A DNA stretch of 62,431 nt, filler included, from Dimargaris cristalligena (lineage: Eukaryota): the NCBI GenBank assembly GCA_003614675.1. It is 9 parts of 9 records of this genome, joined end to end, with 100 filler letters (N's around TTAATTAATTAA, not from the genome) between each part and the next. Parts side by side here need not be neighbours in the genome. Positions count along the whole stretch, not along the records: positions 1 to 6,900 come from ML003473.1; 8 more parts are not named here. One strand, written 5' to 3'. The notes under the pieces are model-generated. The model saw only the letters and a list, made by a program, of their open reading frames with translations. It had not been told where the DNA came from and did no database searches. Each line of letters starts with the position of its first letter. Positions within the stretch are counted from its first letter, which is position 1. Both the position numbers and the translations under genes were made by a program. This document shows positions 1-62,431 of the stretch, piece after piece.

Positions 1-475
1 GGAAGCCTAAATGAAAAGATAAGTGAGATAATAGGGAAAGGGAGAGAAGGTCCCATAATATTGGATGACCTAAACAGAGGGAAAGGGGGAGGAGTTCCCA
101 GACAATCATATGAGTCATCACAAAGGATAAGTGATACTCGGATTACCGATAAATTCAATGTGAAACAATAGAAGAAAGAAAAGAAAGGGAAAAAGGGGAA
201 AAGCTATTTTTAGCTGTACTTCGAACAGGGGCACAGTCGGGCCAGGGGCAGTGTGAATGCAGGGGTGCAGTCCGGCCAGGGGCAGGGGTGCAGCTTAGTC
301 AAGGGTATATACTATACTAATAGAAAAATACTATACTAATAAAAATAGAGTAAAAATGACTATACTCATCAGGGGCAGGGGCAGGGGCTCATTCACTCGT
401 CAGGGGCATACTTCCGATAAGTGTGAAAAATGGCTAAAAAATCAAAGTAGGTAAAAATGTGGTAAGTTCACCACA
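1..475 (-). mobile_element. LTR family A (5' part of LTR, cut by contig start)
   Basis: Minus strand begins TGTGGTGAACTTACCACA at 475. Near-identical to 48505-48638 and 13827-13881. Bases 1-33 match 13793-13825, allowing a ~600 bp TGT...ACA element to be reconstructed. Confidence 0.75.
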
Positions 476-949
476 CCAGTACCTATGAGACTACTTAATC
501 CACGTCCTTAAGCATCCCAAAATATGTTAAGTTGGGCCTCTCTATCATGGCATTAATGAAACCTGTGAAGGACATTAAGTCTATCTTGCAGATCCCTAAT
601 CCTGATATATTGAAAGTGGAGTTGTCCAGCTCTACATATACTTCATTAATCTAAAATCTATTCAACATTCATGATTATTGGCGTAGGCTGGATGTATTTA
701 TCATAAATTTATAATACTAAGGGCATTATAAGTAAAAGGAAATAGAGACCAAATTAAGAGAAAACTATAAGAGAAATTGTGAAGAAAATAGAAGAGGCGA
801 ATTTGGTTCCACTAACGAGTAGAGCTGGCTAAATAGTGGGATGCACTGCTGCATCTAGGACCGAGCCAGAGATGGAATTATAAGTAGAGTAACCATCAGG
901 TACGCAGAACCCCGAGTACATTTCATAGATATTCGAAGGTCGGTCCGGT

Positions 950-2452
950 TTACTGTTGGCTGGATAGTTTTGGGTGGGGTATACCTTTACGAAGTTTGAT
1001 GAGGTGCAGCTGGTTGTTGAGAATGGCATTATCCGACCAAGGTAAATTATCCACGCTGATTCCATTTGTTTTGAGTAATGCCTCGGCGGTCGGGCGGCGA
1101 ACTTGGATGGCCAGTTCAGGATTACCATCGGAATTACGACGTAGATACACAGTTCCATCACCTAAAATCATAGGTAGAGCAAAAGGATGTAAAATACGCT
1201 CCTGAGGAGCACGTGCACACTTTTCCTCGGCTGTTTTAAATCCCAAAACACCGGCATAGCGACAATTCCAGTTGATTTTTTTAGCTATGGCATCCTCTTG
1301 ATCGGCGGGGTAAGTGGCAAACTCTAAAAGTAACATGGCCGGGTAGTTGAGCATTGGATAATAACTATCACTCGCCATGCCGCCCAATAATTCATGCAAC
1401 TTGTCATGTTGACGGGTAACGATGAGGGCCGCACTGATACTGGCCACAATTTGTCTTAGGGAATGATTTTGGATTTCCATATACCCTATGCCCTCGTCGT
1501 CTCCGATGATTAATTTGAGTAGTTTGTCGTCTCGATACAAGTTTTTAACGGCCTGGACCAGTGTTTTATCTTGAAATAGTTTTTTGACACTCGAGAAAAT
1601 ACTCATTATATTATCCACGGACAGTCTCGGCAATAAATGTAGTACGGGAAAAAGAACCAGCTGTTGAGCATCACTCAACTGTCCATAGTCCAGGTACGCC
1701 CACTCCGCTTTAATAGCTTTCAGTTTGGAGGGATTTAAGTTAAATTGCCGGTACTGTAGTTCAGCCTCATAGTCTGCCTCACTCCGATACTCCCTCCTTT
1801 TTTTATAAAGCCCACCACTATGCATCCAACCGATAGCCATGAGTGTATCTACCGGTTGCATTGGAAAAATTGTTTGTAGAGTGTTCAAGGTGAGCGGGGT
1901 ATCATTCGAACTTATTTGATTGACCTTCGCCCACTTTCCAACAATGGATAGTACGAGTTTGGAAGAAAATAGCATAATAAACTTAGGATTAGATAAGGGG
2001 AATTGGTCAGTGGCTAATACGAGAGTGACTGTCTATAAAGTTAAATATACAGAGATACCGAACATTTGCCTGTAATTCAGCGGAGAATCATAGTTCCTGC
2101 GGAATCGGCATAGACAGTAGCTAGATGAGGAATAGCGGGCATAGTGAATCGTTTCAGATAATGCCCGTGAACTTACTTTTAAATGTGCCTGACTTTCTGG
2201 GTGTTGGTTGATAGTAGTGTACAAACGCCTATCAACCTGGGACATTTGCACCAGACCTTCAGCTGGCAAGTGGCCTAGAATTTTATGGATAAGTTCCGGG
2301 GGAGTGGTGTTAAGTGGGCTAATTTTAGCTGGACGATTGCTGTCTTTCCCATCATCACTAATCACTTCTTCTTCCACGGGCTTGGGGTGACCGGTCACAG
2401 CATGAGCCAAAGTCAGGCCTAACAGAGTGATGGGAACAAGGTACGACTTCAT
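950..2452 (-). CDS. Secreted protein with N-terminal F-box-like motif (two exons: ~2452-2050 and ~1981-950)
   Basis: MKSYLVPITLLGLTLAHAVTG signal peptide at ATG 2452, then LNTTPPELIHKILGHLPAEGLVQMSQVDRRLYTTI (F-box consensus). A ~70 nt intron with CACTGAC branch site and AAG acceptor joins it to the 341-aa ORF; the exact donor is uncertain. TATA-like box near 2651. Confidence 0.75.
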
Positions 2453-2910
2453 TTTCAACGAGCGGAAGAAAGGGGCGGTGTGAGCGAGAGATTGAAAGCA
2501 GCTATAATAGAATGGCCAATGGTGAATCATCCCAAATGGCAAAGTATAGTTGGGGGAGACAAGTGTAAACGGCGTGGGCAGAAAGTGGTTAAAATCCAGT
2601 GAGTGGGGTTTGGATAGGGTATATTGAGGCAAAGGGGAATACCGCGAGGTTATATATTCGAGGCGGAGGTTGAAGAGGAAGTGGTGATGGGTAGAGACAC
2701 ATATCCACAGAGCAAAATATATGAGCGACTCACCTGTGGTGATATAGTGACCTAACGCACCTTACACATATATGTGGCTCCATTGGAAATATGATATACC
2801 AATATGTTAATAGCCTTTGCATTTCCCCTGCAAGAGGAAAAAGAGGGAAGTGACATAAGCGTGGAACATGAATTATCCAGCTGACCTATTGGGCCGGGTA
2901 TACGACTTCA

Positions 2911-3056
2911 TTTAGGTGAAATGTGGACCAGCTGTATGAGGTTTTACAGGGTATATGCTTAGGGGAATAGGCAGGAGACTCACTTTGGACCAGTTATATT
3001 TACCTCATCCAACTATGTATTTTCCGTTATAGAGTCTGGTCAAACTCCTCCCCATA
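2911..3056 (+). mobile_element. MITE family D, diverged copy
   Basis: Similar along its length to 43778-43919 and 44478-44619; ends CCCATA. Confidence 0.65.
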
Positions 3057-4394
3057 TATTAATAAGTCGAGAGGAGTATTCCTGGAAGTCACGGCCCAGG
3101 TAAGATTATAGGCTATTCAACGAGGTCTCCCCCATTGGGAATTTATTTACCCAACACCTACCTATTTGACTACACCAATGAACTGGTGGCACAATCACTA
3201 CCATAGAACCAGCCGCTACCAAGAGGACCAGACCACATATCTTTCAAATGATTGGCAAGTGCACCAAAAATATGACAAAGAAAGGGACCAGTTAATGGAT
3301 GGGATGGTCCCTGGCCAAAGCTTCAAAGCCTCAATTCACCGTAGCCTTCTATAGTTACACATAAGTATCACTTGGTCACCTTTTCAAGCTAAAATATTAT
3401 ATATAATGTGGCTTGGTGTACAGAAAAAAATTCATCAATGCTATTTTTGGGGGAGAGGGGAGGATACCTTCCCTCGTTCTCCCAACCAACTCCCTAATAC
3501 ATTTCAGGGAGGCAACCAAGTGCCCTTATCTTATTTTCCCCCAGAACTAATAGCTTTAAGTGTGACCAATTCTCTCTGTTTGTCCTTTTGAGTATATTGG
3601 TGTACCGGGAATGGGCAATTCCCCAAATTCCCCAGGAGGGAATACAGTCCTTACCCTTGAAATATAGCTCTAATATTTATTATACCCCCCTCTCTATCTA
3701 TACACTATACCTACCATTTTGCATTGGCGCCTTGACTCCATTGACCACTGTATCTGGCCTAAGCCACTCAATATGGGTGGGCCCCAGATTTGAGCTAAGC
3801 TAGGCTCCCTCAACTCCCTGTTGACTGGAGAATTGGGCTTATTGATACCAACAGGCAGTTATGGTGCTTCATTGCACAGTAGTTTCATGTACTTGTGCCT
3901 TATGGTAGCTACATGGACAGAGTCCACTAATTGTACTAGTAGTCAAATTACCTAGGTAGAACTATCTACCTGGCCAGTAACCAAGTTAGTATAATGACCA
4001 GCTGGATGGGGAGATTTAACCCTTTTCGGTCTTATCAAAACTAAGTGCTCCCACTTCCCCCTAGTTCTGGGAGGTTCCTTCTTTTAGTATCCCTATATGA
4101 TAAACTACTCATACACTTTTCCCATTTGGCCCCAATTAGCCCATAATAAAGGAATGCAATGGCATTCAGTTGAAGGACGAATAGAAATGGCCACTTTCCC
4201 CTCTCTGAGGAGTTTTACCATCCTGTTCACAGGAGAGGACTTTATAGACTTGGGTTTAAAACCCATTGTGCTAATAGAGGTTGAAGTATACTAATTTGAT
4301 GTGAAAATGAGAATATAATCTTCCTCCTCTTTATATTTCTTCCTACTAACTAACCCAATTTAACCTCATTTATTTTAAAATAAAATATATTATC

Positions 4395-4977
4395 TGTTGG
4401 TCCTCCTAATCTAACTTAATCTGGACCCAATGATTGCCTTCCTATATTAGACCTTATTATACTATATTAACCCTCCTATAGTCACCCCCGGTACTATGGG
4501 TTCCTCATTTATCACCTAACCCTTCTTCTTTCTGACTCCAGCCCTTCACACTAATCACTTAACAGGCTGATCCAAAGACTCTTCCAGTTCCTATAAGAGT
4601 CTTCCTGATACGAAGCCACCTGGATACCTATTTACCTATACCTTAGTTTAGTAACACCTTCCCTTGGGGGCCTCCCTTTGGAGTTATCCCCACATATATA
4701 TAACCAGGCCCCTTTGGGACTAGTTAGATTCCTCAGCTTATTATTACCCCCTAGTTTACCCAATAAACTCTATATATACTCACCTCCTGTGTACTGACCA
4801 GTAAGTGTGCCTACTACATATCCCTTACATCAATCCAGTCACCTAAACCTTTATTAGTTAGTACTATACCCCATACCTGACGCTAGTAGCCCACTTGGCT
4901 AAGTCTAAGCCCCGCCTACCATTAGAAGCCTATCCTCAGGACTCTTGATGGACTAAGAGTGGTTAACCTGGGTGATA
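4395..4977. mobile_element. Solo LTR family B (~580 bp)
   Basis: Homologous to four other copies. Ends TGTTGG...GGTGATA (decayed CA). Flanks TTATC/CTATT fit a CTATC TSD altered by C>T changes. Confidence 0.8.
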
Positions 4978-5319
4978 CTATTTAGTCCAATCCTTATTAT
5001 TTGATATACTAATAATAATTTTATATACCTCATAATATATCTAATATTATTATTCATTTCCAATAGTTAGTATATATTCACATAATACATGGCCTTTAAA
5101 ACAAGTGTCACTCTTATTGAGGCTGAATGTAATGCTACACTAAAATAAACCTAATGGCCTTATATCTTTACCAACTGCTGTAGTGATAGCCTCTTTGGGA
5201 AAGAGTATCTGAGTACGAAATCTTACTCGCGGGGATCATTACTGTCAAGCTTGTAGGCGGGGACAAACCAGGTAGCTGGGTATCACTTGAGTAAAAATAC
5301 GAAAAATTTATCAGTTGCA

Positions 5320-5510
5320 CTGTATAGAAGGTAAGAAAGTGGATGGCGGGCGGTAGGTGCCTATAAGTGGTTAGTTTTACTGAATAGTGTAATCAGCATG
5401 GGGAATTTCAAATAGTTAATATGAAGGGGCATAGAATAACCGAATAAACTAGCGAAATTGGTCAGAAACAGGATAAAATAATAGACCCATCGGGATATAT
5501 TTTTTAACAA
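5320..5510 (+). repeat. Dispersed repeat family E, copy 1
   Basis: Colinear similarity to ~14945-15135 (ACTGTATA..AAGAAAGT..GGTGCCT..AATAGTGTA.TCAGCA..GGTCA..AATAGA.CCAT). Confidence 0.55.
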
Positions 5511-5638
5511 TATGGGGTAGGTTCAACCAAACTATATGGTGAAAAATTCATTGGATAGTGCAAATATTACTGGATAAAAATGAATGTCTCATAATTTTCA
5601 TTTAAACCCTTATGCAGCTAGACCAAATTTCAACCATA
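5511..5638 (-). mobile_element. MITE family D, inverted copy
   Basis: TATGGG...CCATA ends; reverse complement resembles 43778-43919. Confidence 0.65.
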
Positions 5639-5753
5639 TGGAATTTCATCATATTTAAATAATTAGAGGGTATCCACCAATGCACATCCACAAATATCGG
5701 TTTTTATTGTCAAGTCTTGCGATCAAATGTTCAAAGCCATCGCAAATGATGAA

Positions 5754-6900
5754 TTATGATCCGCGATGAATTTTCATATGAATAGGAACATATCTTTTCC
5801 GCGAAAATGTTTTTTGGCAGATCGGGCAAGCATATAGCTTCTCCCCGGTGTGTGTTAGCTTGTGCTCATTGAGGGATGTTTCCTGTGAAAAGGAGTTATT
5901 GCAATCGTTGCAGGTAAAAGGTTTCTCCTTGGTGTGGGTTCTGATGTGAGCAGTAAGGGTATTTTTCTGTGCAAATGATTTAGTGCAAAGCTGGCAGGCA
6001 TACGGCTTCTCCGCGGTATGTGTCCGGACATGCCCATTGAGAGTTCCAGTCCGCGCAAATGATTGCGGGCAATATGGACAGGTAAATGGCTTCTCTCCGG
6101 TGTGTTTTCGCATATGGTCCTTGAGATTGCTTTTGCGTGAAAATGTTTGGCTGCAATCACTGCAGCGAAAAGGCTTCTTGCCTGCATGGGTTTGAATGTG
6201 ACTCTTTAGCTGACTGGATGTTGAAAACGCTATTTGGCAGTTGTCGCAGGAAAAAGGCTTCTCCCCGGTGTGCGTTCGCATGTGGACATTGAGACCGCTT
6301 TGCTCAGTAAACGGTTTGTCGCACTCACTGCAACGATAAGGCTTCACCCCAGTGTGGCTTCGGATGTGTCTTTTTAGATCACTGGAATTTGTAAATGGTT
6401 TCTCACAATACTCGCAGCGATGAATTTTCTCACCAGTATGTAGTCGCGTATGCATCTCGAGGGTTTGGGGATGATAATACACCTTGTCGCAAATTTCACA
6501 GGGGTAACGCTTTGCTTCGATTAGGGATTCGGCACCTTTTCTGGGTCGTTTCGGGGCCGTGGTTGAGCTTTCGCATTCATCACTGGCACCTAGCTTCTTC
6601 TTGTTGGCCAATACTGATTGATTGTCATGACAAACGGGTTCCGCCGGTTCGGGCTGTTGATGAAGACGGCCGTCGGGATTTGATTCTACCTCACTACCTG
6701 TATTAATTGTATCGTTGATATCACCCTCTAGAAGGGGAAGGCTCCTCATTGGCATGGGTTGGTTGTTGAGATTAGTAGAGTCAAGGACAGCCTCTATTTG
6801 GTCGATACCCGTGTTTGTGTTGTCTGAACTGAGCGATAGGTCATCGGGATAGTTGATATAGTCGTCGAAGTTGAATTCGGGATCGTACTCTTCAGAGGCA
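5754..6900 (-). CDS. Poly-C2H2 zinc-finger protein with nine tandem fingers, 5'-truncated by contig end
   Basis: Nine CxxC-x12-HxxxH units with TGEKP-type linkers. The frame stays open from 6755 to the contig edge (ASEEYDPEFNFDDYINYPDD...). Basic NLS-like PKRPRK precedes the array. Confidence 0.95.
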
Positions 6901-7000
6901 NNNNNNNNNNNNNNNNNNNNNNNNNNNNNNNNNNNNNNNNNNNNTTAATTAATTAANNNNNNNNNNNNNNNNNNNNNNNNNNNNNNNNNNNNNNNNNNNN
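6901..7000. other. Artificial contig-joining linker (also 13882-13981, 20858-20957, 27817-27916, 34772-34871, 41712-41811, 48639-48738, 55543-55642)
   Basis: Identical N-TTAATTAATTAA-N 100-mers (stops in all six frames). Segment lengths fall monotonically: 6900, 6881, 6876, 6859, 6855, 6840, 6827, 6804. Confidence 0.98.
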
Positions 7001-9453
7001 AGACTGCTCCAGTTGGCCCTAATAAGGTTATCAGGCTATATTACCTTGTGGTATTAATTGCGACCACAACAGTAGCAAGGTATGGGTCCGAGGAATACGT
7101 GTATTAAAAAAATCACAGACTCATAAATAGAAGAGAGTCGATTTGATACTGGGAAGGTATTCGGCAGCGGAGTGTGGCCCTAATATACTGATACCTTGTC
7201 CCAAACACCACCTATATATTGCCTCTAAGAAAAGCTGGTACAGACATTCTTCCGGCTGAATGTGGGCCATGCCACGTAGACTGGTGTATAACTTCCATTG
7301 ATAGTATTTCTTCAAAACAAATGTGTGAAATCATTACCAGGTGCGCATCTCAATCAAGTACATTCCCATCTAATAGCCCGTATCTTTCCCCATACACTCA
7401 TTCAACGCAGTCTGTCACCCCATTCAGCCAACAAATGCTTCAAGACACTGCTCTCCCGTAGGTAAGTAAACCAATATCTCGAAGAGTAAGTTACCGACTT
7501 GACTCATACTGTGCTCATTTACGGCATTTTAAATAACTATTACTATATAGCCCACTTTGCCTTTGAAAAGGTTCGATAACAGGCTATACTTTCCACCCGT
7601 CGATGAGGGAAGATGCACGAGAGGGTTAAAGTATGGGTTAAATATACCATGCGGCTGCGAACGGCCGGTCTATGGGGGGTTTATGAAGCTGCAAATGGAC
7701 AGTTAATGCGGGGCTTGCGACGTTGCGGCAGTATGCCATACCGATGGAATAGTTATAGGTTTAGCCCGAAGGCGAAATGAAAAGATTCGTCAATTTACGA
7801 ATCATCCCAAGATGACTGCGATGTTTGCAGTCGGATAATCTCACGGGACCTGGTAGTGTGGCAGTCAGGCTGAATGAAACCTGATACGCCAAGGGACGGC
7901 AAGCCGTCCACCGAAATCACGATTCCCGGTCAGAAAATGGTTACATTTGTATTTTGCATTCGGCAGAATACATCGATGAGAAGGTAATTATTAGAGTGGT
8001 GACCATAACAATGATTTCATCGACCAGAATTCACCTGCGGTACTATTTGAATACTGTCCATGTTGTCCTCATTCAATTTCTTTCCCAGGGCACGGTGTGG
8101 TGTCGCTATATTTTTACGGTCGAATAAATCAGTAGACATTGGTGCCCCACTGCGTTTATTTTGTCTTTTTATAAGCATTTCGCTATAGTCTCGACAATAC
8201 GGCGGCCAATGAAGTGATTTATTATTAAATAAATATTGGCGATTGATATGATTTAGTCCCACTGGAATGCAATGGAAGGCAGGTAGGATATTCCTTTTGG
8301 GATTGTTACCGCGCTTAATGCAAATGACATAGTCCTAGGAGGAATATTTGGAAGCATTTTCAACCCATTAGTTATTTCAATTGATCAGGATTTACTCTTC
8401 AACGTCGGAAATTCCTCCACATAGTAAAAAATAGGCTAACTGACACCATTTCCAGAACGGCATGCCTCACATGGCCCTTCTGTACGTTCCTACCCAACCG
8501 CCTTTCCTGGCCATTTTTTCTATTACCCGGGTTTAAACTGCTAGTACCCAACGCCCGGATAGGGTCCCAGTTCCGCCTATATCGTATAAACATAGTGTAG
8601 ACTATACCACAGTTGCAATTCGCTGGAACTTCTATGTGACCTAATTGAGAGGCATTACATGTGTTTTCCCTGAATATCTTTACTAGCAATTACAATCACT
8701 ACATCTTTATTTCTATGTTGGCAATAGCTTAGGCGGATCGGCCCTTCGCAATGACCTCCTTTATATATATATGTTTTATCTATAGGCCGAGGCCAGACTC
8801 CAATCTAGCTATTTTGCCTTGTATGACCTATCGGCATGAATATATAGTTGGGGGGTGCATAGAGTCTAAGAGCAATATCTGGCTCCAAATATCAATATGC
8901 ATTTACTATCACTCCCCACTAGACAGTGCCGTTATAATGGATCCTCATCCTAGTTTTTAACTATGTTTTCCGCGAACAAAAGTATAGCATCAGCTTATAG
9001 GGCATGACAAAATCCATTATATATTAGTTTCACCTAAAGGACAAGTCCACCCTTTCCCTCAGTAACAATAATAATCCAAAATGCCAAATTTATACTTGGG
9101 GATATAAAAACATAGCAGAAGTGTTGATAGTACAAACATAACTAAACCAATAGTAAATCTATATAATGGTTGAAAGGCACGATGCATCGATATGAAGTAC
9201 AATGCGGTACTAGCCTTAAAGCTTTGATTAGTGGCGAGGGAAAGGGGCGTAAAGATGCCCTTGTGATTCGACTTGGGTCACCAAAAATAAGTTAGTTTAG
9301 AGAACCTATATATATTTTAGGACCCCCCGGTCTACTAGTCTGGCTTTTGGAGGTTGTGAAAATGGCAGCAAAGTACGCAGAAACAAAACAATGATCAAAT
9401 ATTACCAGTATGGAATATCCAAAGTGGTCAAAAATCGATGGAGACTTGCGGAA

Positions 9454-11016
9454 TTATACATGGACCATTATGTCGCCGTTGGTCTTGAGGAATTTGTTAA
9501 AAACATCCTCCATGAGTAACTGAGACACTTCGTCCTTGGCGGGATCAAACATGGTCCAAGAGAACTGCTCACGTTCCACGAGGGTTCGCAGGTAAAGCAG
9601 GGTTTTGCCACTGATGTTCACCTCCCAAATCGACCCATCGGCAAAGTACCGCTCGTAGAAGCAATAGTAATCAATCGCTAGCTCGGAGGGCACCGTTTGA
9701 CTAGTCTGCTCGTCCAGATCGCTGGCGATAGTCTCGGGTAAGGGGGACACCCGATTGCCAGCGTGGAGGGATTCCATCGATTCAACGTCGTTGAGGGAAA
9801 CGGACTCGCCTTCCTTATCGGGGACCGTATTCTTGGTAACAAACCACCGGTTAAAAGGGGACTGCGGGGGATTGCTGTACGGGTCTACTTCCGTTTCGTC
9901 CCCTATGGAACTTCCCGGTTCGTCCGTCAAATCCCGAAGATGAGTCATTTTGATGGGTTTTTCCGAGTTCATAAACTCGACCGACTTGGCCTTGAGTCGC
10001 TGGTAATCAGACAAGAAGAAGGGTAACTCGGCGCAGAAGTTGTTCTCACAGAATTTACAGAAGAGAGACAGTAGTTCGGGGTCGTTCATCACCCGGAAGA
10101 AAGTGGCGGGCGAGTGGAGGGCCTGGTTGTTCGAGTAATGGTGCTCCCGTTGGGCCCGCAACCAGGGAATGAATACTGCGGAGAATTGAATCACCAATAC
10201 GCTGACAGCTGGAAAGAACACGGGGGTGATGGGGTAACTGATATCCTTGGGCGCAAGCATCAGGGCTAAATAAGGAATATCGAGCACAATACTACTAACG
10301 CATGTAATAATTAAATTATTCCGCATCTGATACGCATCCTTAATATTGCGAAGGCAATAGATTAGGTAGGGGAACACGATAAACCCATAGGTGACCGCAA
10401 TAACAATAAGGGGATAGCTTTCCCAGTCCAGGCCACACTCGGCCTTGTGGGCCATAAACGAGTACTCGTTCGATACGAATAGGGGAATGATCGCGAAGAT
10501 GATAATGGGCGACGAGACGATGAACATGTAAAGGATGAGCCGCCGGTCGTCGTTGAAGATACGGACCAGGCCGGGATGCTTCTCCCAAAAGGACACCGGC
10601 CCATCAGGATGTAGTAAGCGGCCAACCTTAGTGGAAGCGGATCGGGCCATGGCAATTAATCGTATGGACCGGGTCAGGATGGCGGTATGGACAAAGTAGA
10701 AGCCGAAATAGGAGCCTATATGGGAGAGGAAGCATGGGAACCCTTCCACACTGCGCAGGAAGTAGAGTGTACATGTTACCAGGGCGGCTATGCTCGTTAG
10801 GACGGTTAAGGGTACCGAACGGCGCTGGAGTTCGCGACTCGTGGAGCTCCGGTGGTAGAATAAAGCGGTCGTCGCGATGATAAAGACAGAGGCGACAATG
10901 GTCAGAGATATATAAATGTATAGTTTAAGGTGCGGTGGGTGACTCGAGTCCGTATCCTGTCGCCGCACCAGATCGAGGCTTGCGGCAAAAGCTGCCGTAT
11001 GGAGGAGGAACGGCAT
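9454..11016 (-). CDS. Seven-transmembrane receptor-like protein fused to a C-terminal RGS domain (GprK/AtRGS1-like architecture)
   Basis: About seven hydrophobic helices, then RGS segments FFRVMNDPELLSLFCKFCENNFCAE...FYERYFADGSIWEVNIS...FDPAKDEVSQLLMEDVFNKF split by an acidic insert. Intronless. Confidence 0.88.
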   Translation of the reverse strand: MPFLLHTAAFAASLDLVRRQDTDSSHPPHLKLYIYISLTIVASVFIIATTALFYHRSSTSRELQRRSVPLTVLTSIAALVTCTLYFLRSVEGFPCFLSHIGSYFGFYFVHTAILTRSIRLIAMARSASTKVGRLLHPDGPVSFWEKHPGLVRIFNDDRRLILYMFIVSSPIIIFAIIPLFVSNEYSFMAHKAECGLDWESYPLIVIAVTYGFIVFPYLIYCLRNIKDAYQMRNNLIITCVSSIVLDIPYLALMLAPKDISYPITPVFFPAVSVLVIQFSAVFIPWLRAQREHHYSNNQALHSPATFFRVMNDPELLSLFCKFCENNFCAELPFFLSDYQRLKAKSVEFMNSEKPIKMTHLRDLTDEPGSSIGDETEVDPYSNPPQSPFNRWFVTKNTVPDKEGESVSLNDVESMESLHAGNRVSPLPETIASDLDEQTSQTVPSELAIDYYCFYERYFADGSIWEVNISGKTLLYLRTLVEREQFSWTMFDPAKDEVSQLLMEDVFNKFLKTNGDIMVHV

Positions 11017-13661
11017 GGCCGGAGTGTATTTTTTTAAAACGCACCAGAGGGACCAAGATAGAGGGGAGGTGCCAGCTACACTGGTACTGTAAACAAAAGC
11101 AAAAATAGGAGGAAAAAAACAAGAGGGTGGGCCCCAGCCAGGTGAAAAAATACTGTCGTCGGTCAGATAAGTGTGTCAGATATCTAAAGTGGAACCCAAA
11201 GCGGCCAATGCAGCCCACCGTTAAAAAAAACACTGACTGGAAGTCGACGACGATGTGGGGTAGTGGTTTTAATATGGGCCCAACAAATACATGGATTGGT
11301 ATTAGAATGTAAAGACGCTACTCAGAACTATATAGAAGCGGCAAATGATTAGAAATATGGAGGCAATTTGAACCCAAGTATAATATGAGTATTTTAGTGT
11401 GGTATTTCAAAAGACAAAAATGTAAAGATATGTCGTGGAGGAAAAAGTAATATTATGTGATGTATAATGTGTTACGCCAAGAATAGTATTGCAATAGACG
11501 TGCATTGTAGGCCAATTTACAATATCAGGAGCTATTTAAATCAATACAAACATATAAGGTGTAAATAAGCAAATGCAATAACAAGGTAATGAAAAAACAG
11601 GAATATAATAAACTAGTAGGAGAAAAGTCGAATAGAGGGGTCCGAATCAAGGCCAATATATATAAGCATATATAAAAATAGGTGTTTTTCACCAGGAAGA
11701 TGAAGTTAAGTAGATCACACTCAACCACCAACCACCCGTGGTGTAAGACACTCTAAAATACCGATTTCAGTATAGGCGAGGATTTGCATTCCTATATATT
11801 AGTACTGCTGGGCCCCCTCCACCTTCATATTCGAACGGAAACGGTCGTATATTAGGAAACGGCTGAAGACGGGATCGCCCGGACACACCCTCCAGTATAC
11901 TAAGAAAATCAACACCAAGTTCCAAGCCCATGAGAACCAGCGGCCAACCTTCACACTCCCACCATCCCCCCCCCCCACATCAATTGAATTTACCGGTTTA
12001 GCCAATAAAAATGGAACTCAGAAATGCCGAGTCTATGGATGGAAAATGGAGCCCAGATTTGTTTCAAGCTGTATTCCGATACTTTGACCTCACGGAATCA
12101 GCTCTAGGGTTTATAAACCTGCGGAATGAGAGAGATAGGGAGCGTGGGTATGTGAAAACAATACCTACTAGCCGATACCCTTAATCATCTTTCTCTTGGG
12201 GCTGCTACACCTATACCACTCAGCATCATGAATCTAACCTTTCGGGGGAAAGAGGACATAGTTGGTAATGGCGGAAATAACATACGAAAGAGAGAGTGAG
12301 TGGGTGGTGGATGGATGTACATGTGCCGCCAGCCGCCTATAGAATCAGAGCGTTAAAACCAGGATAATGTCTGGCGTAGATCGACATGGCCATCCAAACA
12401 AACGTTCCCCTCACCTTGCCTTCCAGCAGGTACGAAAAAAAAGGGGGGTGAAAGAATACTGCACGAAAGTATAGTTGCCCACACTGCTACCTCGTTGGTT
12501 ATCATCTATAACTTTAGCCTATGGTATGGGAATGCCATTATTGCAACTTGCCTGGGTCGTACAGCCGTACGAAAGATATCTGTATTGGTTTAGTACAATC
12601 TTGATAACCCTAGTATACTTCGAAGAGGTTTGCCAGCTTATGTCCGGCTCTTCACTGCCCTTCAGCTTAACATCAATGAATAGAGAATAAGTTTCTATTT
12701 AATCATTTCTGTCCAAAATTCACTTTGCTCTAAATACTACTGATGATCGGTATTAGTTCTTGTACGGGTTCTGATATAGTGAAAGCGATACACATAGAGC
12801 AGAGGCAATTCTTGGGAGGTATTGGTCATGTACTCCCCAATGTTGTTTATTGAGGGGAATTCCAATTTAATCAAACGTCCTGACAATCCAATCGAGTCGA
12901 GGAAATCCTCAATGAGGGTACATTACCTGGAACAGGGACGAAAACCGCCCAAATTAGAGGTGACCAAGATAATGTACCAATACAATATAGTTGTGTTTAC
13001 AAATAATGAATATACCCATTGAAGCTCTGTTGATGATATAGTCCAACAATAGTCATGTATCCTCAGTCACTAGAATTGCAACAACTGACCACAATATAGT
13101 AAAATATTTGAAGACAAAATAAGGCAATACTAAGCTGGACCAAGTTAATCCAGCCACTGTTTTTACACAGGAAGATTTGGGGGGCATGAGTGCCTTGGTT
13201 ACTCCATTTACCACCAAAATTGGTGTTATTATTATTGTATTTAAAATACTACTTGGAACAGTGATAATATATTGAGGTCATGAATAGGGAGTTACTTGGT
13301 GGTAAAAGCTGGTCTGTCCATTGAAAATTAATAATTTTGATATATTGACACAGTCTCCAGGGTCACTACCCATAGGGGGACAGACAAATAGGGACATTGC
13401 TCAGCTACACCCCACTCAGTTACATGCCTGTTCATTTAGTTGATCTGCAAAGGCCAGCCTACTGGTTTGCCAACTTCCTGTTCAGGACCATCCACATAAG
13501 GGAGGTTAAACCAAGGCAACTATTTCCAAAGGTAGAGTTGGGCATGGTGCCATATAAGTCTGGAAAATAATATTAGATACACACCACTTACATCCTTTAC
13601 TCACAAAAACAAGGGAAAATCACAAGTATTCAAACATATGGTGGTTGAGAGTGATGGGCAT

Positions 13662-13881
13662 TGTAAAGAACTGAACTCAAATCCTTGAAAACTGAACTTT
13701 ATTCAAAAAGATAGGTGATAAAAAGGGAAAGGTGATGATAGACTTGCTATTCCAAGAGGTGGCAGCAATTGGGAGTATTTATACTCAAAAAAGGAAGCCT
13801 AAATGAAAAGATAGATGAATAATAGATGTGGTGAACTTACCACATTTTTTACCTACTTTTATTTTTTATCTATTTTTCGCA
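13662..13881. mobile_element. LTR family A: 3' end (minus strand, 13662-13826) abutting a 5' end in the opposite orientation (13827-13881)
   Basis: 13662 TGTAAAGAACTGAACTC... matches the reverse complement of 55643-55751 and overlaps 1-33. Minus-strand TATAAAT and AATAAA are present. TGTGGTGAACTTACCACA restarts at 13827. Confidence 0.75.
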
Positions 13882-14292
13882 NNNNNNNNNNNNNNNNNNN
13901 NNNNNNNNNNNNNNNNNNNNNNNNNTTAATTAATTAANNNNNNNNNNNNNNNNNNNNNNNNNNNNNNNNNNNNNNNNNNNNGGTAAAGGTCCCGAAACCA
14001 CAAAATAGCACCCCTGTCGGTATATCTCGCAGACACCACATGAGAGATCCATATCTTCGTTAGCCTCATGGACAGTACCCGCCAGTACTATGACTTAGTA
14101 ATAAGGGTGACTATAATGAGCGCCCTCTCGTCTATATATAAGGTCTGGTCCTCCCACCTTTCTTTCAACCATCAATTAGACCCATCAACCCTCCATCCCA
14201 CCGACCTTTCTTCGCCCTTCCTTCTTCACGGCCACCCCCCCCCCCTTTACTCCACCCTCTCCTCCCGTTCAGCTCAGATCATTTTGCCGACC

Positions 14293-14502
14293 ATGAAGCT
14301 CCAGTCTGCCGCTGCCCTCACCCTTGTTTTCGTCCTGGCTACTGTCGCTCAGGTCCACTCTTCGGCCCCTGCCATGACCCACTCGCCCCAACTAGCCAAG
14401 CGTGGATTCCGCTCTGCTGCTGTAAAGGTGGGTGGTGCTTACCTCGGTTACAAAGCGGCCGGAGCTGGCATCAAGATGCTCCGAGAGAATAAGAAGAACT
14501 AG
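14293..14502 (+). CDS. 69-aa secreted prepro-peptide: signal peptide, pro region, Kex2 KR site, 32-aa cationic Gly/Ala-rich peptide
   Basis: MKLQSAAALTLVFVLATVAQVHS-SAPAMTHSPQLAKR|GFRSAAVKVGGAYLGYKAAGAGIKMLRENKKN*. ACCATG start context, TATATATAA at ~14133, pyrimidine-rich leader, C/T-ending codon bias. Confidence 0.85.
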   Translation: MKLQSAAALTLVFVLATVAQVHSSAPAMTHSPQLAKRGFRSAAVKVGGAYLGYKAAGAGIKMLRENKKN

Positions 14503-14944
14503 CCCAGCGACAATTGTTCGGCTGACCCTGCTCAGTCAATGATGATCGATTGCCGGCAGTATGCCAAGTTCGTTTGTATATGAAATATATATATAGTATC
14601 GCCATAACACCCAACACCCATTTTAGTCGATGGCCTCATTAGGGTATGTATCGTTCCATTATCCCCTCGCAATTTTATTAATTTTTGTAAATTTGTATAT
14701 CAGGTAACCGCCTCAGCTTGATTTCCCACTGCCTGACTTAGCACATGTAAATCACAATTTCCTTATAAAATTTGGTGTTTAGTCAATTCACTCTTTGGAA
14801 TCACATTAAATCCAATTGGGCACTCTAGTGGACTCTATTAAATGTATACATGGTTTTGTTTGCTACTTTTGACAGAGTCACATCATACTTGAAAAGTGAT
14901 TTGGGCATAGGTTTCTGGGAAATTTGCCATTGAAAATACCAATG

Positions 14945-15135
14945 CTACTGTATATAAGGGAAGAAAGTAGTAGGGGATGGTGGGTGCCTCCATTTTGTTG
15001 GTTTTCTTCAATAGTGTAGTCAGCAGGGGGCATCTTAAGTGGTTAAAATGAAGAATATATAATTACTAAAGATAATGACATAATAGGTCAAATCCAGGAG
15101 AGAGTAATAGAGCCATTGTGACATTTTTCAACATC
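14945..15135 (+). repeat. Dispersed repeat family E, copy 2
   Basis: Similar to ~5320-5510 and more CpG-depleted. Confidence 0.55.
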
Positions 15136-17599
15136 TCGGGATAAATAGGGGTTTTTACCCAATCACTAAAATTTATTTCATACAGGATATCAGTTCAAAA
15201 GCTTTCATCTGATTTGATTCCTACTATTTGAATTCCCGGATAATCATACTCGCCCAATGCCATCACCATCACCATCCCCTTCTCTATCCCATACCCGTCT
15301 TAAATCCCCTCAACTACCGCCTCCTCGTCGTTCAGGTATTTCTGGCCTCTCCCCTGGTCGTCTGTACCGAGATGTACAAGTTCCTTTATGTAACAATTCA
15401 GAAAGGTATAAAAATTATGTTCTTCAACCGTGGCACTATTGGTAGTCCCTCCCATATATTAGGGAGATACTATGTTCATTATAATCCTTCTGCAGAACTA
15501 GTTCTCCAACAGGGGGTTCCCTAACTGTTTCTCTGACCATTTGCTATGACGAGACCTGCCGACCCATGGTCCCCCACCTACGGCAATTAAATAACTGGGA
15601 TGTCGGTGCACTCGATCTGTGTTGTTCACCAGAGATTCGGGTTGGGCTTAGCTGATACAGCTAGTGGGCTACTATACATCATACAGACGGAGCTCTGGCA
15701 GCGGTAGGCACTTGCTAATAAAGGATTGGCAGGAAATTATGATTACCGAACTTCCGGGTACCGTCGCCTCCCCCACGAGACTGGCCGATATGAGAGGCCA
15801 CTGGTGTATGATCAGCCATCACGTGATTTAACCAGATCCGGTCTTTTCCTTACCAAAAGTTGCGGAGTGCGATAATGTGACAGTTTCTATTCGGGAACGG
15901 CGGTGGGTGTGTGGCCAATGCCTTCGCACGCGGAAGATGAGCTGGCGGCCCACAGTCAGGTACTGTTCGCCAAGTGAAACAGTGTTCCAGTGGGTGAATG
16001 GCCTGGCGGCTCTATTTTTGTCACCCATTGCCATTTGGGAGTCCGTAAATAGTTTTCGTCAGTTCAAGTTCCCTCTTTCCCATTGGAGCCATCTAAATCA
16101 TCCCTCGCATTTGGGAGGAGAGCCATCATTCAGTGAATGTAGTACGGTGCTACTCTTATTGGTGAAGAATAGTAGGGGAAGCTGGGAAAGAACATACTAG
16201 GGAGAAGGTCCAGCATGCCTCCAAGGCCGATCCTATCTACCTCTGCCAAACCGCCAACTTCTGGAAGCCGAATTGGGTCAATTAATAAAAAGCTACCCGT
16301 TTGGATCAGACACAATCTTTGGTGTCCTTGACAGGCACTGGCGGGCGGAAATATATCTATGGGTTCGTTCGCTACCCATGGCTCCTTGCCATGCATTTTG
16401 GTAGGGGAAAATACAGGAGAAGGATTCGAGGACTAGCCGTATCTCCCTCCTGAGGGAGATAGTAATACACGGGTGGAACCGCCTCGGCTGGCCATTCGTG
16501 TAGGGGTAGAATGGTGGAGGAGGCCCTGGTGCTTCATGGTCCCAGGCCTAGGCCATGGGCTATATATCCCTCGTCAGCCCAAGCTGTAGTGGTCACGCAC
16601 TCGGAACTGGACCAGACTCTTCTCAGCGCTTTAACAGCCCCCTTGCCTACCCATACGCAGCCAGCACCTTTCATGCCTTATTTATTGTCGTTTTATTATT
16701 AAAAGAACCAGCGCCTGACCTCGACCTGATTCCTCATAGTTGCTCCTGGCTCTTTGTTGCTCATCCCTAGCCTACCTTGGATAACCCGGTTCATACGGTG
16801 AGATATATATATATATATACCATTTTATTTACATAGCTGCTTCAGAGCGTCGAGCTCGACGGCTCTGCCCATACTTTGGAACCTTGTCTAAACCATTCCA
16901 TTGGCCCTGTGACACCTCAAACGACTCGCTATATGCGTATGCTTTTTTTGGGACTACAAGAAGCACACCGCCCCAGTGTAACTTTCCCCTCAGTAGTTCT
17001 ACCTTTCTTAGCCTTCTTTAGTTTCTCCCTATTATTATTCTCCCTCTTTCCCCCCAGGCGTGTAGTCTCTCTCACCTTTCGATAATACTATCCACTTCTA
17101 CATTTAGCTCTAACCTGGGCTTTACCGGCACTTGGTTACCCAACTAGCGGAACATCATATACCCCCCTGTTACCATTACCCCGTAGTACCCAACGAACCT
17201 CCTCCGTTTCTGGTAGCACTCCTTAGCTACCCGGCACTTTCCCGACTGGTTGGCTCCGTTTTAGTTTATTATCAATACCGTTTTTGCTTTAGTCCATATT
17301 TTAGACAACATGGCCGGTAAGTCCACCCATCCTCGAATGGGTTTCCCCATGCTACCTCATCAGCCCGTGGTCCGTTTCCGGGTAGGGCTGCCCATCGCCC
17401 TGCTGACCTGTACCCAGGAGCCCACCCTTATGGCAGGTTGCCGAGCCGCTGTTCGGCAATACAGCAGATCCCGGGGTTGCGAATCAGTTTTTTAGTCCTT
17501 TACATGCGACACAACCGGCTGTGGAGAGTTGTGATTGGGCCCGACCTTCGACTTGTCTCGCTTTGGACTTCAGGCCCTAAAGCATTTACCCGCTTGCCT

Positions 17600-20500
17600 A
17601 TGTATACCCACTCACTCCCTGCCCGATTACCCCACCACTCCTCCACAGATTTCGGCTTTGATTTTACAGACGAGGAATACGACGAACCCGTGGTCGCCTC
17701 TTCAGATAATGCCGGGAATAGCGACGAGCAACCCTCAGACGATTCTCCCGTTGATACTCGGAGTATAACAGTCGCCTCCGACGCCACCCCTTCCCCCACT
17801 TCACTCACCTCCCTGAGTAGTGAAGTCCTAGTTAATTCCATTGAGGATGCTTCTCCCAAAGGTAGGCCTTTATCAGTCCGCTCTCCTGATGGCATGGATA
17901 TGGATCTGCCTTTGCAATTGTGTTAGTACCCCCTTAACTATGGCTGTCTAGCGCTGGCTACAATTTGGCAGGGCTAAATTTACTAATCAACCACTACCTC
18001 GACTTATCTACCGACCCCCCCTTCTGTATCCCTCTTGAAATCCCAGTTTTGGAAGCGGTATTGCCCAACCAATTTGACGAGGGCGACTTGACTCCTATCG
18101 AACGGCTGTGTATTCGTTCGCAGAGCTCCCTTCCTTTCTTACGGTAAGTGACATCCCTTTTTCTTTGGTATTTCCACTGAATGTCTGTTAATCGGCCCCT
18201 TTATATGGCCTTTTAGAAAAGCCCCGGCTGGGCCGTCGAAGGGGGGGTGGTGTTTGGTAGCTGATTGTCAAAAGCTTGCCCAGTACCAAAACGGTGAGAC
18301 TTCCGTATCCTTGGGCACTGTTTTTCCTAACCCGTTCAGCCGCCTTCTCGTATTCACTGATTGCCCTCGCTTCTTTGTTTTGAACCATCAACCACGGCAG
18401 TGTATGGGCCGCTCGCGAAATCAAAAATGTCCTCCACTCTTCCCCAGTCGCCGATATTCTCACCACCATATTCCCGGTGGCCTTCCAGCTCAGTATGGAC
18501 AAAGGTATGCGTCTCGAGGAAAGGCTGTTGCTATTAGGCATGGTTGGCATACTTGCCTCCCAAATGGCCATTTTCGTTCTTTCGATTGGCCTCTATTCGC
18601 TGGACTGCATCTATATTTCCCAATTAGGGTTTTCAAATAGCTGCTAACATGTATTGGTTTATTCTGGTCTATTTTTTAAAATACCAAATATTATCCGTTA
18701 GATCGATTCGTCCGGGAAAATTTTAGCTGTGATTTATTGCCTCTATTCCTGTACTATTATAAGGTAATATCGTTAGTCGAATTCTCCTTAGGAGGATCAT
18801 GTCAGAGTGCTTTCACTCAGTCTAATGGGCCGTGTTATTAACCCTATAGCTATCTGTACGCGTCACCCAAGTTTGAAACCCAGTGCCTTCATTTGTTAGC
18901 AACTTGCCCAATCCGTCGTTTTTTTTCTTATACGTTTTCCATGTTTTATTATTATTATTATTATTATTGCAAATCCATGGGGCGATTCCTTCCTCAGCAC
19001 GGACACGACCGGAAAACATGCCCACCTGTATCGCCCCTAACCGAAAACACTGCCTTATCCCAAGCACTAGCGGAGTCTGATGATGCGTCCCCCACCAATG
19101 GGTCCCTCGAAAACCCCATTACACATTCCCTTTTCCACGACTGGCTTGAAACCATGCTCCTGGATCCCAGCGTCATCGTTGTCAACGGGGTGCAGGCTGC
19201 ACTCGTAGAACTGGGCCACACTATGGAGTTTGACCTGTATCACACGGAAGTGATTCACCACACTATCCTAAGGTTGGTCAAGTCGGTGATAAAGTCCCGG
19301 CCACCCTCCATTGACATACTGACCGATAATATTCTTTCTGCTGCATTCCTCAACTCCAATTCGGAGTTGGAAGACAAGGCCCTTCGCCGAAAATTAATGG
19401 CCCTTAAACTCATACGCGCCCTGGTGCAGAAATTCGGGTCAGGGCTCAAACCGGCCGTCTTTGTCCCGACCATCGAAAAGACCGCCCAGGATCCCTCGTT
19501 TGAGGTTCGGCGTGACACCGCCTTTACGCTGGGTGAATTGTCCTATGCCTTATCCTACGACTTGGTATTGGAAGGCATATTCCCAATCTTCCAAAATCTC
19601 ATTCAAGACACCAATTGGCAGGTCCGACATGCGGCCGCTCATATTGCATTGCCTAAATTGGCAACCGTCCTGACGGGCTCCCAATGGGCGTCCCCCCAAA
19701 TCACGGTTGGGCCGGGCCGGGCTCTTCATACAGGGCCCAACGGCCCCAGCCATCCGGGTAATGCCTCACTCCCGGCCGGCCAGTCCCCACACTTACCCCC
19801 GCCTGCCCCACCCGTAGCGGCTAAGGTCTGGGCCCAGATTATTGAGCGCCTTTTGGGCAGTCGGGAAGTCAGTTACCCGGTCCAGACCTCTGTATTTGAA
19901 GTCATTGGCCAGTTGATGGTGGCCTTCCAGCACATGGACAAGGTCAAAGAAATTCTGGTTCGCTACTACCTCAGTGTGGTTGAAAGTGCTGTGGACCAGG
20001 ATGTGGTGACCACACCCGAGCTCATTTTCCAATGCGCTTACAACTTTCCGGCCATGCTTTTTATCATGGGTGTCAGCCGTTGGGACGAACTCGCGGACGC
20101 CTACTTGGCCTTAACTAAATTCGACCATTTTGAAGTGCGCAAGACCCTGGCCCACTCCCTACATGAAGTGGCCAAACTATTGGGTCCGGAATTTGGGGAA
20201 CAGTACCACGAAAAAGTATTTGGCTACTTTTTGGTCGATTTGGACGAAATTCAATTGGCTGTAGTGGCTCACCTCACAGATTTTCTCGATTGTCTCTATC
20301 CCGTTGCGCGCGAGCGTTGCCTCCCCCAGATTCTCGAGGTGTTCCAGCACGAAGGTAACAACTGGCGGGCCCGGGAGACCATGGCCCAGCAACTAGCCCC
20401 ACTGTGTCGACTCTACCCTGAACGCACTGTTGTTCGTCATCTACTCCCGTTGGCCGTTCATTGGGCCAAGGATCAAGTTGCAGCCGTCCGGGCAGCCGCC

Positions 20501-20857
20501 GCCAGTGCCTTTCCGGTCATCTTTGACATGACCAAGGAGGACCCGGGGCTTCAAGTACAGTTCTTTGAAAGTATCATTCAATTCCGGGCCGCCACTACCT
20601 TCCGGGCCCGCCTATTCTTTATCCAAATCTGCGAGGCACTTCTGACCCAGCAGGTGGACGCTACAGATTTCGAGCAGTTCTTTTTACCAAGTTTGTTAGC
20701 CCTAGCAAACGACAAGGTATCCAATGTACGGATTGCGGTGGCCCGGACGCTCAAGCGCTTACTTCCTGCCCAAACGGCGATGTCGGCAGAACCAACGGAG
20801 GATACAAAATCGAGGTCGTCGTCAACTCAGTCCTCACCCCGATCATCGACTAATTCG
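17600..20857 (+). CDS. PPP4R1: HEAT-repeat protein phosphatase 4 regulatory subunit 1-like, 3'-truncated (exons ~17600-17921, 18048-18143, 18401-18503, 18702-18763, 18998-20857)
   Basis: GT-AG introns join in frame. HEAT motifs DPSFEVRR, DTNWQVRH, DQVAAVR, DKVSNVR; PP4R1-like CAYNFPAMLF, VRKTLAHSLHEVA, NWRARE. Start codon uncertain. Confidence 0.8.
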
Positions 20858-22683
20858 NNNNNNNNNNNNNNNNNNNNNNNNNNNNNNNNNNNNNNNNNNN
20901 NTTAATTAATTAANNNNNNNNNNNNNNNNNNNNNNNNNNNNNNNNNNNNNNNNNNNNCCTGGAGAAGCCACCCTGCCCTTTTGATATATTTTTGTTGTTC
21001 ATTTTAGTGGCCTGACACCACCACACTGTGACACCGTCGCCGGAGTTTGGACGATCCACGATGGCGGAGCTTTAACAGAACGGTCGAAGGTAAAATAATA
21101 TAAGATAACTAGTAAAAAGTGAAATCTTGACCTCCGGTTGAGGTCTTCGATTACTGCTGGGGTAAAACTGCTGGGTGAAGTTAAAAGTAGATATTTATTC
21201 TGAATAATAAAAACTTATCTCGGTGATAACTTGCCGTTTTAAGGGCCGACTTGGTGCTACATATTTATAGCAACGTGTAGATGTGAACATAAACTCATAC
21301 TAAAACTTTCGGACATCGTCCGCAGATGGACTAACCGCCATAAAACTGCGAAGGGAAAAACTGGCGGGGTCTTCGAGTTCAACGAATAGCGGAAAAGGAA
21401 GGAAAGAAAAATAACGGAAATTGGAAGACAAAAGATGTCTTCGGATCTTCCAACGTTCTCGTGTGAACAGTATATATATATATGTACGTGGAAGTGTTGA
21501 GTTCCACTCGTAGGTCTCGGAGTGCTCAATCCATGGAAGTGGAGTTATTCACTTTTACCGTCCAGGAAGCGGAAAGGAACTCGTTTTCGGACGAGGATTA
21601 ACCAACATAGGTCTTCCGAATACTCATGCAAGGGTGTAACTGTAGCATGCGCAAGGATCACATGACGAAGGTCGCGACTAGTTTGTCTTGTGGAGAGGAT
21701 AACCCATCCCAACCCATGTCAGTACATATGGCGCTATTCTATAGGCAATACATCTATTGTAGTATAAAGCTATTCAGAATAAACGTCAACCCGACAAGCT
21801 TAAGCAATGCCACAGTGCCTAATGATAAAGCAGCTTGCACGGCCATTGCTGTTAAAAAAATGACATTGTGTCCCATATGGCTGCCGATCCCCCCTAACCT
21901 ATGCGGTTCATTCTAGCCCATTCACAAAATAGCCAAGTGGGCGAACCACATTATTACTGTAGTTAATCTAGCCTCTAAAATCCCCAGAAGGCAAGTTTAA
22001 TTCGCACGACTTATTGGCGACCCTGCGAAGCAGTAGTTGTTTGGGAGCGCCGCCTTAATTTTTTTAATAGAGATCCGCCTACACCCGACCCCCATAGCCT
22101 CGGCTTTATATTTCCTATTTGGATCACCCCCCTATACCACTCAAATATATAAAAATATATTCCTGAAAACCCCAACGCAACTGACCAATAGGCTGCCCAT
22201 GTCACGCATCTAACACCGTCGCTATTGTGCTTCAGCACATCACAAGGAAAAGGAATCATTAATTTTATCCCAGAAACTAGGTGCATTAAGGATATGCGAG
22301 CCTTCTCCCCGCCCCTTCCATAAACCCTGAAGAAGTACATCAAACATAGTGGCAATTCCCAATCCAGAGAGCTCTACGTATAGAAGAGAAATACAAATAA
22401 ATAGATTTATATATTATAATAAATGGGGGAGATGGGGGGGGGGGATCAGGTGCACAGATTAGATACAGTCAATGTCCTAACGGGAAAGTGTAAGGCAAAG
22501 GTAGGCGCGGAATAGGGAAAACTAGGGACGAAGGTGTCAAATAGACAGGGTAGGCAGAAACGGAGTGGATTAAACGTATTGAGTTGCTAATCCGAGGTAT
22601 ATGGAAGAAACTCAAGCGGCAGGTTACAAAAAGAGGGAAAAAATAATATAGCCAAGGTGGTTTATATTATTAATGTTTTTTTT

Positions 22684-24304
22684 TTACGGTGGAGATTGAC
22701 CATTACCGCGCCCACGCCCCCGACCCCGACCACCCCTGCCTCGACCCGCCCAAGCTCCCGGGGGCACGTGTCCTCCCCCAGGGCCAGAAGGAGCGGTGTT
22801 TAAGAGAACACCCGCGGGATTGGCCATAGTGGCCGGTATGGCTCCCGCCATGGCGGCGGGCTGGGTGTACATTGAATGGTGGTAATATTGGGTTAAATTA
22901 GGGGGTACCGTATTGGCTGGGAATCCCCCAAGGCTGACCGGATTCACCAAGGCGGCGGGATTGATGAGACCCTGCCCTGCGTAGACGGGGTCCTGGTAGT
23001 CGTACATGGCATACTGAGCAACAGGGTTGGCACTGGGTGGGATGGGCATATAGGTAGGGGCAACAGCGGTGGTTGCCATCGTTGTGGCTGAATAATCGAC
23101 CGTCAGACTGGCGCCATTATTGGCGGGATTGATGGCCTGGGCTATATGGACAGACTGGGTTGCATTCACATGGGGTGGTGGAACTGTAATCGCATGGGCC
23201 GGGTTAGCGGAGGGATCAGCTGAAGCCGAGGCGGTTGCTGTAGTGGGCATTGGGGATGTACTGGCACCATTTTCGGTTTTTACCGGAGAAAGTTCGGCTG
23301 AAGCCGCAGTTTTATGCACCGACATTTCGTCTGGTAAATCGGGCACGGCGGCAACTACGTCTTTGAGGAAATCGAACTGTTCATTGGCATTGATGCAGCG
23401 TTTTCTGTAGGTAGGGAATATTATGCAAACATAGGGGAATCAAATATGGGTTAGTTGAATTGATTCGTACATGAAGAAGAAAACGTATAATAAACCATAG
23501 CGGGAGTGTTTGGTTCGATCACATAAAACGTACTAAAGAGGGTACACTTACAGATGGGCTGATGACATTCGTTTGGAGTTCCTGAAACGGGTTTCCTCGC
23601 ACGAGCGATCAATGAGCGACTGCATAAACATTTCAAGGGATTTGGCTAATTGCGAGGTAATGGAAAGTAGTTGAGTTAGATAGAAGAGTAGTTGGGGAGA
23701 TGCTGTTAGGTGATGTGGACTAAAGAACGCTATATGACATGCGAGACATTTAACTACGTGGTCAACTAAATTCCAAGGACCAGTTACAACAGGGGAGCTC
23801 TGGATAACCTACCCACTAAAACAGGTGTGGCCTGGGCCATTTTGCCAACATCTTCGTCCATCTGCATGATCTTCTTGATCCGGGCCTAGCAAAATGCATG
23901 GCATATATATATATATATATATATATAGGGGGCATATATTATAGTCGAAGTTGAAAACGTGACGCTGGGTCAACGACGATACTGGGGGCGAACATGTGGT
24001 AATAAATCGTACGGGATAGATAGCCCTCCTGATGCGATGGCATGGATAGCTATAATACCCGCCACCTTTTTGCATGATTAAATGACAACTAGGTCCGCTT
24101 CACGGTAGTATATAGTTTTTTGTAAAAGGACGGGGATAAACTGAAACCCGTGTAAGCCCTGATTGATGAACACTATACACCGCGTTAGTTTCAAACCCCA
24201 GGGGAATCTCAAATGAAATATTTTAGGGTTAGTGAGAAATGTAGCCAACGAGGCATTTCGAATAAACTTACCACCGGGAATTTGGTCTTATGCTTCTTCC
24301 GCAT
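22684..24304 (-). CDS. BUR6: NC2 alpha subunit (histone fold) with low-complexity C-terminus (exons 24304-24272, 23885-23813, 23645-23552, 23404-22684)
   Basis: Spliced product [47 protein letters not shown]...MSSAHLKRCINANEQFDFLKD matches the DRAP1/Bur6 signature; canonical splice sites. Confidence 0.93.
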
Positions 24305-25314
24305 GGTGGAGGTGGTGGTGGACGGGTGTAGGGAGGGGGAGGTCCAAATAAAGGAGCCGGTGGATATGGATGTATGTGGTCTAATGATCGTGAATTGGGG
24401 CTGTGGGAAGGCTGGCGGTTGAATGAGCGACTTCTAGGATAGAGGGGGCTGTGGTTGATTGTAAAACGAGGGACACGAACGCCGGCGGATTGGACTTTTG
24501 AATTAGGCGAGCGTTAAATGTAGTACTAGTCTTGATGGCGTACGGGCTTGAAGGTGCTGGGCTGGGCGGGCTAATTATATAAAAATAAGATGTGTCTTTA
24601 TATATAAGGACCAACTGAAGGGATTAAATACTACGTATGCCAAAGTGAGCAGCGGAGTCAGGGAACTAACGGCATAGACAATAGATAATAAATGAAGGAA
24701 AGGAAACAAGGGAAAGAGTAGAAATGTCACGAAAGCAGAGCTGGATGAGCTGAGCCAGTCACTTATATGAGCGCAGTGCATACGATACACGCAAGAGAGT
24801 GGCGGACACTTTGCTCTTTAAACCCTGACCTACCACCACTATAGAGACCAAAGAGTGTTGGGCTGGCTGTGAATAATGGAGAGTGGTGGTTACCAAGCTC
24901 TGAAACCAACCTAATATCAATCCAGCCCACATCCCCAAAATTTATTTCCCAAACGAGCCCTCTCGTGGATTTTGGGTGGTGCGATGTATATACTGTTTGG
25001 GAAATTATTCCGTATTCACATACACAATGGCGGGAAAAGTGGACAGCCGTCACTACAATTGGTGGACGTCGAGTCCCTTTAACTCTAGTAATAATATTCG
25101 CCTACCCCTCCCAATGCCACCCGCCTCCACTATAGATAGAATATGTATATTACCGTTTGACTGCTGTCTTCATTTTTTAAAAATAATCTTTTGCTCCATT
25201 AACCCCTTCCCCTAATTGCTCCTCTCGACTACACGGAGTCTTTTCCTTAAACACCACATCGCCTGCTGCCCCACACACGAAAACAGCGCCGCAGTTAACT
25301 AGGCATATTTCCGA

Positions 25315-27546
25315 ATGTCCTCCAGCGATGAGAACCAGACCCCACCCCGTCGGGCGCAGCCCAAACCCAAACGGCGGCCACGCCCCACCACCACTTCACG
25401 GTCCGCCACGATGGCCCTTGGCCCTTCGGGACCCGCACCCACCGATAATGGCACCACCACCCCCCTAGGCGCAGCTACCCCGCACTCCCGTGGCAACATC
25501 CCCCACGACGACTCATTTTTCCGACGAGACACCACCTCAACCCTGGCCCTCATCGCCCAGTCCATCGAGTCGCCCTTACCAGGCCCTTCAGCTGATCTCG
25601 ATACCCCCAGTAAACGCAAGTCCGACGACGCTCTGTCGTCGCCAAATTGCGGCCCCGTGGCTCGTAAACGAGTCGAAAGGCCAGCGCGGGACGAGCTATC
25701 CCTTTCCCCGCCCAGCAGTCCTAGCCGGGGTGCAGCTCCTCGCCGGACCGGTGTGGTGAGGGTGAGTGACGATGACGACGACCAGCGGAGTGTATCCCTA
25801 ACCCCGCCCCCGGATTATCTGGATGTGAACGACTCGGACCTAAACTGGCCTGGCCTTTCCAACCATAATCATAACCGCGACATTGACCACACCATTCTAC
25901 TAGTGTCGAGTCCGTCTCCCGGCTCCTCGCCGTCCTTAGCACCTCGCTATTCACCCGAGTCGAGCGTCCTGCGGGGGCTGGATCCCGAATTAGAGGCAAT
26001 TGCTACTCAAATGCGTAGCCAACTACCACCCCCATCGGCCATGCCATTGCAAGTGGGTCACGAAGGCGAGTTGACTGTCATTGACGACGACTTGGCTATT
26101 GTTCCCTCCCCCCGCTTGAGTGGCGGTAGCTTCCGCCGTACCGGTAGTAGCCACAATGCCCTCTTAGGGACGACTAGTCCCACCCTAGATTACCAGCACG
26201 GCCTACAAAGTCCCCCACCCCTTTCGTCGCTACCCCGGAAAATGTCCCGAGCCGATTCTACTCCCCTAATATCCACTTTTCACTGCAACCTTTCACCAGG
26301 GACCCCCCTCCAAATCACCATCATTCCCCGCATTAGTTTCCAACCGGTGCCCGATCCGGAACAGGAACCTGTCTATTTGCCCATTTATGTCCCCGTCTCC
26401 TACCGCGTCCAACGAATTGATTCGTTTGAAGGTATATTTACCGAATTTTGTACCCGCTACCACCTTCCGCGCTCCGAAGTAGTAATGACCTTTCGCGATA
26501 CCCCCCTGTTTGACCGGTCCTCACCGGCTAGTCTCGATTGGCAAGATGAAGTAGAAATATGTAAGTGAAGTGCAAATAGAGACGCTGTGCGGTTGGATTA
26601 GGGTGTGATGGAACTGTTCAAACGTTTACCCTTCTTGATTTGAATCGGCTAGCAGCCGGACTTATAATAGTACGGCGGTGCTTTAGTGCGAGCTGAAGCA
26701 TTCACCTTTGGTGGTATAAGTCACTTCTCGAAACACAACCACAATTAGCCAGGTCAATTAATAACCACATTTTCGTTTATTCACATCGGCTATTTTATTT
26801 TTTATGTTTTGACTTTTACATTATGCCAGTCTGCTACTTCCGACACACCTTCGAGGAAAACAAGCGCCGTCGCGAATACCAAAGCGAGAAACGTCAGCAC
26901 CGGCTGGAGGAACAGGCCCGGCTAGATGTACTGTATATCCAAAAAAAGAAACAGCGGGAAGAACTACAGATGGCTGCAGCCACTTCGCAGGCGGGGGTGG
27001 TAGAGTCTTCCGCCAATGTCGAACCTGACGAGGATGATGAAAACGAGGATTATGTCAAGATTAAACTACGCGGTAAAGACAGAGTTGACGTGAAGCTCAA
27101 GGCCAAACATGTAAGTATAGCAATTTGATTGAAGAGTACTGGCTCCGTCCTATGAACTGAGTACGGCTCAGAAATTTTACAAGAGAATCCCCACACTAAG
27201 CGGGTTGTATACGGATCAAAGGTTTATTCTATGAGCAGCATATTGTCAGCATTATCAAACCAATACTTACCGTACCGTGTCTCCTCCCCCCCTATATACA
27301 TTGTATACTTCCCACTTTGACCCATCATTTATTACGGGTACTTCAAATTTCGTTTCGGGATGCTGTTTCTTATTGTAGACGACAACCGTTAAAGCCCTAA
27401 TCGACCAATATGTCAAGAGGCAGGATATCAACTCCCGCATCAATACTGTCAAACTCGAGTTCGAAGGGGATATTTTAGACCCCGACATGACCGTCGAAGA
27501 ACTGGACCTCGAAGACGGTGATATGCTCACGGTTATCATCAAGTAG
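25315..27546 (+). CDS. Esc2/Rad60/NIP45-family protein with two C-terminal SUMO-like domains (exons 25315-26560, 26830-27110, 27379-27546)
   Basis: Disordered S/P-rich N-terminus; SLD1 (DSFEGIFTEFC...VVMTFRDTPLF...SPASL); SLD2 (VKIKLRGKD...TTVKALIDQY...LEFEGDILDPDMTVEELDLEDGDML). Transcribed divergently from BUR6. Confidence 0.85.
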
Positions 27547-29208
27547 CCCGACATGTCCAGTTTCCCGGCCTTTCACTGCTCTGGATGTAGATAACCTCCT
27601 TCCTTTTATAAACTTGACCTCTTTCTTTTCACCGGATGCATTCGATGCTTTGATGCGTCTTCATTTGAGAATTGGGGCGAGCTTAGTGTTACATATTCAG
27701 TTATGAGACGTATATGTTGGGCCGGTGATTTGAGGAACCCCTCTCCCGGGACTAAGGATGGGGCTGAGCCCCGCGCTATGCTCGGGATTGGATGGGCCAC
27801 CGGACGTCGGGTTTGGNNNNNNNNNNNNNNNNNNNNNNNNNNNNNNNNNNNNNNNNNNNNTTAATTAATTAANNNNNNNNNNNNNNNNNNNNNNNNNNNN
27901 NNNNNNNNNNNNNNNNGGCATTAGCAATGGCCAAATCAATAATCAGATACCTGTCTTTTATAATATCCTGGACTATTAAATGGCGTCGATAGGTCGGAGG
28001 GCTTACCAATGTTCGCAAGGTTACGTGGCCGTGGCACTCGCTATTGCCGCATTTGGACAGGCCGAGAACGGCAAACTAGCCTGACCGTGTCGCAGTTGGC
28101 GCAACTCAATTTCCAAAAAATGAGTTGATCCATATGCCCAAACATAAAAGGCATGGGCATCCCGGCCACATCGGGTGCACCGATGCTATTCATTTAAGAG
28201 GTACAATTGGGTCAACCAAATTCAGCTGTTTAGTATCTACAAGTGCTTCCCTTTCTACCTATTGAAATCTATGAAGCAGTTCCACACGTTCGCAGCGTAT
28301 GAGTTATTCTATAAGGCGCCAGATTGCAGGCCTTGTCGCTAAGTAGTTTCAGCAAAGCGTTAGAGATACTGTCCCATATAGTAACCAATAGTTGTTGGAT
28401 GGAAACCCCGGGTGGTAGGAACGTTTGGTAGAATTGGTTAGAGAAGGTTGGTGGCTAAAATTTATTTTAACATTCAGTGTATGCCACATTACATTTAACA
28501 TAAAAAATCACATAACAATCAATCCAAACTATATATTCTAACTTTGAGGGAGACCAACCCGCACTTTAGTTGGGCGAAGATGGATACTTGATGAATTCGG
28601 CTCTTAGGATCGTGCGAAAATCGAATAAAAAGGCGACCCTACAGTATTTATTAGGTTGTAGGAAGAAGGGGTAAGAAATGTAATCGCCAGGACAAAGTAG
28701 ATAAAACCAATCATTAGAGAGAAAAGAGAGCGAGTGGAGAACATCTGTCACAGAGCGGTAATTGGAGAATAATAATCAGACAGTCGAAACTGTAAAGTTG
28801 GAGGGGTGTGTAAGAAATAATGTTTGGATTGATACTGACGTCGCGCCAATGGAGTCCCATCCCGTGGAATTACAGAGGTAGCTGCACAGTAAATGCATTG
28901 ACAAACTCCAGAAAAGGTCAGAATATAATATATGGCTAGGAAAGTATCGGGAAATTTAAAGCCACAAATCATTTTAGAACATAACATAATCCAAAATCCA
29001 CGATATAGTTAAAGGGATTTGAGCAGTCGGAATAGTTTAGTGTCAATAGGACAGTACACTTTCCCTAAGCGAACATCAACAATAAAATGAAAATATCGGG
29101 ACATACGCTAACACATGCACCGGTGCACGCAGAATAAAAGGGATGCAGTTGTATCTTCAATACAGTAAGATAAGGTAGCCGAGATATGGCTTGGAATACC
29201 CAATATCT

Positions 29209-29412
29209 CTATCGAGATCGGGGCAAAGGGTTGGATTTAAATCTGATGAGCAAGAAGCTCAGCTTAAAGTCAGGCGCGCGCTTTCCCAACCAATGATCGA
29301 ATCGAACAGGGAGATGCGAGTTGAGCGACCCATTCGTTGGCATGGAGTGTGATAATGGGGAGGCTAAAAGTGCGATAAAAGCCGCCAAAATAGTGAATCG
29401 TAAGGCGTGCAT
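29209..29412 (-). CDS. 67-aa secreted prepro-peptide: signal peptide, pro region, KR site, 22-aa cationic/hydrophobic peptide
   Basis: MHALRFTILAAFIALLASPLSHS-MPTNGSLNSHLPVRFDHWLGKR|APDFKLSFLLIRFKSNPLPRSR*. TATATAA near 29550. A paralogue lies 3.4 kb away. Confidence 0.75.
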   Translation of the reverse strand: MHALRFTILAAFIALLASPLSHSMPTNGSLNSHLPVRFDHWLGKRAPDFKLSFLLIRFKSNPLPRSR

Positions 29413-31890
29413 GCCTGCAATGAAAGCGAAATGTGTAATGGAGAAAGGTGTAAAATTGTGGCGTCGATTTAGTGGCTATAGAAATAATAGAAATGATAGA
29501 TGGAGAGAGAGTGGGAGAGAGGTACGAAGGGAAATAAAGCTGAATTATATAACAGCACAAAAATGACTGAAGTGAAGGCGGGGGCGGTCTATTTTTGAAA
29601 GAGGTATCATAGTTCTATTTAGTCAAATCCCTCCCAACTTATGTATTCGACCAATCAATTGTGGATTTGCCAATTGGTTATCAAAGATTACCCGCTTATT
29701 ACTTCTGTTGAAGAATAGCGGTAATCGGGATTTCAGCCCTGGTGTCGACCTGCTCTATTCGGAGGCCACATCCTTTTTTTACCGAAAGTTCCCATACTGG
29801 CATTAGGGCTATGAGGTGCCAAAAAAATCCGGAAATGCAACGGTAGTCGTAGTGTAACCATTAGGAGAGATTGGCCCCATTAGTGATGTCGAGGTCACCT
29901 GATTCTCCCTACTCTAAAGCAACGTCTAAAAGGCGAAGAACGGTCACCGGCCCCATTAAAACATAACGGATTAGCCTAAGGTATAAATTAGATAATGATC
30001 TGCGCCACCCGGCAAACCTTGTCTTAATAAAATACTTATATCTATACATCTAGTCATTATCCCCCTCGAACCCCGACTCGGCTGATGTGTTGGATCCTAG
30101 CCTAACTCGGCCTAATTGTAACAGTAGGCATGTATTGTCTTAAAGTACGGAAAGTAATGCTGCCGAATGGGGTTGCCGGGATTCCTTGGTCACTATCAAA
30201 ACTATTCCCACAACCGAGTCCGCTATTAGTACAACTGGGTCATATATTACCCCTTTTCTATTGCTTATCTGTCAAAAGCTACCTCGATATCGATGGTAAT
30301 CAATGTTAATACGGGCGTTAGTACTGTCAACTAATCGTCGGCCCTGCCCTTTCAGACTGCTTCAAAACGCAGGGAGGGGTCATGCTTGTTGGCTTAGATG
30401 GCTAATCCCTCTACGGTTCCTGGAAGTGACCAGCGTCACCGAACAATTATGTTCCGAGTGCCTAGTATACGAATTCTCCTCCCTCCTAATTTATGTTTAG
30501 TCCATCTCCCGTTGGCATTATTATTAGTAGTTCAAATTTCAGTCTAAAGGTGATGATTAGTCATATCGAATAGCCATTTGATTGAGATATTTTATTTACA
30601 ATTCTAGCTGGGAGTAGTATTTAAATAAACTACAATTCTCCCAAGGTATAATGCTGAGACAGACTTACCATTACCCCACCAGTAAAAATTGAAGAACCAC
30701 AAAAGGAGAAGCGCGCCCTCCGCAGTAATACTTATTAGATATAAGTTTATGCCAATATATAGAATTAGAAGCATTTTTAACAGAGCTTTCCTGGAAATGG
30801 TCCTCAGGAGGAAGACCGTTTCAATAACGGTTTCTCGTGCGGGTATTCATTGAGTTGTATATCAAAAGCGAAATTGCCACCAATACCTTCAGTAAACATA
30901 ATTCACCGGTTGATACAGGCACCCTTAGTAAACCCATCAATAAGAGCAAGGTCGCGAGCCTCGCAGAAAAGGCAAAGGTAACGGTAATTTATAGCTCGGC
31001 AGCGGTTCCAGGTTGCTCTACTACCAGGGAGAATGCAATTGGGGTTTTCCCCGGATACCCCGTAAATTACCTGATGATGGAAAAACTGGTAAGTCAATGT
31101 TCCACCTTGATTAGCAACCATACAACGGAGCCTTGTAAGACACTGGAGTGGTTAGCCGTTGCAACACTATTCAAGTTCGCTCGATTCTTAAAGGTTGTGG
31201 GAAGAACTATACAGTCGTATAATGGGAGCTTGCCCTATAAAGTTGACCTATTCGATTGCTTATTAGCTAAATATATATAGGAGGCATTTTGTCTCGTCTT
31301 TATTTGCCGTTTATGATAACGAGATGCTAATTACCCCCTATTTTAACTATTTCCTAAAACACAATTTTTTTATATAATACTATTGGCTACCTCAAGGTGC
31401 CCTTAGGCTTAATGGCTTAGTGTATACGTGTTTCGTTGGCTGTGATATTCCCCACTACATCATTTGGACATGTCTATTGAAGTAAACTAGCATATCAGTC
31501 TTACACTTTGTACAGCTCAATGCCCAGGAAATGAACTGGCTGATATGTCCACATATAAACAACATGGGAACCCTAGCTACACCAAATGCTTCTGTATTAT
31601 TCATTCATGAGGCATAGTTCAGCCAATCAGACCCACCTAGTTGGTATAATACATATTACATGCAGGCTGAAAAAAATATACTAATACTCCATAAAGTAGA
31701 ATATTCTATGGGTGAATATATACCCAACTTAAAAGGTAGATGGAGATGGGGAATGTTCAAGCCAAGCCCTTTATACTATGTTTCAGTAGATTAATAACAA
31801 TTGTATTTCAGCATTTATTGGCTAAATGGAAGGAGTGGTAATAAATGGGATTGCCAGTGTAAAATGAAACAAACTAGCCATCAAAGGGAG

Positions 31891-32474
31891 TGTTTCCTGG
31901 GTTAACCACTCTTAGTCTATTAAGAGTCCTGAGGATAGGCTTCTAATGGTAGGTGGGGCTTAGGCTCAGCTAAGTGGGCTGCTAGCATCAGGTACAGGCA
32001 TAGTACTAACTAATAAAGGTTTCAGTGCAGGTATAGGCAAGGGTCATGGAGCAGGCACACTTACTAGTCAGTATAAGGGGAGTGAGTATATATAGGGTTT
32101 ATTAGGGGTAAACCAGGAGGTAAGAATAAGCTAAGGAATCTAACCAGTCCCAATGGGGCCCAGTTATATATACATAGGGACAACTCCAGAGGGAGGCCCA
32201 GGGGGAAGGATACTACTAAGAATAAGGTATGGTATAATAGGCTAACCAGATAGTCATGAGGACCTGGAAGACTCTACTGGTAACTGGAAGAGTCTTTAGA
32301 TTAGTACTTGAGTGATTAGTGTAAAGAGGCAGAGTCCAGAAGGGGAAGGGTTATATAATATAGGGTGATCCCATAGCACTGGGGGTGACCATAGGAAGGT
32401 TAATATGGTGCTATAAGGCCTAATAGGGATAGATACTATAGTGTCTGGATTAAGGAGGATTAGATAGTCTAACA
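31891..32474. mobile_element. Solo LTR family B
   Basis: TGTTTCCTGGGTTAACC...TAGTCTAACA; inverted relative to 4395-4977; CpG-depleted. Confidence 0.8.
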
Positions 32475-32633
32475 GGGTTCACGGAGTTGGGATATTGTAG
32501 TCTATAAGAAAGGACAATTTCACTTAGCAAACAATAATAACCAAGAAAATATCAATAAAGTGCCAGAAAGGTGTAATGTAAAGATGATTAGGTAATCATA
32601 ATGTTGCTATAGAGATTGGAACTAACTGATGTA

Positions 32634-32810
32634 TTAAAATTTAAATAGCGGGAGAGGCCCATGCTTAGTATCCATGTGTTTGTTCAACTGATCATAGATT
32701 CAAACAGGGAAAGCTAAGCTGAGTGACTTATTAGTAGGCATAGTGTATGCTGAAGGAGTGTCTATGAGTGTGACAACAGCTGCCAAAATAGTCAGCTGCA
32801 AGATGTTCAT
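32634..32810 (-). pseudogene. Pseudogenised paralogue of the 29209-29412 prepro-peptide gene
   Basis: MNILQLTILAAVVTLIDTPSAYTMPTNKSLSLAFPV*: CGA>TGA at 32702-32700 and KR (AAGCGC) > KH (AAACAC). Upstream ~32935-33120 aligns with ~29545-29730. Confidence 0.8.
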
Positions 32811-34684
32811 GGCTGTCGTGGGGGCAAAGTGTTCAACAGGACAAGTTGTGGAAATGGGAGATGTCAACTTGATGATGATAGGGACAGAGGTGATATACAG
32901 ATAGAGAAATGTGCTAGGGGGATTAGGGTTCATTTATAAATAAGTGTGAAAGTGACTGTAGTGAGGGGGGAAAAGTTGATATTTGTAAGAAATACCATAC
33001 CTCCATTAAGTTAAGTCCCCTCTGAATTATCTATTGAGCTGACCAACAGGTGATTTACCTATTGGCTATCAAAGATTGGCCTTTTTCATGTGGTTTTTGA
33101 AGGATGGCGGGAATTATGATTTCTACTCTTAAGCCTATGTGTTTCTTCCATATATTTTACCTATTGTCTTTTAACTACTAAAGTGGTGCTCGATCCAAGC
33201 TTATGACAGTGTCATGGATATTTCTTAATTACTTGTCAGGCAACAGCTGGCTCAAATCTACGATCATAGGAAGGAAATTGTATTCAGTTGTATTTAGATC
33301 TGCAGCAGTATCTACTTGTCCAATCAGGAAACCTAGTTTACCGGCCAAAAATTTACCCGAATGATGGAGACGACCAATGCTATAAAGCTATTCAATGTGG
33401 CAAAGTGATCATCAACCCTGTCCCTTCACATCACCGTCAAATACATGAAAGGATAGAGGATAATGGAACCGCTGGTTAATCCTTCAACAGTTCCCTTAAG
33501 AGGTCAGCACGGCTGAATAACACTGCTCCCAGTGCCAAGTATACTTACTCTCCTTACATTATCCCTTTTTGTGTTGATCTCCCAATGCCACTACTATTAT
33601 CATAACCGTGTTTCAGTCCAAAAATATGGTAGTTAGTTTTACCATCCGACTGTGCCATCATGACAAGCTCTTGGCTTTTTACATAGCAAGGTGTTCCCTG
33701 TTTGGTCAGAGTGGGATTATTGTGGTGATTTGCCACTCTATTACTGAATCACAGAGCTCACATGAGTAAGCTCTCTAGTTTAACAGCCAGATATGGTCAA
33801 CTATGAGTCCAAATATTCACCTGACCCCACCAGCAAGAATGCGCCACAAAGCTGGCAACAAACTATTATTAACCTAGTCGGACACAAACAAGTCCCAGGA
33901 CATCTAATATAACAGAACATACGTCATCACTGGTTTGGTATGGTATTATAAAATACTACTACGGATATCTAAACTATATCCCCATTGGGTAACTATGGTA
34001 ATAATGCTCCCTCTTGACCTTGACGTACCCCTGGAAATTTATCTCCAAGTGCTGTTTCAACGGGGCATTATGGATACAGAGCCAGGGGTCTATCAATTTA
34101 AGCGTGTCTAAGGGTGGAGTACCAGCTGGAGTGTATATATATGGAGGTTTTTAAATAAATAACATTAGCGAAGGAAGTATTGGAGTTTGGCCCGGGTGGC
34201 TGTTTGTACATAGTAGTGTCACCAGAGAGCCTTCCAAGAATACTAATGAATGCACTAGAAGGTGTCCGCTGGTGCTTGAAAGGCTATGGTGGGAACCCAC
34301 AACTTCTTCACATCAGCTATGGTGGTGGGGTGGACTAGTCCTTTTAGTTTCGGTCAGGGTTAGGTAAGTGATCATCTTAACACGGAGTGTTTCCATGGGA
34401 AGAGCGCTATGTTATATCAGGGCCACATTTGGGAAGCAACAGATACAAGGACCTGCTAATAATTGCACTTAGTAACCTACCATGCAATTGCGAAAGTGGT
34501 GAATGAAGTGGCGGCTGGGTGATTTTAATACCAAATTGTAAAAGTAAGTGTGCCAATTGACTATCCCTATATGGCTACATTCTCTTCAAAGTAATAGTAT
34601 CGCATACGTACTAATACATAGTAACCCACAAAGCGCGTGTATTTGCCCTGCCATCTGCTGACGGCAATTATTACCTCCAGTCGA

Positions 34685-34771
34685 TATGGGTGAAGTTCAG
34701 CTTGGTTGTATAAGGCTTTAACTGTTATGCGTATGGGAAAATCGGTGGGATGTTTATTTTCAACCAGTAGT
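34685..34771 (+). mobile_element. MITE family D, truncated by contig end
   Basis: Nearly identical to the start of 44478-44619. Confidence 0.75.
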
Positions 34772-34871
34772 NNNNNNNNNNNNNNNNNNNNNNNNNNNNN
34801 NNNNNNNNNNNNNNNTTAATTAATTAANNNNNNNNNNNNNNNNNNNNNNNNNNNNNNNNNNNNNNNNNNNN

Positions 34872-35030
34872 ATTTTACGAATAGTCTCTGAGGTAAAAAA
34901 TAATTACCTGCTTATAATTTATATTAACTAATAAATTTAATAGATTTTTATATTTAGTTTTATTTAAATATTAATTTCTAAGCATATTGAAAAATATACA
35001 AAGACCTGTTCGGGTCTCTTGGACTTAGTT
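34872..35030 (-). other. Mitochondrial group I intron, 5' portion (downstream of the cox2 exon)
   Basis: Starts after an exon-terminal T. Contains a GAGACC..GGTCTT hairpin and the R element TCAGAGACTA at ~34891-34882. Very AT-rich. Confidence 0.75.
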
Positions 35031-35120
35031 ATCCATTAAATAAAGCAATTTAAAAGAAGGAAAAGCAATCATTATAAGTATTATAGCTGGAGAAATTGTC
35101 CATATTAATTCAATTAATGA
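35031..35120 (-). CDS. cox2: Mitochondrial cytochrome c oxidase subunit 2 exon (30 codons); NUMT or chimeric join
   Basis: Translates SLIELIWTISPAIILIMIAFPSFKLLYLMD, the conserved Cox2 second TM helix. Confidence 0.93.
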
Positions 35121-35450
35121 CAACATCTGTAACGGATGTTAGGACTATCAATTAAAGAAAAATTCTTTTTTTTCGTTTAGTCTCTAAGGATAAATAATTT
35201 GTATTTTTCCTATTAATAAAAAAAATAATAATTCCTATAAGAGGAAATAATATATAAAAAATATTTTTTTTTTAATATTTAGTAAAATTATAATTAAATA
35301 AACAACTTTTTTTAATTATTTTTTTTATTAGGGAACTCCAAGAGCGATGTTTTATGGGCGATATCTTTGAATTAATATATGACTCTTATGCTATGATTTA
35401 TTTATTATTTGGGATTATATAGTTATGCCTTAACCGTAATGTTATTTTCC
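35121..35450 (-). other. Mitochondrial group I intron, 3' portion (upstream of the cox2 exon)
   Basis: R-like CTTAGAGACTAAAC (~35188-35175), S-like GATAGTCC (~35149-35142), P9 hairpin AACATC/GATGTT and terminal G directly before the exon. Far boundary approximate. Confidence 0.75.
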
Positions 35451-37036
35451 AAGTAATACCTGAATCAGCACCCACTATATGTGGGGCCCACTGCATTGTC
35501 ATTCAATACTATTCTTTTAAAAAACGAATATACTTGATATAGCAGTACAGCAGTGTAACAAAAGATTTATTGGCTCAGTTAAACAATAGCCTAGTTATTT
35601 TCTCATAAATATATATTTACAGCCCCTCCCTTTAGCCACTTTGTTGTAAACTAATATTTTAAATAGCATTTAGCAATGTCCCACTTTGCAATAAATTTGC
35701 CCTGGTGTGTAATTGTCAATGACTGCTAACAATTATACGTTTATTTGTCGATTGTCTTTAGAACTTGGTTCGATGTTGATAAAGTGGGACTACGAGTGTA
35801 TCCCAACAGTAGGGATACCATGGATTTGAGAATGGGGGACATGTAGCCGCTCAATAATGTGCGAAATTTTTTATTGGCCTTGAGGGATGTTACCACAGGC
35901 ACGACCACCTCAGCAACTCCCACTGTCCCTTATTTGTGTGTGTTTTTACCTATTTCCCTATTATAATTACTATATTCCAAGTCCTTGGGCAAATCAGGCC
36001 ATTCAAGGGCAATTATATTAGCTTAGCTCTAAAGCAGACAATCAAATATTAATACTTGTAAATAATGCCTGTCCTATTTCTTAGGCTGGTCATTTCCAAG
36101 AGGGGTGTTGGCCCACCTATTCTTCCATTCTTGGTTTGTTTCAAACAGTAACTAATCCAGCATATCTTCACTATCATTTTAGTGGTTGGTAGTCGAAGGA
36201 TGATAGAAACACGACTTGGATTTATCTTAAGGAGGTTGAAGCGCCATAGAGGTAATTTAAGGGATGGGTGAGGTATGGGAGTCGAAGTAAACAAGGGGCT
36301 ATTGACAATTTATTGATTATAATTTTCCGTAGAGGTAGAAGTAAGGTGAGGCAAACCATAGCTGGCTAAGACAATTGAAATAATAATAACCGGTCACCTT
36401 TTCTATGCCACTACTTACTGGATAGGATATGTGGTGGACTGACTCAGCGTATGTGGTGGCTGCAGGGCATTGGAGGCATAAAGGCTTGATAAAAAACCGC
36501 ACTAAATCAAAGGACGGAAGTGGACGAGAGGCAGCCTCTTTATCCAAACCCGCGGTGTCGCTTGGTTGACCTGCAGTGGCTTTCCACCATCGTTTAATTC
36601 TTGGCAAATCGTGGTACAAAGTCTTAAGAAACGTTCTTAGAATAACCTGCCAACATAACACTCCGCTGTGGGTTGTCGTCGATGCTTGTCATCTATTCGG
36701 CGACAACCGATTAATCACCCCAGTTCGCACTGCTTTATTTGGAGGCGAATGCCTTTTTCTTTTGGCTGAGGCGGTATCCGCACTACTCCTCTGTATTCTG
36801 CAGTTTCCCATCTTCGCCACCATTCCTTTCCTTGATTCCCCTTCCGCCCCTATCCCAACATACTCACACACGCGCCCTTAGTCCCCTCCTTATCATATAA
36901 CCAGACATAGCAAACCAGCTGATTTGGCCTGGGCGACTTCACTCCTCTGGATTCCTGGTTTGGAAACCCCGAGAGTAAATTCTACAGTGACCCGTAAATC
37001 CGTGGGACCCCATCAAGTCGAATTCTATTTAGCACG

Positions 37037-37741
37037 ATGCATCCCTCATACACCGCACTTAACCTTCCGACATATGCGGGAAAATTCCCGACAATACGCG
37101 GTCGTATATAGGAAGTGCTTTTGCCTAAAGGTGCCTGTATAGTGAAACGCGGAACACCAGAAGAGGTCTACAACATGCTTTTGGTCCAGCGCTTTACCGA
37201 CATCCCCGTCCCCACTGTTCATGGAATCCAAGGGGAGTATATTATTATGGAGAAGATGTCCGGAGCCCCGCTGGACTGGAAAACCACACCATTTCGAAGT
37301 AAAATCGTCGACCAGCTGAGTGCATTTGTAGCACAACTACATTCTCTTTACGGCATTCTACCAGGCAATAGTAGTCACGAATGTATAATCCACAGGCGTC
37401 GAACTACCAAAGGTACTTGTTGGAATCTAAATGATTTACACTGCTTATATGTCTCCCGGATGACATCTGACACTGTCCGTGATCATGCGTTGAAGACCCT
37501 CACAAAGGACTATACATTGTATTATACCCACGGAGATATTGCACCGCATAACATAATGGTCGATAATAATGGTACCATTACTGCACTTCTAGATTGGGAG
37601 GACACCAGCTTCTATCCCGAGTATTGGGAATATGTAAGATCGACACGATACACCGAATGGTTAGCCGAGGTTGGCTTATTCATGAAACCTTACTACAATG
37701 AGCATTATATTTGCATATACCTGGATATGATTTCATTATGA
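37037..37741 (+). pseudogene. APH/choline-kinase-like phosphotransferase with one in-frame stop (TAG 37109-37111)
   Basis: TDIPVPTVH, YIIMEKMSG, HGDIAPHNIMV, LLDWEDTSFYPEYWEY. The paralogue has CAG at the TAG position. Confidence 0.8.
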
Positions 37742-38238
37742 CCAATATCGTGCCTAATAATCAATAGGGTTAAAGCCGATTTATCTTTGCGAAATAAGTA
37801 CCACCATCACCCAGTACCATCAATGGGGCACGAGATTTCCACCGCTGAAGGATCGTCTTCATTCAGCTATTCCCGCCCCTTGATTCATCTATTCCTTATT
37901 ACACCTTCATTATTATCACTCTTTATATCCTATCATCTAGTAGTGTGTTTCAGCATGTTCTGCGCTGCTTTCACGCATTTATTTTCAGTCTGATCGGTTA
38001 TATAAAGCCGAGCGAATTCCGATAGGTATTCTTTAGCTAATCAGCGATTATCCAATCCCTCCTTTTACTAGTAGCCTCGTACTACCAATACCTGCCTCAT
38101 TTATTATCTATAAATCGCCCCTTCGCATCAGCATTTTGTCTTTTATCTTTTGAGACTCACTCTAGACGCAGACCTTCTAGTCGTTACTAGGAATTCTACC
38201 CACGACTATCAACTATCCACGCATACCCAACATCTAAC

Positions 38239-38790
38239 ATGGATATACACAACGACGGCGATGAAGAAACCCCCACCTTTAATCTATATGTGGTGGTATA
38301 TGAAAGCGACGACGGTAGTCAGGATCAGCATGTTTTACTGTTTCGTAGCACAGGCAAAAATGTCTGCGGGATGGTGTATGAACTCAATGGTGATTACGGG
38401 AACTACGTATACCAAAGCTATTTGGATACCGTGAAACGTACTGATATTATTGAGTCCATGGTACTTGTTAAAACGGATATAGAAGACATCGCCCCCCACG
38501 CTACACTAGTACCAGCGAATAATACCAGACCAGCGAATAATTTAACGGATCCAAAGCGGAATCATCGGAATTGTCAGCATTGGGTGGTTGCGGTGTTAGA
38601 GCGGCTATATGCCCACGACGTTATTAATCGGGCGGAAAGAAATGCTGGCATGCATGTTGTACGCCAAGTCATAAGTTACTGGTCCTTCTGGAACAATGAA
38701 CTAATTCATGACCATATAGATCATGATACACGAAAGAATGAAGGTGCTTTATTCTGCTATGACTGCGAAGTATATATAGGCGCTGTATAA
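38239..38790 (+). CDS. 183-aa protein with His...NCQxW motifs (DUF6540-like, permuted papain-fold candidate)
   Basis: LYVVVY...QHVLLF...GMVYELNG...RNCQHWVVAVLERL. Intronless, with TATAAA at ~38109. Confidence 0.65.
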   Translation: MDIHNDGDEETPTFNLYVVVYESDDGSQDQHVLLFRSTGKNVCGMVYELNGDYGNYVYQSYLDTVKRTDIIESMVLVKTDIEDIAPHATLVPANNTRPANNLTDPKRNHRNCQHWVVAVLERLYAHDVINRAERNAGMHVVRQVISYWSFWNNELIHDHIDHDTRKNEGALFCYDCEVYIGAV

Positions 38791-39241
38791 TGGTCTGCCA
38801 ATGACAGTGTGGCCTTCATTGTATAGTGTTTGGTACTGGCCAAATACCAAGTCATAGCCATAATGTGAGCGTGTTCAAAGTCACTGGGCATGGTCAGATT
38901 CATTCCATAGGAAAGCCTTGTATCTTTTTTACCCCGTTCTTTTTGTATCAGCCGATTATTTTTTTTATTCAGCTTTCCAATTCTAGTATCTTATTATATT
39001 TTCCATGACTGTATGATGGCGATTTTAGTATACAATGATCGCCCACTCTGAGGTACCATTTAAGCAATTTCATTTATCTTTTCTTAACCATGGCTCGGAA
39101 ATGCCCAGCCATCTGGTGGATTTCTTCTAGGAATTTTACCAGGCAATCTTTCACTATGAACTATTTTTATATATCCTATCAATATCCGATATGTGGGAGG
39201 CTTGTGAATACCACTGCCCTATGCATCTTCTAGTATTCCAA

Positions 39242-39823
39242 TGTCACCTGGGTTTACCACTCTTAGTCCATTAAGAGTCCTGGGGATAGGCTTCTAACAA
39301 TAAGCAGGGCTTAGACTCAGCCAAGCGGGCTACTAGCATTAGGTATGGGTACAATGCTAACTAATAAAGGATAAGTACAGGTATATGCAAGGGATATGCA
39401 GTGGCATACTTACTAGTTAGACTGAAGGGAGAGTAAGCATATATAGAGTTTATTGGGGGTAAACAAAGGGGCAGAATAAGCTAAGGCCATCTAACTGGTC
39501 CCAATGGGGCCCAGTTATATATACACAGGGGACAACTCTAGAGGGAGGTCCCTGGGGGAAGGTACTACTAAGACTAAGGTATACTAAATAAGCCAACTGG
39601 ACAGTTATGGGGGTCCAGAAGACTTGGGTGGTAACTAGAAGAATCATCAGATCAGCACCAGAGTGAGTGGTATAAACCTAAGAGTCTGGAAGGGGGACAG
39701 TTATGTTGAATAGGGTGAGCCTATAGTGCCGGGGGTGACCATGGGAAGTTATATAGGGTGCTATATAGCCTAGTTGAGACAGATGATCACTATACCCAGA
39801 TTGTAAGATTAGAAAGGCCAACA
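39242..39823. mobile_element. Solo LTR family B
   Basis: TGTCACCTGGG...GGCCAACA; homologous to 31891-32474. Confidence 0.8.
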
Positions 39824-40656
39824 CAATACTCTTTTATTCTTATTTTTCATACATGACCACATATTAGAAGTTAGCTCAGTTTTTCCCTACCATAGGTTTT
39901 TATAATCCATAACTATTAAGGCATTCCATTATTAGTTATAGTTTATTTAGCCTGGTCATCTAGTACTTCTACCCCACCAAATTCCATTGTTGGCTCATTT
40001 GATTTCTTAAACATTTGAATAAATCCTCTTAAAAGCACACTTATTTAACAGCCAATTTTTTCCTAATAATTCCTTTTATTATTATTTTGTTTTATTTTTT
40101 ATATTTTCAGCTCAACCTAATGCCTTTTTATATCAAGTTTTGTATATTTTCTAACCTGATTAGTTGTAGTGAAGCCATTAAGCATCATAATGGATCCCCC
40201 AACACCTGGCCAACCAAAGTCCACTCCAGTCTCTGGTTCCTCAGACCCCAGGTTCAGCATCACCAGCTGGATCAGGATCATTAAACCTAAAGATGTAATT
40301 AATGATGAAACACTGGGTCTCTCCCAAAGCATTAGCATAACTTATCCAAAAAAATAGATTCTCTAATTCTTAGCTGATCTTAATCAAGGCTTTTCATTAG
40401 CCAAATGTCACCATATTACAATTTTTAAACATCAGATACTATAGCACTACTGCCAAAACTCAACAAGAAAGATGTGTATTTTATTGAAGCTGGAGTTAAC
40501 CTAATTGTCAATTGATAGGCCAAGTAAGTTGCATAATGATCTGCCAATTTATATTAGACTTAGAATCTGCTTCAGCTTAATTAGTGGGAATATGGTCTGA
40601 AAATAATTTCTGTGGATCTTATACTGATAGTACCAAATGGGGTACTGTTAATAGCA

Positions 40657-41310
40657 AATATATGCAAGGGATGTGCAGCAGGCACACTTACTAGTCAGTA
40701 CAAGGGAGGTGAGCTTATATAGAGTTTATTGAGATAAACTAAGGGGTAAGAATAAGCTTAGGACTCTAACCAGTCCCAATGGGCCCAGTTATATATATAT
40801 AGGGATAACTCCCAAGGGAGGTCCTAAGGGAAGGATACTACTAAGACTATATAATAAGTAAATAGGCCAACTGGATAGCTGCTGGTATTTGGAAGACTCT
40901 AATAGTAATTGGAAGAGTCTAATAGATAAATAATTAAGTAATTAGTATGAATAAGTGGAGTCCAGAAGGGGAAGGGTTATATAATATAGGATAATCCCAT
41001 AGTACTGGGGGTAACCATGGGAAGGTTAATGTGTTGGTGTAACCACAGATTCTCTCAATGATAATCCAAGATAGACTAAAGATGAAGTTTATTTTAAGAG
41101 ATAGAAGTAGGAAAGAACCACAAGATGAGAATTAAGCTCATTGCAGTGGTATTTATTGAGTGTAGTTTCAACTAATAGGATCACTCAAAATACCTGGTAC
41201 AGTAAATGGTACTTGGGGGGAGATGTAGTCCAACATAATGTGGTACTATAAGGCCTAATAGGGACGGACATCTAAGCTGGCTAGATTAAGGTGGATTAGA
41301 TAGTCTGACA
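40657..41310. mobile_element. Truncated LTR family B copy interrupted by a nested element
   Basis: Family B homology at 40657-41031 resumes at 41236-41310 and ends GTCTGACA. Confidence 0.8.
41032..41235 (-). mobile_element. 204-bp element family C (short solo LTR) with a perfect 5-bp TSD
   Basis: TGTTGG...CCAACA ends flanked by TAATG at 41027-41031 and 41236-41240. Minus-strand ATAAATA and AATAAA. Related copy at ~55770-55930. Confidence 0.85.
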
Positions 41311-41711
41311 TACCAAACCAGCTGATTTGACCCAGGCAACTTTACTCTTCCAGGTTCCTGGAATTGAAACCTTGAGAATAAATTCTACAGTGCCCCATTT
41401 ATCCACCAGGTCATTTCAACCTGAAAACTATTTAGGATGATGCATCCTTCATATACCACATTTAATCTTCCAATATATGCAGGGAAACTACTGACTATAC
41501 ATGGCTGTATACAGGAAGTACTTTTTCCTGAAGGTGCCTGTATAGTGAAACACAGAACACCCAAAGAGGACTTTAATATACTTTTAGTCCAGTACTTGAC
41601 TGACATGCCTGTCCCCACTGTTTATGGAATCTAAGGGGAGTGTATCATTATGGGTAGGGTGCCTGGAACTCTGCTGGACTGGAAAACTACACCATTCTGA
41701 AGAAAAATCAT
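41311..41711 (+). pseudogene. Second, hypermutated copy of the APH-like gene with its upstream region (cut by contig end)
   Basis: Aligns with ~36908-37308. CAA>TAA at 41632-41634 and CGA>TGA at 41698-41700. No CpG remains. Confidence 0.9.
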
Positions 41712-42119
41712 NNNNNNNNNNNNNNNNNNNNNNNNNNNNNNNNNNNNNNNNNNNNTTAATTAATTAANNNNNNNNNNNNNNNNNNNNNNNNNNNNNNNNN
41801 NNNNNNNNNNNGATATAAAAATAGAATGTGATTGAAAAAGGGAATACTATGATTGACTAAGTAGTCTCAGGTCCTACCACAATATGTGTGTTATGATGTT
41901 GGGTAATGTAAATAGTAATAAAATAAAAATATAATAGAAATAATACCCTCGGGTACTCGAAAATAACTAAAACAAAATCAAACTTCCGCAGAAGTGCTAT
42001 CTGGTGAATTCTTCAGCCTCGACTAAAAAGTTGTGTTTATTGATAAGATATTCCACCAAGTATTTATACTAAAACTCGGGGATTATAAATTGGTAGACGT
42101 TTTTAAAGACTAAAGGACT

Positions 42120-42540
42120 AAACTCAGGCTAAATAGTTTTGTTTGTATAACCAAAACAAAAGGAAAGACAAGGGTCTTTGAATTATATCATTGGTTAAAT
42201 ATGGTAAACTATTTATTAGTATTACCAAAACAATAGTGAAAAAGGGAGACTTCGAAATAATAATTGGATGAATAAAAAAGGTTATACTCATTGGTATAAC
42301 CAAAACAACAGCATCAAAAAGATACTCAAACTAATAATTGGCTAGGGCTAAAGTTATACCCGTTGGTATAACAAAAACAAAGGTATAAAAGATATAAACA
42401 AACTTATAATAGGTTAAAGGGATAGCTGATACTTGTTGATAGAGTACAGCAAGGGTATAAATGTAGTACTCAGAAAAATAATCCAAGTAGAAATAAATGT
42501 ATAATCATTGTATAACCATAACAACTATAAAAAGGGAAAA
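42120..42540 (+). repeat. Degenerate tandem repeat, ~6 units of ~72 bp
   Basis: Core (TTG)GTATAACCAAAACAA recurs near 42148, 42221, 42297, 42368, ~42440 and 42512. Confidence 0.6.
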
Positions 42541-43777
42541 CTTAGGCTAGCAGCGCCAATTCTTTGACTAATCACCTAAATATGGATAGTAATTTCAATT
42601 AAAAGAGTAAAAATAAATAGGACAATGCCAAATACTACTATAACCATTTGGCTATATCACAACAAAAAAATTAATTAACTGTACTATAAAATGACTAATA
42701 ATATTACTGCTTATTCTTGGAGCCAGTTAGTACCTATTTACGACATTAGTAGGATAAAGTATGGTTATAATCTATAATATTTTATTACCTATTGACTTGA
42801 AAGTATTGTGCAATGGCAGAAGAATGGTTAGAATAAGAGTTTAAACAGTAATAATCATCTGGTAAAAATCGGTAAAAGAATCAGTTATCTCAAGGGCTAG
42901 AAATAAGGTGTCAAAGTCTGGTTTATTAAAGATGGGTAATTACCCCTTATTTATGTCAGGAAATAAATTAAGGGGTTAGGGTATTCAGTGGCAGTGGAAA
43001 GCAGTAGTTGGTCTTGAAACCATTATTGGGATAACCACTGGTAGTCCTGGGTCACTTGATGTGGTTAGCTGGGAATGTTGGGGACATTGGTGGTGTTACT
43101 AGTTTTGATTGAGTTCTGAATGAGTTTGTTCTAATAAACTCAGTGGCTTAGCTACTGGGGAGGTCATGGGAATATTTGGTACTTGCGGGTTGGGGATTCT
43201 TGCAGGATGACTGGGGAAATCACCGGACCAGTCCTGAGGACATCCTGGTGACCTGGGCCTGGGAATTAGTGCTGCTGAAGTTTGTGGTTATTGGGGAGGC
43301 GGTACAACAAAAGGCTTCCTATTACTACCTAGCATCTTCCACTAGCTGGGATTTCTATTCATAGATGAGACCAGTAGTGTCCCCTATTGTATGGATAGAT
43401 ACCCACATGAGCTATCCCTAATATATCTTAACTTGTATCTGTCATTTATTTGGATATTTGTTTATATACCCATCCCTTTGCCATACCCAGTACTGATGTG
43501 CAGCCATCACTATATTCAATGATCACCCCTTACTACTAATACATACCAGCTGGTGACCATTCTTAGGCCAGTACACTTCTTATCTAATTGACCATGGTGT
43601 GGCACATACATTGTGAACTACTATAGCTGTCCCAGTGGGCATGGTATATAGAATAAAAATAGTCTATATTTATTTTCAGGTGGGAAAACAGTCCCAGATA
43701 AATGGTACTCTTGAGTGGCGATAGGTAAATTAAATGCAAGGGATAGTAGTGGTCAATACTAAAGCCATCTATCAACA

Positions 43778-43919
43778 TATGGGTGAAATTCGGCCCAGCT
43801 GTATAATGGTTTAAATAATATGTATATGGGAAAATATATGGGATATCTATTCTTAACCAGTAATTTTTACTTCATCTAACGGATTTTTTGTTGTACAGTT
43901 TGGTTGAATCTCTCCCATA
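43778..43919 (+). mobile_element. MITE family D (~142 bp)
   Basis: Imperfect ~18-bp TIR TATGGGTGAAATTCGGCC / GGTTGAATCTCTCCCATA with TA at both ends. Confidence 0.8.
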
Positions 43920-44477
43920 TGGAATTGGATGGGAAAGGTGATCAGCTGTAAGGGTGGAATGATTAAAAGACCCCAGTGATGTATTGATTATAATCAACTG
44001 GCATGTCAATAAATATCCCACAAAGATTTTATTTCATGTAGGTTATGAAATGCTGGAAACCCGAATCACAAAATTGACGTGAAAAAATAATCACCAGTAC
44101 TTTGACGATTATTCCCGTATAGGAATTATATAATCTTTATTCGGTATTATAAGTTGCAGGGAAGTCACCAGTCTCTGCCACTGCTATTAATGGCATCACC
44201 AAAGTAGTGTTGCTTTGTGTGTAGACTATCTTATTGGTTTAGGTTTGTAAATACGGGGTGAAGTCGGCCTAGTTGGAATGACACATAATTCTCGAACTAG
44301 GTTTTCAATTCGACCTCCTCACCCAACACACATCATACACCAGTACCCCAGGTTTAACTTGTTTAATAGCTCATATGACTGTTAAGGAAATCTCACATCT
44401 ATACAATTAGTGCATACAAGCCACGTGAGGGGGTTTGTGTACCAGATTTCACACAATAGTATACAAGTGCGTGTTGA

Positions 44478-44619
44478 TATGGGTGAAATTCAGCTCGGCT
44501 GTATAAGGTTTTAATAGATATGTGTATGGGAAAATCGGTGGGATGTTAATTTTCAACCAGTAGTATTTGCCTCATCAAATGGATTTTTCGTTATATAGCC
44601 TTGTTGAACTACTCCCATA
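44478..44619 (+). mobile_element. MITE family D (~142 bp)
   Basis: TATGGGTGAAATTCAGC...GTTGAACTACTCCCATA; same length as 43778-43919. Confidence 0.8.
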
Positions 44620-45592
44620 TATAAGATTCAAAACCATCTGCGATCGTTTCCCCTACACTGTTTCCATTGATCGCCATCAGATATAGTATTTTAGTTGGGG
44701 TGGTAACGTGGGGCAATATTCGTTATAAAGATAATAGGGCATGTGAATCAACACAAACCATGATGGATACTGGTGATCATCAATAATATACCAGACTGTA
44801 GAATATAGCCACGCACAGCCTATGTTTAAGGAAGCAATGATAACTAGTTCGATTAATGGCATACGCCCGGTTCTTCGTGAGAACCGAGAAAAGTTCTATT
44901 GAATAATTTCCTGCTCTTGATAAAATACAAAGAGACATTGGTACACCACAGACCAAATTGTTCAATTTATCACATATTTTTATGGGTTATGGGTTGTAGC
45001 TACGGTTACTTGAGCAAGTTGTGGGCAATGGCACGTCGATCATTGGCAAACTAGATTATAGTGTTAATTTTATGTGTCCTTTGTAACCCGGTAAACTTTA
45101 TCCCCAGTAGGCACGGCTAATCCCAAGCATTGTTATGTCACGACTAATAGTTGAATAATGTGAATTTATTTTAAACAAAACTTTGTAGTGGTTGAATTGC
45201 ACTGCTTCTGTATACCCCAAACAACTATTAGATATACTCCAAATTATATAAATGTGTTATAGCATGACACTGATAAATTATAATAAAACATTACAAATGT
45301 CCATGTAACTGATGGTTTGGGACGAAAAATAATAATAAGTGTGTTTAGGTAGGTACTTTCTAGATTGTTTGACTGACCAATTTTATTGCTGGCTTACAGA
45401 ACTATATATATTAGGTTGGATACCGCCATTATGGCTATTTTCCAAATAAGTAGCCCGTATTCAACATTGTCGCTCACAATATATTTTTACTTACTTTTAC
45501 TGAACTTCCTACCTAGCCCCTTACAACAGTCTATATTTCACTCCACATCCTCGCCCAGCCTCTAATTGGATCCCAGTGACTCCGAATAAATC

Positions 45593-45973
45593 ATGTGGGC
45601 TTTAAGCTTCTCTGGTTCGATGGTTGAATTGAAAGTTGGGGGTAAGTAGGCACTCACATTGTAGGTTTACCTAAAGCACCCTGACTTTGCTCGGATTGTC
45701 GAAACTTTGCTGTCCCTTATTTTACCTACTCGCTGTGGCATTAGGGTGAATTATTTTTTTACATTGCATTCATAACCCAGTCTTTGCCAATATGTAACTA
45801 CACTTACCTTCCATATAGATGGCATCATGTTTGCCCTTCGCAAAACCTCCGCGGCAATACACTTGGCCAAAATAGTCTCCGTCGACGAAGAAAATAAAAC
45901 GGTGACATTATCTGACATTAATGGTAAAAAATGGACCTATGCGCCTACTGAAATCATGGTTATCACCAACTAA
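45593..45973 (+). CDS. Small two-exon protein (67 aa, or 58 aa from the second ATG), SH3/KOW-like beta-barrel candidate (exons 45593-45641, 45819-45973)
   Basis: G|GTAAGT donor and TAG acceptor join in frame: MWALSFSGSMVELKVGDGIMFALRKTSAAIHLAKIVSVDEENKTVTLSDINGKKWTYAPTEIMVITN*. CpGs are retained; TATATATA at ~45404. Confidence 0.65.
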
Positions 45974-46597
45974 CTAGATAAACTCTAATTGACATTGGCG
46001 TTTGGTCGAATATCCTCACATGACCATTAATTGGTACAATTTCCCTACTGGACATGGCATACACCACTTCCTCCTCCATTTAGCATTAGCTTCTCGGCCT
46101 CCATATGATACTAATAAACAGTCGGTTTGTGATTCTTAATATTGGATGTATGGGTGCTATTGGTACCCTTTTAAGAGACTCGGTCAAACAAAAAATTAGA
46201 CAGTTCTTCTGCTGGTAATGCCATAGCCCTTAGGAAATAGTTAATATCTACATATTCTATTGCATGGTATAATATTATATTAGTGAAGCCATTGGCAGCC
46301 CAGCTACTGGATTGAATTTGAATACTAAGAGTAGAGTGGCCAGGGATTCAAGGATTGCAGAACGGATGCAAAGATGCCTTACTGGTTGTTGGACCTTCTA
46401 ATCCCCCACTTTACTCTAAGATATTTTACAATAGCCTTATACCTTTCTATGGCATTATAAATTATCTGACCATAAAATAGTACCTTACCACCACCTTAGA
46501 ATTGATTTAATCTGTATATTTCTGAAGTTTAGGACCTATTACCCCTGCTTCAAATCTTGATTTCCATGTGTTATTTTTAAGAATAAACTATCTGTCC

Positions 46598-47181
46598 ACA
46601 TGGACCTTCTAATCTACCCTAATCCAGCTGGCTTAGTATCTGACCATATTAGGCCTTATAGTGTCATATTAACCTTCCCACAGGTACCCCTAATACTATG
46701 GGATTATCCTATATTATATAACCCCTCCCCTTCTAGACCCCCCCTCTTTACACTAATGACTCAAGTGCTAATCCAAAGGTTCTTCCAGTTACCAGTAGAG
46801 TCTTCCAGATACTTGTAACCATCCAGTTAGCTTATTTACCTATCCTATAGTCTTAGTAATATCTTTCCCTTGGGACCTCCCTCTGGAGTCATCCCCATAT
46901 ATATATAACTGGGCCCCCTTAGGACCAGTTAGATTCCTTAGCTTATTTCTTACCCCCCTAGTTTACTCTAATAAATACTATAGATGCTTACCCCCTCATA
47001 CTAACCCATAAGTGTGCCTGCTGTACATCCCTTGTATAACTGATCACCTAAGCCTTTATTGATTAGTACCATACCTGTACCTGATGCTAGTAGCCCACTT
47101 AGCCAGGTCTAAGCCCCGCCTACTACCAGAAGCCTATCCCTGGGACTCTTGATGGACAAAGAGTGGTAAACCCAGGCAACA
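46598..47181. mobile_element. Solo LTR family B
   Basis: Same orientation as 4395-4977; ends CCCAGGCAACA; left end decayed. Confidence 0.8.
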
Positions 47182-47411
47182 GTACTACAGTTAATTTAGA
47201 AAACTTCTGAAAAAGGTATATAATATCCTTGTTTATATTTAATAATGAATAATATTTGACTAGCTGCAAGGTGACAGTAGTCCCCATTTACATAGTGCTG
47301 TATATTCTTTACATTGGATGTAAAAATTATAGGCTACCAAGAGTGCAGAATCATTTTTGGGGGGAAGAGGATATAAACTGCAATAATGTTACTTATCATT
47401 AGTGTGCCAGA

Positions 47412-48113
47412 TGTATATAATAAGATCTGGCCCAAGGCAGACCTTATACCCAAAAGAGCTATTTAAGATTCTCAATTTGAGATTCTTAATTTAGACTATT
47501 GCCTGGAAGGTAGTGTAGTGAGGTGCCAAATTAGATGGAACTGGAGGAAAGGCTAATTAGTACCTGAAGCCAAGGTAATAAAAAGGGACTTTTTGCCAAG
47601 TACAAGGAATAGGAGAACAGAGAGTAAACTGAGTAGTAGCTAATAGTCACCTGAAGCCAAGGTGGTATTAGTATTCTACAAGGGGATCAAAGGGGTCAAA
47701 TAACAATGTTTAGGAAGTAAGGGGCTAAAGTTGTCTGTCCTTTCAAGGGGCAGACAAAGGGTTTATTTATAGTTTTTTATCTGAGGGGAAATATAGGGAG
47801 AATCAGAGAGGAATGATAGATTAGTTATCAACATAAGAACTTATGCATGTGATAGAACTATAAACTAATCAGACTAGACTTGGCACATGGAAAGGCTTAG
47901 CATAAAATGGGGGACCAATTGATAGGATGGTGGGCTGGTAGTTATGTGAAACATAGCCAGTGGCATGTAAAAACCAATCAGGGAGCTGGTGGCATGTGGT
48001 TCTGTAAAACATGGCTAATGAAATGGAAATGGAGAGAAAAATGGAGAAAGAAAATGTAATGTGGTGTAGGCACCACAGTTGTAAGCTCCCTATCACTGCT
48101 TGTACCCAGTACA
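47412..48113 (-). mobile_element. Candidate decayed LTR (single copy in window)
   Basis: On the minus strand: purine run AGGGGAGG, then TGTACTGGGTACA...TATACA, then TCTGG. Internal TATAAATA and short duplications; CpG-free. Confidence 0.35.
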
Positions 48114-48504
48114 CCTCCCCTATGTACTAAGCCTTCTCCCCTTCTTTAGTACTTTATCAGCTAATATATACATCAGCTATACCATCCCTATCTAGCCCCT
48201 AGTTATAGCTACTATACAATCTTCAAAAAGCATGAAATAGGGTATTCCATATAATAGTGCTAACTAATAGTGTGTTTCAGTCATGCCAGAGTACATATTA
48301 GATGCTAGAAGCAGGCACAGTAGTATAAACATCTGCCTTAGTACAGTTTATACTAGTACCATTTACTGTAAGCTAAATGGTTATTTTTATTACCTGGCCC
48401 CCTATATTTTAATTATTGTTATTAATAATAAAAATTCACCCAAATGGCCTTTGTCTGGCTATATATTAAGGCTTTCTACAATAGCTGTCACCCAAATTAA
48501 CCAC

Positions 48505-48638
48505 TGTGGTGAACTTACCACATTTTTTACCTACTTTTATTTTTAATCCATTTTTCACACTTATCGGAAGTATGCCCCTGACAAGTGAATGAGCCCCTGC
48601 CCCTGACGAGTATGGTCATTTTTCCTCCATTTTCATTA
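48505..48638 (+). mobile_element. LTR family A 5' end at contig end
   Basis: Near-identical to the reverse complement of ~340-475. Confidence 0.8.
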
Positions 48639-48738
48639 NNNNNNNNNNNNNNNNNNNNNNNNNNNNNNNNNNNNNNNNNNNNTTAATTAATTAANNNNNN
48701 NNNNNNNNNNNNNNNNNNNNNNNNNNNNNNNNNNNNNN

Positions 48739-50914
48739 GCTTGGGTTCGGACCGGGAGTCCGTTTTATTGGAGGTACCGCCGAATAGCGAGGGGGAATCG
48801 CCGCCCCGGGGTCTGCTCCGGCTGTTAAATCTCTCCCGGGGACCTTTTTCGTATTTGCGTTTGTTACCCGCCAAGTGATCTTTACCACGCTGGGCTGGAT
48901 CCACCAAAGTGCCGTTGCGACTATATAGGCCATCGTTCGGAAGGCTGGGAAGGTCTACCATATTATTGAACCAGTCCGGGAAGGCGGAGGGCCTACCAGT
49001 CGAGTCGACAGCACCCTTAGCTTCACCACTGGCCGATAGAGTGGGTGTGGCCGGTGGTATAGGTGTATTTTCCGCACCTGCAGTTACAGTACCTTCGGCG
49101 GCTAGTTGGGTAGCCGGTTGACCCGCTGATTCTAGGATATTTTGGTAGGATCCAGGCGAGTACCAAAGGGCTATAAGGGTACTAACCAACTGATGGTAGG
49201 TCACTTGGGACGGCTGGAATGATCGTTGCAAGGTGGTCCGAATTTCACAAAGTAGAACCTCCGGGGACAGCGATGAGGGAGGTTGGAGAGGGGAAGTGTC
49301 TCCCGATGAGCCACAAACCACTGAACATTCCCGAATAAACAGGAGGAGAACCCGGAGGCCAAAACCGGGCGGTAAAGTACAAATCTCCCTAGTCATGGGT
49401 GGGTCGGTACCAGTGCCTAAAAGGACCAGCTGGATAATTTGAAATATCTTGAGGAGTAGAGCCTGCATAGAAACGGGAAGCGAATTAACGGTGACTGGGG
49501 CGGTCGCTCTAAGCGTAACCGAGTTAAAGACCATTTCGGCCAATTGTACAAGTTTGGTGCACACTGGGTGAACGACAGTAAGTAGGCTCTGGGCCAGCCC
49601 TCGGGCGAAAAACCCCGTTTGCGATTCTTCGGATTTGGCAAGCACGACCAGGGCTAAAAGGTGGTTGATAAAGACGGGGTAGACCGTTGCGGCTAAGGCG
49701 GGGCGTACCAAAAGTTGATCCAAAATACGGTGGAGCGTTTCACCGAGGCACCCGGGGCTCTGCAATTCAAAAGCAGCCAATAAATGGGCTAGAGCATGGC
49801 AGTGGAGCAGAAACCCCCGATGAGGGTCCTCTGGCGGAGAATCCAGGCGATGAAAGATGTGATTAAGAGGAAAGAGTAGAGCTGCTGGTGGTAGTAAATC
49901 CGGTATAGAAGGTGTCGGTTCACTTGTACTAGGCAGTAGCCACATATAATAAAGAATGGTACGTCGTGTAGGGCCCGCTTGAGACGGGCTGACTGCAATA
50001 CCCATGAGTTCAACCAAATCAAGGTACAGATAAGAAAACGACTCGGATACTACACAAGTGTCTCCTTCCGCGAAGGAGTTGCCTGCTGCGTGGGGGCATC
50101 GGGAATGGGTGTGGTAATGCTCAAGTACGGTCGGTAGGCGCTGCCCAAAGTCACGAAGGGCGGGAAGGTAACTGAACCCCGAAATCGGGGATAGGGACGT
50201 GGGCGCAGAAGGGGAGGGTTGTAGTGATCGGCCAGCACCATTGTCCGAATTCGGTTGCGTGATGCTAAATAATTCGACGCTCGCTTGGGCTGCCCGCTGG
50301 CAGGTCTGGATAAACTGCTTAAAGAAGTGATTGCAAACGGGAAGGACTAAGTGACTCGGATTTGTTGATACCGCAGAATTAACAGCGGCTGGGGGCTGTC
50401 GGCACTGCTGGTCATTGAGCCGGTGAAAGTAGGCTGTGACCTGTTGTAGGATATTGTACAGTTGGAAGAGAGCACTCGGAGGGACTCTGTTCTCGACAAT
50501 GGCCTCGGTGGCCCAGGCTATGAATTGCTGGGGGAATGGAAGTTCATCGGGTTGGGTCTGCGAGATTTGGTGCGCGTACTCAATTTCAATGACCCGAATC
50601 ACATCGGCGGCTGACCGACGCCAGAGGACTCGGGAGAATTCGCCAAAGAATAGGCCCACCGAGCTGGCGCCGGGGCGGCATAGTAACGGCAGTAGGTTTC
50701 GAATGACCTCGGGCGGTGGGGTGTCGGTGTTGGCGGAGGGGGAAACGGCTAAACCAGCAGCGTAGTCGAAATATGCATCCAAAAGACTGCTAACGGCCTT
50801 GCTGAGAGTGAAGCCCTTGATCTTGAATAAGTGATCGGACGTATGTTTAAGGGCATCTAACTGCTGGTCCTCCAGGGCGCCAGGTGGCCGAACAGGGCTT
50901 CCATCGACTGGCAT
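48739..50914 (-). CDS. Large hypothetical, probably alpha-helical protein, 3'-truncated by contig edge
   Basis: Uninterrupted ~725-codon ORF with genic GC content and Leu-rich helices; basic tail KRKYEK. No family recognised. Confidence 0.75.
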
Positions 50915-51935
50915 TGGGCACCAAAAGGCAAGGGCAGGCGAAAATTGAAAACGGGGCTAGCTCTAAGAACGGGCTCGGATGTCTCTTAGGGACGGCAATT
51001 GATTGCTTTACCTAAAGATAACTAACTACGATGGACAGAATATATATAAATTGGAGCAAAGAAAAGTGAATTCCAAGCGAAACCGGAATACAAGGCAATG
51101 TGGCTGGCTGGCCTTCTCCTTTGGAAGACCAACTCCTGCTCCTTCGGAATACTAAAAGCAGGTCTCTCTGAGTGGTCAGAACCAAACTGAATGGGAGTTT
51201 AACAAAGAACTCCATTAAAAAAAGTCCACCCGCGAACACTGGCCATTCAATTGGAGAGGGCTTGCCTCGTTAACGACTAATTAATTAATTGAACTGTCGA
51301 TGCTGCAAATACCCAAACAGCACAAAGAGATGGAGTATCTCTTTTACCTATTCGATACGGTAAAAAGTCCACGATAACACCTACCCATTCGGGGGGTTCT
51401 GTATACTGACTCGGTTATTCCCAGGTGTCAGCACAACATATATCAATAATATGCTGACTGTACTAACACGACACGCCCATTAACTCCGAACCCAGCCAAT
51501 GGTAGAGTCACTTTATCCGGCAGTCGAGGTGGGGATCCAAATAAAAAGGCATGGCCAACAGGCCTATTTCGCGTTTGCTGCAAAACCCCTCCTGCATAGC
51601 TAGCCCGAAATAAGGTAGGTCTGGTTCTCGTTGGGCAGCATCCTTGATGCATGGCGACTAACAGCCCGCTCGATTAGGACCCAACCGCCGCCCCCCGTAT
51701 CCTTGAAGCATTTCAAAACAATACATGGCGCCAGTTACCCTCTAGCTTGGTCAAGGGCCACTTGGAAGCTATTAAATATATAAATACACGGCCCACCCGC
51801 CCCGCTCGGCTAACCATACTTTCATTTTTTTCTTCTTGGCGTAATGCCATACCGACCATCGGCCACTTTCAAATTACAACAACTTCCCTCACTCTCTGCC
51901 AACCCCAACTACTCCAATTTTTAACTACCACCATT

Positions 51936-52697
51936 ATGCTGTCCACCAAGGGCTTCAAAAAGCTTCTGACCAAGGTCAACCCAGTCCGCGCCCTGAAAAA
52001 ACTTGGTAACAAGTTGCGCCATTCGACCAAGACTCGGCCCGCCTCTTCTCACTCCACGACTTCCACTGCCACCGCCTGTTCTTCTACCCCGTTCACCATT
52101 ATTGGCCCAATTCACGCTGCCAATATCACCTGTATCGCCCCGGAGGATACCTCTTCCATTGATAATCCGGCCATGGCCCCTTCCGCCATCACTACGCCGT
52201 CCGATTCAGACAGTGTCCAAACTATCGAGGTCCCGAAAACCGCAACTATACATGACACCGGACATTGTCCAGCAGAACCCATCACTTCACCGGAGCCGGC
52301 GGCCCGTTTGAACCCCACTAAGGGGCGGCTCTCCCGTACATGGGACCAATTGGCCGCCAAGACCCGTTCCGCCACAGCCAACGGGCCCAGATACCCCGAA
52401 GGTAGCGAGCCCCTCCCTCCCTTATCGGTTTGGTTTGATTACCGAGCACCCCTCCATATCCCGGCCGACGAGGCGGAGCTGTATGCCAAACATGCCCTCC
52501 TGACGGCGTCCGGCCATAGCCTGCGGAACTCCATCATTTCAAACTACACCGCCGGAGTACTGGATAAGGAGCAGTGCCTCGAACTTATCTATTACTACCA
52601 GGGTATCGAGTACCAAAAGTATTGCCTGGAGACCGTCATCCACTCACCCCAGCGCCAGTCCGGGAGCTATCCCAACTATTATCCCAGTATCTATTAA
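51936..52697 (+). CDS. Hypothetical 253-aa protein with basic amphipathic N-terminus and S/T/P-rich middle
   Basis: ATG 51936 after a pyrimidine-rich leader; TATATAAA at ~51777; coding-like codon usage. Confidence 0.7.
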   Translation: MLSTKGFKKLLTKVNPVRALKKLGNKLRHSTKTRPASSHSTTSTATACSSTPFTIIGPIHAANITCIAPEDTSSIDNPAMAPSAITTPSDSDSVQTIEVPKTATIHDTGHCPAEPITSPEPAARLNPTKGRLSRTWDQLAAKTRSATANGPRYPEGSEPLPPLSVWFDYRAPLHIPADEAELYAKHALLTASGHSLRNSIISNYTAGVLDKEQCLELIYYYQGIEYQKYCLETVIHSPQRQSGSYPNYYPSIY

Positions 52698-55642
52698 ACC
52701 ATTTCATTTACCAAGTTCCACGGCCGCTGTGCTGGCCTACCCATACTTTTATTATTACCTATGTTTTGCTTTCAACTCTTAACTCATCATTACTCGGAAA
52801 CTGATAACCTCCCCATTCCCATCCTATCTACCACTTGCATTGCTATCATCCTCCTGAAAAGTCCAGGTCGGGCTTTATTAGTCGGTCCAATCATTATCCT
52901 CATTGCTATCATGTTTCTTATCCATGGTGGGTCAGACTTATAGTATCATTCAGCAGCTTTCTATTCCACCCCACATTGTTCATTACAATAAACTACAATA
53001 TATATATATATATATTGGCGTATCTATTCAGCAGCATACCAATGCACGTGAATTGTTGACCAGGTGCCGGGAGTATGGACAAGCATTTGTTTCCATGGTA
53101 TCAACCGGCTCGCCCAATTCGGATCAGAAGTGTCCCAAGGCATATGATATTAAGTATAGTCGTAATATACTATAAGTAAATGTATACGAGGATCTTCGCC
53201 ACACTATGGTGCATCTACCGACCTCCCATCAGCTGTGCGCCTTCTTGTTTAGGTGGCACCCCTAGTCTGATAAATATAATACGACAATGGGGCGCGATGC
53301 TCCAGTCCTTCAGCTGAAAAAGGTGTATTAGTCATTTTCTGAAGAGGCCTTGGGTTATGGTGGAGGACAGCTGGCAATGCATTAGTAAAGTGGTGGTCCG
53401 GAGTGGGAATGAAGCCATGCAGTCCCAAGAGGATCAGCATGCTTCTGGAGAGCATATGATTACAAGAGTGCAGTCGCGGTAGTTAGCTGGCTTCATATTG
53501 TACCATGGAATACACACAGACGGGATTCCTACCAACCTAATACTAAAAGTCGTCTCGACCATGGCATAGCAAAAGGGGGAACACGGTAGTATCGATAGGC
53601 CGGGGCCCCCTTGTTCAGGTTCTAGCCAAGATATAGACATACAGGAGTTATTAGGCAATATTAAGTGAGTGCGAGCCAAAGATTGGAAAGTCGTACCGCA
53701 GGGGAATAGTTCTTCACGAGATTGCTACTAAAGGACAGATCCAGAATAATGTCGACACCGGCAGGAACCGACAAGTATGAGAAACTGATGGCAACTTGAA
53801 TAATAATTGGAGCATCGGTGATGATGCGGTGGTGGGACTTTTCAAGTGTTGGCTGGGGTTGGGGTGGTCAATCACCATGACACCAGGTATCACCATGTGA
53901 AAGATGGTATATTGACATAGTTATTTATTCGGGTTACGACAAAGGCAGATAGGGTCCGGCTATAATGGTGCAGATGAAACTTTGTGGCGGTAAGATTGAT
54001 AATGATTAGGCAAATGTAATGTCCAAAACTAGCAATCGCAGATGTAAGCCAGACAATAATCTGTAAAAAGGCTATGGTAATAGTACACTGGAATGCCTAT
54101 ATGCAGATATAATATTATTAAGCGTAGGCTAAATCAAGACAATAGAACATTATGTTGTCACTATTGAAAAAGGTATATGAATAGATGGTGCCCAACTTGG
54201 CAGGAATGGCGTAGTATTTTCTAGGGATACGGGATTAGGGAGATCGGAGCAAAGGCAACAAGTTTGATATATTCAAAGCCAAGGTTTAGGACATATGCAC
54301 CAATTCCCATGCAAACTGAAACTCTGGTCAGTAATTACCTGGATTCAAAACCGAAACTCCGTGCCCGTATAGCTGGGATCAAATTAGTTGTTACTATAGT
54401 ATGTACTCACCTGACGGTTATTGAATATACCAACAACTCTTACTTAACAGGTATTGGTTTGATCTTTATGCAATCAAACTGATATTTTGATTGGGTTTTG
54501 TGTTCCGACTTTAACTCGAAAATGCTATAGCCTCATCTACTCAACCGACTGGCTTGTTCCAAGCTTAAGCCATGCTTCTTATAGTAGAGACCAGGGAGGT
54601 TGCGAAAGAATCTTGCTACCTTTATTAATGACTCCAGAAAATGACTCACCCACCTCTTCCATCCCTCAATAACAACCTACTTGCCAGTCCTTTGAAGGTT
54701 ACAATAGATATGCGCATACTGTCTTTCAATATTCATTTTTAAATATAATATGGCTATTATCATACCTATGTGTTTATGATAGAGTCCTTATCACTTAACT
54801 CACAACTCATCTCATCAAATACAGCACCACACTTCAACTTTAAGGGTTTGTACTATATTTGCCAACTTCCCTAAGCGGGAATCTGGTCTCATTGAAGGAT
54901 ATGTCTAAGCTCACGGTTTGCGTAGATTGTAGAAATTTTAACCCACCCCCCATGCCATGTCTTAATCTAATATATACCCGTGTATTATCCAACCATACAA
55001 CTTACGTGACAGGTTCTCTGGACTATCATCTCCTAGCCAAACCGGTTTGCCACGTGCATCCGATAACATGCCGTGTCAACATTCGGTCGCCATGTCAAGT
55101 AGACTAGGGCTGCGTTATTTTGATTTGGTTAAACTGGCAGATGGATTGCTTATCATCCTTTCAATTACTTTCCGACTCGCAGATTGCGGGACTTTTAAGC
55201 GCACCGGACTACAGTTTACAAGCGTAGATTCGCCTAGCATAATGATTGGGAAATAAATTTAAATTAAAAAAAACCCCAGTTTTTATGATAACAAACGAAG
55301 CAAGTAGTCTGGGAAATTTCTGATAGTATGTTGTGGCATTGAGTTTAAATACAATGCCGTGTAACTAAAACAATATCGAGTCGTCTATGTACTGGACTGG
55401 AGCCCAATGATACAACAATCTGAGTCACTATAATAGTACTACAAGTAGAATTCGAATGGTTTAGTAAGTATAGTTTATTAGATGGGGGGCACGAAAAGTA
55501 GGAGCTATTTGCAATTTACAAAAAATGTTAAGTAGCGATATTNNNNNNNNNNNNNNNNNNNNNNNNNNNNNNNNNNNNNNNNNNNNTTAATTAATTAANN
55601 NNNNNNNNNNNNNNNNNNNNNNNNNNNNNNNNNNNNNNNNNN

Positions 55643-55751
55643 CCCTTGCAGCCACCTCTTGGAACAGCAAGTCTATCATCACCTTTCCCTTTTATCACCT
55701 ATCTTTTTGAATAAAGTTCAGTTTTTAAGGATTTGAGTTCAGTTCTTTATA
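55643..55751 (+). mobile_element. LTR family A 3' end at contig start
   Basis: Reverse complement of ~13662-13770. Contains AATAAA; terminal ACA mutated to ATA. Confidence 0.75.
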
Positions 55752-55769
55752 CTCTTGCCAATATGGCAC

Positions 55770-55930
55770 ATGCTCACTGGCCTCCTATTGGTTAGATTTT
55801 CTCTAATAAAAACTACTGTGGAGAGCTTAATCATCTCCTTGTGTTTCTTTCCTACTCTTATCTATTTTTGACATAAGCTTTATTATCAATCTTGGATTAT
55901 CATTTATGAGAGAACTTGTGGTTATTCTAA
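55770..55930 (+). mobile_element. Family C element, diverged copy
   Basis: GAGCTTAAT...TCTTTCCTACT...ATCTTGGATTATCATT...GAGAGAA..TGTGGTTA matches the reverse complement of 41032-41235. Confidence 0.65.
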
Positions 55931-56019
55931 TTAAAATATAGTGACCTATCTAGTGGAAAGAAACCGGAGGTTCCCCCTCCTGCTGACACTCCTAAAGACA
56001 ACCCAGTGGAGCCCCTTAA

Positions 56020-56535
56020 ATGGTTGGCAACACAACTTACATGCTGTATTTCCTGACTGGTCAAATGGGTAGGTTCAACTTTGTGCCTTCTTCCTTGACT
56101 GGCTATTTCTTGAATTGTGATTTAGCCCTTGATATGCACCAGCTTGGTTTTGTTGGTAGCACAAAATCCCTTTTAGAAAAAGAGAAAAACAGGACAGATA
56201 GTAAGAAGGAAGACCAAGAGGAATGTAATTCTTCCTTGTTTGGCCAACCATCTGAAGAAGAATGAAAGGCTGAACTGGAATCTTTCAGTCACCTCCAGCA
56301 ATTGCGCCTCATGGTAAAACCAAATGGTCAACTCACCATGGGTGTACTGGTTATCATTTTGGAGTTCGATGAACAAACCATAAGTGAGCTTACGGACTTG
56401 GGTCCGTGGAAACACGATGACATTTGGAAGATTGGGCAATCGTTTACTGAAGAACGGGCCTCTTTATTGGAGGCAGCCACTTTGGTCGAGTATGATGATC
56501 TACCTGGTCCAAGCCTGCCCATCCCTCGGTTCTAG
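56020..56535 (+). pseudogene. 3' remnant of a gene with an in-frame TGA (56263-56265), weakly resembling the C-terminus of the 950-2452 secreted protein
   Basis: ORFs 56020-56265 and 56302-56535 share a frame. NC...LGF, NG-L...V and PW..D..I motifs occur in the same order as in the 950-1975 ORF. Confidence 0.45.
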
Positions 56536-57554
56536 GCGCAACTAATGCCTAGTTTCATCAAGGAGGCCTGGCAATTCAGTCACCGATATTATCATTTCTC
56601 TTCGGCCATCCCCTTCTTCCAATTTACTTATTCTATATACTCTATTCGCTATCCCAGTTTCTTTATCATCTATTTTTATATTATGTCTTCTTACAACGTC
56701 TCCCGGCGCATTATATGTGGGCCTTACGCATTTACTTTTACTTTACTCGGCTATATAACGCTGTGCCAATTCTTATAACTATCCATTAATCAAATAACTA
56801 TCTATTTAATATCTGACATTCTCTTTATCCATAAAGCGCCCTTCGCATTCGGGTCGAGTTTGCAAATTGACTATACGCCGCCTAAGCGTGGGCACTCTAG
56901 TGTTTACCAATATTTTAACTTAAGGCCGAGGTGCAATTGATAATGGAATCAAGTATGGGTTTTTTGGTCAGAGAAAAAACTATGGGCATAATTAATTAGG
57001 GTTGTATTCCACATGGGGGACTTACTGCGAACTCAATGATGAATTTAAATTGAAGGTCGCGCAGCAAAAAAAAACTTGGTAATGTGTATAAATCAGTGGG
57101 GTGGGGGAGGGAGGGTATTGAGTATTAATGGTTTGGTACAGGGACCTAATTTAGCGGCGAAGCAGTGGGAATATAAAGTCAAGCGAATGGGTCGTTTTGT
57201 AAAAGTAGAGAAGAAGTGGGGGAAGAGTGCACTGTTAAATCCATGGAATTTTTTAGCATTGAGCACTAATCGATCCAATTGAGATGCGAATCTCATGATA
57301 AACTTAGGCGAGGAAATGTCTCTACTTGGAATATTGGTACACCAAACTAGTGTGTTTTGTCTCGACTGTATTTCCATATGAGTAAAAAACATAATAGGTG
57401 GTGTATATCCATCCTCCAAAAAAAAAAAAGGGAGCAAAGGAGAGAAGGGCGGTGGCTCGATAAGTTATATTGGAAACTAGTAGATTCAATTATTATGTTT
57501 TACATATTTATTTGGCTGTAGCCTATGTGTGCAAAAGGTGTAGAATGCCCGGAT

Positions 57555-59150
57555 TTAAGGCGAATAGAGAAAATCGACGACCGTTTGACTCAATTCAGCC
57601 AGTGGGATGGAGCTGGGTTCCTGACCATCGGCAGGCTGAAACTGGCGAAATTCATACGACGACTGTTTCGGCGAAAAAGAACCGTGCCCGCCCGTATGCG
57701 TATGGTTGCTTTGGGACGAATTCAGCGCCGGTGGCATAGCCGGGGACGTGGCCAACCAGGTCGGGTCCGTGGACGAAGCCCCCGTTGATAACCACAGCGT
57801 AGGTGACGACAGGTGAGGGGGCTCCTCAGCCAACGCGGAGGAGTCATTCCCAGTGGGGAATAGTAAGTCAAATGAATTTTGGTTTAAATGCCCGAGTTTA
57901 ATCAAGTCGGACCGAATGCCTGGGTACCGCATTTGGGACCACGCTTGAAAAATTTCGGTGGATCGTTCTAGTTCCGCGCACCGCTGAAGGAGGGTGGGAT
58001 TGGGGGTGGCAGGGTCGGGGTCAGCGCGGCTATTTTGCCAAAAGAGGCTGGAGGGTGGGCTAGCACCGGTGAACGTGGAGACTGGAGATAATTTTGGTCG
58101 AGTTGGTGAAGGCGATGCAGGTAAGGTTTTAAGGGCACTGACATCTACAATGCCCTCGTTTAGCGTACTACTACCACTACTACTACTACGGCTATTGGAG
58201 GAACTGGCCAAAGACTTTGATTCACCCTGTGCAGTCGAGGGGCTCGAAAAGAAGGATGGTGGAATAGGTCTCGTCTTGGCCGTTCCCTGTACAGTGGAGT
58301 TCTGTTGAGCCACCCACTGACGATACCCAAGCCATGAGGTCAGCATCGTTTCATCCCATAGTAACGCCCGGGCCCGCAGCCAGGCCAGCCGAATAGCCCG
58401 GGGTTTTTGCCATACGGGGTCGACCAGAATGAGCCGATCTACCGTATTAGGTTGCTGGTGTCGTAAATGAAGGGCCACCTGAGCGCCGGTACCAATGCCG
58501 AGGATAGATACCCGGGCGATGCCCTGCATGTTCAGAAACTGCTGGATCAACGCGGCTTCCTGTTCAAAGGTGGGGTGGTGAGCTAAGGCGGACGAACCTA
58601 GGTAGCCCGGGCGGGATAGCGCCAGGAGACCCAAGGGGGCCGAATAGTGGTGGGGGCTAATCCGTTGGCTGTCCGGGAGACTAGGGCTGGGATCGGGCAA
58701 ATTGGTCGATGCGGATCCTAAAGCAGTTTCTTCGGCTAGGTTGGTGGCAGCCTGGGCGATGCCGGCCGCGTACCACCGTGCCACATCGTATCCCCCCGCT
58801 GGATACGTACCGTGGAGGATCAGTAGGATACGCGGGAGAGTCCGCAGCCGCGGGTCTACGGCGGTCGTAAATTGGGGGTGAATGGAGAGAAAGGGGTGGG
58901 GGAAATGGTGGCTGGCGTCAAACGTGTATTGAATTCGTACGGTGGAAGACGACGAGGTACCTGGTCTAGCATCCCTTTCGCCGGCTCCACACGCTGCGTC
59001 AGACGAACGGGACCGGAAAGCGCTTCGTTGTTGGTTGGCCGGGGAAGTTGGATTGCGTAGGGTTAGGGAAAGGGCATTGTAGTCTAATTGGCGGGAGGTG
59101 TGGTCCAGCCACTGACGGTAGGAAAAACGGGCAGTGGACCGGGGGACCAT
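57555..59150 (-). CDS. Alpha/beta-hydrolase-fold protein, probably catalytically inactive
   Basis: LILHGTYPAGGYD, ALSRPGYLGS, VSILGIGTGAQVAL (GxSxG position lacks Ser), VDRLILVDP; long Ser-rich insert. Confidence 0.8.
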   Translation of the reverse strand: MVPRSTARFSYRQWLDHTSRQLDYNALSLTLRNPTSPANQQRSAFRSRSSDAACGAGERDARPGTSSSSTVRIQYTFDASHHFPHPFLSIHPQFTTAVDPRLRTLPRILLILHGTYPAGGYDVARWYAAGIAQAATNLAEETALGSASTNLPDPSPSLPDSQRISPHHYSAPLGLLALSRPGYLGSSALAHHPTFEQEAALIQQFLNMQGIARVSILGIGTGAQVALHLRHQQPNTVDRLILVDPVWQKPRAIRLAWLRARALLWDETMLTSWLGYRQWVAQQNSTVQGTAKTRPIPPSFFSSPSTAQGESKSLASSSNSRSSSSGSSTLNEGIVDVSALKTLPASPSPTRPKLSPVSTFTGASPPSSLFWQNSRADPDPATPNPTLLQRCAELERSTEIFQAWSQMRYPGIRSDLIKLGHLNQNSFDLLFPTGNDSSALAEEPPHLSSPTLWLSTGASSTDPTWLATSPAMPPALNSSQSNHTHTGGHGSFSPKQSSYEFRQFQPADGQEPSSIPLAELSQTVVDFLYSP

Positions 59151-60207
59151 GGCGGGACGGAACTGGATTATTGAAGCCGCTAGGTATGACGCCTAATAAT
59201 ATATATATATGGTGCCAAAAGGGAAGGAATGGAACTAATGAAGGGGAGGAGAATAAGTTTGGGAATGTATAGGTGAGAGAAAGAAGGCCGAATAGAGGGG
59301 AGAACAGGCCAGCGGTCACAAGGAACTAAGCATTAGGCTGTGTGGTGCGGTGCTTGAACCTGGGAACGCGGTCTAGGAGAACCCTTTCTACTGCGCCTGT
59401 GTTGTTGGTGTGCACCAGTCAAGTGGTGCCGAGTCAGGCCTTATATATACATATCCATGTGTGAATAATATAGTCTACGTATGTATATATGCGCATAGAA
59501 CTTATTCGAAACTTGGTTATTTCCCCCATACTATATCATAAACCAAAGACCCGGTGTATTGGGAAATACTTGTCTAATAAGTCTCTTTCTTTATTTCTTT
59601 GTTTCTTTCCACTCCACCTTCTTAGCCCCTGCGACTTCCTATGGTAGGCATAGAGGCCGCATTAGCTTTTCCCGGTTTCCTAGTTACTTGGAAACGCTAC
59701 TATACCCCCTTGCTTGGCCATCTCTACCCACTCCACTCCACTCCGCTCCTTACTTCATTCCTCTCCGGTACTTCCCATTGCACCCCCGCCCCAATCCTCC
59801 GATTCCAAAGCGAGTTGAGGAGGACACTCCAGCGCTATCGTCTATCCGATCGGCCATTATTGCTTAGCGCCACCCGTAATCGCCACCTTGGCTAAAGTCC
59901 GCCCACTTCTTCCGCCAACACCTTCTCAGTTCCACGCAGTCGTCCACTGGACCCCTGACGGCCCAATTTACTTTTTGTTCGGCGTGCGTGCGGGGACCCA
60001 CCCGACCATTCTCACCTCGGGCCTAGACCAACGCATCCACATTCATTCCCCTATCCTGCAGCACCTGCATTCCCTAGTTATCCACTACCGCCACCACAAC
60101 CACCACGCCATTGCCCACCTCCCCTTAATTTTTCACCGAAACCACTGTCAAGGACTTTGGTAATTATTCTTCTTTGGTGGTGCACTACCCCCTCATCAAA
60201 TTGCAGC

Positions 60208-61323
60208 ATGTCCCGCCAGCGCTCATATAGCCGGTCCCTCTTGGAAGAACTCCAGAAACCACCCGCTCTGCCCCAGCCCAATGCCCACCTGTACAAAGAT
60301 ATGCTAATTTTCGAAGAGCGCCTAAAGCAGAATGTTCGACGACTCAAGCGAAAGAAACGAAAGTATCGATGTAAGAACCCCCTACTTTAAGCTATATCAT
60401 CATCTCCCCTACATGGACCATTCATTCTTCGGTCGGTATGGGGTCACGCCCTGCTGGCTTGGTGCGACGGTTCATTCAGAGTGGTATTTGTGAACCAAGT
60501 CCCGATTGCGAACCTCCACTGGGATAGCCTTGGACTGCGATTCTAATGTATGCTATTAATATAATCTGACATTGTGTTACAATCGGCTTCCACTAGTTCA
60601 ACTCGGCGGCCTATTGCTTGTGATCCTGTACTTTACCTGGATGATACTTTTTGAGGTAAGTTTTGGATTGCATATATATCTCTCATTGGATTTATGTAAC
60701 TCGAGCACGAACGAACCAATTGCACCATTAGGGCAGACCCGCTCTGCCCGATCTCTTTTTCTTTATTATCCAGTAGGTAGAGTATGCTTAAATACGATTT
60801 GTGTATCACTGACCCGCTTATCGTCACGGTTATAGAGCGAGCGAAAGCCCTGGACCTTTCTCTACAAGTACGGCGCCATTATATGTATTATAATTTTTTA
60901 CTGGACCTATCGAAGTCGCAAGTACACCCAGACGACTAAGTAAGTACCAGTGGATTAGTATATCCGTACCTCGGCCATCTTACCGGTATTCATTCAACGA
61001 ATAAATTGATCCGCTTTGGGGTTTACTAACATGGAAGGTATTTCGCACCAACTGTGGATCAATTATATATATATATAATTATTTTTTTAAAAAAACACTG
61101 CCTCCCCAGGTATGTTCCGCAGTGTAATCGAAGTTTACTCGCCTTCAATATGCGACTTCGTCTCGATCGGGATCACCCCGACGGCAAATTGCGGTTCTCG
61201 GAGCGAATACCGGCAGTCATTGATGATGGGTTCCAGGCCTTTAAGGCCCTCTATTTCCAACGTAAACGGTCCATGTCACTTGCTGCCCAGAAACAGCCCC
61301 TACCCCGTCCGGCGTCTACTTAA
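60208..61323 (+). CDS. SPO7: Nem1-Spo7 phosphatase regulatory subunit (exons 60208-60370, 60597-60655, 60836-60939, 61090-61323)
   Basis: LYKDMLIFEERLKQN...RKRKY, two TM helices, YVPQCNRSLLAFNMRL; in-frame GT-AG splicing. Confidence 0.88.
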
Positions 61324-62431
61324 TTCGCCACCATATTATGTCTACCGTTCACTGATATACCCCAGTATATATAGCTATTGAAAAATGAATCCAGTCCCCC
61401 TATACCAACCCCATCTATCGGTTCAATTGGGATATCGCATACCTTCTTTGCCCATTTCTTGATATTGCCGGCTCAGTCCTCCGATTCCTGGTATTTTTTA
61501 TAGATCTAAAATAGTAAACACGCATTGTTACTGGCACAGAAGTCGACCTATAGCTGCTTTTGTTATGGCCTAACCACCCAGGTTCTGCAGGGCAAGTCCA
61601 ACGGTTGGGTAGCGAACACTGTGTCTAGTCGTTGGCTAGGTTTTTTCTGTGGTTAGGTTGGGGTAATGGTTAATCCCTTTTGCTTCAGTGAACAAAGGAG
61701 AGGATACTACTACTACTGAGTAATACTTTGTCAAAGGGGGACCTGTCCAGTGTACTCTTGGATTGATTCTTTTAGATGCGATAGTTGAAGGGGCGGAAAC
61801 AGAGGGGATTCTCTCGCCTCTTCCCCAGCTAGTGGTACGGGTATCCCATCATTGTCATTATTCTCCACAGACCCCCCTCTCCCTCTCCTTCTCCTATTCT
61901 CTTCGCTTCTTCCCCACAATTCATGGGTCTGTTTTCGTACTTACATTTCATTAGGTATTAACCGATCCCCTCTATCATGGCAGAAGGAAATTCGCCACTC
62001 CCTTTTCCTACCCTTTTAGTCCACATACCTATACTGTTTCTCCACTAACCCACTCATCCCAATGAACTAGTTCAAGTTAGGGCAACTATAACTATATATA
62101 AATATATATGCCTTTTTTTTTTTAAAAAAAAAGAATTAAACAAATTATTAGATGAGGTAATACGATATGTGGGGGGAATAAGCATGAGGGCAAAAAAGGA
62201 GTGGCGGCAATTCTAAAAATAGTACCATGGGAAAGATCAAGTCTTGGGGGGGAGGTATGGCCCCACAAATTAAGGTGGATGAGACGGACTCTCTTCCAAC
62301 AGGGGGGGGGGGGGGGGGTGGTTGAAGCCCGGATTGTAGAAGCCGCAAAGGGCGTCAAGAAAGGAAAAGGGAGGAGGGGAGTGGGTTACAGTGCAAATGG
62401 AGAATTTAAATGGATAATGGGTACTAGTGGT

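Follow-up and report, generated by a model that had tools for sequence, protein, structure and literature searches.

The locus at positions 950..2452 (minus strand) of the analyzed window raises the question of whether a mycoparasitic fungus encodes secreted proteins that could act as F-box adaptors inside the fungi on which it lives. The window is a stretch of 62,431 nucleotides, filler included, from Dimargaris cristalligena (assembly GCA_003614675.1), composed of nine joined parts of nine genome records. An initial annotation, made from the sequence alone, described the product of this locus as a signal peptide fused to an F-box motif and a helical domain, and interpreted it as a candidate effector that hijacks the host SCF complex. 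To our knowledge, the molecular means by which the biotrophic haustorial mycoparasites among the Zoopagomycota control their fungal hosts are almost entirely uncharacterized. An expanded, fast-diverging, signal-bearing family with a ubiquitin-ligase adaptor motif is a concrete candidate for such control. The available description of the Dimargaritales presents them as parasites of fungi that use an appressorium and a haustorium, and the relatives of D. cristalligena as fungi that form haustoria in Mucoromycota and Ascomycota and parasitize them (PMC9866270).

Gene structure

The two open reading frames proposed in the initial annotation form a predicted two-exon gene on the minus strand, which runs from an ATG at 2452 to a stop codon at 952-950 (whole gene 950..2452). 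The donor site and in-frame acceptors were found at the expected places, and both reading frames are recognized by a hidden Markov model (HMM) of the protein family described below. This family HMM was built from 19 family proteins with the window protein left out, and in the window it matched only these two exons. Exon 1 (2452-2177, 92 codons) ends with AAA at a GTAAGT donor (2176-2171) and is matched from the Met at 2452 up to the donor with an E-value of 2.8e-16. Exon 2 (953..2032, 360 codons) is matched over its residues 39-360 with an E-value of 1.7e-100, so that the homology begins at position 1918. No internal stop occurs across the 452 codons. An additional in-frame ATG lies upstream on the same strand (2528..2530), with no stop codon before 2452; translation from there would extend the leader at its N-terminal side by 26 residues. 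The similarity to the family begins at the ATG at 2452 and not at the upstream ATG (2530). Family homology lends support to the predicted gene model.

Two in-frame acceptors are available for the intron. The first predicted intron is in phase 0, spans 2033..2176 (144 nt, minus strand) between the GTAAGT donor and a TATAG acceptor at 2034/2033, and yields a product of 452 aa. The alternative predicted intron spans 1982-2176 (195 nt) with the acceptor AG at 1983/1982; in this case exon 2 starts at 1981 and has 343 codons, and the product has 435 aa. We lean toward the 195-nt intron as the predicted form, because the CTRAY branch-like motifs CTGAC (2010) and CTAAT (1992) precede only the acceptor at 1983/1982, because the corresponding protein aligns slightly better over its whole length with all three paralogs tested (610 vs 593, 145 vs 135, and 157 vs 145), and because the 17 codons separating the two models fall in residues 1-20 of the exon-2 structure model, where pLDDT is below 50. 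The domain architecture is identical with either acceptor. Moreover, the leader and the F-box-like stretch share one uninterrupted reading frame, therefore they would be fused whatever the form of the intron.

Paralogs of the predicted protein

An HMMER scan of 1.84 billion representative proteins, which stand for clusters at 50% identity and could thus hide closer orthologs beneath them, retrieved 21 representatives with E-values ≤0.001, 13 at 1e-10 and 5 at 1e-30. All 20 named representatives belong to D. cristalligena, where they originate from two assemblies, and the remaining one is the window's own protein. None came from Dispira, Tieghemiomyces, D. xerosporica or D. verticillata, although the proteomes of these fungi are present in the databases. 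As judged from sequence comparison, the family is expanded and diversified, and among named database proteins it is known only from D. cristalligena. The existence of a family had been suggested in the initial annotation on the basis of a presumed remnant elsewhere in the window; such a family does exist in the genome, amounting to 21 clusters at 50% identity in the protein databases with the window's own protein included, but the window contains no other member.

Family members share 20-45% identity. The order of leader, F-box-like motif and orphan helical domain is repeated in at least nine paralogs. The shared leader (M-K/R-x-Y, hydrophobic core, G/S, R/H-P-x-P) is present in at least one gene model of 11 of the 20 clusters, and the F-box-like stretch occupies the same place in at least nine genes, the window's included.

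Word-based protein searches added little to this set. With exon 2 as the query, nothing was returned but a 200-aa fragment of the window's own protein and a single relative with 83% identity; the search with the family alignment gave at least three proteins among the matches listed and nothing new. The 83% relative, P0005, is the closest one and is annotated as a 218-aa C-terminal piece, a hypothetical protein of D. cristalligena. Other family models are likewise short and start inside the C-terminal domain, and several are truncated or flagged as 'LOW QUALITY PROTEIN'. Short models of this kind, including that of P0005, probably lack the 5' exon. Since the 5' part is missing from many public models, it is from predicted genes that the complete architecture is known, and surveys of the secretome would miss family members for the same reason.

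The C-terminal domain

The family-defining C-terminal domain (953..1918, minus strand), as delimited by the family HMM, consists largely of helices and has a small beta-hairpin toward its C-terminus. The initial annotation had described a helical domain of ~340 aa belonging to no recognized family, and this description holds: the 360 residues of exon 2 matched no Pfam and no NCBIfam family, NCBIfam matches were equally absent for paralogs P0002, P0003 and P0006, and the structure model of exon 2 (pLDDT 82.7, pTM 0.84) consists of a helical body followed by the beta-hairpin and two terminal helices. Foldseek comparison with the PDB gave no match at E ≤0.001; the P0006 model reached at best E 0.11 and the model of exon 2 at best 0.30, with TM-scores ≤0.22. 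The best VIA-align matches among 48,161 chains (Z 5.2 and 5.5, respectively) were generic helical repeats and fell below the background of the tool for helical proteins, and an Atlas search with exon 2 produced no usable match. A confident model without a clear solved relative suggests that the C-terminal domain may be a new module of substrate recognition. At E ≤1, neither the window protein nor any of the 32 family models scanned matched a leucine-rich repeat (LRR) family. A chromodomain was considered for the C-terminal 60 residues, where HP1 and CBX5 matched only with E 0.9-0.95; it was dropped, as the part aligned with a chromodomain strand is predicted to be helical (H313-322 in the exon-2 model, H401-410 in the P0006 model).

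The mature protein would contain only two cysteines, C257 and C272 of exon 2 (1217..1264, minus strand). Cysteine is found at these two positions in 14 and 13 of the 20 alignment rows, respectively, and both residues are lost together in a divergent subgroup. A disulfide bond between C257 and C272 is possible.

The F-box-like segment

Residues 48-88 (2189..2311, minus strand) form an F-box-like segment that contains an invariant P-x-E start. For comparison we used what we take to be the F-box consensus, namely an (L)P-x-E-[LI] start followed by the hydrophobic pattern of helices 1 and 2. The Pro and Glu of P-x-E are invariant in all nine sequences, the hydrophobic positions are conserved, and the window copy reads P-P-E-L. 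The initial annotation had claimed an F-box consensus here, which is borne out in part. When the window copy was compared with F-box models, PF12937 and PF00646 were the two best Pfam matches of exon 1 and aligned with residues 51-82 (2207-2302, minus strand), but both remained below the Pfam gathering cut-offs: PF12937 scored 20.0 bits (E-value 6e-4) where 24.3 are required, and PF00646 scored 16.3 bits (E-value 0.009) where 20.5 are required. The P0006/P0026 paralog does pass PF00646 (25.0 and 24.9 bits vs the cut-off of 20.5). Among the nine genes that carry the segment, six have a match to the F-box clan at E ≤1 over the same aligned columns, one of the nine is above the cut-off, and three have no Pfam F-box match at all. 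The UniProt name 'F-box domain-containing protein' is attached to members of 6 of the 20 clusters.

Comparison with solved structures gave a similar picture. The 50-column family profile matched six PDB sequences at E ≤10, four of which aligned in F-box register: 1ldk_E (Skp2-like), 5ibk_B (FBXW7), 1fs1_A and 12dl_NA (by eye); their E-values of 0.29-0.54 are individually non-significant. The profile of the whole protein family again matched 5ibk_B, with an E-value of 0.45. In the AlphaFold model of paralog P0006 (mean pLDDT 75 and pTM 0.71 overall) the corresponding block has pLDDT 75-79 and contains three short helices, 75-84, 87-94 and 98-106, in keeping with the F-box fold, in which three such helices form a compact bundle of about 40-50 residues. 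Taken from sequence comparison and from this model, the F-box likeness appears weak but consistent: it is marginal for the window copy and is helped by the paralogs, the family profile and the helices of P0006.

Alternatively, the proteins could be secreted but not hijack SCF. Under this explanation they would act outside the host cytoplasm, for example in the wall of the parasite, at the haustorial interface or in the medium, and the F-box-like helices would be a structural cap that does not bind Skp1. The sub-threshold F-box scores of eight of the nine genes with the segment fit such a role, as does the alignment, which lacks the Trp that is canonical for helix 3. The cysteine pair that is kept or lost jointly would suit an oxidizing compartment, and the family has none of the known modules for substrate binding, LRR and WD40 among them. 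However, an F-box and nothing else is what Pfam, UniProt naming and the PDB profile alike indicate for this segment, and invariance of P-x-E in 9 of 9 sequences likewise speaks against a mere cap. Furthermore, the combination of just two cysteines in the mature protein with a long acidic linker that is disordered is commoner in effectors that work inside host cells than in apoplastic proteins. We consider the explanation by secretion with no role in SCF unlikely, though it deserves serious attention, and retain the secreted F-box adaptor as the favored reading.

The N-terminal leader and linker

The predicted protein starts with a signal-peptide-like leader (residues 1-21; 2390..2452, minus strand) that comprises Lys2, an 11-residue hydrophobic core (mean Kyte-Doolittle value 2.21), which lies within the 7-15 residues usual for an h-region, and a c-region in which residues 18 and 21 are small. 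These two correspond to -3 and -1 of a predicted cleavage site after residue 21 that is conserved in the family. These features were scored by a heuristic script, by which all 12 N-termini compared, those of the window protein and 11 paralogs, possess a net positive n-region, a core hydropathy of 1.8-2.55 and a -3/-1 site; this site is located at residue 21 in each of them except P0019, where it is at residue 20. The signal-peptide-like N-terminus of the initial annotation is thereby recovered, by heuristic means, both for the window protein and for every one of the 11 paralog N-termini.

Directly past the predicted cleavage site is an [R/H]-P-x-P motif (2378..2389, minus strand), which reads HPKP here and RPQP in most paralogs. 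[R/H]-P follows the site in 10 of the 12 N-termini, and in eight of those a second proline stands two residues further on. The motif is followed by an acidic, proline-containing linker (residues 26-47; 2312..2377, minus strand) whose length varies among the paralogs. In the window protein, the 27 residues at 22-48 include 6 acidic and 4 basic residues and 4 prolines; the matching linker region of the P0006 model (residues 21-69) has pLDDT below 50 and is predicted to be disordered.

Conservation is distributed unevenly along the protein. Mean pairwise identity is 47% in the leader, 17% in the linker, 22% in the F-box-like segment and 23-28% in the C-terminal domain, as calculated for the 10 full-length members among 12 rows (P0024 and P0034, which lack most of the protein, were dropped). 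Retention of the leader on a protein that otherwise diverges speaks for a functional role of this part. From residue patterns and this conservation, the leader looks like a putative cleavable signal peptide of the Sec type. There is no second hydrophobic segment in the window protein, the maximum hydropathy over 19 residues being 1.36.

The same hydrophobic stretch could in principle serve as an uncleaved anchor in the membrane of the ER or in the outer membrane of mitochondria, in which case the F-box-like segment and the C-terminal domain would face the parasite's own cytosol and the protein would be an endogenous adaptor of its own SCF. The 18 residues from Tyr4 to Gly21 are moderately hydrophobic and have basic flanks (K/R at position 2, R/H at position 22), and F-box proteins are normally cytosolic, the cytosol being the usual site of their action. 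Nevertheless, the strong part of the core extends over just ~11-13 residues, includes a proline and gives way to a polar region with small residues, an arrangement typical of signals that are cleaved. In addition, the flank past this segment in the window protein is net acidic (6 acidic vs 4 basic residues), so by the positive-inside rule the C-terminal side is favored as lumenal, and a species-restricted family at 20-45% identity would be unusual for adaptors of a housekeeping ligase. An endogenous membrane-anchored F-box protein therefore appears quite improbable to us, and in the following we return to a protein that would enter the secretory pathway.

Comparison with known F-box proteins

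The closest functional precedent, by analogy, appears to be the SSGP-71 family of the Hessian fly, Mayetiola destructor. Like the D. cristalligena family, it is a large, diversified and lineage-specific family of a eukaryotic parasite. In SSGP-71 genes, as in those of D. cristalligena, the leader is conserved and the mature part diverges. In the accounts available, the SSGP71 F-box is stated to bind Skp1-like proteins of wheat (PMC7330099, PMC4617103), and the proteins are described as also carrying a signal peptide (PMC7330099). The two families thus have in common the order of an N-terminal secretion signal, an F-box or F-box-like segment and a variable C-terminal domain, which in SSGP-71 is described as binding the target. 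They differ in the nature of that domain, which is a leucine-rich repeat in SSGP-71 and an orphan helical domain with no LRR match in D. cristalligena, and in the direction of delivery, from insect to plant in the former and putatively from fungus to fungus in the latter. No sequence homology has been shown outside the F-box, and Skp1 binding, by which an F-box is defined, is putative for the D. cristalligena proteins. We conclude that the D. cristalligena protein is not a member of the SSGP-71 or GALA type of F-box-LRR proteins, although its way of working may be alike.

Several bacteria provide more distant parallels. VirF of Agrobacterium and AnkB of Legionella are bacterial F-box effectors that are recruited to the host SCF. 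Ralstonia RipG7 is presented in one available account as another pathogen-encoded F-box protein recruited to host SCF (PMC4617103). The initial annotation had drawn this comparison, which is useful as an analogy but does not extend to delivery routes, C-terminal domains or sequences: RipG/GALA, VirF and AnkB use type III or type IV secretion as opposed to a putative eukaryotic signal peptide, carry C-terminal LRR or ankyrin domains, and are unrelated in sequence to the D. cristalligena family.

Among fungi, NLS_30765 of Rhizophagus clarus is listed as a predicted effector candidate with PF12937 on computational grounds only (PMC4746824). In the parts of that source available, it is a single candidate of 542 aa from a plant symbiont and is not reported as an expanded family; no relation of it to the C-terminal domain of D. 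cristalligena is known. Canonical cytosolic F-box proteins of fungi resemble the D. cristalligena family in a three-helix segment of ~40 residues, both in its P-x-E-[LI] start and in the arrangement of its hydrophobic residues. These adaptors, however, have no signal peptide, are conserved across fungi and possess WD40, LRR or other known domains, whereas the D. cristalligena family has a leader, an orphan domain and a species-restricted distribution.

Proposed function of the family

The explanation that we favor, as a candidate that is possible but still short of probable, is a lineage-specific family of secreted F-box effectors that recruit the host SCF and select their targets through a variable C-terminal domain. 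Judging from sequence rules and conservation, a cleavable signal peptide would direct the protein into the secretory pathway. Given the biology of the organism, it could then be released at the haustorium inside host hyphae, from where it would have to enter the host cytoplasm, a step that we propose by conjecture. There the F-box-like three-helix segment might dock to host Skp1, as its weak homology suggests, and so join the host SCF ubiquitin ligase, while the highly variable orphan helical domain would choose the host proteins to be ubiquitinated.

As to the mycoparasite effector of the initial annotation, what stands is an architecture that recurs in at least nine paralogs of a haustorial mycoparasite, which agrees with that proposal; the F-box of the window copy remains sub-threshold, and the remnant that had been adduced is unsupported. 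A broader reading can be formulated on the same grounds, which we regard as rather doubtful when taken as a whole. It would posit a species-restricted arsenal of at least 20 secreted F-box adaptors, delivered by the haustorium into host fungi, which would use host Skp1/SCF to degrade different proteins through a helical recognition domain of a kind not seen before; the leader and the [R/H]-P-x-P motif would together constitute a tag for export, processing or uptake. If true, this would be the first case of ubiquitin-ligase mimicry by one fungus against another. Skp1 is highly conserved among fungi, therefore yeast or Mucor can serve to assay its binding as well as the capture of targets.

An artefact of the gene model or a decaying copy, in which the exons are not joined in the mRNA or the gene is an unexpressed pseudogene, could be suspected because the choice between two acceptors is equally open, the annotated model of the 83% relative covers just a C-terminal fragment and several family models are truncated or marked as low quality, but it is very improbable in view of two exons that are open and family-homologous exactly to canonical splice signals, 452 codons with no internal stop, the same order of parts in at least nine paralogs and the confident model of exon 2 (pTM 0.84).

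Within the literature found, the putatively secreted F-box family of D. cristalligena is apparently not described. No paper was found that combines 'Dimargaris' and 'F-box', and the papers that combine F-box with mycoparasitism, haustoria and effectors are unrelated, judging by title and abstract. The terms F-box, effector, secreted and ubiquitin do not occur in the main text of the paper on the D. cristalligena genome (PMC6784888); supplementary tables of the genome papers may list these proteins.

Other features of the window

The region at 56020-56535, which the initial annotation had put forward as a remnant that suggests a family, is not supported as such by the comparisons made. No family similarity was found there by tblastn, and with filters switched off its two reading frames received negative scores from the family HMM (-0.7 and -1.2 bits, E-values of 34 and 50), ranking 21st and 40th of 788 reading frames. 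A weak tblastn match at 57380-57276 (E 0.86) was likewise left without support by the family HMM, where its E-value was 64.

The window also harbors an RGS/7TM gene. Its 100% match in the databases is its own protein, and its named relatives, which come from several genera and may be paralogs or orthologs, are 48-54% identical. The gene was considered as a calibrator of divergence and set aside, since its only named relatives are these paralogs or orthologs at 48-54%. Finally, a repeat scan of positions 1-6900 detected a short GC-rich direct repeat at 226-285 as the sole repeat of this part.

Recurrent short motifs in the F-box-like family

The gene at 950-2452 on the minus strand encodes a signal-peptide-like leader, an F-box-like segment and an orphan helical C-terminal domain, and short motifs recur in it and its D. 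cristalligena paralogues. An [R/H]-P dipeptide is conserved directly after the predicted leader cleavage site, both in the window protein (2378-2389, residues 22-25) and at the same position in the paralogues. In most copies a second proline follows two residues past this dipeptide, giving variants such as HPKP, RPQP, HPHP, RPKP and RPYP. From its sequence, we read the resulting [R/H]-P-x-P motif as two X-Pro dipeptides, and it might represent a candidate processing or uptake signal. At the extreme C-terminus, many family members resemble one another, following the pattern P-x-P-x(3-4)-[SNP]-Q-[EQ] (953-980 in the window and the C-termini of paralogues), with endings such as SSQQ, PSQE and PNQE; this tail has low confidence in the structure models.

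Annotation of the family's genes

Between the two D. cristalligena annotations, the predicted 5' end of a given family gene often differs, with protein lengths of, for example, 317 vs 406 aa, 201 vs 297 aa and 378 vs 464 aa. In about half of the family clusters, defined at 50% identity, the leader and F-box are absent from every model, and the family would therefore escape secretome counts.

Genomic surroundings

No ORF of at least 110 aa was found on either strand in the ~3.3 kb upstream of the gene (2460-5750), which therefore adjoins a gene-poor stretch; the repeat scan likewise detected no repeats in this interval. The same scan identified a short GC-rich direct repeat at 226-285, consisting of two 26-nt copies with 88% identity, 34 nt apart.

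Elsewhere in the window, a 573-aa ORF (9457-11175, minus strand) combines a 7TM region, weakly 7tm_3-like in Pfam, with a C-terminal RGS domain. Its named relatives (48-54% identity) belong to Dispira, Tieghemiomyces and three Dimargaris species, and are often multi-copy within one species. Further Pfam assignments include a multi-finger C2H2 protein (5757-6899, minus strand) and, on the plus strand, a HEAT-repeat protein (18842-20857), an APH/kinase-like phosphotransferase fragment (37112-37738) and a DUF6540 protein (38191-38787). The long ORFs at 25303-26565, 48739-50956, 51678-52694 and 57558-59192 matched no Pfam family.

Between the joined parts of the window, where filler letters stand, 44-base N runs occur in eight pairs spaced by ~6,950 bases (6901-7000, 13882-13981, 20858-20957, 27817-27916, 34772-34871, 41712-41811, 48639-48738 and 55543-55642). 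These paired runs look like masking rather than assembly gaps.

Follow-up and report, generated by a model that had tools for sequence, protein, structure and literature searches.

Fungal antimicrobial peptides are sorted in a review into Cys-rich defensins and peptaibols (PMC8583803). Kex2 is described as needing Arg at P1 and preferring Lys or Arg at P2 and Leu at P4, and short disordered pro-pieces that end in KR or LxxR, which precede KR in many fungal effectors, mark the "K2PP" class of secreted effectors (PMC8528282). Among insect peptides, the moricin Px-Mor is made as a 65-aa precursor that consists of a 23-aa signal and a 42-aa mature peptide with an amphipathic helix at residues 5 to 22 (PMC6797621). 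The Dimargaritales are described as haustorial parasites of other fungi that are found almost only on dung (PMC9866270).

Here we describe a small gene of Dimargaris cristalligena, a dung-dwelling haustorial mycoparasite (PMC9866270). The gene, called gene A, has the build of a minimal kexin-processed precursor. In the reading that we prefer, the 69-aa product would enter the secretory pathway via a cleavable signal peptide, a Kex2-type kexin convertase would cut after L-A-K-R37 in the Golgi, and a 32-residue peptide, free of Cys and Pro, rich in Gly and Ala and strongly basic, would be released outside the hypha. The peptide, flexible and cationic, may bind other microbes (bacteria of the dung or the Mucorales host) at their anionic envelopes, whether membrane or wall. 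Binding would occur through its charge and a conserved N-terminal block, and not as a pore-forming amphipathic helix. We give the whole account, from a real, secreted and kexin-processed product to an antagonistic or host-directed envelope-binding role, a probability of roughly 0.45. That the product is real, secreted and processed by kexin is, on its own, a probable proposition on the sequence evidence, and an antimicrobial or host-directed role for the predicted peptide is plausible.

Layout and surroundings of gene A

The window, that is, the whole stretch of 62,431 nucleotides that was analysed, consists of nine contigs, each about 6.9 kb long, with spacers between them that read 44 N, TTAATTAATTAA and 44 N (6901-7000, 13882-13981, 20858-20957 and others). 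Because these nine contigs are unrelated, neighbourhood arguments are valid only inside 13982-20857, the 6876-nt contig on which gene A lies, 311 nt from the contig start.

Gene A is an ORF of 69 codons and a TAG stop at 14293..14502 (+) and its product is identical to residues 16-84 of the public model P0002. A sequence-only reading had proposed that this ORF encodes a signal peptide, a pro region of about 14 residues, KR and a Cys-free basic 32-mer, and the translated ORF reads in this way, with a signal-peptide-like start. Residues 1-23 (14293..14361, +) are signal-peptide-like: M-K precedes an uncharged hydrophobic core of 14-15 residues, V-H-S stands at -3/-1, and the (-3,-1) rule, read directly, places cleavage most likely after V-H-S23 or else after residue 19 or 21. 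This is a rule-based reading of a region that also passed a heuristic signal-peptide filter. The 14-residue pro-piece SAPAMTHSPQLAKR (14362..14403, +), delimited by translation and paralogue alignment, is rich in Pro, Ser and Ala, is without an acidic residue and ends in L-A-K-R. This kexin-type site occupies residues 34-37 of 69 (14392-14403, +, with K36-R37 at 14398-14403), and the predicted released peptide of 32 aa extends by translation from there to the stop codon (14404..14499, +). The charge that had been given for the 32-mer, 7 K/R and 1 E for a net of +6, was reproduced on recalculation, and the computed pI and mass are 10.4 and 3327 Da. The 32-mer contains 6 Gly, 6 Ala, 0 Cys and 0 Pro, and Cys is absent from the whole precursor as well.

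A clear TATA box and start context had also been reported. Both elements are present: the TATA-like motif TATATATAAG lies at 14133..14142 (+), 160 nt 5' of the ATG and followed by a C/T-rich leader that runs to 14292, and the start context is ACC-ATG-A. However, TATAWAWR has 179 matches in the 62-kb window, so the TATA box is weak evidence.

The next gene on the contig is represented by a long exon at 19016-20857 (+), open to the contig end, that encodes a HEAT-repeat protein (PF02985, E 4.5e-21; PPP2R1A-like HEAT, E 6e-10). It looks like a housekeeping gene, with no evident link to the peptide gene. Ten ORFs between 15.2 and 18.6 kb matched no Pfam family above its cut-off, and no peptide-tailoring genes were seen in the downstream part of the contig, only 311 nt being present upstream. 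Dispersed repeats lie just 3' of gene A, at 15002-15051 and 14656-14939. The first, a piece of about 50 nt, has a summed depth that is very high, reaching 4496 in run X4, and is flanked by many different sequences, and diverged copies of 14656-14810 and 14673-14939 occur on other contigs.

A second small ORF of the same build is found on a different contig of the window, at 29212-29412 (-). Its 67 codons encode a signal-like start, a pro-piece ending in L-G-K-R and a basic 22-mer. The sequence is unrelated to gene A, had no Pfam match and was absent from the protein collection; with a codon score of -0.026, it is a weaker candidate than gene A.

A small family in Dimargaris cristalligena

A word-indexed protein search with gene A found 2 proteins, while an exhaustive phmmer search of 1.84 billion protein representatives gave five matches: P0002, P0004, P0005 and two IQ-repeat proteins. 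P0002 is the public model of gene A. P0003 and P0004 represent a single gene, paralogue B, that is 80-81% identical to gene A, and P0005/P0008 (70 aa) represent paralogue C, which is 41-43% identical over its full length (E 3.2e-5 against 1.84e9 proteins). Both paralogues match gene A in precursor length and build and have its start and stop. The predicted released peptides of the paralogues have 32-34 aa and 0 Cys, and net charge is positive in all three (+6 in A, +4 in B and +8 in C). All family proteins are named Dimargaris cristalligena by their sources, and they come from two assemblies.

The P0002 cluster includes two further near-identical proteins: P0010, which the assembly of P0002 has on a different contig, and P0009, which belongs to the second assembly. 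T17I and V21A, two substitutions within the signal peptide, are their only differences from gene A of the window, and both also occur in contigs of runs X4, X5 and X6. P0002, P0009 and P0010 are probably alleles of gene A, since D. cristalligena is described as a non-haploid species (Ahrendt et al. 2018, as cited in PMC9866270); five higher-than-haploid species are mentioned in PMC6784888, their names not being given in the text consulted. Three contigs, two in run X4 (2765 and 925 nt) and one in run X1, align with the window over 14379-14467 alone, at about 84% and with 12-14 differences. The letters 5' of this match, read in frame by eye, give a pro-piece of equal length that shares 4/10 residues with gene A, and codons 42 and 44 of this copy differ from both A and B. 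It is probable that these contigs carry a fourth, unannotated family copy, for which the databases searched gave no protein. As judged from these sequences, the family has three annotated loci and probably a fourth, and it has so far been seen only in Dimargaris cristalligena.

Within the 62-kb window, the gene A ORF was the sole match to the family profile (E 8.5e-46; next best, 0.66), and searching 5.8 billion clusters with the profile gave nothing beyond the four Dimargaris proteins. Pfam gave 0 families for the gene A product at E up to 10, PF06451 included, and, with the limit set at E 0.01, 0 for P0003 and P0005. In the PDB, the family profile retrieved only an scFv leader (E 0.12) and the 32-mer retrieved nothing. 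The sequence-only reading had named a match to a known non-toxic family as an outcome that would speak against it; no such match was found in Pfam, the PDB, the 1.84 billion protein representatives or the 5.8 billion clusters. The literature searched made no mention of the locus tags or accessions of the family proteins. On this evidence the family is most likely a lineage-restricted, kexin-type pro-peptide family, and a credible one.

Candidates from wider searches were rejected. Pattern matches numbered 254 in JGI metagenome contigs, with 0 confirmed, and 51 in prokaryote genomes, with 1 confirmed (Verrucomicrobiaceae MAG contig L001, 579-761); the latter is a Pro/Ala/Ser-rich low-complexity frame and was set aside as chance. 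The two IQ-repeat proteins in the phmmer results, P0006 (E 9e-5) and P0007 (E 2.2e-4), showed a repeat-inflated compositional likeness. Each has 10 IQ repeats (PF00612), and a 23-mer of similar composition, repeated ten-fold, inflates the score; single stretches align at 30-39% identity, and Gly stands where the IQ consensus, which has Gln and basic residues, places its Gln. The PF00612 calmodulin-binding HMM found no match in the gene A product.

Conservation across the family is concentrated around the predicted processing site. Residues Q33, L34, K36 and R37 are invariant in 6/6 aligned family sequences. Gene A and paralogue C agree at 9/23 positions of the signal, 5/14 of the pro-piece and 15/32 of the released peptide; within the peptide they agree at 7/8 of the first eight residues and at 2/9 of the C-terminal tail. 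The best-kept block, Q-L-x-K-R plus the eight residues that open the released peptide, extends to both sides of the predicted cleavage site. Combined with the preferences of Kex2, this block speaks for a kexin site that is functional and for a product whose N-terminus is constrained, and we infer that the gene A product is cleaved at L-A-K-R.

The same pattern bears on what the peptide might do once released. A specific ligand or effector would account for the conserved N-terminal block just as well as an antimicrobial would, and this counts against the account that we prefer. The peptide could be a non-lytic secreted ligand recognised via its conserved N-terminus, either a haustorial effector that manipulates the host or a self-signalling, pheromone-like peptide. 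The strongest conservation falls on the cleavage site and the first eight released residues at an overall identity of 41-43%, charge and the C-terminal tail vary, the lifestyle is described as biotrophic and haustorial (PMC9866270), and Kex2-released signalling peptides are known in fungi (PMC6339444). On the other hand, the precursor holds a single copy and is not repeated as in alpha-factor-type precursors, and conservation beside a cleavage site may reflect processing needs only. We consider a ligand or effector of this kind unlikely, though it is the likeliest alternative to an envelope-binding peptide. Many precursors of cationic antimicrobial peptides have an acidic pro-piece, and the fact that the pro-piece of gene A is not acidic counts against an antimicrobial role.

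Helix, start codon and coding evidence

The 32-mer had been read as a cationic helix and set beside linear membrane-lytic peptides such as PGLa/magainin and candidalysin. Hydrophobic moments at 100 degrees were calculated for paralogues A, B and C with the Eisenberg and Fauchere-Pliska scales and compared with those of shuffled sequences (10,000 for gene A). For gene A, the Eisenberg moment was 0.175 against a shuffle mean of 0.175 (P 0.46), the Fauchere-Pliska moment was 0.086 (P 0.77), and the best 18-residue window gave P 0.28 and 0.48. Over the three paralogues and both scales, P was 0.43-0.88. The best angle of 150-155 degrees, a beta-like periodicity, was not significant once the choice of angle was allowed for (P 0.12-0.88), and neither was a residue-size moment that would mark a small Gly/Ala face in the paralogues (P 0.08-0.31). 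The helical-wheel check thus went against the proposal: "helix" is an interpretation, not an observation, and it fails this test. Since the moment equals that of shuffles in three paralogues, these peptides are basic but are not amphipathic helices of the magainin, PGLa or candidalysin type, and the usual structural argument for membrane activity is removed. The description of the 32-mer as Gly/Ala-rich with GxxxG spacing stood in its first part; one strict GxxxG is present in A (mature residues 11-15) and two in B, which keeps that of A, but the motif is not conserved, with 0 in C.

A membrane-lytic, linear amphipathic alpha-helix comparable to magainin, PGLa or candidalysin is therefore quite unlikely. 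The 32-mer is short, Cys-free, net positive at +6 and Gly/Ala-rich with one GxxxG, all of which speak for such a helix. In addition, the first match in the ESM Atlas was a moricin-like cluster, for both the whole precursor (0.87; 167/256 features) and the mature part (0.77), but the calibration that comes with the tool counts scores below 0.9 as no more than leads, and we treat the likeness to moricins found by the language model as a weak lead only. However, neither the paralogues nor the best 18-residue window separate hydrophobic from cationic residues at about 100 degrees, as linear amphipathic helical peptides do; neither the angle scan nor the size-based moment supplied another periodicity, and C lacks GxxxG.

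Public gene models place the start of gene A differently. Three models from two assemblies agree on an upstream ATG exon encoding MDSTRQYYDL (14068-14097) and an intron with GT-AG ends (14098-14277; together 14068..14277, +), for a product of 84 aa, and the frame is open from 14044. The resulting 15-residue N-terminal extension would bury the signal, and the gene would then encode a small membrane-anchored or otherwise non-released protein with a buried hydrophobic segment. However, the N-terminal extensions of the B and C models are unrelated to that of gene A and to each other, depend on the assembly and are absent in P0005; the hydrophobic core of about 15 residues is short for a membrane span; and the public models were apparently built without transcript data, as the genome paper nowhere uses the stem "transcriptom" in its main text. 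The models have one start in common, the Met at 14293, and no other. The upstream exon and intron are probably a gene-caller artefact, and we regard the 84-aa product as improbable. The public models are accordingly corrected here, with 14293 as the shared start instead of the upstream exon.

Evidence that the ORF is coding came from composition, variation and divergence. The codon score of the gene A frame is 0.079 versus -0.12 to -0.49 in the other five frames, a contrast that is inflated because a stop-codon penalty lowers out-of-frame scores. The codon score carries only modest weight, as 16.8% of the 107 Met-ORFs of 50-100 codons that the window contains reach the same value. GC content is 0.58 in the ORF versus 0.38 in the 3' flank. 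A signal-peptide-like start with a dibasic site at residues 22-70 was present in 2/1193 stop-to-stop ORFs of at least 30 aa in a scan of the 62-kb window, so that the signal-plus-dibasic build of gene A appears to be more than chance. Within the ORF a single indel was seen, an AAG inserted in frame after 14490 that adds a Lys to the peptide tail in an allele of run X5, whereas runs X4 and X5 have 1-nt deletion alleles at 14235, in the C-run of the upstream leader and inside the intron of the 84-aa models. These variants are strain or haplotype variation, and the contrast between them is the indel behaviour of coding DNA.

The strongest coding evidence is what has been kept in copies diverged to 41% identity: paralogue C retains an open frame, start, stop, signal, L-x-K-R and peptide N-terminus. 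A chance or decaying ORF that was copied a few times would be in keeping with the very short frame, the lack of relatives found outside the species, a codon score that is unexceptional among small ORFs and the dispersed repeats just downstream, but it would not be expected to keep all of these features in a copy so diverged or to show in-frame indels inside the ORF and a 1-nt indel upstream of it. We consider a non-functional ORF highly improbable. Small orphan secreted ORFs are common in fungal genomes, and for this reason gene A is for now a well-formed candidate and not a discovery. We infer its secretion and its extracellular role, which would be that of an envelope-binding peptide released by kexin.

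Gene A and described peptide systems

True homology with insect moricins, by descent or transfer, is close to negligible: a moricin-like cluster was the first ESM Atlas match for both queries and precursor size is similar (Px-Mor, 65 aa with a 23-aa signal), but PF06451 and all other Pfam families were without a match at E up to 10, moricin was absent among the five exhaustive phmmer matches, the mature length is 32 versus 42, and the gene A peptide lacks the amphipathic helical segment reported near the moricin N-terminus (PMC6797621). The likeness to moricins (PF06451, lepidopteran) is one of general form: precursors measure about 65-69 aa, signals about 23 aa, and the mature peptide is very basic and Cys-free; in the moricin described, however, signal and mature peptide fill the precursor with no kexin pro-piece mentioned, whereas gene A has one (PMC6797621).

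The precursor layout resembles that of K2PP effectors. The 14-residue pro-piece of gene A lies in the first half of the precursor and ends in LAKR at residues 34-37/69, and its site is L-x-K-R, with the P4 Leu preferred by Kex2. As in the K2PP effectors, a signal, here a putative one, is followed by a short pro-piece rich in disorder-promoting residues and by KR with P4 Leu, and the product is predicted to be secreted by a fungus living on another organism (PMC8528282). In contrast to those effectors, which are folded proteins of plant pathogens, gene A would yield a 32-residue Cys-free peptide in a fungus whose host is a fungus, and there is no sequence relation (PMC8528282).

KEPs are likewise secretory precursors in which cuts at KR or RR release small peptides, but they have three or more repeats, which is the pipeline minimum, whereas gene A has one KR and one unit in 69 aa (PMC6339444). 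No longer multi-copy relative was found among 7999 scored candidates or in the length-unlimited phmmer search, and this, with the single copy, rules out a KEP identity. Candidalysin resembles the gene A peptide in being Cys-free and linear, in its length (31 residues versus 32 here) and in kexin release after Arg, which for gene A is predicted; its precursor Ece1p, however, is a 271-aa polyprotein that is cleaved on either side of the peptide, with further trimming by Kex1p, whereas the gene A precursor is minimal and the C-terminus is set by the stop codon (PMC5784256). Candidalysin is also described as an amphipathic helix (PMC13426942), unlike the gene A 32-mer, which lacks an amphipathic moment. 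A relation to Ece1p/candidalysin was rejected, as no Ece1-like sequence was among the five phmmer matches and the peptide runs to the stop codon.

The 32-mer is cheap to synthesise and can be tested on host fungi and bacteria, and an active peptide would be a new variant of the theme of kexin-released fungal peptides. The boldest proposal, which for now we hold as tentative and unlikely, is that gene A belongs to a gene-encoded family of linear, cationic, Cys-free peptides for attack or defence, the first such family from an early-diverging (Zoopagomycota) fungus and a convergent counterpart of insect peptides of the moricin/cecropin type. The peptides would be made from a minimal signal/pro/LxKR precursor that has diversified into several paralogues, and the haustorial mycoparasite would use them against the Mucorales fungus that it parasitises or against competing dung bacteria. 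Peptaibols, by comparison, are made non-ribosomally. They are described as short and rich in non-proteinogenic Aib, and fungal defensins as Cys-stabilised, whereas the gene A peptide is gene-encoded and, with 0 Cys, lacks the basis for a CS-alpha/beta framework (PMC8583803). What it may share with both is an antagonistic role for a fungal peptide, and if a mycoparasite from the Dimargaritales, a little-studied order, has a family of basic, Cys-free peptides that kexin releases, the picture of defensins and peptaibols drawn in that review would become wider (PMC8583803).

Follow-up and report, generated by a model that had tools for sequence, protein, structure and literature searches.

The reading frame at the centre of this analysis (ORF1-A) may be a lineage-restricted, unannotated gene for a small secretory prepropeptide of a Dimargaris-type mycoparasitic fungus, a reading to which we assign a probability of about 40%. 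It was examined as part of a 62,431-nt window, i.e., the whole stretch of Dimargaris cristalligena DNA analysed, which consists of nine contigs of ~6.9 kb each, one of which encodes a protein with 99% identity to a D. cristalligena protein. Judged from the sequence, the entire contig that carries it is one old ~3.4 kb tandem duplication with ~60–67% identity between its two units, and not a separate duplicate of a gene, while the changes in the second copy of the frame (ORF1-B) are read as decay and not as diversifying selection (coordinates in Table 1).

The translation of ORF1-A was identical to the 67-aa product quoted in the original prediction, and the layout described there (a signal-like start, a pro-like stretch, an LxKR site and a short basic C-terminal peptide) was present, including the net charge of +4, as computed for the 22 residues after K44-R45. 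A crude in-house rule combining hydrophobicity with the (-3,-1) positions, which is not SignalP, ranked its first 23 residues as the top signal-like N-terminus (h 3.04) among the 155 ATG-initiated ORFs of at least 45 aa in the window. The KR at residues 44–45 was single and RR was absent, while the N-x-S sequon occurred in both copies, as NGS in A and NKS in B. The ORF formed one of the contig's three GC peaks (GC 0.49–0.50 vs 0.37–0.40 in the flanks, the 98th percentile of the contig's 204-nt windows), with values of up to 0.51–0.58 in long ORFs elsewhere in the window, and its CpG content was normal (14 CpG, o/e 1.21). Its ATG was preceded by a CT-rich stretch, and the upstream region common to both copies, with 58–67% A/B identity by part, included a TATA-like TATATAA (29545–29551, ~139 nt 5' of the ATG) and a CCAAT-containing block (29664–29689) in which the identity peaked at 76%; both boxes were found at matching positions in A and B. 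The A/B alignment had no gaps in the 201 ORF columns against 13 in the 119 columns before the ATG. The gene reading is favoured by this combination of the most signal-like start of 155, the LxKR site, the sequon of both copies and the rarity of the layout with the GC peak, the gap-free ORF columns, the shared boxes and the CpG retention in unit A.

The rarity of the layout was estimated against local shuffles. Two ORFs with a signal-like start and LxKR were observed against 0.08 expected, and none of 150 shuffles reached two, the criterion being post hoc; signal-like (h ≥ 3.0) plus KR ORFs were present in 10% and signal-like plus [LIVAP]xKR ORFs in 4% of the locally shuffled 62-kb windows. The second ORF was absent from the protein collection. 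Of the two such families claimed for these 62 kb, two ORFs with the layout were found; neither a family nor a large peptide arsenal is supported, the two ORF1 copies having arisen by one duplication.

Table 1. Features of the ORF1 contig and the second prepropeptide-like ORF (positions along the window)
Feature	Position	Strand	Remarks
ORF1-A	29209..29412	-	67 codons + TAG; ORF call and translation
ORF1-A residues 1–23, signal-like	29412–29344	-	hydrophobicity rule
ORF1-A residues 24–45, pro-like		-	N-G-S sequon 29334–29326; K44-R45 29283–29278, Leu at P4
ORF1-A residues 46–67, putative released 22-mer	29277–29212	-	
Region upstream of ORF1-A, common to copy B	29413..29734	-	alignment; putative promoter
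ORF1-B remnant	32700..32810	-	ATG 32810, 36 codons, TGA 32702–32700
ORF2-A	28041..28193	-	50 codons; ~1 kb downstream of ORF1-A, same strand
ORF2-B	31455..31604	-	49 codons; unit B counterpart of ORF2-A, also intact
Unit A of old tandem duplication	27956..30548	.	four blocks; CpG o/e about 0.7–1.1
Unit A blocks	27956–28236, 28642–28722, 29157–29734, 30329–30548		60–67% identity to unit B
Unit B of tandem duplication	31370..33622	.	CpG-depleted; broken by dispersed repeat
Unit B blocks	31370–31647, 31809–31889, 32552–33123, 33403–33622		
Dispersed repeat inside unit B	31891..32464	.	~575 bp; zero CpG
Second ORF of signal-like + LxKR layout	14293–14502	+	sequence unrelated to ORF1-A

A paralogue sharing the signal, the pro region and ~180 bp of promoter had been described. 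The copy is real, but the homology is not limited to these parts: four colinear blocks extend over units A and B, so that the contig essentially consists of two units of one duplication. The block pair that includes ORF1 (29157–29734 vs 32552–33123) aligned at E 1.9e-43 with lenient scoring, and two sub-blocks reached E 1.1e-7 with default scoring. ORF1-B could be followed ungapped for 36 codons (17/36 aa and 74/108 nt identical to ORF1-A) up to codon 37, which is CGA in A and TGA in B; with three stops in its frame in all and KR replaced by KH, it is clearly dead, in agreement with the prediction. A strong divergence after the cleavage site had also been described, but the divergence began at codon 37, eight codons before the KR. 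The lowest A/B identity (30–40%) was confined to a patch of ~45 nt, and the last third of the ORF was back at 60–66%; the 3' flank had an A/B gap of ~58–60 nt.

The proposed pattern of a conserved leader and a variable mature peptide was not borne out. The leader was 69% identical between the copies as compared to 62–67% in the flanking non-coding blocks, and column shuffles gave P values of 0.46 for an amino acid identity at least as high as observed, 0.10 for the BLOSUM score and 0.10 for the absence of a stop; the differences by codon position (14/8/12) were not coding-like. Since the 'variable' part of ORF1-B is located behind a stop in a CpG-depleted copy, mutational decay explains the difference. 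The KR, which paralogues were expected to conserve, was found in A and had become KH in B.

The CpG content divided the two units. Its o/e was 0–0.23 across unit B (31317 to 33316) and 0–0.19 in the four measured copies of the dispersed repeat, which was 79–82% identical to 46608–47181, 4445–4968, 39247–39784 and 40659–41042, while the gene-bearing contigs had 0.75–0.91 and unit A, at about 1, was comparable to them. None of the 14 CpGs of ORF1-A was kept in B, where 11 now read TG/CA/TA and ORF1-B holds a single CpG; in the overall A/B comparison, 17 of the 27 CpGs of A read TG/CA/TA in B. The CpG sites account for just 31 of the 283 A/B differences, but both disabling changes of ORF1-B are CpG transitions, CGA to TGA (the stop) and CGC to CAC (KR to KH). 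In fungi, duplicated DNA can undergo silencing and a CpG decay associated with repeats, and unit B and each measured repeat copy resemble this process in their CpG o/e of 0–0.2; RIP-type processes, in contrast, affect both copies, while here one duplicate unit alone was affected. A literature search for cytosine methylation yielded no paper that deals with Dimargaris. A segmental duplication with subsequent CpG decay beside a repeat insertion explains the unit B duplicate, whatever ORF1-A proves to be. Independently of the status of ORF1-A, the CpG o/e distinguishes repeat-associated from other DNA in this genome and is usable as an annotation cue.

The strongest competing explanation is that no gene exists: ORF1-A would be a frame open by chance in old duplicated non-coding DNA, on a pyrimidine-rich strand, its prepropeptide look would be coincidental, and the likeness of A and B would come purely from the 3.4-kb duplication. 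We consider this quite possible, although at less than even odds. It agrees with the leader identity at the level of the flanks and the non-coding pattern of A/B substitutions, both of which weaken the gene reading, as do the codon usage, which scored the ORF1-A frame lower (7.0 bits) than another frame (13.8 bits) with an imperfect training set containing 30 in-frame stops, and the local frequency of ORFs of at least 67 aa (six within 28.5–34 kb, including one antisense to ORF1-A). The gene reading is further weakened by the presence of KR in one copy only and by the putative 22-mer, which has no amphipathicity in excess of its own shuffles (P 0.72). Moreover, a chance rate of 0.04–0.12 such ORFs per 62 kb would already produce tens of them in a genome taken as tens of Mb. 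On the other side are the coincidence of a GC and CpG island with ORF1-A, the gap-free alignment over the ORF alone, the TATA- and CCAAT-like boxes common to both copies and the excess of LxKR prepropeptide-like ORFs in the window; in addition, provided that the frame was present in the ancestor, 67 unselected codons would be unlikely to survive ~40% divergence.

Homologue searches further weakened the gene reading. No word-sharing candidates for ORF1-A were found among 5.8 billion clusters at 36–118 aa, there were no matches at E ≤ 0.001 in 1.84 billion representatives of all lengths, and its exact sequence was absent from the protein collection. No Pfam-A family matched it even at E ≤ 1, and 0 of 102 metagenome pattern matches were confirmed. 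Over the whole contig, none of the 57 stop-to-stop segments of at least 45 aa matched Pfam at E ≤ 0.01, leaving no recognisable gene. The missing annotation is, by itself, weak evidence against a gene, because the main text of the genome paper contains neither 'transcriptome' nor 'RNA-seq' and the other prepropeptide-like ORF is likewise absent. A wider family was not recovered: copies A and B, made by one segmental duplication, were the only copies found within the 62-kb window, and the protein libraries yielded no relatives.

An unlikely alternative is a spliced gene, in which the first 35–36 codons of ORF1 (the signal and a short stretch) would be exon 1, the KR and the '22-mer' would be intronic and the TGA would not be fatal to B. 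For example, a donor CCT/GTTCGA at 29307 (GTTTGA in B) and the ORF stop TAG at 29209 as acceptor would delimit an intron of 99 nt, behind which a second exon would stay open over 47 codons in A (29208–29068) and 28 in B. The A/B similarity does fall right after codon 36 and resumes ~100 nt further on, ending in an ...ATAG common to A and B; codon 35 is followed by GTNNG in each copy, with branch-point-like CTGAC / TACTAAG inside, and the genes of this organism have several introns and small exons. The four introns of the one annotated gene, however, were 185–548 nt long, and CAG, not TAG, closed the three whose end was clear. The supposed intron of A had the same GC (0.49) as exon 1, while exon 2 was flank-like in GC and barely conserved (~4/19 residues by eye). 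The frame past the AG is open in A and B and the length of the gap in B (~60 nt) comes close to a multiple of three, but a shared frame is automatic without an indel between the copies, and no library protein contained exon 1.

Both members of the ORF2 pair were intact (identity 24/48 aa; 12/16/24 differences by codon position), with a joint column-shuffle P of 0.0003 that was found post hoc, and ORF2-A coincided with the contig's highest GC peak (0.549 at 27983–28186). It is very improbable that the GC-rich conserved blocks (the ORF2 region, the ORF1 region and 30329–30548) are a non-coding RNA, a regulatory module or unknown mobile-element remnants with ORF1 incidental to them: the GC peaks of unit A, three in number, do match three of the four conserved blocks, dispersed repeats lie within the contig and at its end and the coding signal is better in ORF2 than in ORF1, but the unit is present just twice in the window, no Rfam family reached the gathering score (the only match being a sub-threshold snoRNA-like one at 33717–33770, E 0.23), no tRNA was found and no frame contained transposon protein domains.

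If ORF1-A is the prepropeptide gene that we propose, its transcript would be translated into a product that enters the ER through a cleavable N-terminal signal and whose pro-stretch bears one N-glycosylation sequon. A kexin-type protease would cut after L-G-K-R in the late Golgi, freeing the basic 22-residue C-terminal peptide, which may then be trimmed at its basic C-terminus. ORF1-A sits in the intact unit of the duplication, and unit B took up the dispersed repeat; the CpG-depleted domain of unit B is presumably cytosine-methylated and silenced, and C-to-T decay at its CpGs produced the stop and abolished the KR. A broader version of this reading is doubtful: an early-diverging mycoparasite (Dimargaritales) would make orphan single-peptide prepropeptides missed by annotation and constructed in the manner of animal neuropeptide or host-defence-peptide precursors, each with a signal, a glycosylated pro-piece, LxKR and a short basic peptide active on the Mucorales host or as a signal at the haustorial interface, and the twin would exemplify gene death by repeat-triggered CpG decay. 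If so, ORF1-A and the second ORF in 62 kb would extrapolate to dozens to hundreds genome-wide. To our knowledge, kexin-processed secreted peptides have been studied almost solely in Dikarya. A real ORF1-A would be a first hint of kexin-processed single peptides in zygomycete-grade mycoparasites and would show that genes of this kind escape prediction when single-cell assemblies are annotated without transcriptome data; the peptides would be candidates for effectors or signals in fungus–fungus parasitism.

Several known systems share parts of this layout. Language-model look-alikes of ORF1-A included several animal neuropeptide precursors, a lead only, as their scores of 0.78–0.86 were all below the 0.9 mark and the recognition value was 1927, below 2300. 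The precursors of pigment-dispersing hormone, DH31, neuropeptide F and GnRH have in common with ORF1-A the grammar of a signal, a spacer, a dibasic site and one short peptide within 65–105 aa; the likeness is one of layout alone, with no alignment and no common family, and in another kingdom. A multigene effector or toxin family was not supported within the 62 kb, given two copies of one duplication, a leader not above background and KR changed to KH in the dead copy. According to PMC6339444, KEX2-processed repeat proteins (KEPs) have internal repeats split by KEX2 sites, with at least four fragments required by the pipeline; their most abundant peptide size class is 9–24 aa, and they are known in early-diverging fungi, some Zoopagomycota included. 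ORF1-A resembles them as a small putative secreted precursor with a signal-like start, a dibasic KR and a 22-mer within that class, but its one KR and lack of an internal repeat would yield one pro-piece and one peptide. Its assignment to the KEPs was rejected, repeat cores and KR/RR sites giving at least four fragments being absent. Kex2-processed pro-domain (K2PP) effectors, such as SnTox3, ToxA and SIX1/4/6, release folded proteins, and in PMC8528282 their canonical motif, KR/RR or LxxR, is looked for in the N-terminal half, with Leu preferred at P4 of the kexin site. The L-G-K-R of ORF1-A ends at residue 45 of 67, in the second half, and leaves 22 residues that, being cysteine-free and with an amphipathic-helix signal not above shuffles, were rejected as a folded effector; its processing is putative, and its host would be another fungus. 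The putative product follows the K2PP effectors in the order of signal-like start, pro-stretch, L-x-K-R with an aliphatic P4 and secreted part, and in having a biotrophic or parasitic fungus as producer.

The window of 62,431 bases consists of nine contigs of ~6.9 kb separated by N spacers, and the open frame ORF1-A (see table) is located on contig 5 (27917–34771). It translates into 67 residues that agree, residue for residue, with the product claimed in the original prediction, and the layout attributed to it (signal, pro-region, KR site and short basic peptide) was also found. According to h, a crude hydrophobicity rule devised for this analysis, ORF1-A has, of the window's 155 ATG-ORFs with at least 45 aa, the most hydrophobic signal-like N-terminus (residues 1–23, h 3.04), with small residues at positions -3/-1 before M24 and an alternative candidate cleavage site after A17. 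An N-G-S sequon is located downstream of the signal-like stretch, followed by K44-R45 with Leu at P4, the preferred kexin context as described in the relevant passages of PMC8528282, and the 22 residues after this site have a net charge of +4. An amphipathic antimicrobial helix found no support as a reading of this 22-mer, its maximum 11-residue helical moment of 0.47 being equalled or exceeded by 72% of shuffles.

Chance seldom produces the full prepropeptide layout: 10% of locally shuffled windows contained a signal-like start (h at least 3.0) together with KR or RR, and 4% did so with an aliphatic residue at P4. Two ORFs of the window combined a signal-like start with L.KR against 0.08 expected, and none of 150 shuffles reached two, by a criterion fixed post hoc. 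The GC content, 0.37–0.40 in the ORF1-A flanks and up to 0.51–0.58 in long ORFs elsewhere in the window, placed ORF1-A among three peaks of contig 5 (98th percentile), of which the other two coincide with other conserved blocks. The same layout was present in an ORF of 69 codons on another contig, unrelated to ORF1-A and probably corresponding to the first family of the original prediction: it opens with a clean signal-like segment, continues with a short pro-stretch and L-A-K-R, and ends in a 32-residue Gly/Ala/Lys-rich C-terminal peptide, although it may belong to a longer product, since its frame is open for 83 codons further upstream of the ATG.

Positions of the features discussed and identities between copies (A and B, the two duplication units of contig 5)
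Feature	Position (copy A where duplicated)	Copy B or other positions	Identity	Remark
ORF1-A and ORF1-B	29209..29412(-)	32700..32810(-)		
ORF2-A and ORF2-B	28041-28193(-)	31455-31604(-)		50 and 49 codons
Duplication block 1	27956-28236	31370-31647		same strand
Duplication block 2	28642-28722	31809-31889		same strand
Duplication block 3	29157-29734	32552-33123		same strand, E 1.9e-43
Duplication block 4	30329-30548	33403-33622		same strand
CCAAT-containing block			67%	
Next 70 nt after CCAAT-containing block			65%	
TATA region			62%	
5'UTR-like part			58%	13 gap columns
ORF1 codons 1-36			69%	
ORF1 codons 37-67			52%	
Downstream of ORF1-A	29089-29010		65%	
Dispersed repeat copies	31891-32464 (in unit B)	4445-4968; 39247-39784; 40659-41042; 46608-47181	79-82% between copies	
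Contig 5 end	34680-34771	44473-44564; 43777-43862	89%; 77%	matches on contig 7
LAKR ORF	14293-14502(+)			
Receptor-RGS frame	9454-11175(-)			
Short Arg/Gly-rich ORFs	356-454(+)	48527-48619(-)	81%	32 and 30 aa

Comparison of the contig 5 halves with each other under sensitive alignment settings produced four colinear same-strand blocks of 60–67% identity, and contig 5 therefore consists approximately of two units (A and B), spaced ~3.4 kb apart, from a single old tandem duplication. The second copy with a stop was borne out: ORF1-B, with its ATG at 32810, aligns to ORF1-A without a gap over codons 1–36 (74/108 nt and 17/36 aa identical), has N-K-S as its sequon, and carries TGA at codon 37 where ORF1-A has CGA. 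The "paralogue" turned out to be not a separately copied gene but a part of a whole duplicated unit, as the similarity spans all four blocks. An old LTR pair or transposon was rejected, because the similarity is colinear across the whole unit instead of being limited to two terminal repeats, and no retroelement or transposase domain was found in any frame. Block 4 is the second GC peak of contig 5 (0.505); plus-strand frames there are open in unit A (ORFs of 65 and 49 aa) and have stops in unit B.

The regional identities demonstrate that the leader is no better conserved than the adjacent non-coding DNA. The leader differences were distributed over codon positions 1/2/3 as 14/8/12, and column shuffles of the leader alignment reached the observed amino acid identity in 46% of cases, the BLOSUM score in 10% and a stop-free frame in 10%, so that purifying selection on the leader and diversifying selection on the peptide remained unsupported; this constraint test is weak evidence, since one of the partners is a dead copy. 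The strong divergence ascribed to the part after the cleavage site starts at codon 37 instead of KR, is confined to a patch of ~45 nt and is followed by a return to 60–66% identity. The ORF alignment is gap-free and the flanks are gapped; both copies have, at matching positions, a CT-rich leader and boxes resembling TATA and CCAAT. Codon usage did not favour the ORF1-A frame (7.0 bits vs 13.8 for another frame) and was uninformative; the training set was flawed, containing 30 in-frame stops that stem from a truncated frame.

The CpG observed/expected ratio was 0.7–1.1 across unit A and 0–0.23 over 31317–33316, with zero CpG in 31517–32316. Unit B contains a dispersed repeat of ~575 bp, purine-rich on one strand and almost CpG-free (0–0.19 in four measured copies), whose other copies are located on contigs 1, 6 and 7; the copy scanned gave no protein domain, tRNA or Rfam match. 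The CpG boundary is sharp at the junction of the duplication units (27917–31300 vs 31317–33316), and the per-contig ratio ranged from 0.32 (41812–48638) to 0.91 (20958–27816), being lowest on the repeat-bearing contigs. The contig 5 end matches contig 7 at two places, indicating another dispersed repeat that was likely the cause of the assembly break there.

ORF1-A has 14 CpGs (ratio 1.21) and the equivalent stretch of copy B only one; among the 27 CpGs of A in 707 aligned columns a single one was kept in B, while 17 became TG, CA or TA. Both lesions of copy B, the nonsense codon (CGA to TGA) and the lost cleavage site (AAG CGC to AAA CAC, KR to KH), are CpG-type changes, as are most changes in the low-identity patch, which corresponds to a run of CpGs in A. 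CpG sites account for no more than 31 of the 283 A/B differences, which makes the duplication an old one. Unit B presumably belongs to a silenced domain with methylated cytosines that surrounds the inserted repeat, and would have decayed there; a literature search returned no paper on cytosine methylation in the genus Dimargaris. The twin is thus a by-product of segmental duplication killed by CpG decay, which leaves the birth-and-death of a gene family unsupported. The family reading fared no better, with a twin from one segmental duplication and no relative in protein or metagenome searches.

These searches gave no candidate for ORF1-A among 5.8 billion protein clusters at 36–118 aa (word-indexed), and 1.84 billion representatives without restriction of length contained no match at E ≤ 0.001; the latter argues that likely no annotated longer protein includes an ORF1 exon. 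The exact sequences of ORF1-A, ORF1-B (two starts), ORF2-A, ORF2-B and the ORF at 14293–14499 were absent from the protein collection. There was no Pfam family for ORF1-A and none of the 57 contig 5 stop-to-stop segments of at least 45 aa matched Pfam at E ≤ 0.01, while 102 pattern matches of the two-leader alignment in metagenome contigs included none confirmed by tblastn. Rfam (E ≤ 1) gave only a sub-threshold snoU6-53-like match in contig 5 (22.3 bits vs a gathering score of 36), and the tRNA scan of this contig none. The language-model look-alikes of ORF1-A, all under tool thresholds, were animal neuropeptide precursors. The Dimargaris genome paper (PMC6784888) describes single-cell co-assemblies and its main text lacks the terms 'transcriptome' and 'RNA-seq', so the absence of small genes from the annotation is hardly informative; term searches of the main articles PMC9866270 and PMC6784888 turned up nothing on small peptides secreted by Dimargaris.

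Our leading, still tentative reading, with a probability of roughly 40%, is that ORF1-A is a real orphan prepropeptide gene. It draws on the rare layout, the second LxKR ORF, the GC peak, the gap-free ORF, the common boxes and the sub-threshold neuropeptide-like look-alikes. A chance ORF is nearly as likely: no homologue, Pfam, Rfam or metagenome relative was found, ORFs of this length are frequent locally, one of them running antisense across this very stretch, and the 22-mer is not unusually amphipathic. That the ORF1-A start is an exon of a spliced gene appears unlikely. A two-exon model in which the donor adjoins codon 35 on its 3' side (GTTCGA in A, GTTTGA in B), the ORF's own TAG is the acceptor and the intron measures 99 nt would explain why the similarity falls after codon 36 and returns at the common ...ATAG, and would spare copy B from its TGA; against it, the 'intron' of A matches exon 1 in GC content, little of the second exon is conserved between A and B, and the four introns seen in the one annotated gene are 185–548 nt long, the three with a clear end finishing in CAG. 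Multi-exon genes in which ORF1 is linked with ORF2 or with the conserved piece 28660–28710 were rejected by eye: in both copies a stop codon directly precedes the ORF2 ATG, possible acceptors within ORF2 do not have homologous phases in A and B, and the open segment 28654–28710 has no AG. Another kind of functional element is an improbable explanation.

The coding signal of ORF2 is better than that of ORF1. This pair is intact in both units, with the same start and a common S-C-x-x-C motif, 24/48 identical aa and differences by codon position of 12/16/24 (joint column-shuffle P 0.0003, post hoc), and ORF2-A is located on the highest GC peak of contig 5. Neither a homologue nor a Pfam family was found for the pair, nor a candidate among longer proteins for ORF2-A; a single metagenome 'relative' from 73 pattern matches was spurious, covering only query residues 11–20, i.e., the pattern itself. 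Elsewhere in the window, a long open frame with a 7tm_3 region (E 3.4e-5, below the gathering score) and a C-terminal RGS domain (E 2.5e-9) is a receptor-RGS fusion resembling those of fungi and plants. The short Arg/Gly-rich ORFs share a C-x-x-x-H-x-x-x-x-C-like stretch and may derive from the zinc knuckle of a retroelement Gag. On the third contig, a 672-aa translation is 99% identical to the NCBI 'armadillo-type protein, partial [Dimargaris cristalligena]' and 60–61% to Dimargaris verticillata and Dispira simplex proteins; on the strength of this contig, the DNA very probably comes from D. cristalligena, a mycoparasite of the Kickxellomycotina.

In comparison with known kinds, ORF1-A is not a KEP, as it has neither the internal repeats nor the multiple KEX2 sites given as defining features in the passages concerned of PMC6339444. 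With the K2PP effectors, as far as they are described in the relevant part of PMC8528282, it has in common the order of parts and the LxKR motif; in contrast to them, its site falls beyond the midpoint of the precursor, and what remains after it is a cysteine-free peptide of 22 residues instead of a folded protein. If real, ORF1-A would work in the manner of a kexin-processed single-peptide precursor and would add to this general kind a new member that is an orphan in sequence.

What the first reader, a model, noticed from the sequence alone, without database searches (positions are those of the whole stretch)
36908..41711. Complete CpG erasure in a duplicated gene copy: RIP-like or methylation-driven hypermutation
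Seen: by my manual count ~36908-37308 has about 22 CpGs, while the aligned duplicate 41311-41711 has none; nearly all have become TG, CA or TA (e.g. ACGCGGTCGT>ACATGGCTGT, AACGCGGA>AACACAGA, AGCGCT>AGTACT). Some CA>TA and TG>TA changes also occur, including a stop. Established: ascomycete RIP favours CpA, some basidiomycetes show CpG-context hypermutation, and 5mC deamination yields the same transitions. Inference: a strong CpG-directed genome-defence process in an early-diverging fungus. It is asymmetric between copies, unlike classical RIP, which hits both.
Basis: partly seen in the sequence, partly recalled or inferred. Interest (0 to 1): 0.8.

Follow-up and report, generated by a model that had tools for sequence, protein, structure and literature searches.

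The report
CpG-erased gene copy beside LTR repeats
A broken copy of a kinase-like gene in an early-diverging fungus has lost every CpG because it sits in a repeat-rich, probably cytosine-methylated block; this is mostly ordinary methylation decay, with an added CpA-to-TpA bias worth following up.

Summary
Copy A (36892-37308) has 22 CpGs. Its ungapped 77%-identical duplicate B (41295-41711, cut by a contig end) has none. All 22 became TG (11), CA (10) or TA (1).

The interpretation needs correcting. The window is nine short contigs joined by N linkers. One protein is 99% identical to a Dimargaris cristalligena protein, so "early-diverging fungus" holds.

B is not mutated because it is a duplicate:
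- It starts at the 3' end of a high-copy ~590-bp LTR.
- It lies in a 2.6-kb CpG-depleted block (o/e 0.05) that also holds single-copy DNA.
- Eight such blocks make up 21% of the window and hold 73% of its internally repeated bases.
- A keeps its CpGs, and its lineage shows only background C>T rates.

Best reading: regional, repeat-associated 5mC followed by deamination, as known for basidiomycete and truffle transposons.

One extra signal stands out. CpA>TpA is also elevated: 15 of 51 sites in B, and 38 of 141 cells in the LTR family against 31 of 710 at CpC/CpT. CpG-only maintenance methylation does not predict this.

No methyltransferase gene or 5mC could be tested, because no genome is held.

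Interest is moderate. This is a new member of a known kind.

The parts
36892..37308 (+). Copy A: CpG-rich stretch (22 CpGs) made of 145 bases upstream plus the first 90 codons of an APH-like gene
   Evidence: Ungapped alignment to 41295-41711, 77% identity; BLAST E 4e-88
37037..37741 (+). APH-like (phosphotransferase enzyme family) reading frame of copy A, interrupted by an in-frame TAG at 37109-37111; the open part is 37112-37741
   Evidence: Pfam PF01636, E 1.3e-10, 41.9 bits against a cut-off of 23.2; 1650 homologues at E<=0.001; codon table; atlas hits are all APH clusters
38191..38790 (+). Neighbouring DUF6540 open reading frame, CpG-rich
   Evidence: Pfam PF20174, E 7e-9; CpG positions
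39072..41711 (.). CpG-depleted block (5 CpGs in the 2600 bases scanned, 39072-41671; o/e 0.05; GC 0.38) that contains copy B; runs to the contig end
   Evidence: Sliding CpG o/e; CpG positions
39242..39823 (+). LTR-like repeat copy R39 (TG...CA ends)
   Evidence: BLAST to four other copies at 73-82%; alignment A1; ends read; summed depth in runs up to about 900 times single copy
39824..40658 (.). Stretch between the two LTR copies, almost CpG-free; 39888-40571 has single-copy depth
   Evidence: No CpG between 39730 and 41265; depth 125-215 against about 143 for single copy
40659..41310 (+). LTR-like repeat copy R40, truncated at its 5' end, with an extra ~190-215 bases (about 41027-41235) absent from most family members
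   Evidence: joints skipping 209-215 bases in many run contigs; 3' end read
41295..41711 (+). Copy B: CpG-free, degenerate duplicate of A with stops at 41632 (TAA) and 41698 (TGA); begins at the 3' end of R40 and is cut by the contig end
   Evidence: junction bridged by run contigs 41167-41560 and 41167-41653
31891..32474 (+). LTR-like repeat copy R31 inside the CpG-depleted block 31317-33316
4370..4975 (-). LTR-like repeat copy R4 inside the CpG-depleted block 3101-5200
46571..47181 (-). LTR-like repeat copy R46 inside the CpG-depleted block 46012-48638
29232..29734 (.). CpG-rich partner of a second, older duplicate pair (22 CpGs aligned); holds a small signal-peptide-like ORF on the minus strand
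32630..33123 (.). CpG-poor partner of the second pair, directly downstream of R31; keeps 1 of 22 aligned CpGs

Best explanation
Copy B is a dead partial duplicate of an APH-like gene. It lies directly beside a high-copy LTR, inside a repeat-associated block of DNA. In this fungus such blocks are most likely cytosine-methylated, mainly at CpG and to a lesser degree at CpA. Over a long time (about 20% divergence at non-CpG sites) 5-methylcytosines deaminated to thymine on either strand. Every CpG therefore became TG or CA, and part of the CpA/TpG went on to TpA. Copy A lies 1.9 kb from the nearest LTR in unmethylated, gene-type DNA and kept its CpGs. Shown here: the mutation spectrum, its direction, its regional extent, its link to repeats, and its absence from A. 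Inferred: that the agent is 5mC, that methylation is targeted to the LTRs and spreads into flanking DNA, and that the decay was gradual.
For: (1) All 22 of A's CpGs are changed in B, split 11 TG, 10 CA and 1 TA. That is one hit per CpG on either strand. (2) Homologues match A's state at 15 of the 30 differing residues and B's state at 7, with 8 ties, so B is the derived copy. (3) The loss is regional. Block 39072-41711 has CpG o/e 0.05 and includes DNA of single-copy depth. (4) Window-wide, eight blocks (12,748 bases, 21% of the non-N window) have CpG o/e 0.10, against 0.82 in the rest, with GC 0.39 against 0.45 and TpA o/e 1.12 against 1.01. They hold 4174 of the 5749 bases that are repeated within the window (73%), and 7 of the 8 blocks hold such a repeat. 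(5) In the five LTR copies, TG and CA co-occur at 20 column pairs, against 1-9 for the other 14 dinucleotide classes (TA shares CG's count, since both have TG and CA as single-transition derivatives). Only 6 of 109 cells at inferred ancestral CpGs are still CG. (6) No strand clustering of C>T and G>A (z -0.5), as expected for independent events. (7) Decay seems ongoing. A second strain's contigs differ from the window at 24 of 1628 bases in the block, against 20 of 3863 in the gene part (Fisher p 0.0007). One site pair reads TG in one strain and CA in the other (40294/40295). (8) A second, older pair in another contig shows the same asymmetry, with 1 of 22 aligned CpGs kept in the copy next to an LTR. 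(9) Established knowledge from passages read: a CpG C>T signature in transposons of basidiomycetes and Tuber is attributed to 5mC deamination (PMC4352252), and 5mC is confined to transposons in early-branching fungi (PMC12695648).
Against: No 5mC data and no C5 methyltransferase gene could be examined for this organism, so the agent is inferred from the spectrum alone. CpA>TpA is clearly elevated too. In B it is 15 of 51, against 13 of 106 at CpC+CpT (p 0.013) and 6 of 63 in the reverse direction (p 0.008). In the LTR family it is 38 of 141, against 31 of 710, after removing inferred ancestral CpGs (p 1e-14). A CpG-only maintenance system of the DNMT1/DNMT5 type does not predict this. It needs non-CpG methylation or a second process. 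The LTR sample is only five copies from one window. The sample of strain differences is small, and only 40 of 321 listed differences were shown. A is not fully intact, since it has a TAG formed at a CpA.
Confidence: 0.68

Rival explanations
1. A true RIP-like defence. A homology-triggered, enzyme-driven C>T mutator, active in a sexual or pre-meiotic phase, recognises the repeated LTRs, and perhaps the A/B duplication. It mutates them at CpG and CpA and leaks into the adjacent DNA, including B and the stretch between the two LTR copies.
For: CpA>TpA, the classical RIP context, is raised 2.4-fold in B and about 6-fold in the LTR family. TpA o/e is raised in the blocks and TpA/ApT is 1.09 against 0.93. 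The mutated stretch between two direct LTR copies, and the leakage into flanks, resemble what is described for Neurospora (my recollection, plus the repeat-linker-repeat passage in PMC12543289, section 9). A paper on Entomophthorales raised the possibility of RIP outside Dikarya from a composite RIP index (PMC11105155, passages read).
Against: Copy A is spared, whereas RIP hits both copies of a duplication. CpG is the dominant context rather than CpA. (CpA+TpG)/(ApC+GpT) is 1.18 in the blocks, which is not lowered. There are no strand-coordinated runs of changes. A kingdom-wide k-mer screen found RIP-like enrichment only in Ascomycota (PMC12543289, abstract and section 9), although it used scaffolds above 50 kb and looked for enrichment rather than depletion. 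Presence of RID/Masc1 is not testable here.
Confidence: 0.2
2. A methylation-independent regional mutation or composition bias, for example AT-biased mutation in late-replicating or recombination-poor repeat DNA, removed the CpGs.
For: GC is lower in the blocks (0.39 against 0.45), and the strain divergence there is 2.8-fold higher overall.
Against: The rate ratios are far from a general GC>AT bias. In the LTR family only 6 of 109 ancestral-CpG cells survive, while CpC and CpT change in 3-5% of cells. GpC is not depleted to the same degree (o/e 0.84 against 0.95). The 11:10 split of TG and CA is the specific mark of a CpG-dyad process.
Confidence: 0.07
3. Artefact: the contig is a chimera across high-copy LTRs, or the CpG-poor parts come from another organism in the sample, so A and B are not neighbours or not from one genome.
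For: Run contigs break inside both LTR copies, at 39270-39568 and 40688-41167, so no independent contig links A to B.
Against: Contigs of two runs from different studies cross the boundary from CpG-rich DNA into the block (36879-39270) and cross the LTR-to-B junction (41167-41560 and 41167-41653), at single-copy depth similar to the gene part. The same LTR family sits inside four of the window's nine contigs next to CpG-rich genes. Even if A and B are unlinked, the CpG erasure and its spectrum stand.
Confidence: 0.05

Closest known systems
CpG-signature C>T decay of methylated transposons in Basidiomycota (Microbotryum, rusts) and Tuber melanosporum, attributed to 5mC deamination with DNMT1/Masc2-type enzymes (PMC4352252, passages read)
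   Same: C>T at CpG in repeat DNA. The Tuber case also has a secondary CpA signature (40% of TEs CpG, 25% CpA, as given in that paper). Genes are spared.
   Different: The lineage differs (Kickxellomycotina). Here the effect is seen on a gene copy flanking an LTR and on single-copy DNA between LTRs, measured against a matched unmutated copy. The enzyme set is unknown.
Repeat-induced point mutation (RIP) of Neurospora crassa and other Pezizomycotina
   Same: Irreversible C>T mutation associated with repeated DNA. CpA>TpA is elevated. Stop codons are created. Mutation spreads into adjacent DNA.
   Different: CpG rather than CpA is the main target. Only one copy of the duplication is hit. There is no strand clustering. 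The lineage is outside Dikarya. A RID homologue was not tested.
5mC confined to transposons, with 6mA on active genes, in early-branching fungi (as stated in PMC12695648, passages read)
   Same: The same two-compartment layout is inferred here: CpG-normal genes and CpG-depleted repeat blocks.
   Different: That work maps methylation directly in other species. Here only the mutational footprint is seen, and no paper found or 63 gives a methylome for Dimargaris.
Vertebrate CpG depletion with unmethylated CpG islands
   Same: Methylated DNA loses CpG to TG/CA, and unmethylated DNA keeps it.
   Different: Here the depleted fraction is the minority (21% of the window), is tied to repeats, and shows extra CpA decay.
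RIP-index signal reported for Entomophthorales (Zoopagomycota) (PMC11105155, passages read)
   Same: A suggestion of repeat-directed C>T mutation in a zygomycete lineage outside Dikarya.
   Different: That evidence is a composite dinucleotide index over 1-kb windows, with caveats the authors state. Here the evidence is polarised pairwise and family alignments with context-specific rates.

Membership tests
Methylation-driven CpG decay of repeat DNA (5mC deamination) | CpG>TpG and CpG>CpA in about equal numbers, at a rate far above other contexts | tested here: met
   22 of 22 CpGs changed: 11 TG, 10 CA, 1 TA. CpG 23 of 44 cytosines against 13 of 106 at CpC+CpT, p 1e-6. In the LTR family 6 of 109 ancestral-CpG cells survive.
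Methylation-driven CpG decay of repeat DNA (5mC deamination) | Regional depletion that coincides with repeats, while genes keep a normal CpG level | tested here: met
   Eight blocks with o/e 0.10 against 0.82 in the rest. 73% of repeated bases lie in 21% of the window.
Methylation-driven CpG decay of repeat DNA (5mC deamination) | 5-methylcytosine present on the affected DNA | not testable with these tools
   Only contigs of runs are available, with no bisulfite or nanopore signal.
Methylation-driven CpG decay of repeat DNA (5mC deamination) | A C5 DNA methyltransferase (DNMT1, DNMT5, DIM-2 or similar) encoded by the organism | not testable with these tools
   No genome is held for the window. 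The survey of 528 fungi could not be read.
Repeat-induced point mutation (RIP) | Both copies of a duplication are mutated | tested here: not met
   A keeps 22 CpGs. C>T toward A runs at 10-14% in all contexts, which is the background level.
Repeat-induced point mutation (RIP) | Dominant CpA>TpA context with lowered (CpA+TpG)/(ApC+GpT) | tested here: not met
   CpA is raised but is second to CpG. The index is 1.18 in the blocks against 1.11 in the rest. The index thresholds are recalled, not taken from a call.
Repeat-induced point mutation (RIP) | Strand-coordinated bursts of C>T or G>A | tested here: not met
   Runs test on 51 changes: 24 runs against 25.7 expected, z -0.5. Many superimposed rounds could hide such bursts.
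Repeat-induced point mutation (RIP) | RID/Masc1-type methyltransferase and pre-meiotic timing | not testable with these tools
   No genome held and no crosses.
LTR of an LTR retrotransposon (repeat R) | Dispersed copies of a few hundred bases with 5'-TG...CA-3' ends and unrelated flanks | tested here: met
   Five copies of about 580-610 bases at 73-82% identity, with TG..CA ends and a different flank at each copy. Very high summed depth in two runs.
LTR of an LTR retrotransposon (repeat R) | Target-site duplications and an internal gag-pol region | tested here: inconclusive
   ORFs of 60 aa or more in the blocks were listed, looked unlike transposon proteins by eye, and were not scanned against Pfam. 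Flanks were read by eye only and are too diverged to call duplications.
APH (phosphotransferase enzyme family, PF01636) | A match above the curated cut-off that covers the catalytic core | tested here: met
   41.9 bits against a cut-off of 23.2, profile positions 50-210 of 239. 101 homologues at E<=1e-10.

The most novel reading that the evidence does not exclude
Dimargaris, a Kickxellomycotina mycoparasite outside Dikarya, has an active C>T mutator with a CpG >> CpA > CpT, CpC preference, rather than merely passive deamination. From the LTR family the rates are roughly 47:10:2:1. The mutator is aimed at LTR repeats and spreads at least 400 bases into flanking DNA, where it kills neighbouring gene copies. 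That would be a RIP-like defence of independent or very old origin, with a different context rule and a one-sided effect on gene duplicates.
Probability: 0.2. Interest if true: 0.7.

Novelty: new member of a known kind. Interest (0 to 1): 0.4.

Why it matters
The pair gives a clean internal control. The same sequence sits in two chromatin compartments of one genome, so the mutational cost of the repeat compartment can be read directly. CpG loss is total, CpA loss is about one quarter, and other contexts stay at background. This suggests that 5mC-type silencing of transposons, and the collateral loss of genes that land next to them, operate in a barely studied branch of the fungi. In the papers searched I found no methylome or methyltransferase survey for that branch. 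The CpA component matters for the open question of whether RIP-like mutation exists outside Dikarya. By itself, though, the CpG erasure is what known methylation biology predicts.

Tried and rejected
- Whole genome: none is held, so DNMT/RID searches and genome-wide CpG statistics could not be run.
- Word-based homologue search with the APH frame found nothing at E<=1e-5. The exhaustive search found 1650 homologues.
- Earlier notes of this scan: nothing by place, words or sequence.
- I looked for an LTR, or the missing upstream part of B, in three places: upstream of A, upstream of the second pair's CpG-rich copy, and on the far side of the LTR pair. All scores were at or below the best shuffled control run (upstream of A, and both far-side comparisons). 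A simple model of an LTR element inserted into a larger segmental duplication within this contig, or of LTR-LTR unequal crossing-over, is therefore not supported.
- No RNA holder was listed among the sequencing runs, so nothing can be said on expression.
- Organism B runs (X6, X8) hold only short LTR-like or low-complexity pieces at under 90% likeness. No conclusion was drawn from them.
- ORFs of 60 aa or more inside the CpG-depleted blocks looked too short and degenerate to be transposon proteins. They were judged by eye and were not scanned against Pfam.
- Trinucleotide preference around CpA: counts too small to show any.
- The fungal methyltransferase survey (Nat Ecol Evol 2019) is not held. 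Supplements are closed, so species tables in PMC12543289 and PMC10538959 that might list Dimargaris were not seen.


Full report
**What the window is.** The window is not one stretch of chromosome. It is nine contigs of 6789-6900 bases, in order of falling length, joined by N44-TTAATTAATTAA-N44 linkers. The finding lies wholly in the sixth piece, 34872-41711, and the second copy is cut off by that piece's end. A HEAT-repeat protein of the third piece is 99% identical to an NCBI protein named from Dimargaris cristalligena, on a contig of 6876 bases, which is the length of that piece. The next hits, at 60-61%, are from Dimargaris verticillata and Dispira simplex. The lineage is Kickxellomycotina, Dimargaritales. 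No whole genome is held for the window.

**The observation.**
- 36892-37308 and 41295-41711 align without a gap over 417 bases at 77% identity (BLAST E 4e-88).
- Copy A has 22 CpGs and copy B has none, against 16.8 expected from B's own composition (Poisson P about 5e-8).
- All 22 sites read TG (11), CA (10) or TA (1) in B.
- There are 70 transitions and 26 transversions. From A to B there are 51 C>T or G>A changes and 19 T>C or A>G changes.

**Direction of change.**
- A carries an APH-family reading frame (PF01636, 41.9 bits against a cut-off of 23.2) that is open from 37112 to 37741.
- B has TAA at 41632 (CAA in A) and TGA at 41698 (CGA in A).
- I aligned both translations, with stops read as X, against 23 of the 150 homologues listed by the exhaustive search. 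At the 30 residues where A and B differ, the homologues match A's state 108 times and B's state 40 times. Fifteen columns favour A, seven favour B, and eight are ties. The strongly conserved positions, such as the G after VK and the I of the IPVP motif, all side with A.
- So B is the derived, decayed copy.
- A is not perfect. It has an in-frame TAG at 37109-37111 where B keeps CAG, and the only gene call on record for it is a 93-residue fragment (P0007).
- Among the 47 codons that differ, 17 changes are synonymous and 30 are not, so at least one lineage evolved without constraint.

**Context of the changes.** Counting cytosines on both strands from A to B, C>T occurred at 23 of 44 in CpG, 15 of 51 in CpA, 7 of 63 in CpC and 6 of 43 in CpT. 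Read the other way (C in B, T in A), the rates are 6 of 63, 7 of 49 and 6 of 56. CpG against CpC+CpT gives p 1e-6. CpA against CpC+CpT gives p 0.013, and CpA forward against reverse gives p 0.008. The lineage of B therefore suffered a saturating CpG process plus a smaller CpA>TpA excess, and the lineage of A suffered neither. The series of 51 C>T and G>A changes shows no strand clustering (24 runs against 25.7 expected, z -0.5).

**The surroundings.**
- B is not an isolated mutated duplicate. From 39072 to the contig end the DNA has 5 CpGs in the 2600 bases scanned (39072-41671; o/e 0.05), and there is no CpG at all between 39730 and 41265.
- This block contains two copies of a roughly 590-base repeat with TG...CA ends, at 39242-39823 and 40659-41310. 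The second is truncated at its 5' end and carries an extra 190-215 bases. Further copies lie at 4370-4975, 31891-32474 and 46571-47181. I read it as an LTR.
- In contigs of two sequencing runs of the same organism, the summed depth over these copies is tens of thousands, against about 143 for the flanking genes. That figure is not a copy number, but it shows a very abundant family.
- B begins at the last bases of the second LTR copy (LTR end 41310; homology to A from 41295-41307). Run contigs 41167-41560 and 41167-41653 bridge that junction.
- The stretch between the two LTR copies has single-copy depth (125-215, bins 39888-40571) and is also CpG-free. So the process covers a region and not only repeated sequence.

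**The window as a whole.**
- Eight blocks of at least 500 bases have CpG o/e below 0.3. Together they cover 12,748 bases, or 21% of the non-N window.
- Pooled, they have CpG o/e 0.10, against 0.82 in the rest, and GC 0.39 against 0.45.
- TpA o/e is 1.12 against 1.01, while CpA and TpG rise only to 1.06 and 1.05. That rise is too small if CpG simply turned into TG/CA and stopped there.
- Of the 5749 bases that match another place in the window, 4174 (73%) lie in these blocks, and 7 of the 8 blocks hold such a repeat.
- All five LTR copies lie in blocks.

**The LTR family as an independent sample.**
- In the five-copy alignment, TG and CA co-occur at 20 adjacent column pairs, against 1-9 for the other dinucleotide classes (TA shares CG's count, because the two have the same single-transition derivatives).
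- At the 23 inferred ancestral CpGs the cells read TG 41, CA 34, TA 28 and CG 6.
- After removing those columns, consensus CpA reads TpA in 38 of 141 cells, against 10 of 325 for CpC and 21 of 385 for CpT (p 1e-14). The reverse change, TpA to CpA/TpG, occurs in 20 of 515 cells.
- Converting surviving fractions to hits per cytosine gives roughly 47:10:2:1 for CpG:CpA:CpT:CpC. This is my arithmetic.
- The sample is five copies of one family, so these ratios are rough.

**A second pair.** In the fifth contig, 29232-29734 (CpG-rich, with a small signal-peptide-like ORF on the minus strand) matches 32630-33123 at 62% identity with gaps. The CpG-poor copy again starts right after an LTR copy, which ends at 32474. 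Of 22 aligned CpGs, one survives. The fates are TG 8, CA 4, TA 2 and seven others. This pair is older and near saturation. CpG still leads (18 of 44 against 21-25% elsewhere), but CpA shows no excess.

**Differences between strains.**
- Contigs of a run from another study (X5) differ from the window at 20 of 3863 bases in the CpG-normal part of the contig and at 24 of 1628 bases in the block, a 2.8-fold excess (p 0.0007).
- Among the differences shown (40 of 321 listed), the block has sites where one strain has CG and the other TG or CA (39072, 39854). It also has one pair reading TG in the window and CA in X5 (40294/40295), as expected from an ancestral CG hit on opposite strands.
- In B, four changes are polarised by copy A as CpA or TpG to TpA in X5 (41443, 41450, 41459, 41547).
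- The numbers are small, and the X5 contig could be a close paralogue rather than the allele.

**How it most likely works.**
- The simplest account is that repeat-rich blocks of this genome carry 5-methylcytosine, mostly at CpG and partly at CpA.
- The mark is aimed at the LTRs and covers neighbouring DNA for some hundreds of bases.
- Deamination then removed the methylated cytosines over a long period.
- With about 20% divergence at non-CpG sites, losing 22 of 22 CpGs needs a CpG rate only about ten-fold above background. This is my estimate, and it lies within the usual range for methylated CpG (general knowledge).
- A kept its CpGs because it lies in unmethylated gene DNA, 1.9 kb from the nearest LTR. 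The asymmetry is thus positional.
- This matches what is in print for other fungi. A CpG C>T signature in transposons of Microbotryum, rusts and Tuber is attributed to 5mC deamination, and Tuber also shows a CpA signature (PMC4352252, passages). 5mC is confined to transposons in early-branching fungi (PMC12695648, passages).

**What does not fit, and the rival.**
- The CpA>TpA excess is not predicted by CpG-only maintenance enzymes. It is the classical RIP context.
- Mutation of a linker between two direct repeats, and of flanks, is also described for RIP.
- Against membership in RIP: one copy of the duplication is spared, CpG dominates, (CpA+TpG)/(ApC+GpT) is not lowered (1.18), and there is no strand clustering.
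- A kingdom-wide k-mer screen found RIP-like enrichment only in Ascomycota (PMC12543289, abstract and section 9). That screen used scaffolds above 50 kb and would not score CpG depletion.
- A paper on Entomophthorales suggested RIP outside Dikarya from a composite index, with stated caveats (PMC11105155, passages).
- I put a dedicated RIP-like mutator at about 0.2.

**Novelty.**
- I found no paper dealing with DNA methylation or repeat mutation in Dimargaris.
- The searches were 'Dimargaris' + 'methylation' (13 papers, none on this topic by title or abstract), 'Dimargaris cristalligena' + 'transposable elements', 'Zoopagomycota' + methyltransferase terms and 'Linderina pennispora' + '5mC'.
- A genome paper that includes the species has no passage on DNA methylation.
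- The fungal methyltransferase survey was not held, and supplements are closed.
- The phenomenon is therefore a new instance, in a poorly studied lineage, of a known kind of process. The CpA component is the part worth following.

**Caveats.**
- The physical linkage of A and B depends on the window's assembly across two high-copy LTRs, because no run contig spans them.
- B's full length is unknown.
- A third copy, about 88% identical to A over 36879-37250, exists in both runs (records 4 and 13), but its sequence could not be read.
- Methylation itself is inferred.

Noticed in passing
whole window; linkers at 6901-7000, 13882-13981, 20858-20957, 27817-27916, 34772-34871, 41712-41811, 48639-48738, 55543-55642: The window is nine separate contigs in order of falling length, joined by N44-TTAATTAATTAA-N44 linkers. 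Distances and neighbourhoods across linkers mean nothing.
   Followed up: yes
41295-41311 and 32464-32474 (compare 36892-36910 and 29005-29015): In both duplicate pairs the CpG-poor copy starts exactly at the 3' end of an LTR copy, and 10-16 bases of weak similarity to the CpG-rich partner reach into the LTR end. No LTR lies upstream of either CpG-rich copy, and the missing upstream part of B was not found. The origin of this arrangement is unexplained.
   Followed up: partly
37109-37111: Copy A has an in-frame TAG where B keeps CAG, a C>T at a CpA. The only gene call on record for this locus is a 93-residue C-terminal fragment (P0007). The 'good' copy may itself be a recent pseudogene.
   Followed up: partly
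36879-37250 (run contigs, records 4 and 13): A third copy of the A stretch, about 88% identical, is present in contigs of two runs. Depth over 36696-37151 is about twice that of the flanks.
   Followed up: no
41027-41235; also 55783-55924: The second LTR copy carries an extra ~190-215 bases that most family members lack (many run contigs skip 209-215 bases there). Part of it matches 55783-55924 in another contig. This is probably a nested small element.
   Followed up: no
29209-29475 (-) and 32700-32933 (-): These are paralogous small ORFs with a signal-peptide-like start. One is CpG-rich, and the other lies in the CpG-depleted block next to an LTR.
   Followed up: partly
5754-6900 (-): A long array of C2H2 zinc fingers with HTGEKP-type linkers and internal DNA repeats (5803-5948 against 6223-6368).
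   Followed up: no
9454-11175 (-): An open frame that combines a seven-transmembrane region (weak 7tm_3 match, below cut-off) with a C-terminal RGS domain.
   Followed up: no
337-475, 13827-13881, 48505-48638, 13664-13768, 55646-55749: Further short repeats at 88-96% identity sit at or near contig ends, which suggests that repeats broke the assembly there.
   Followed up: no
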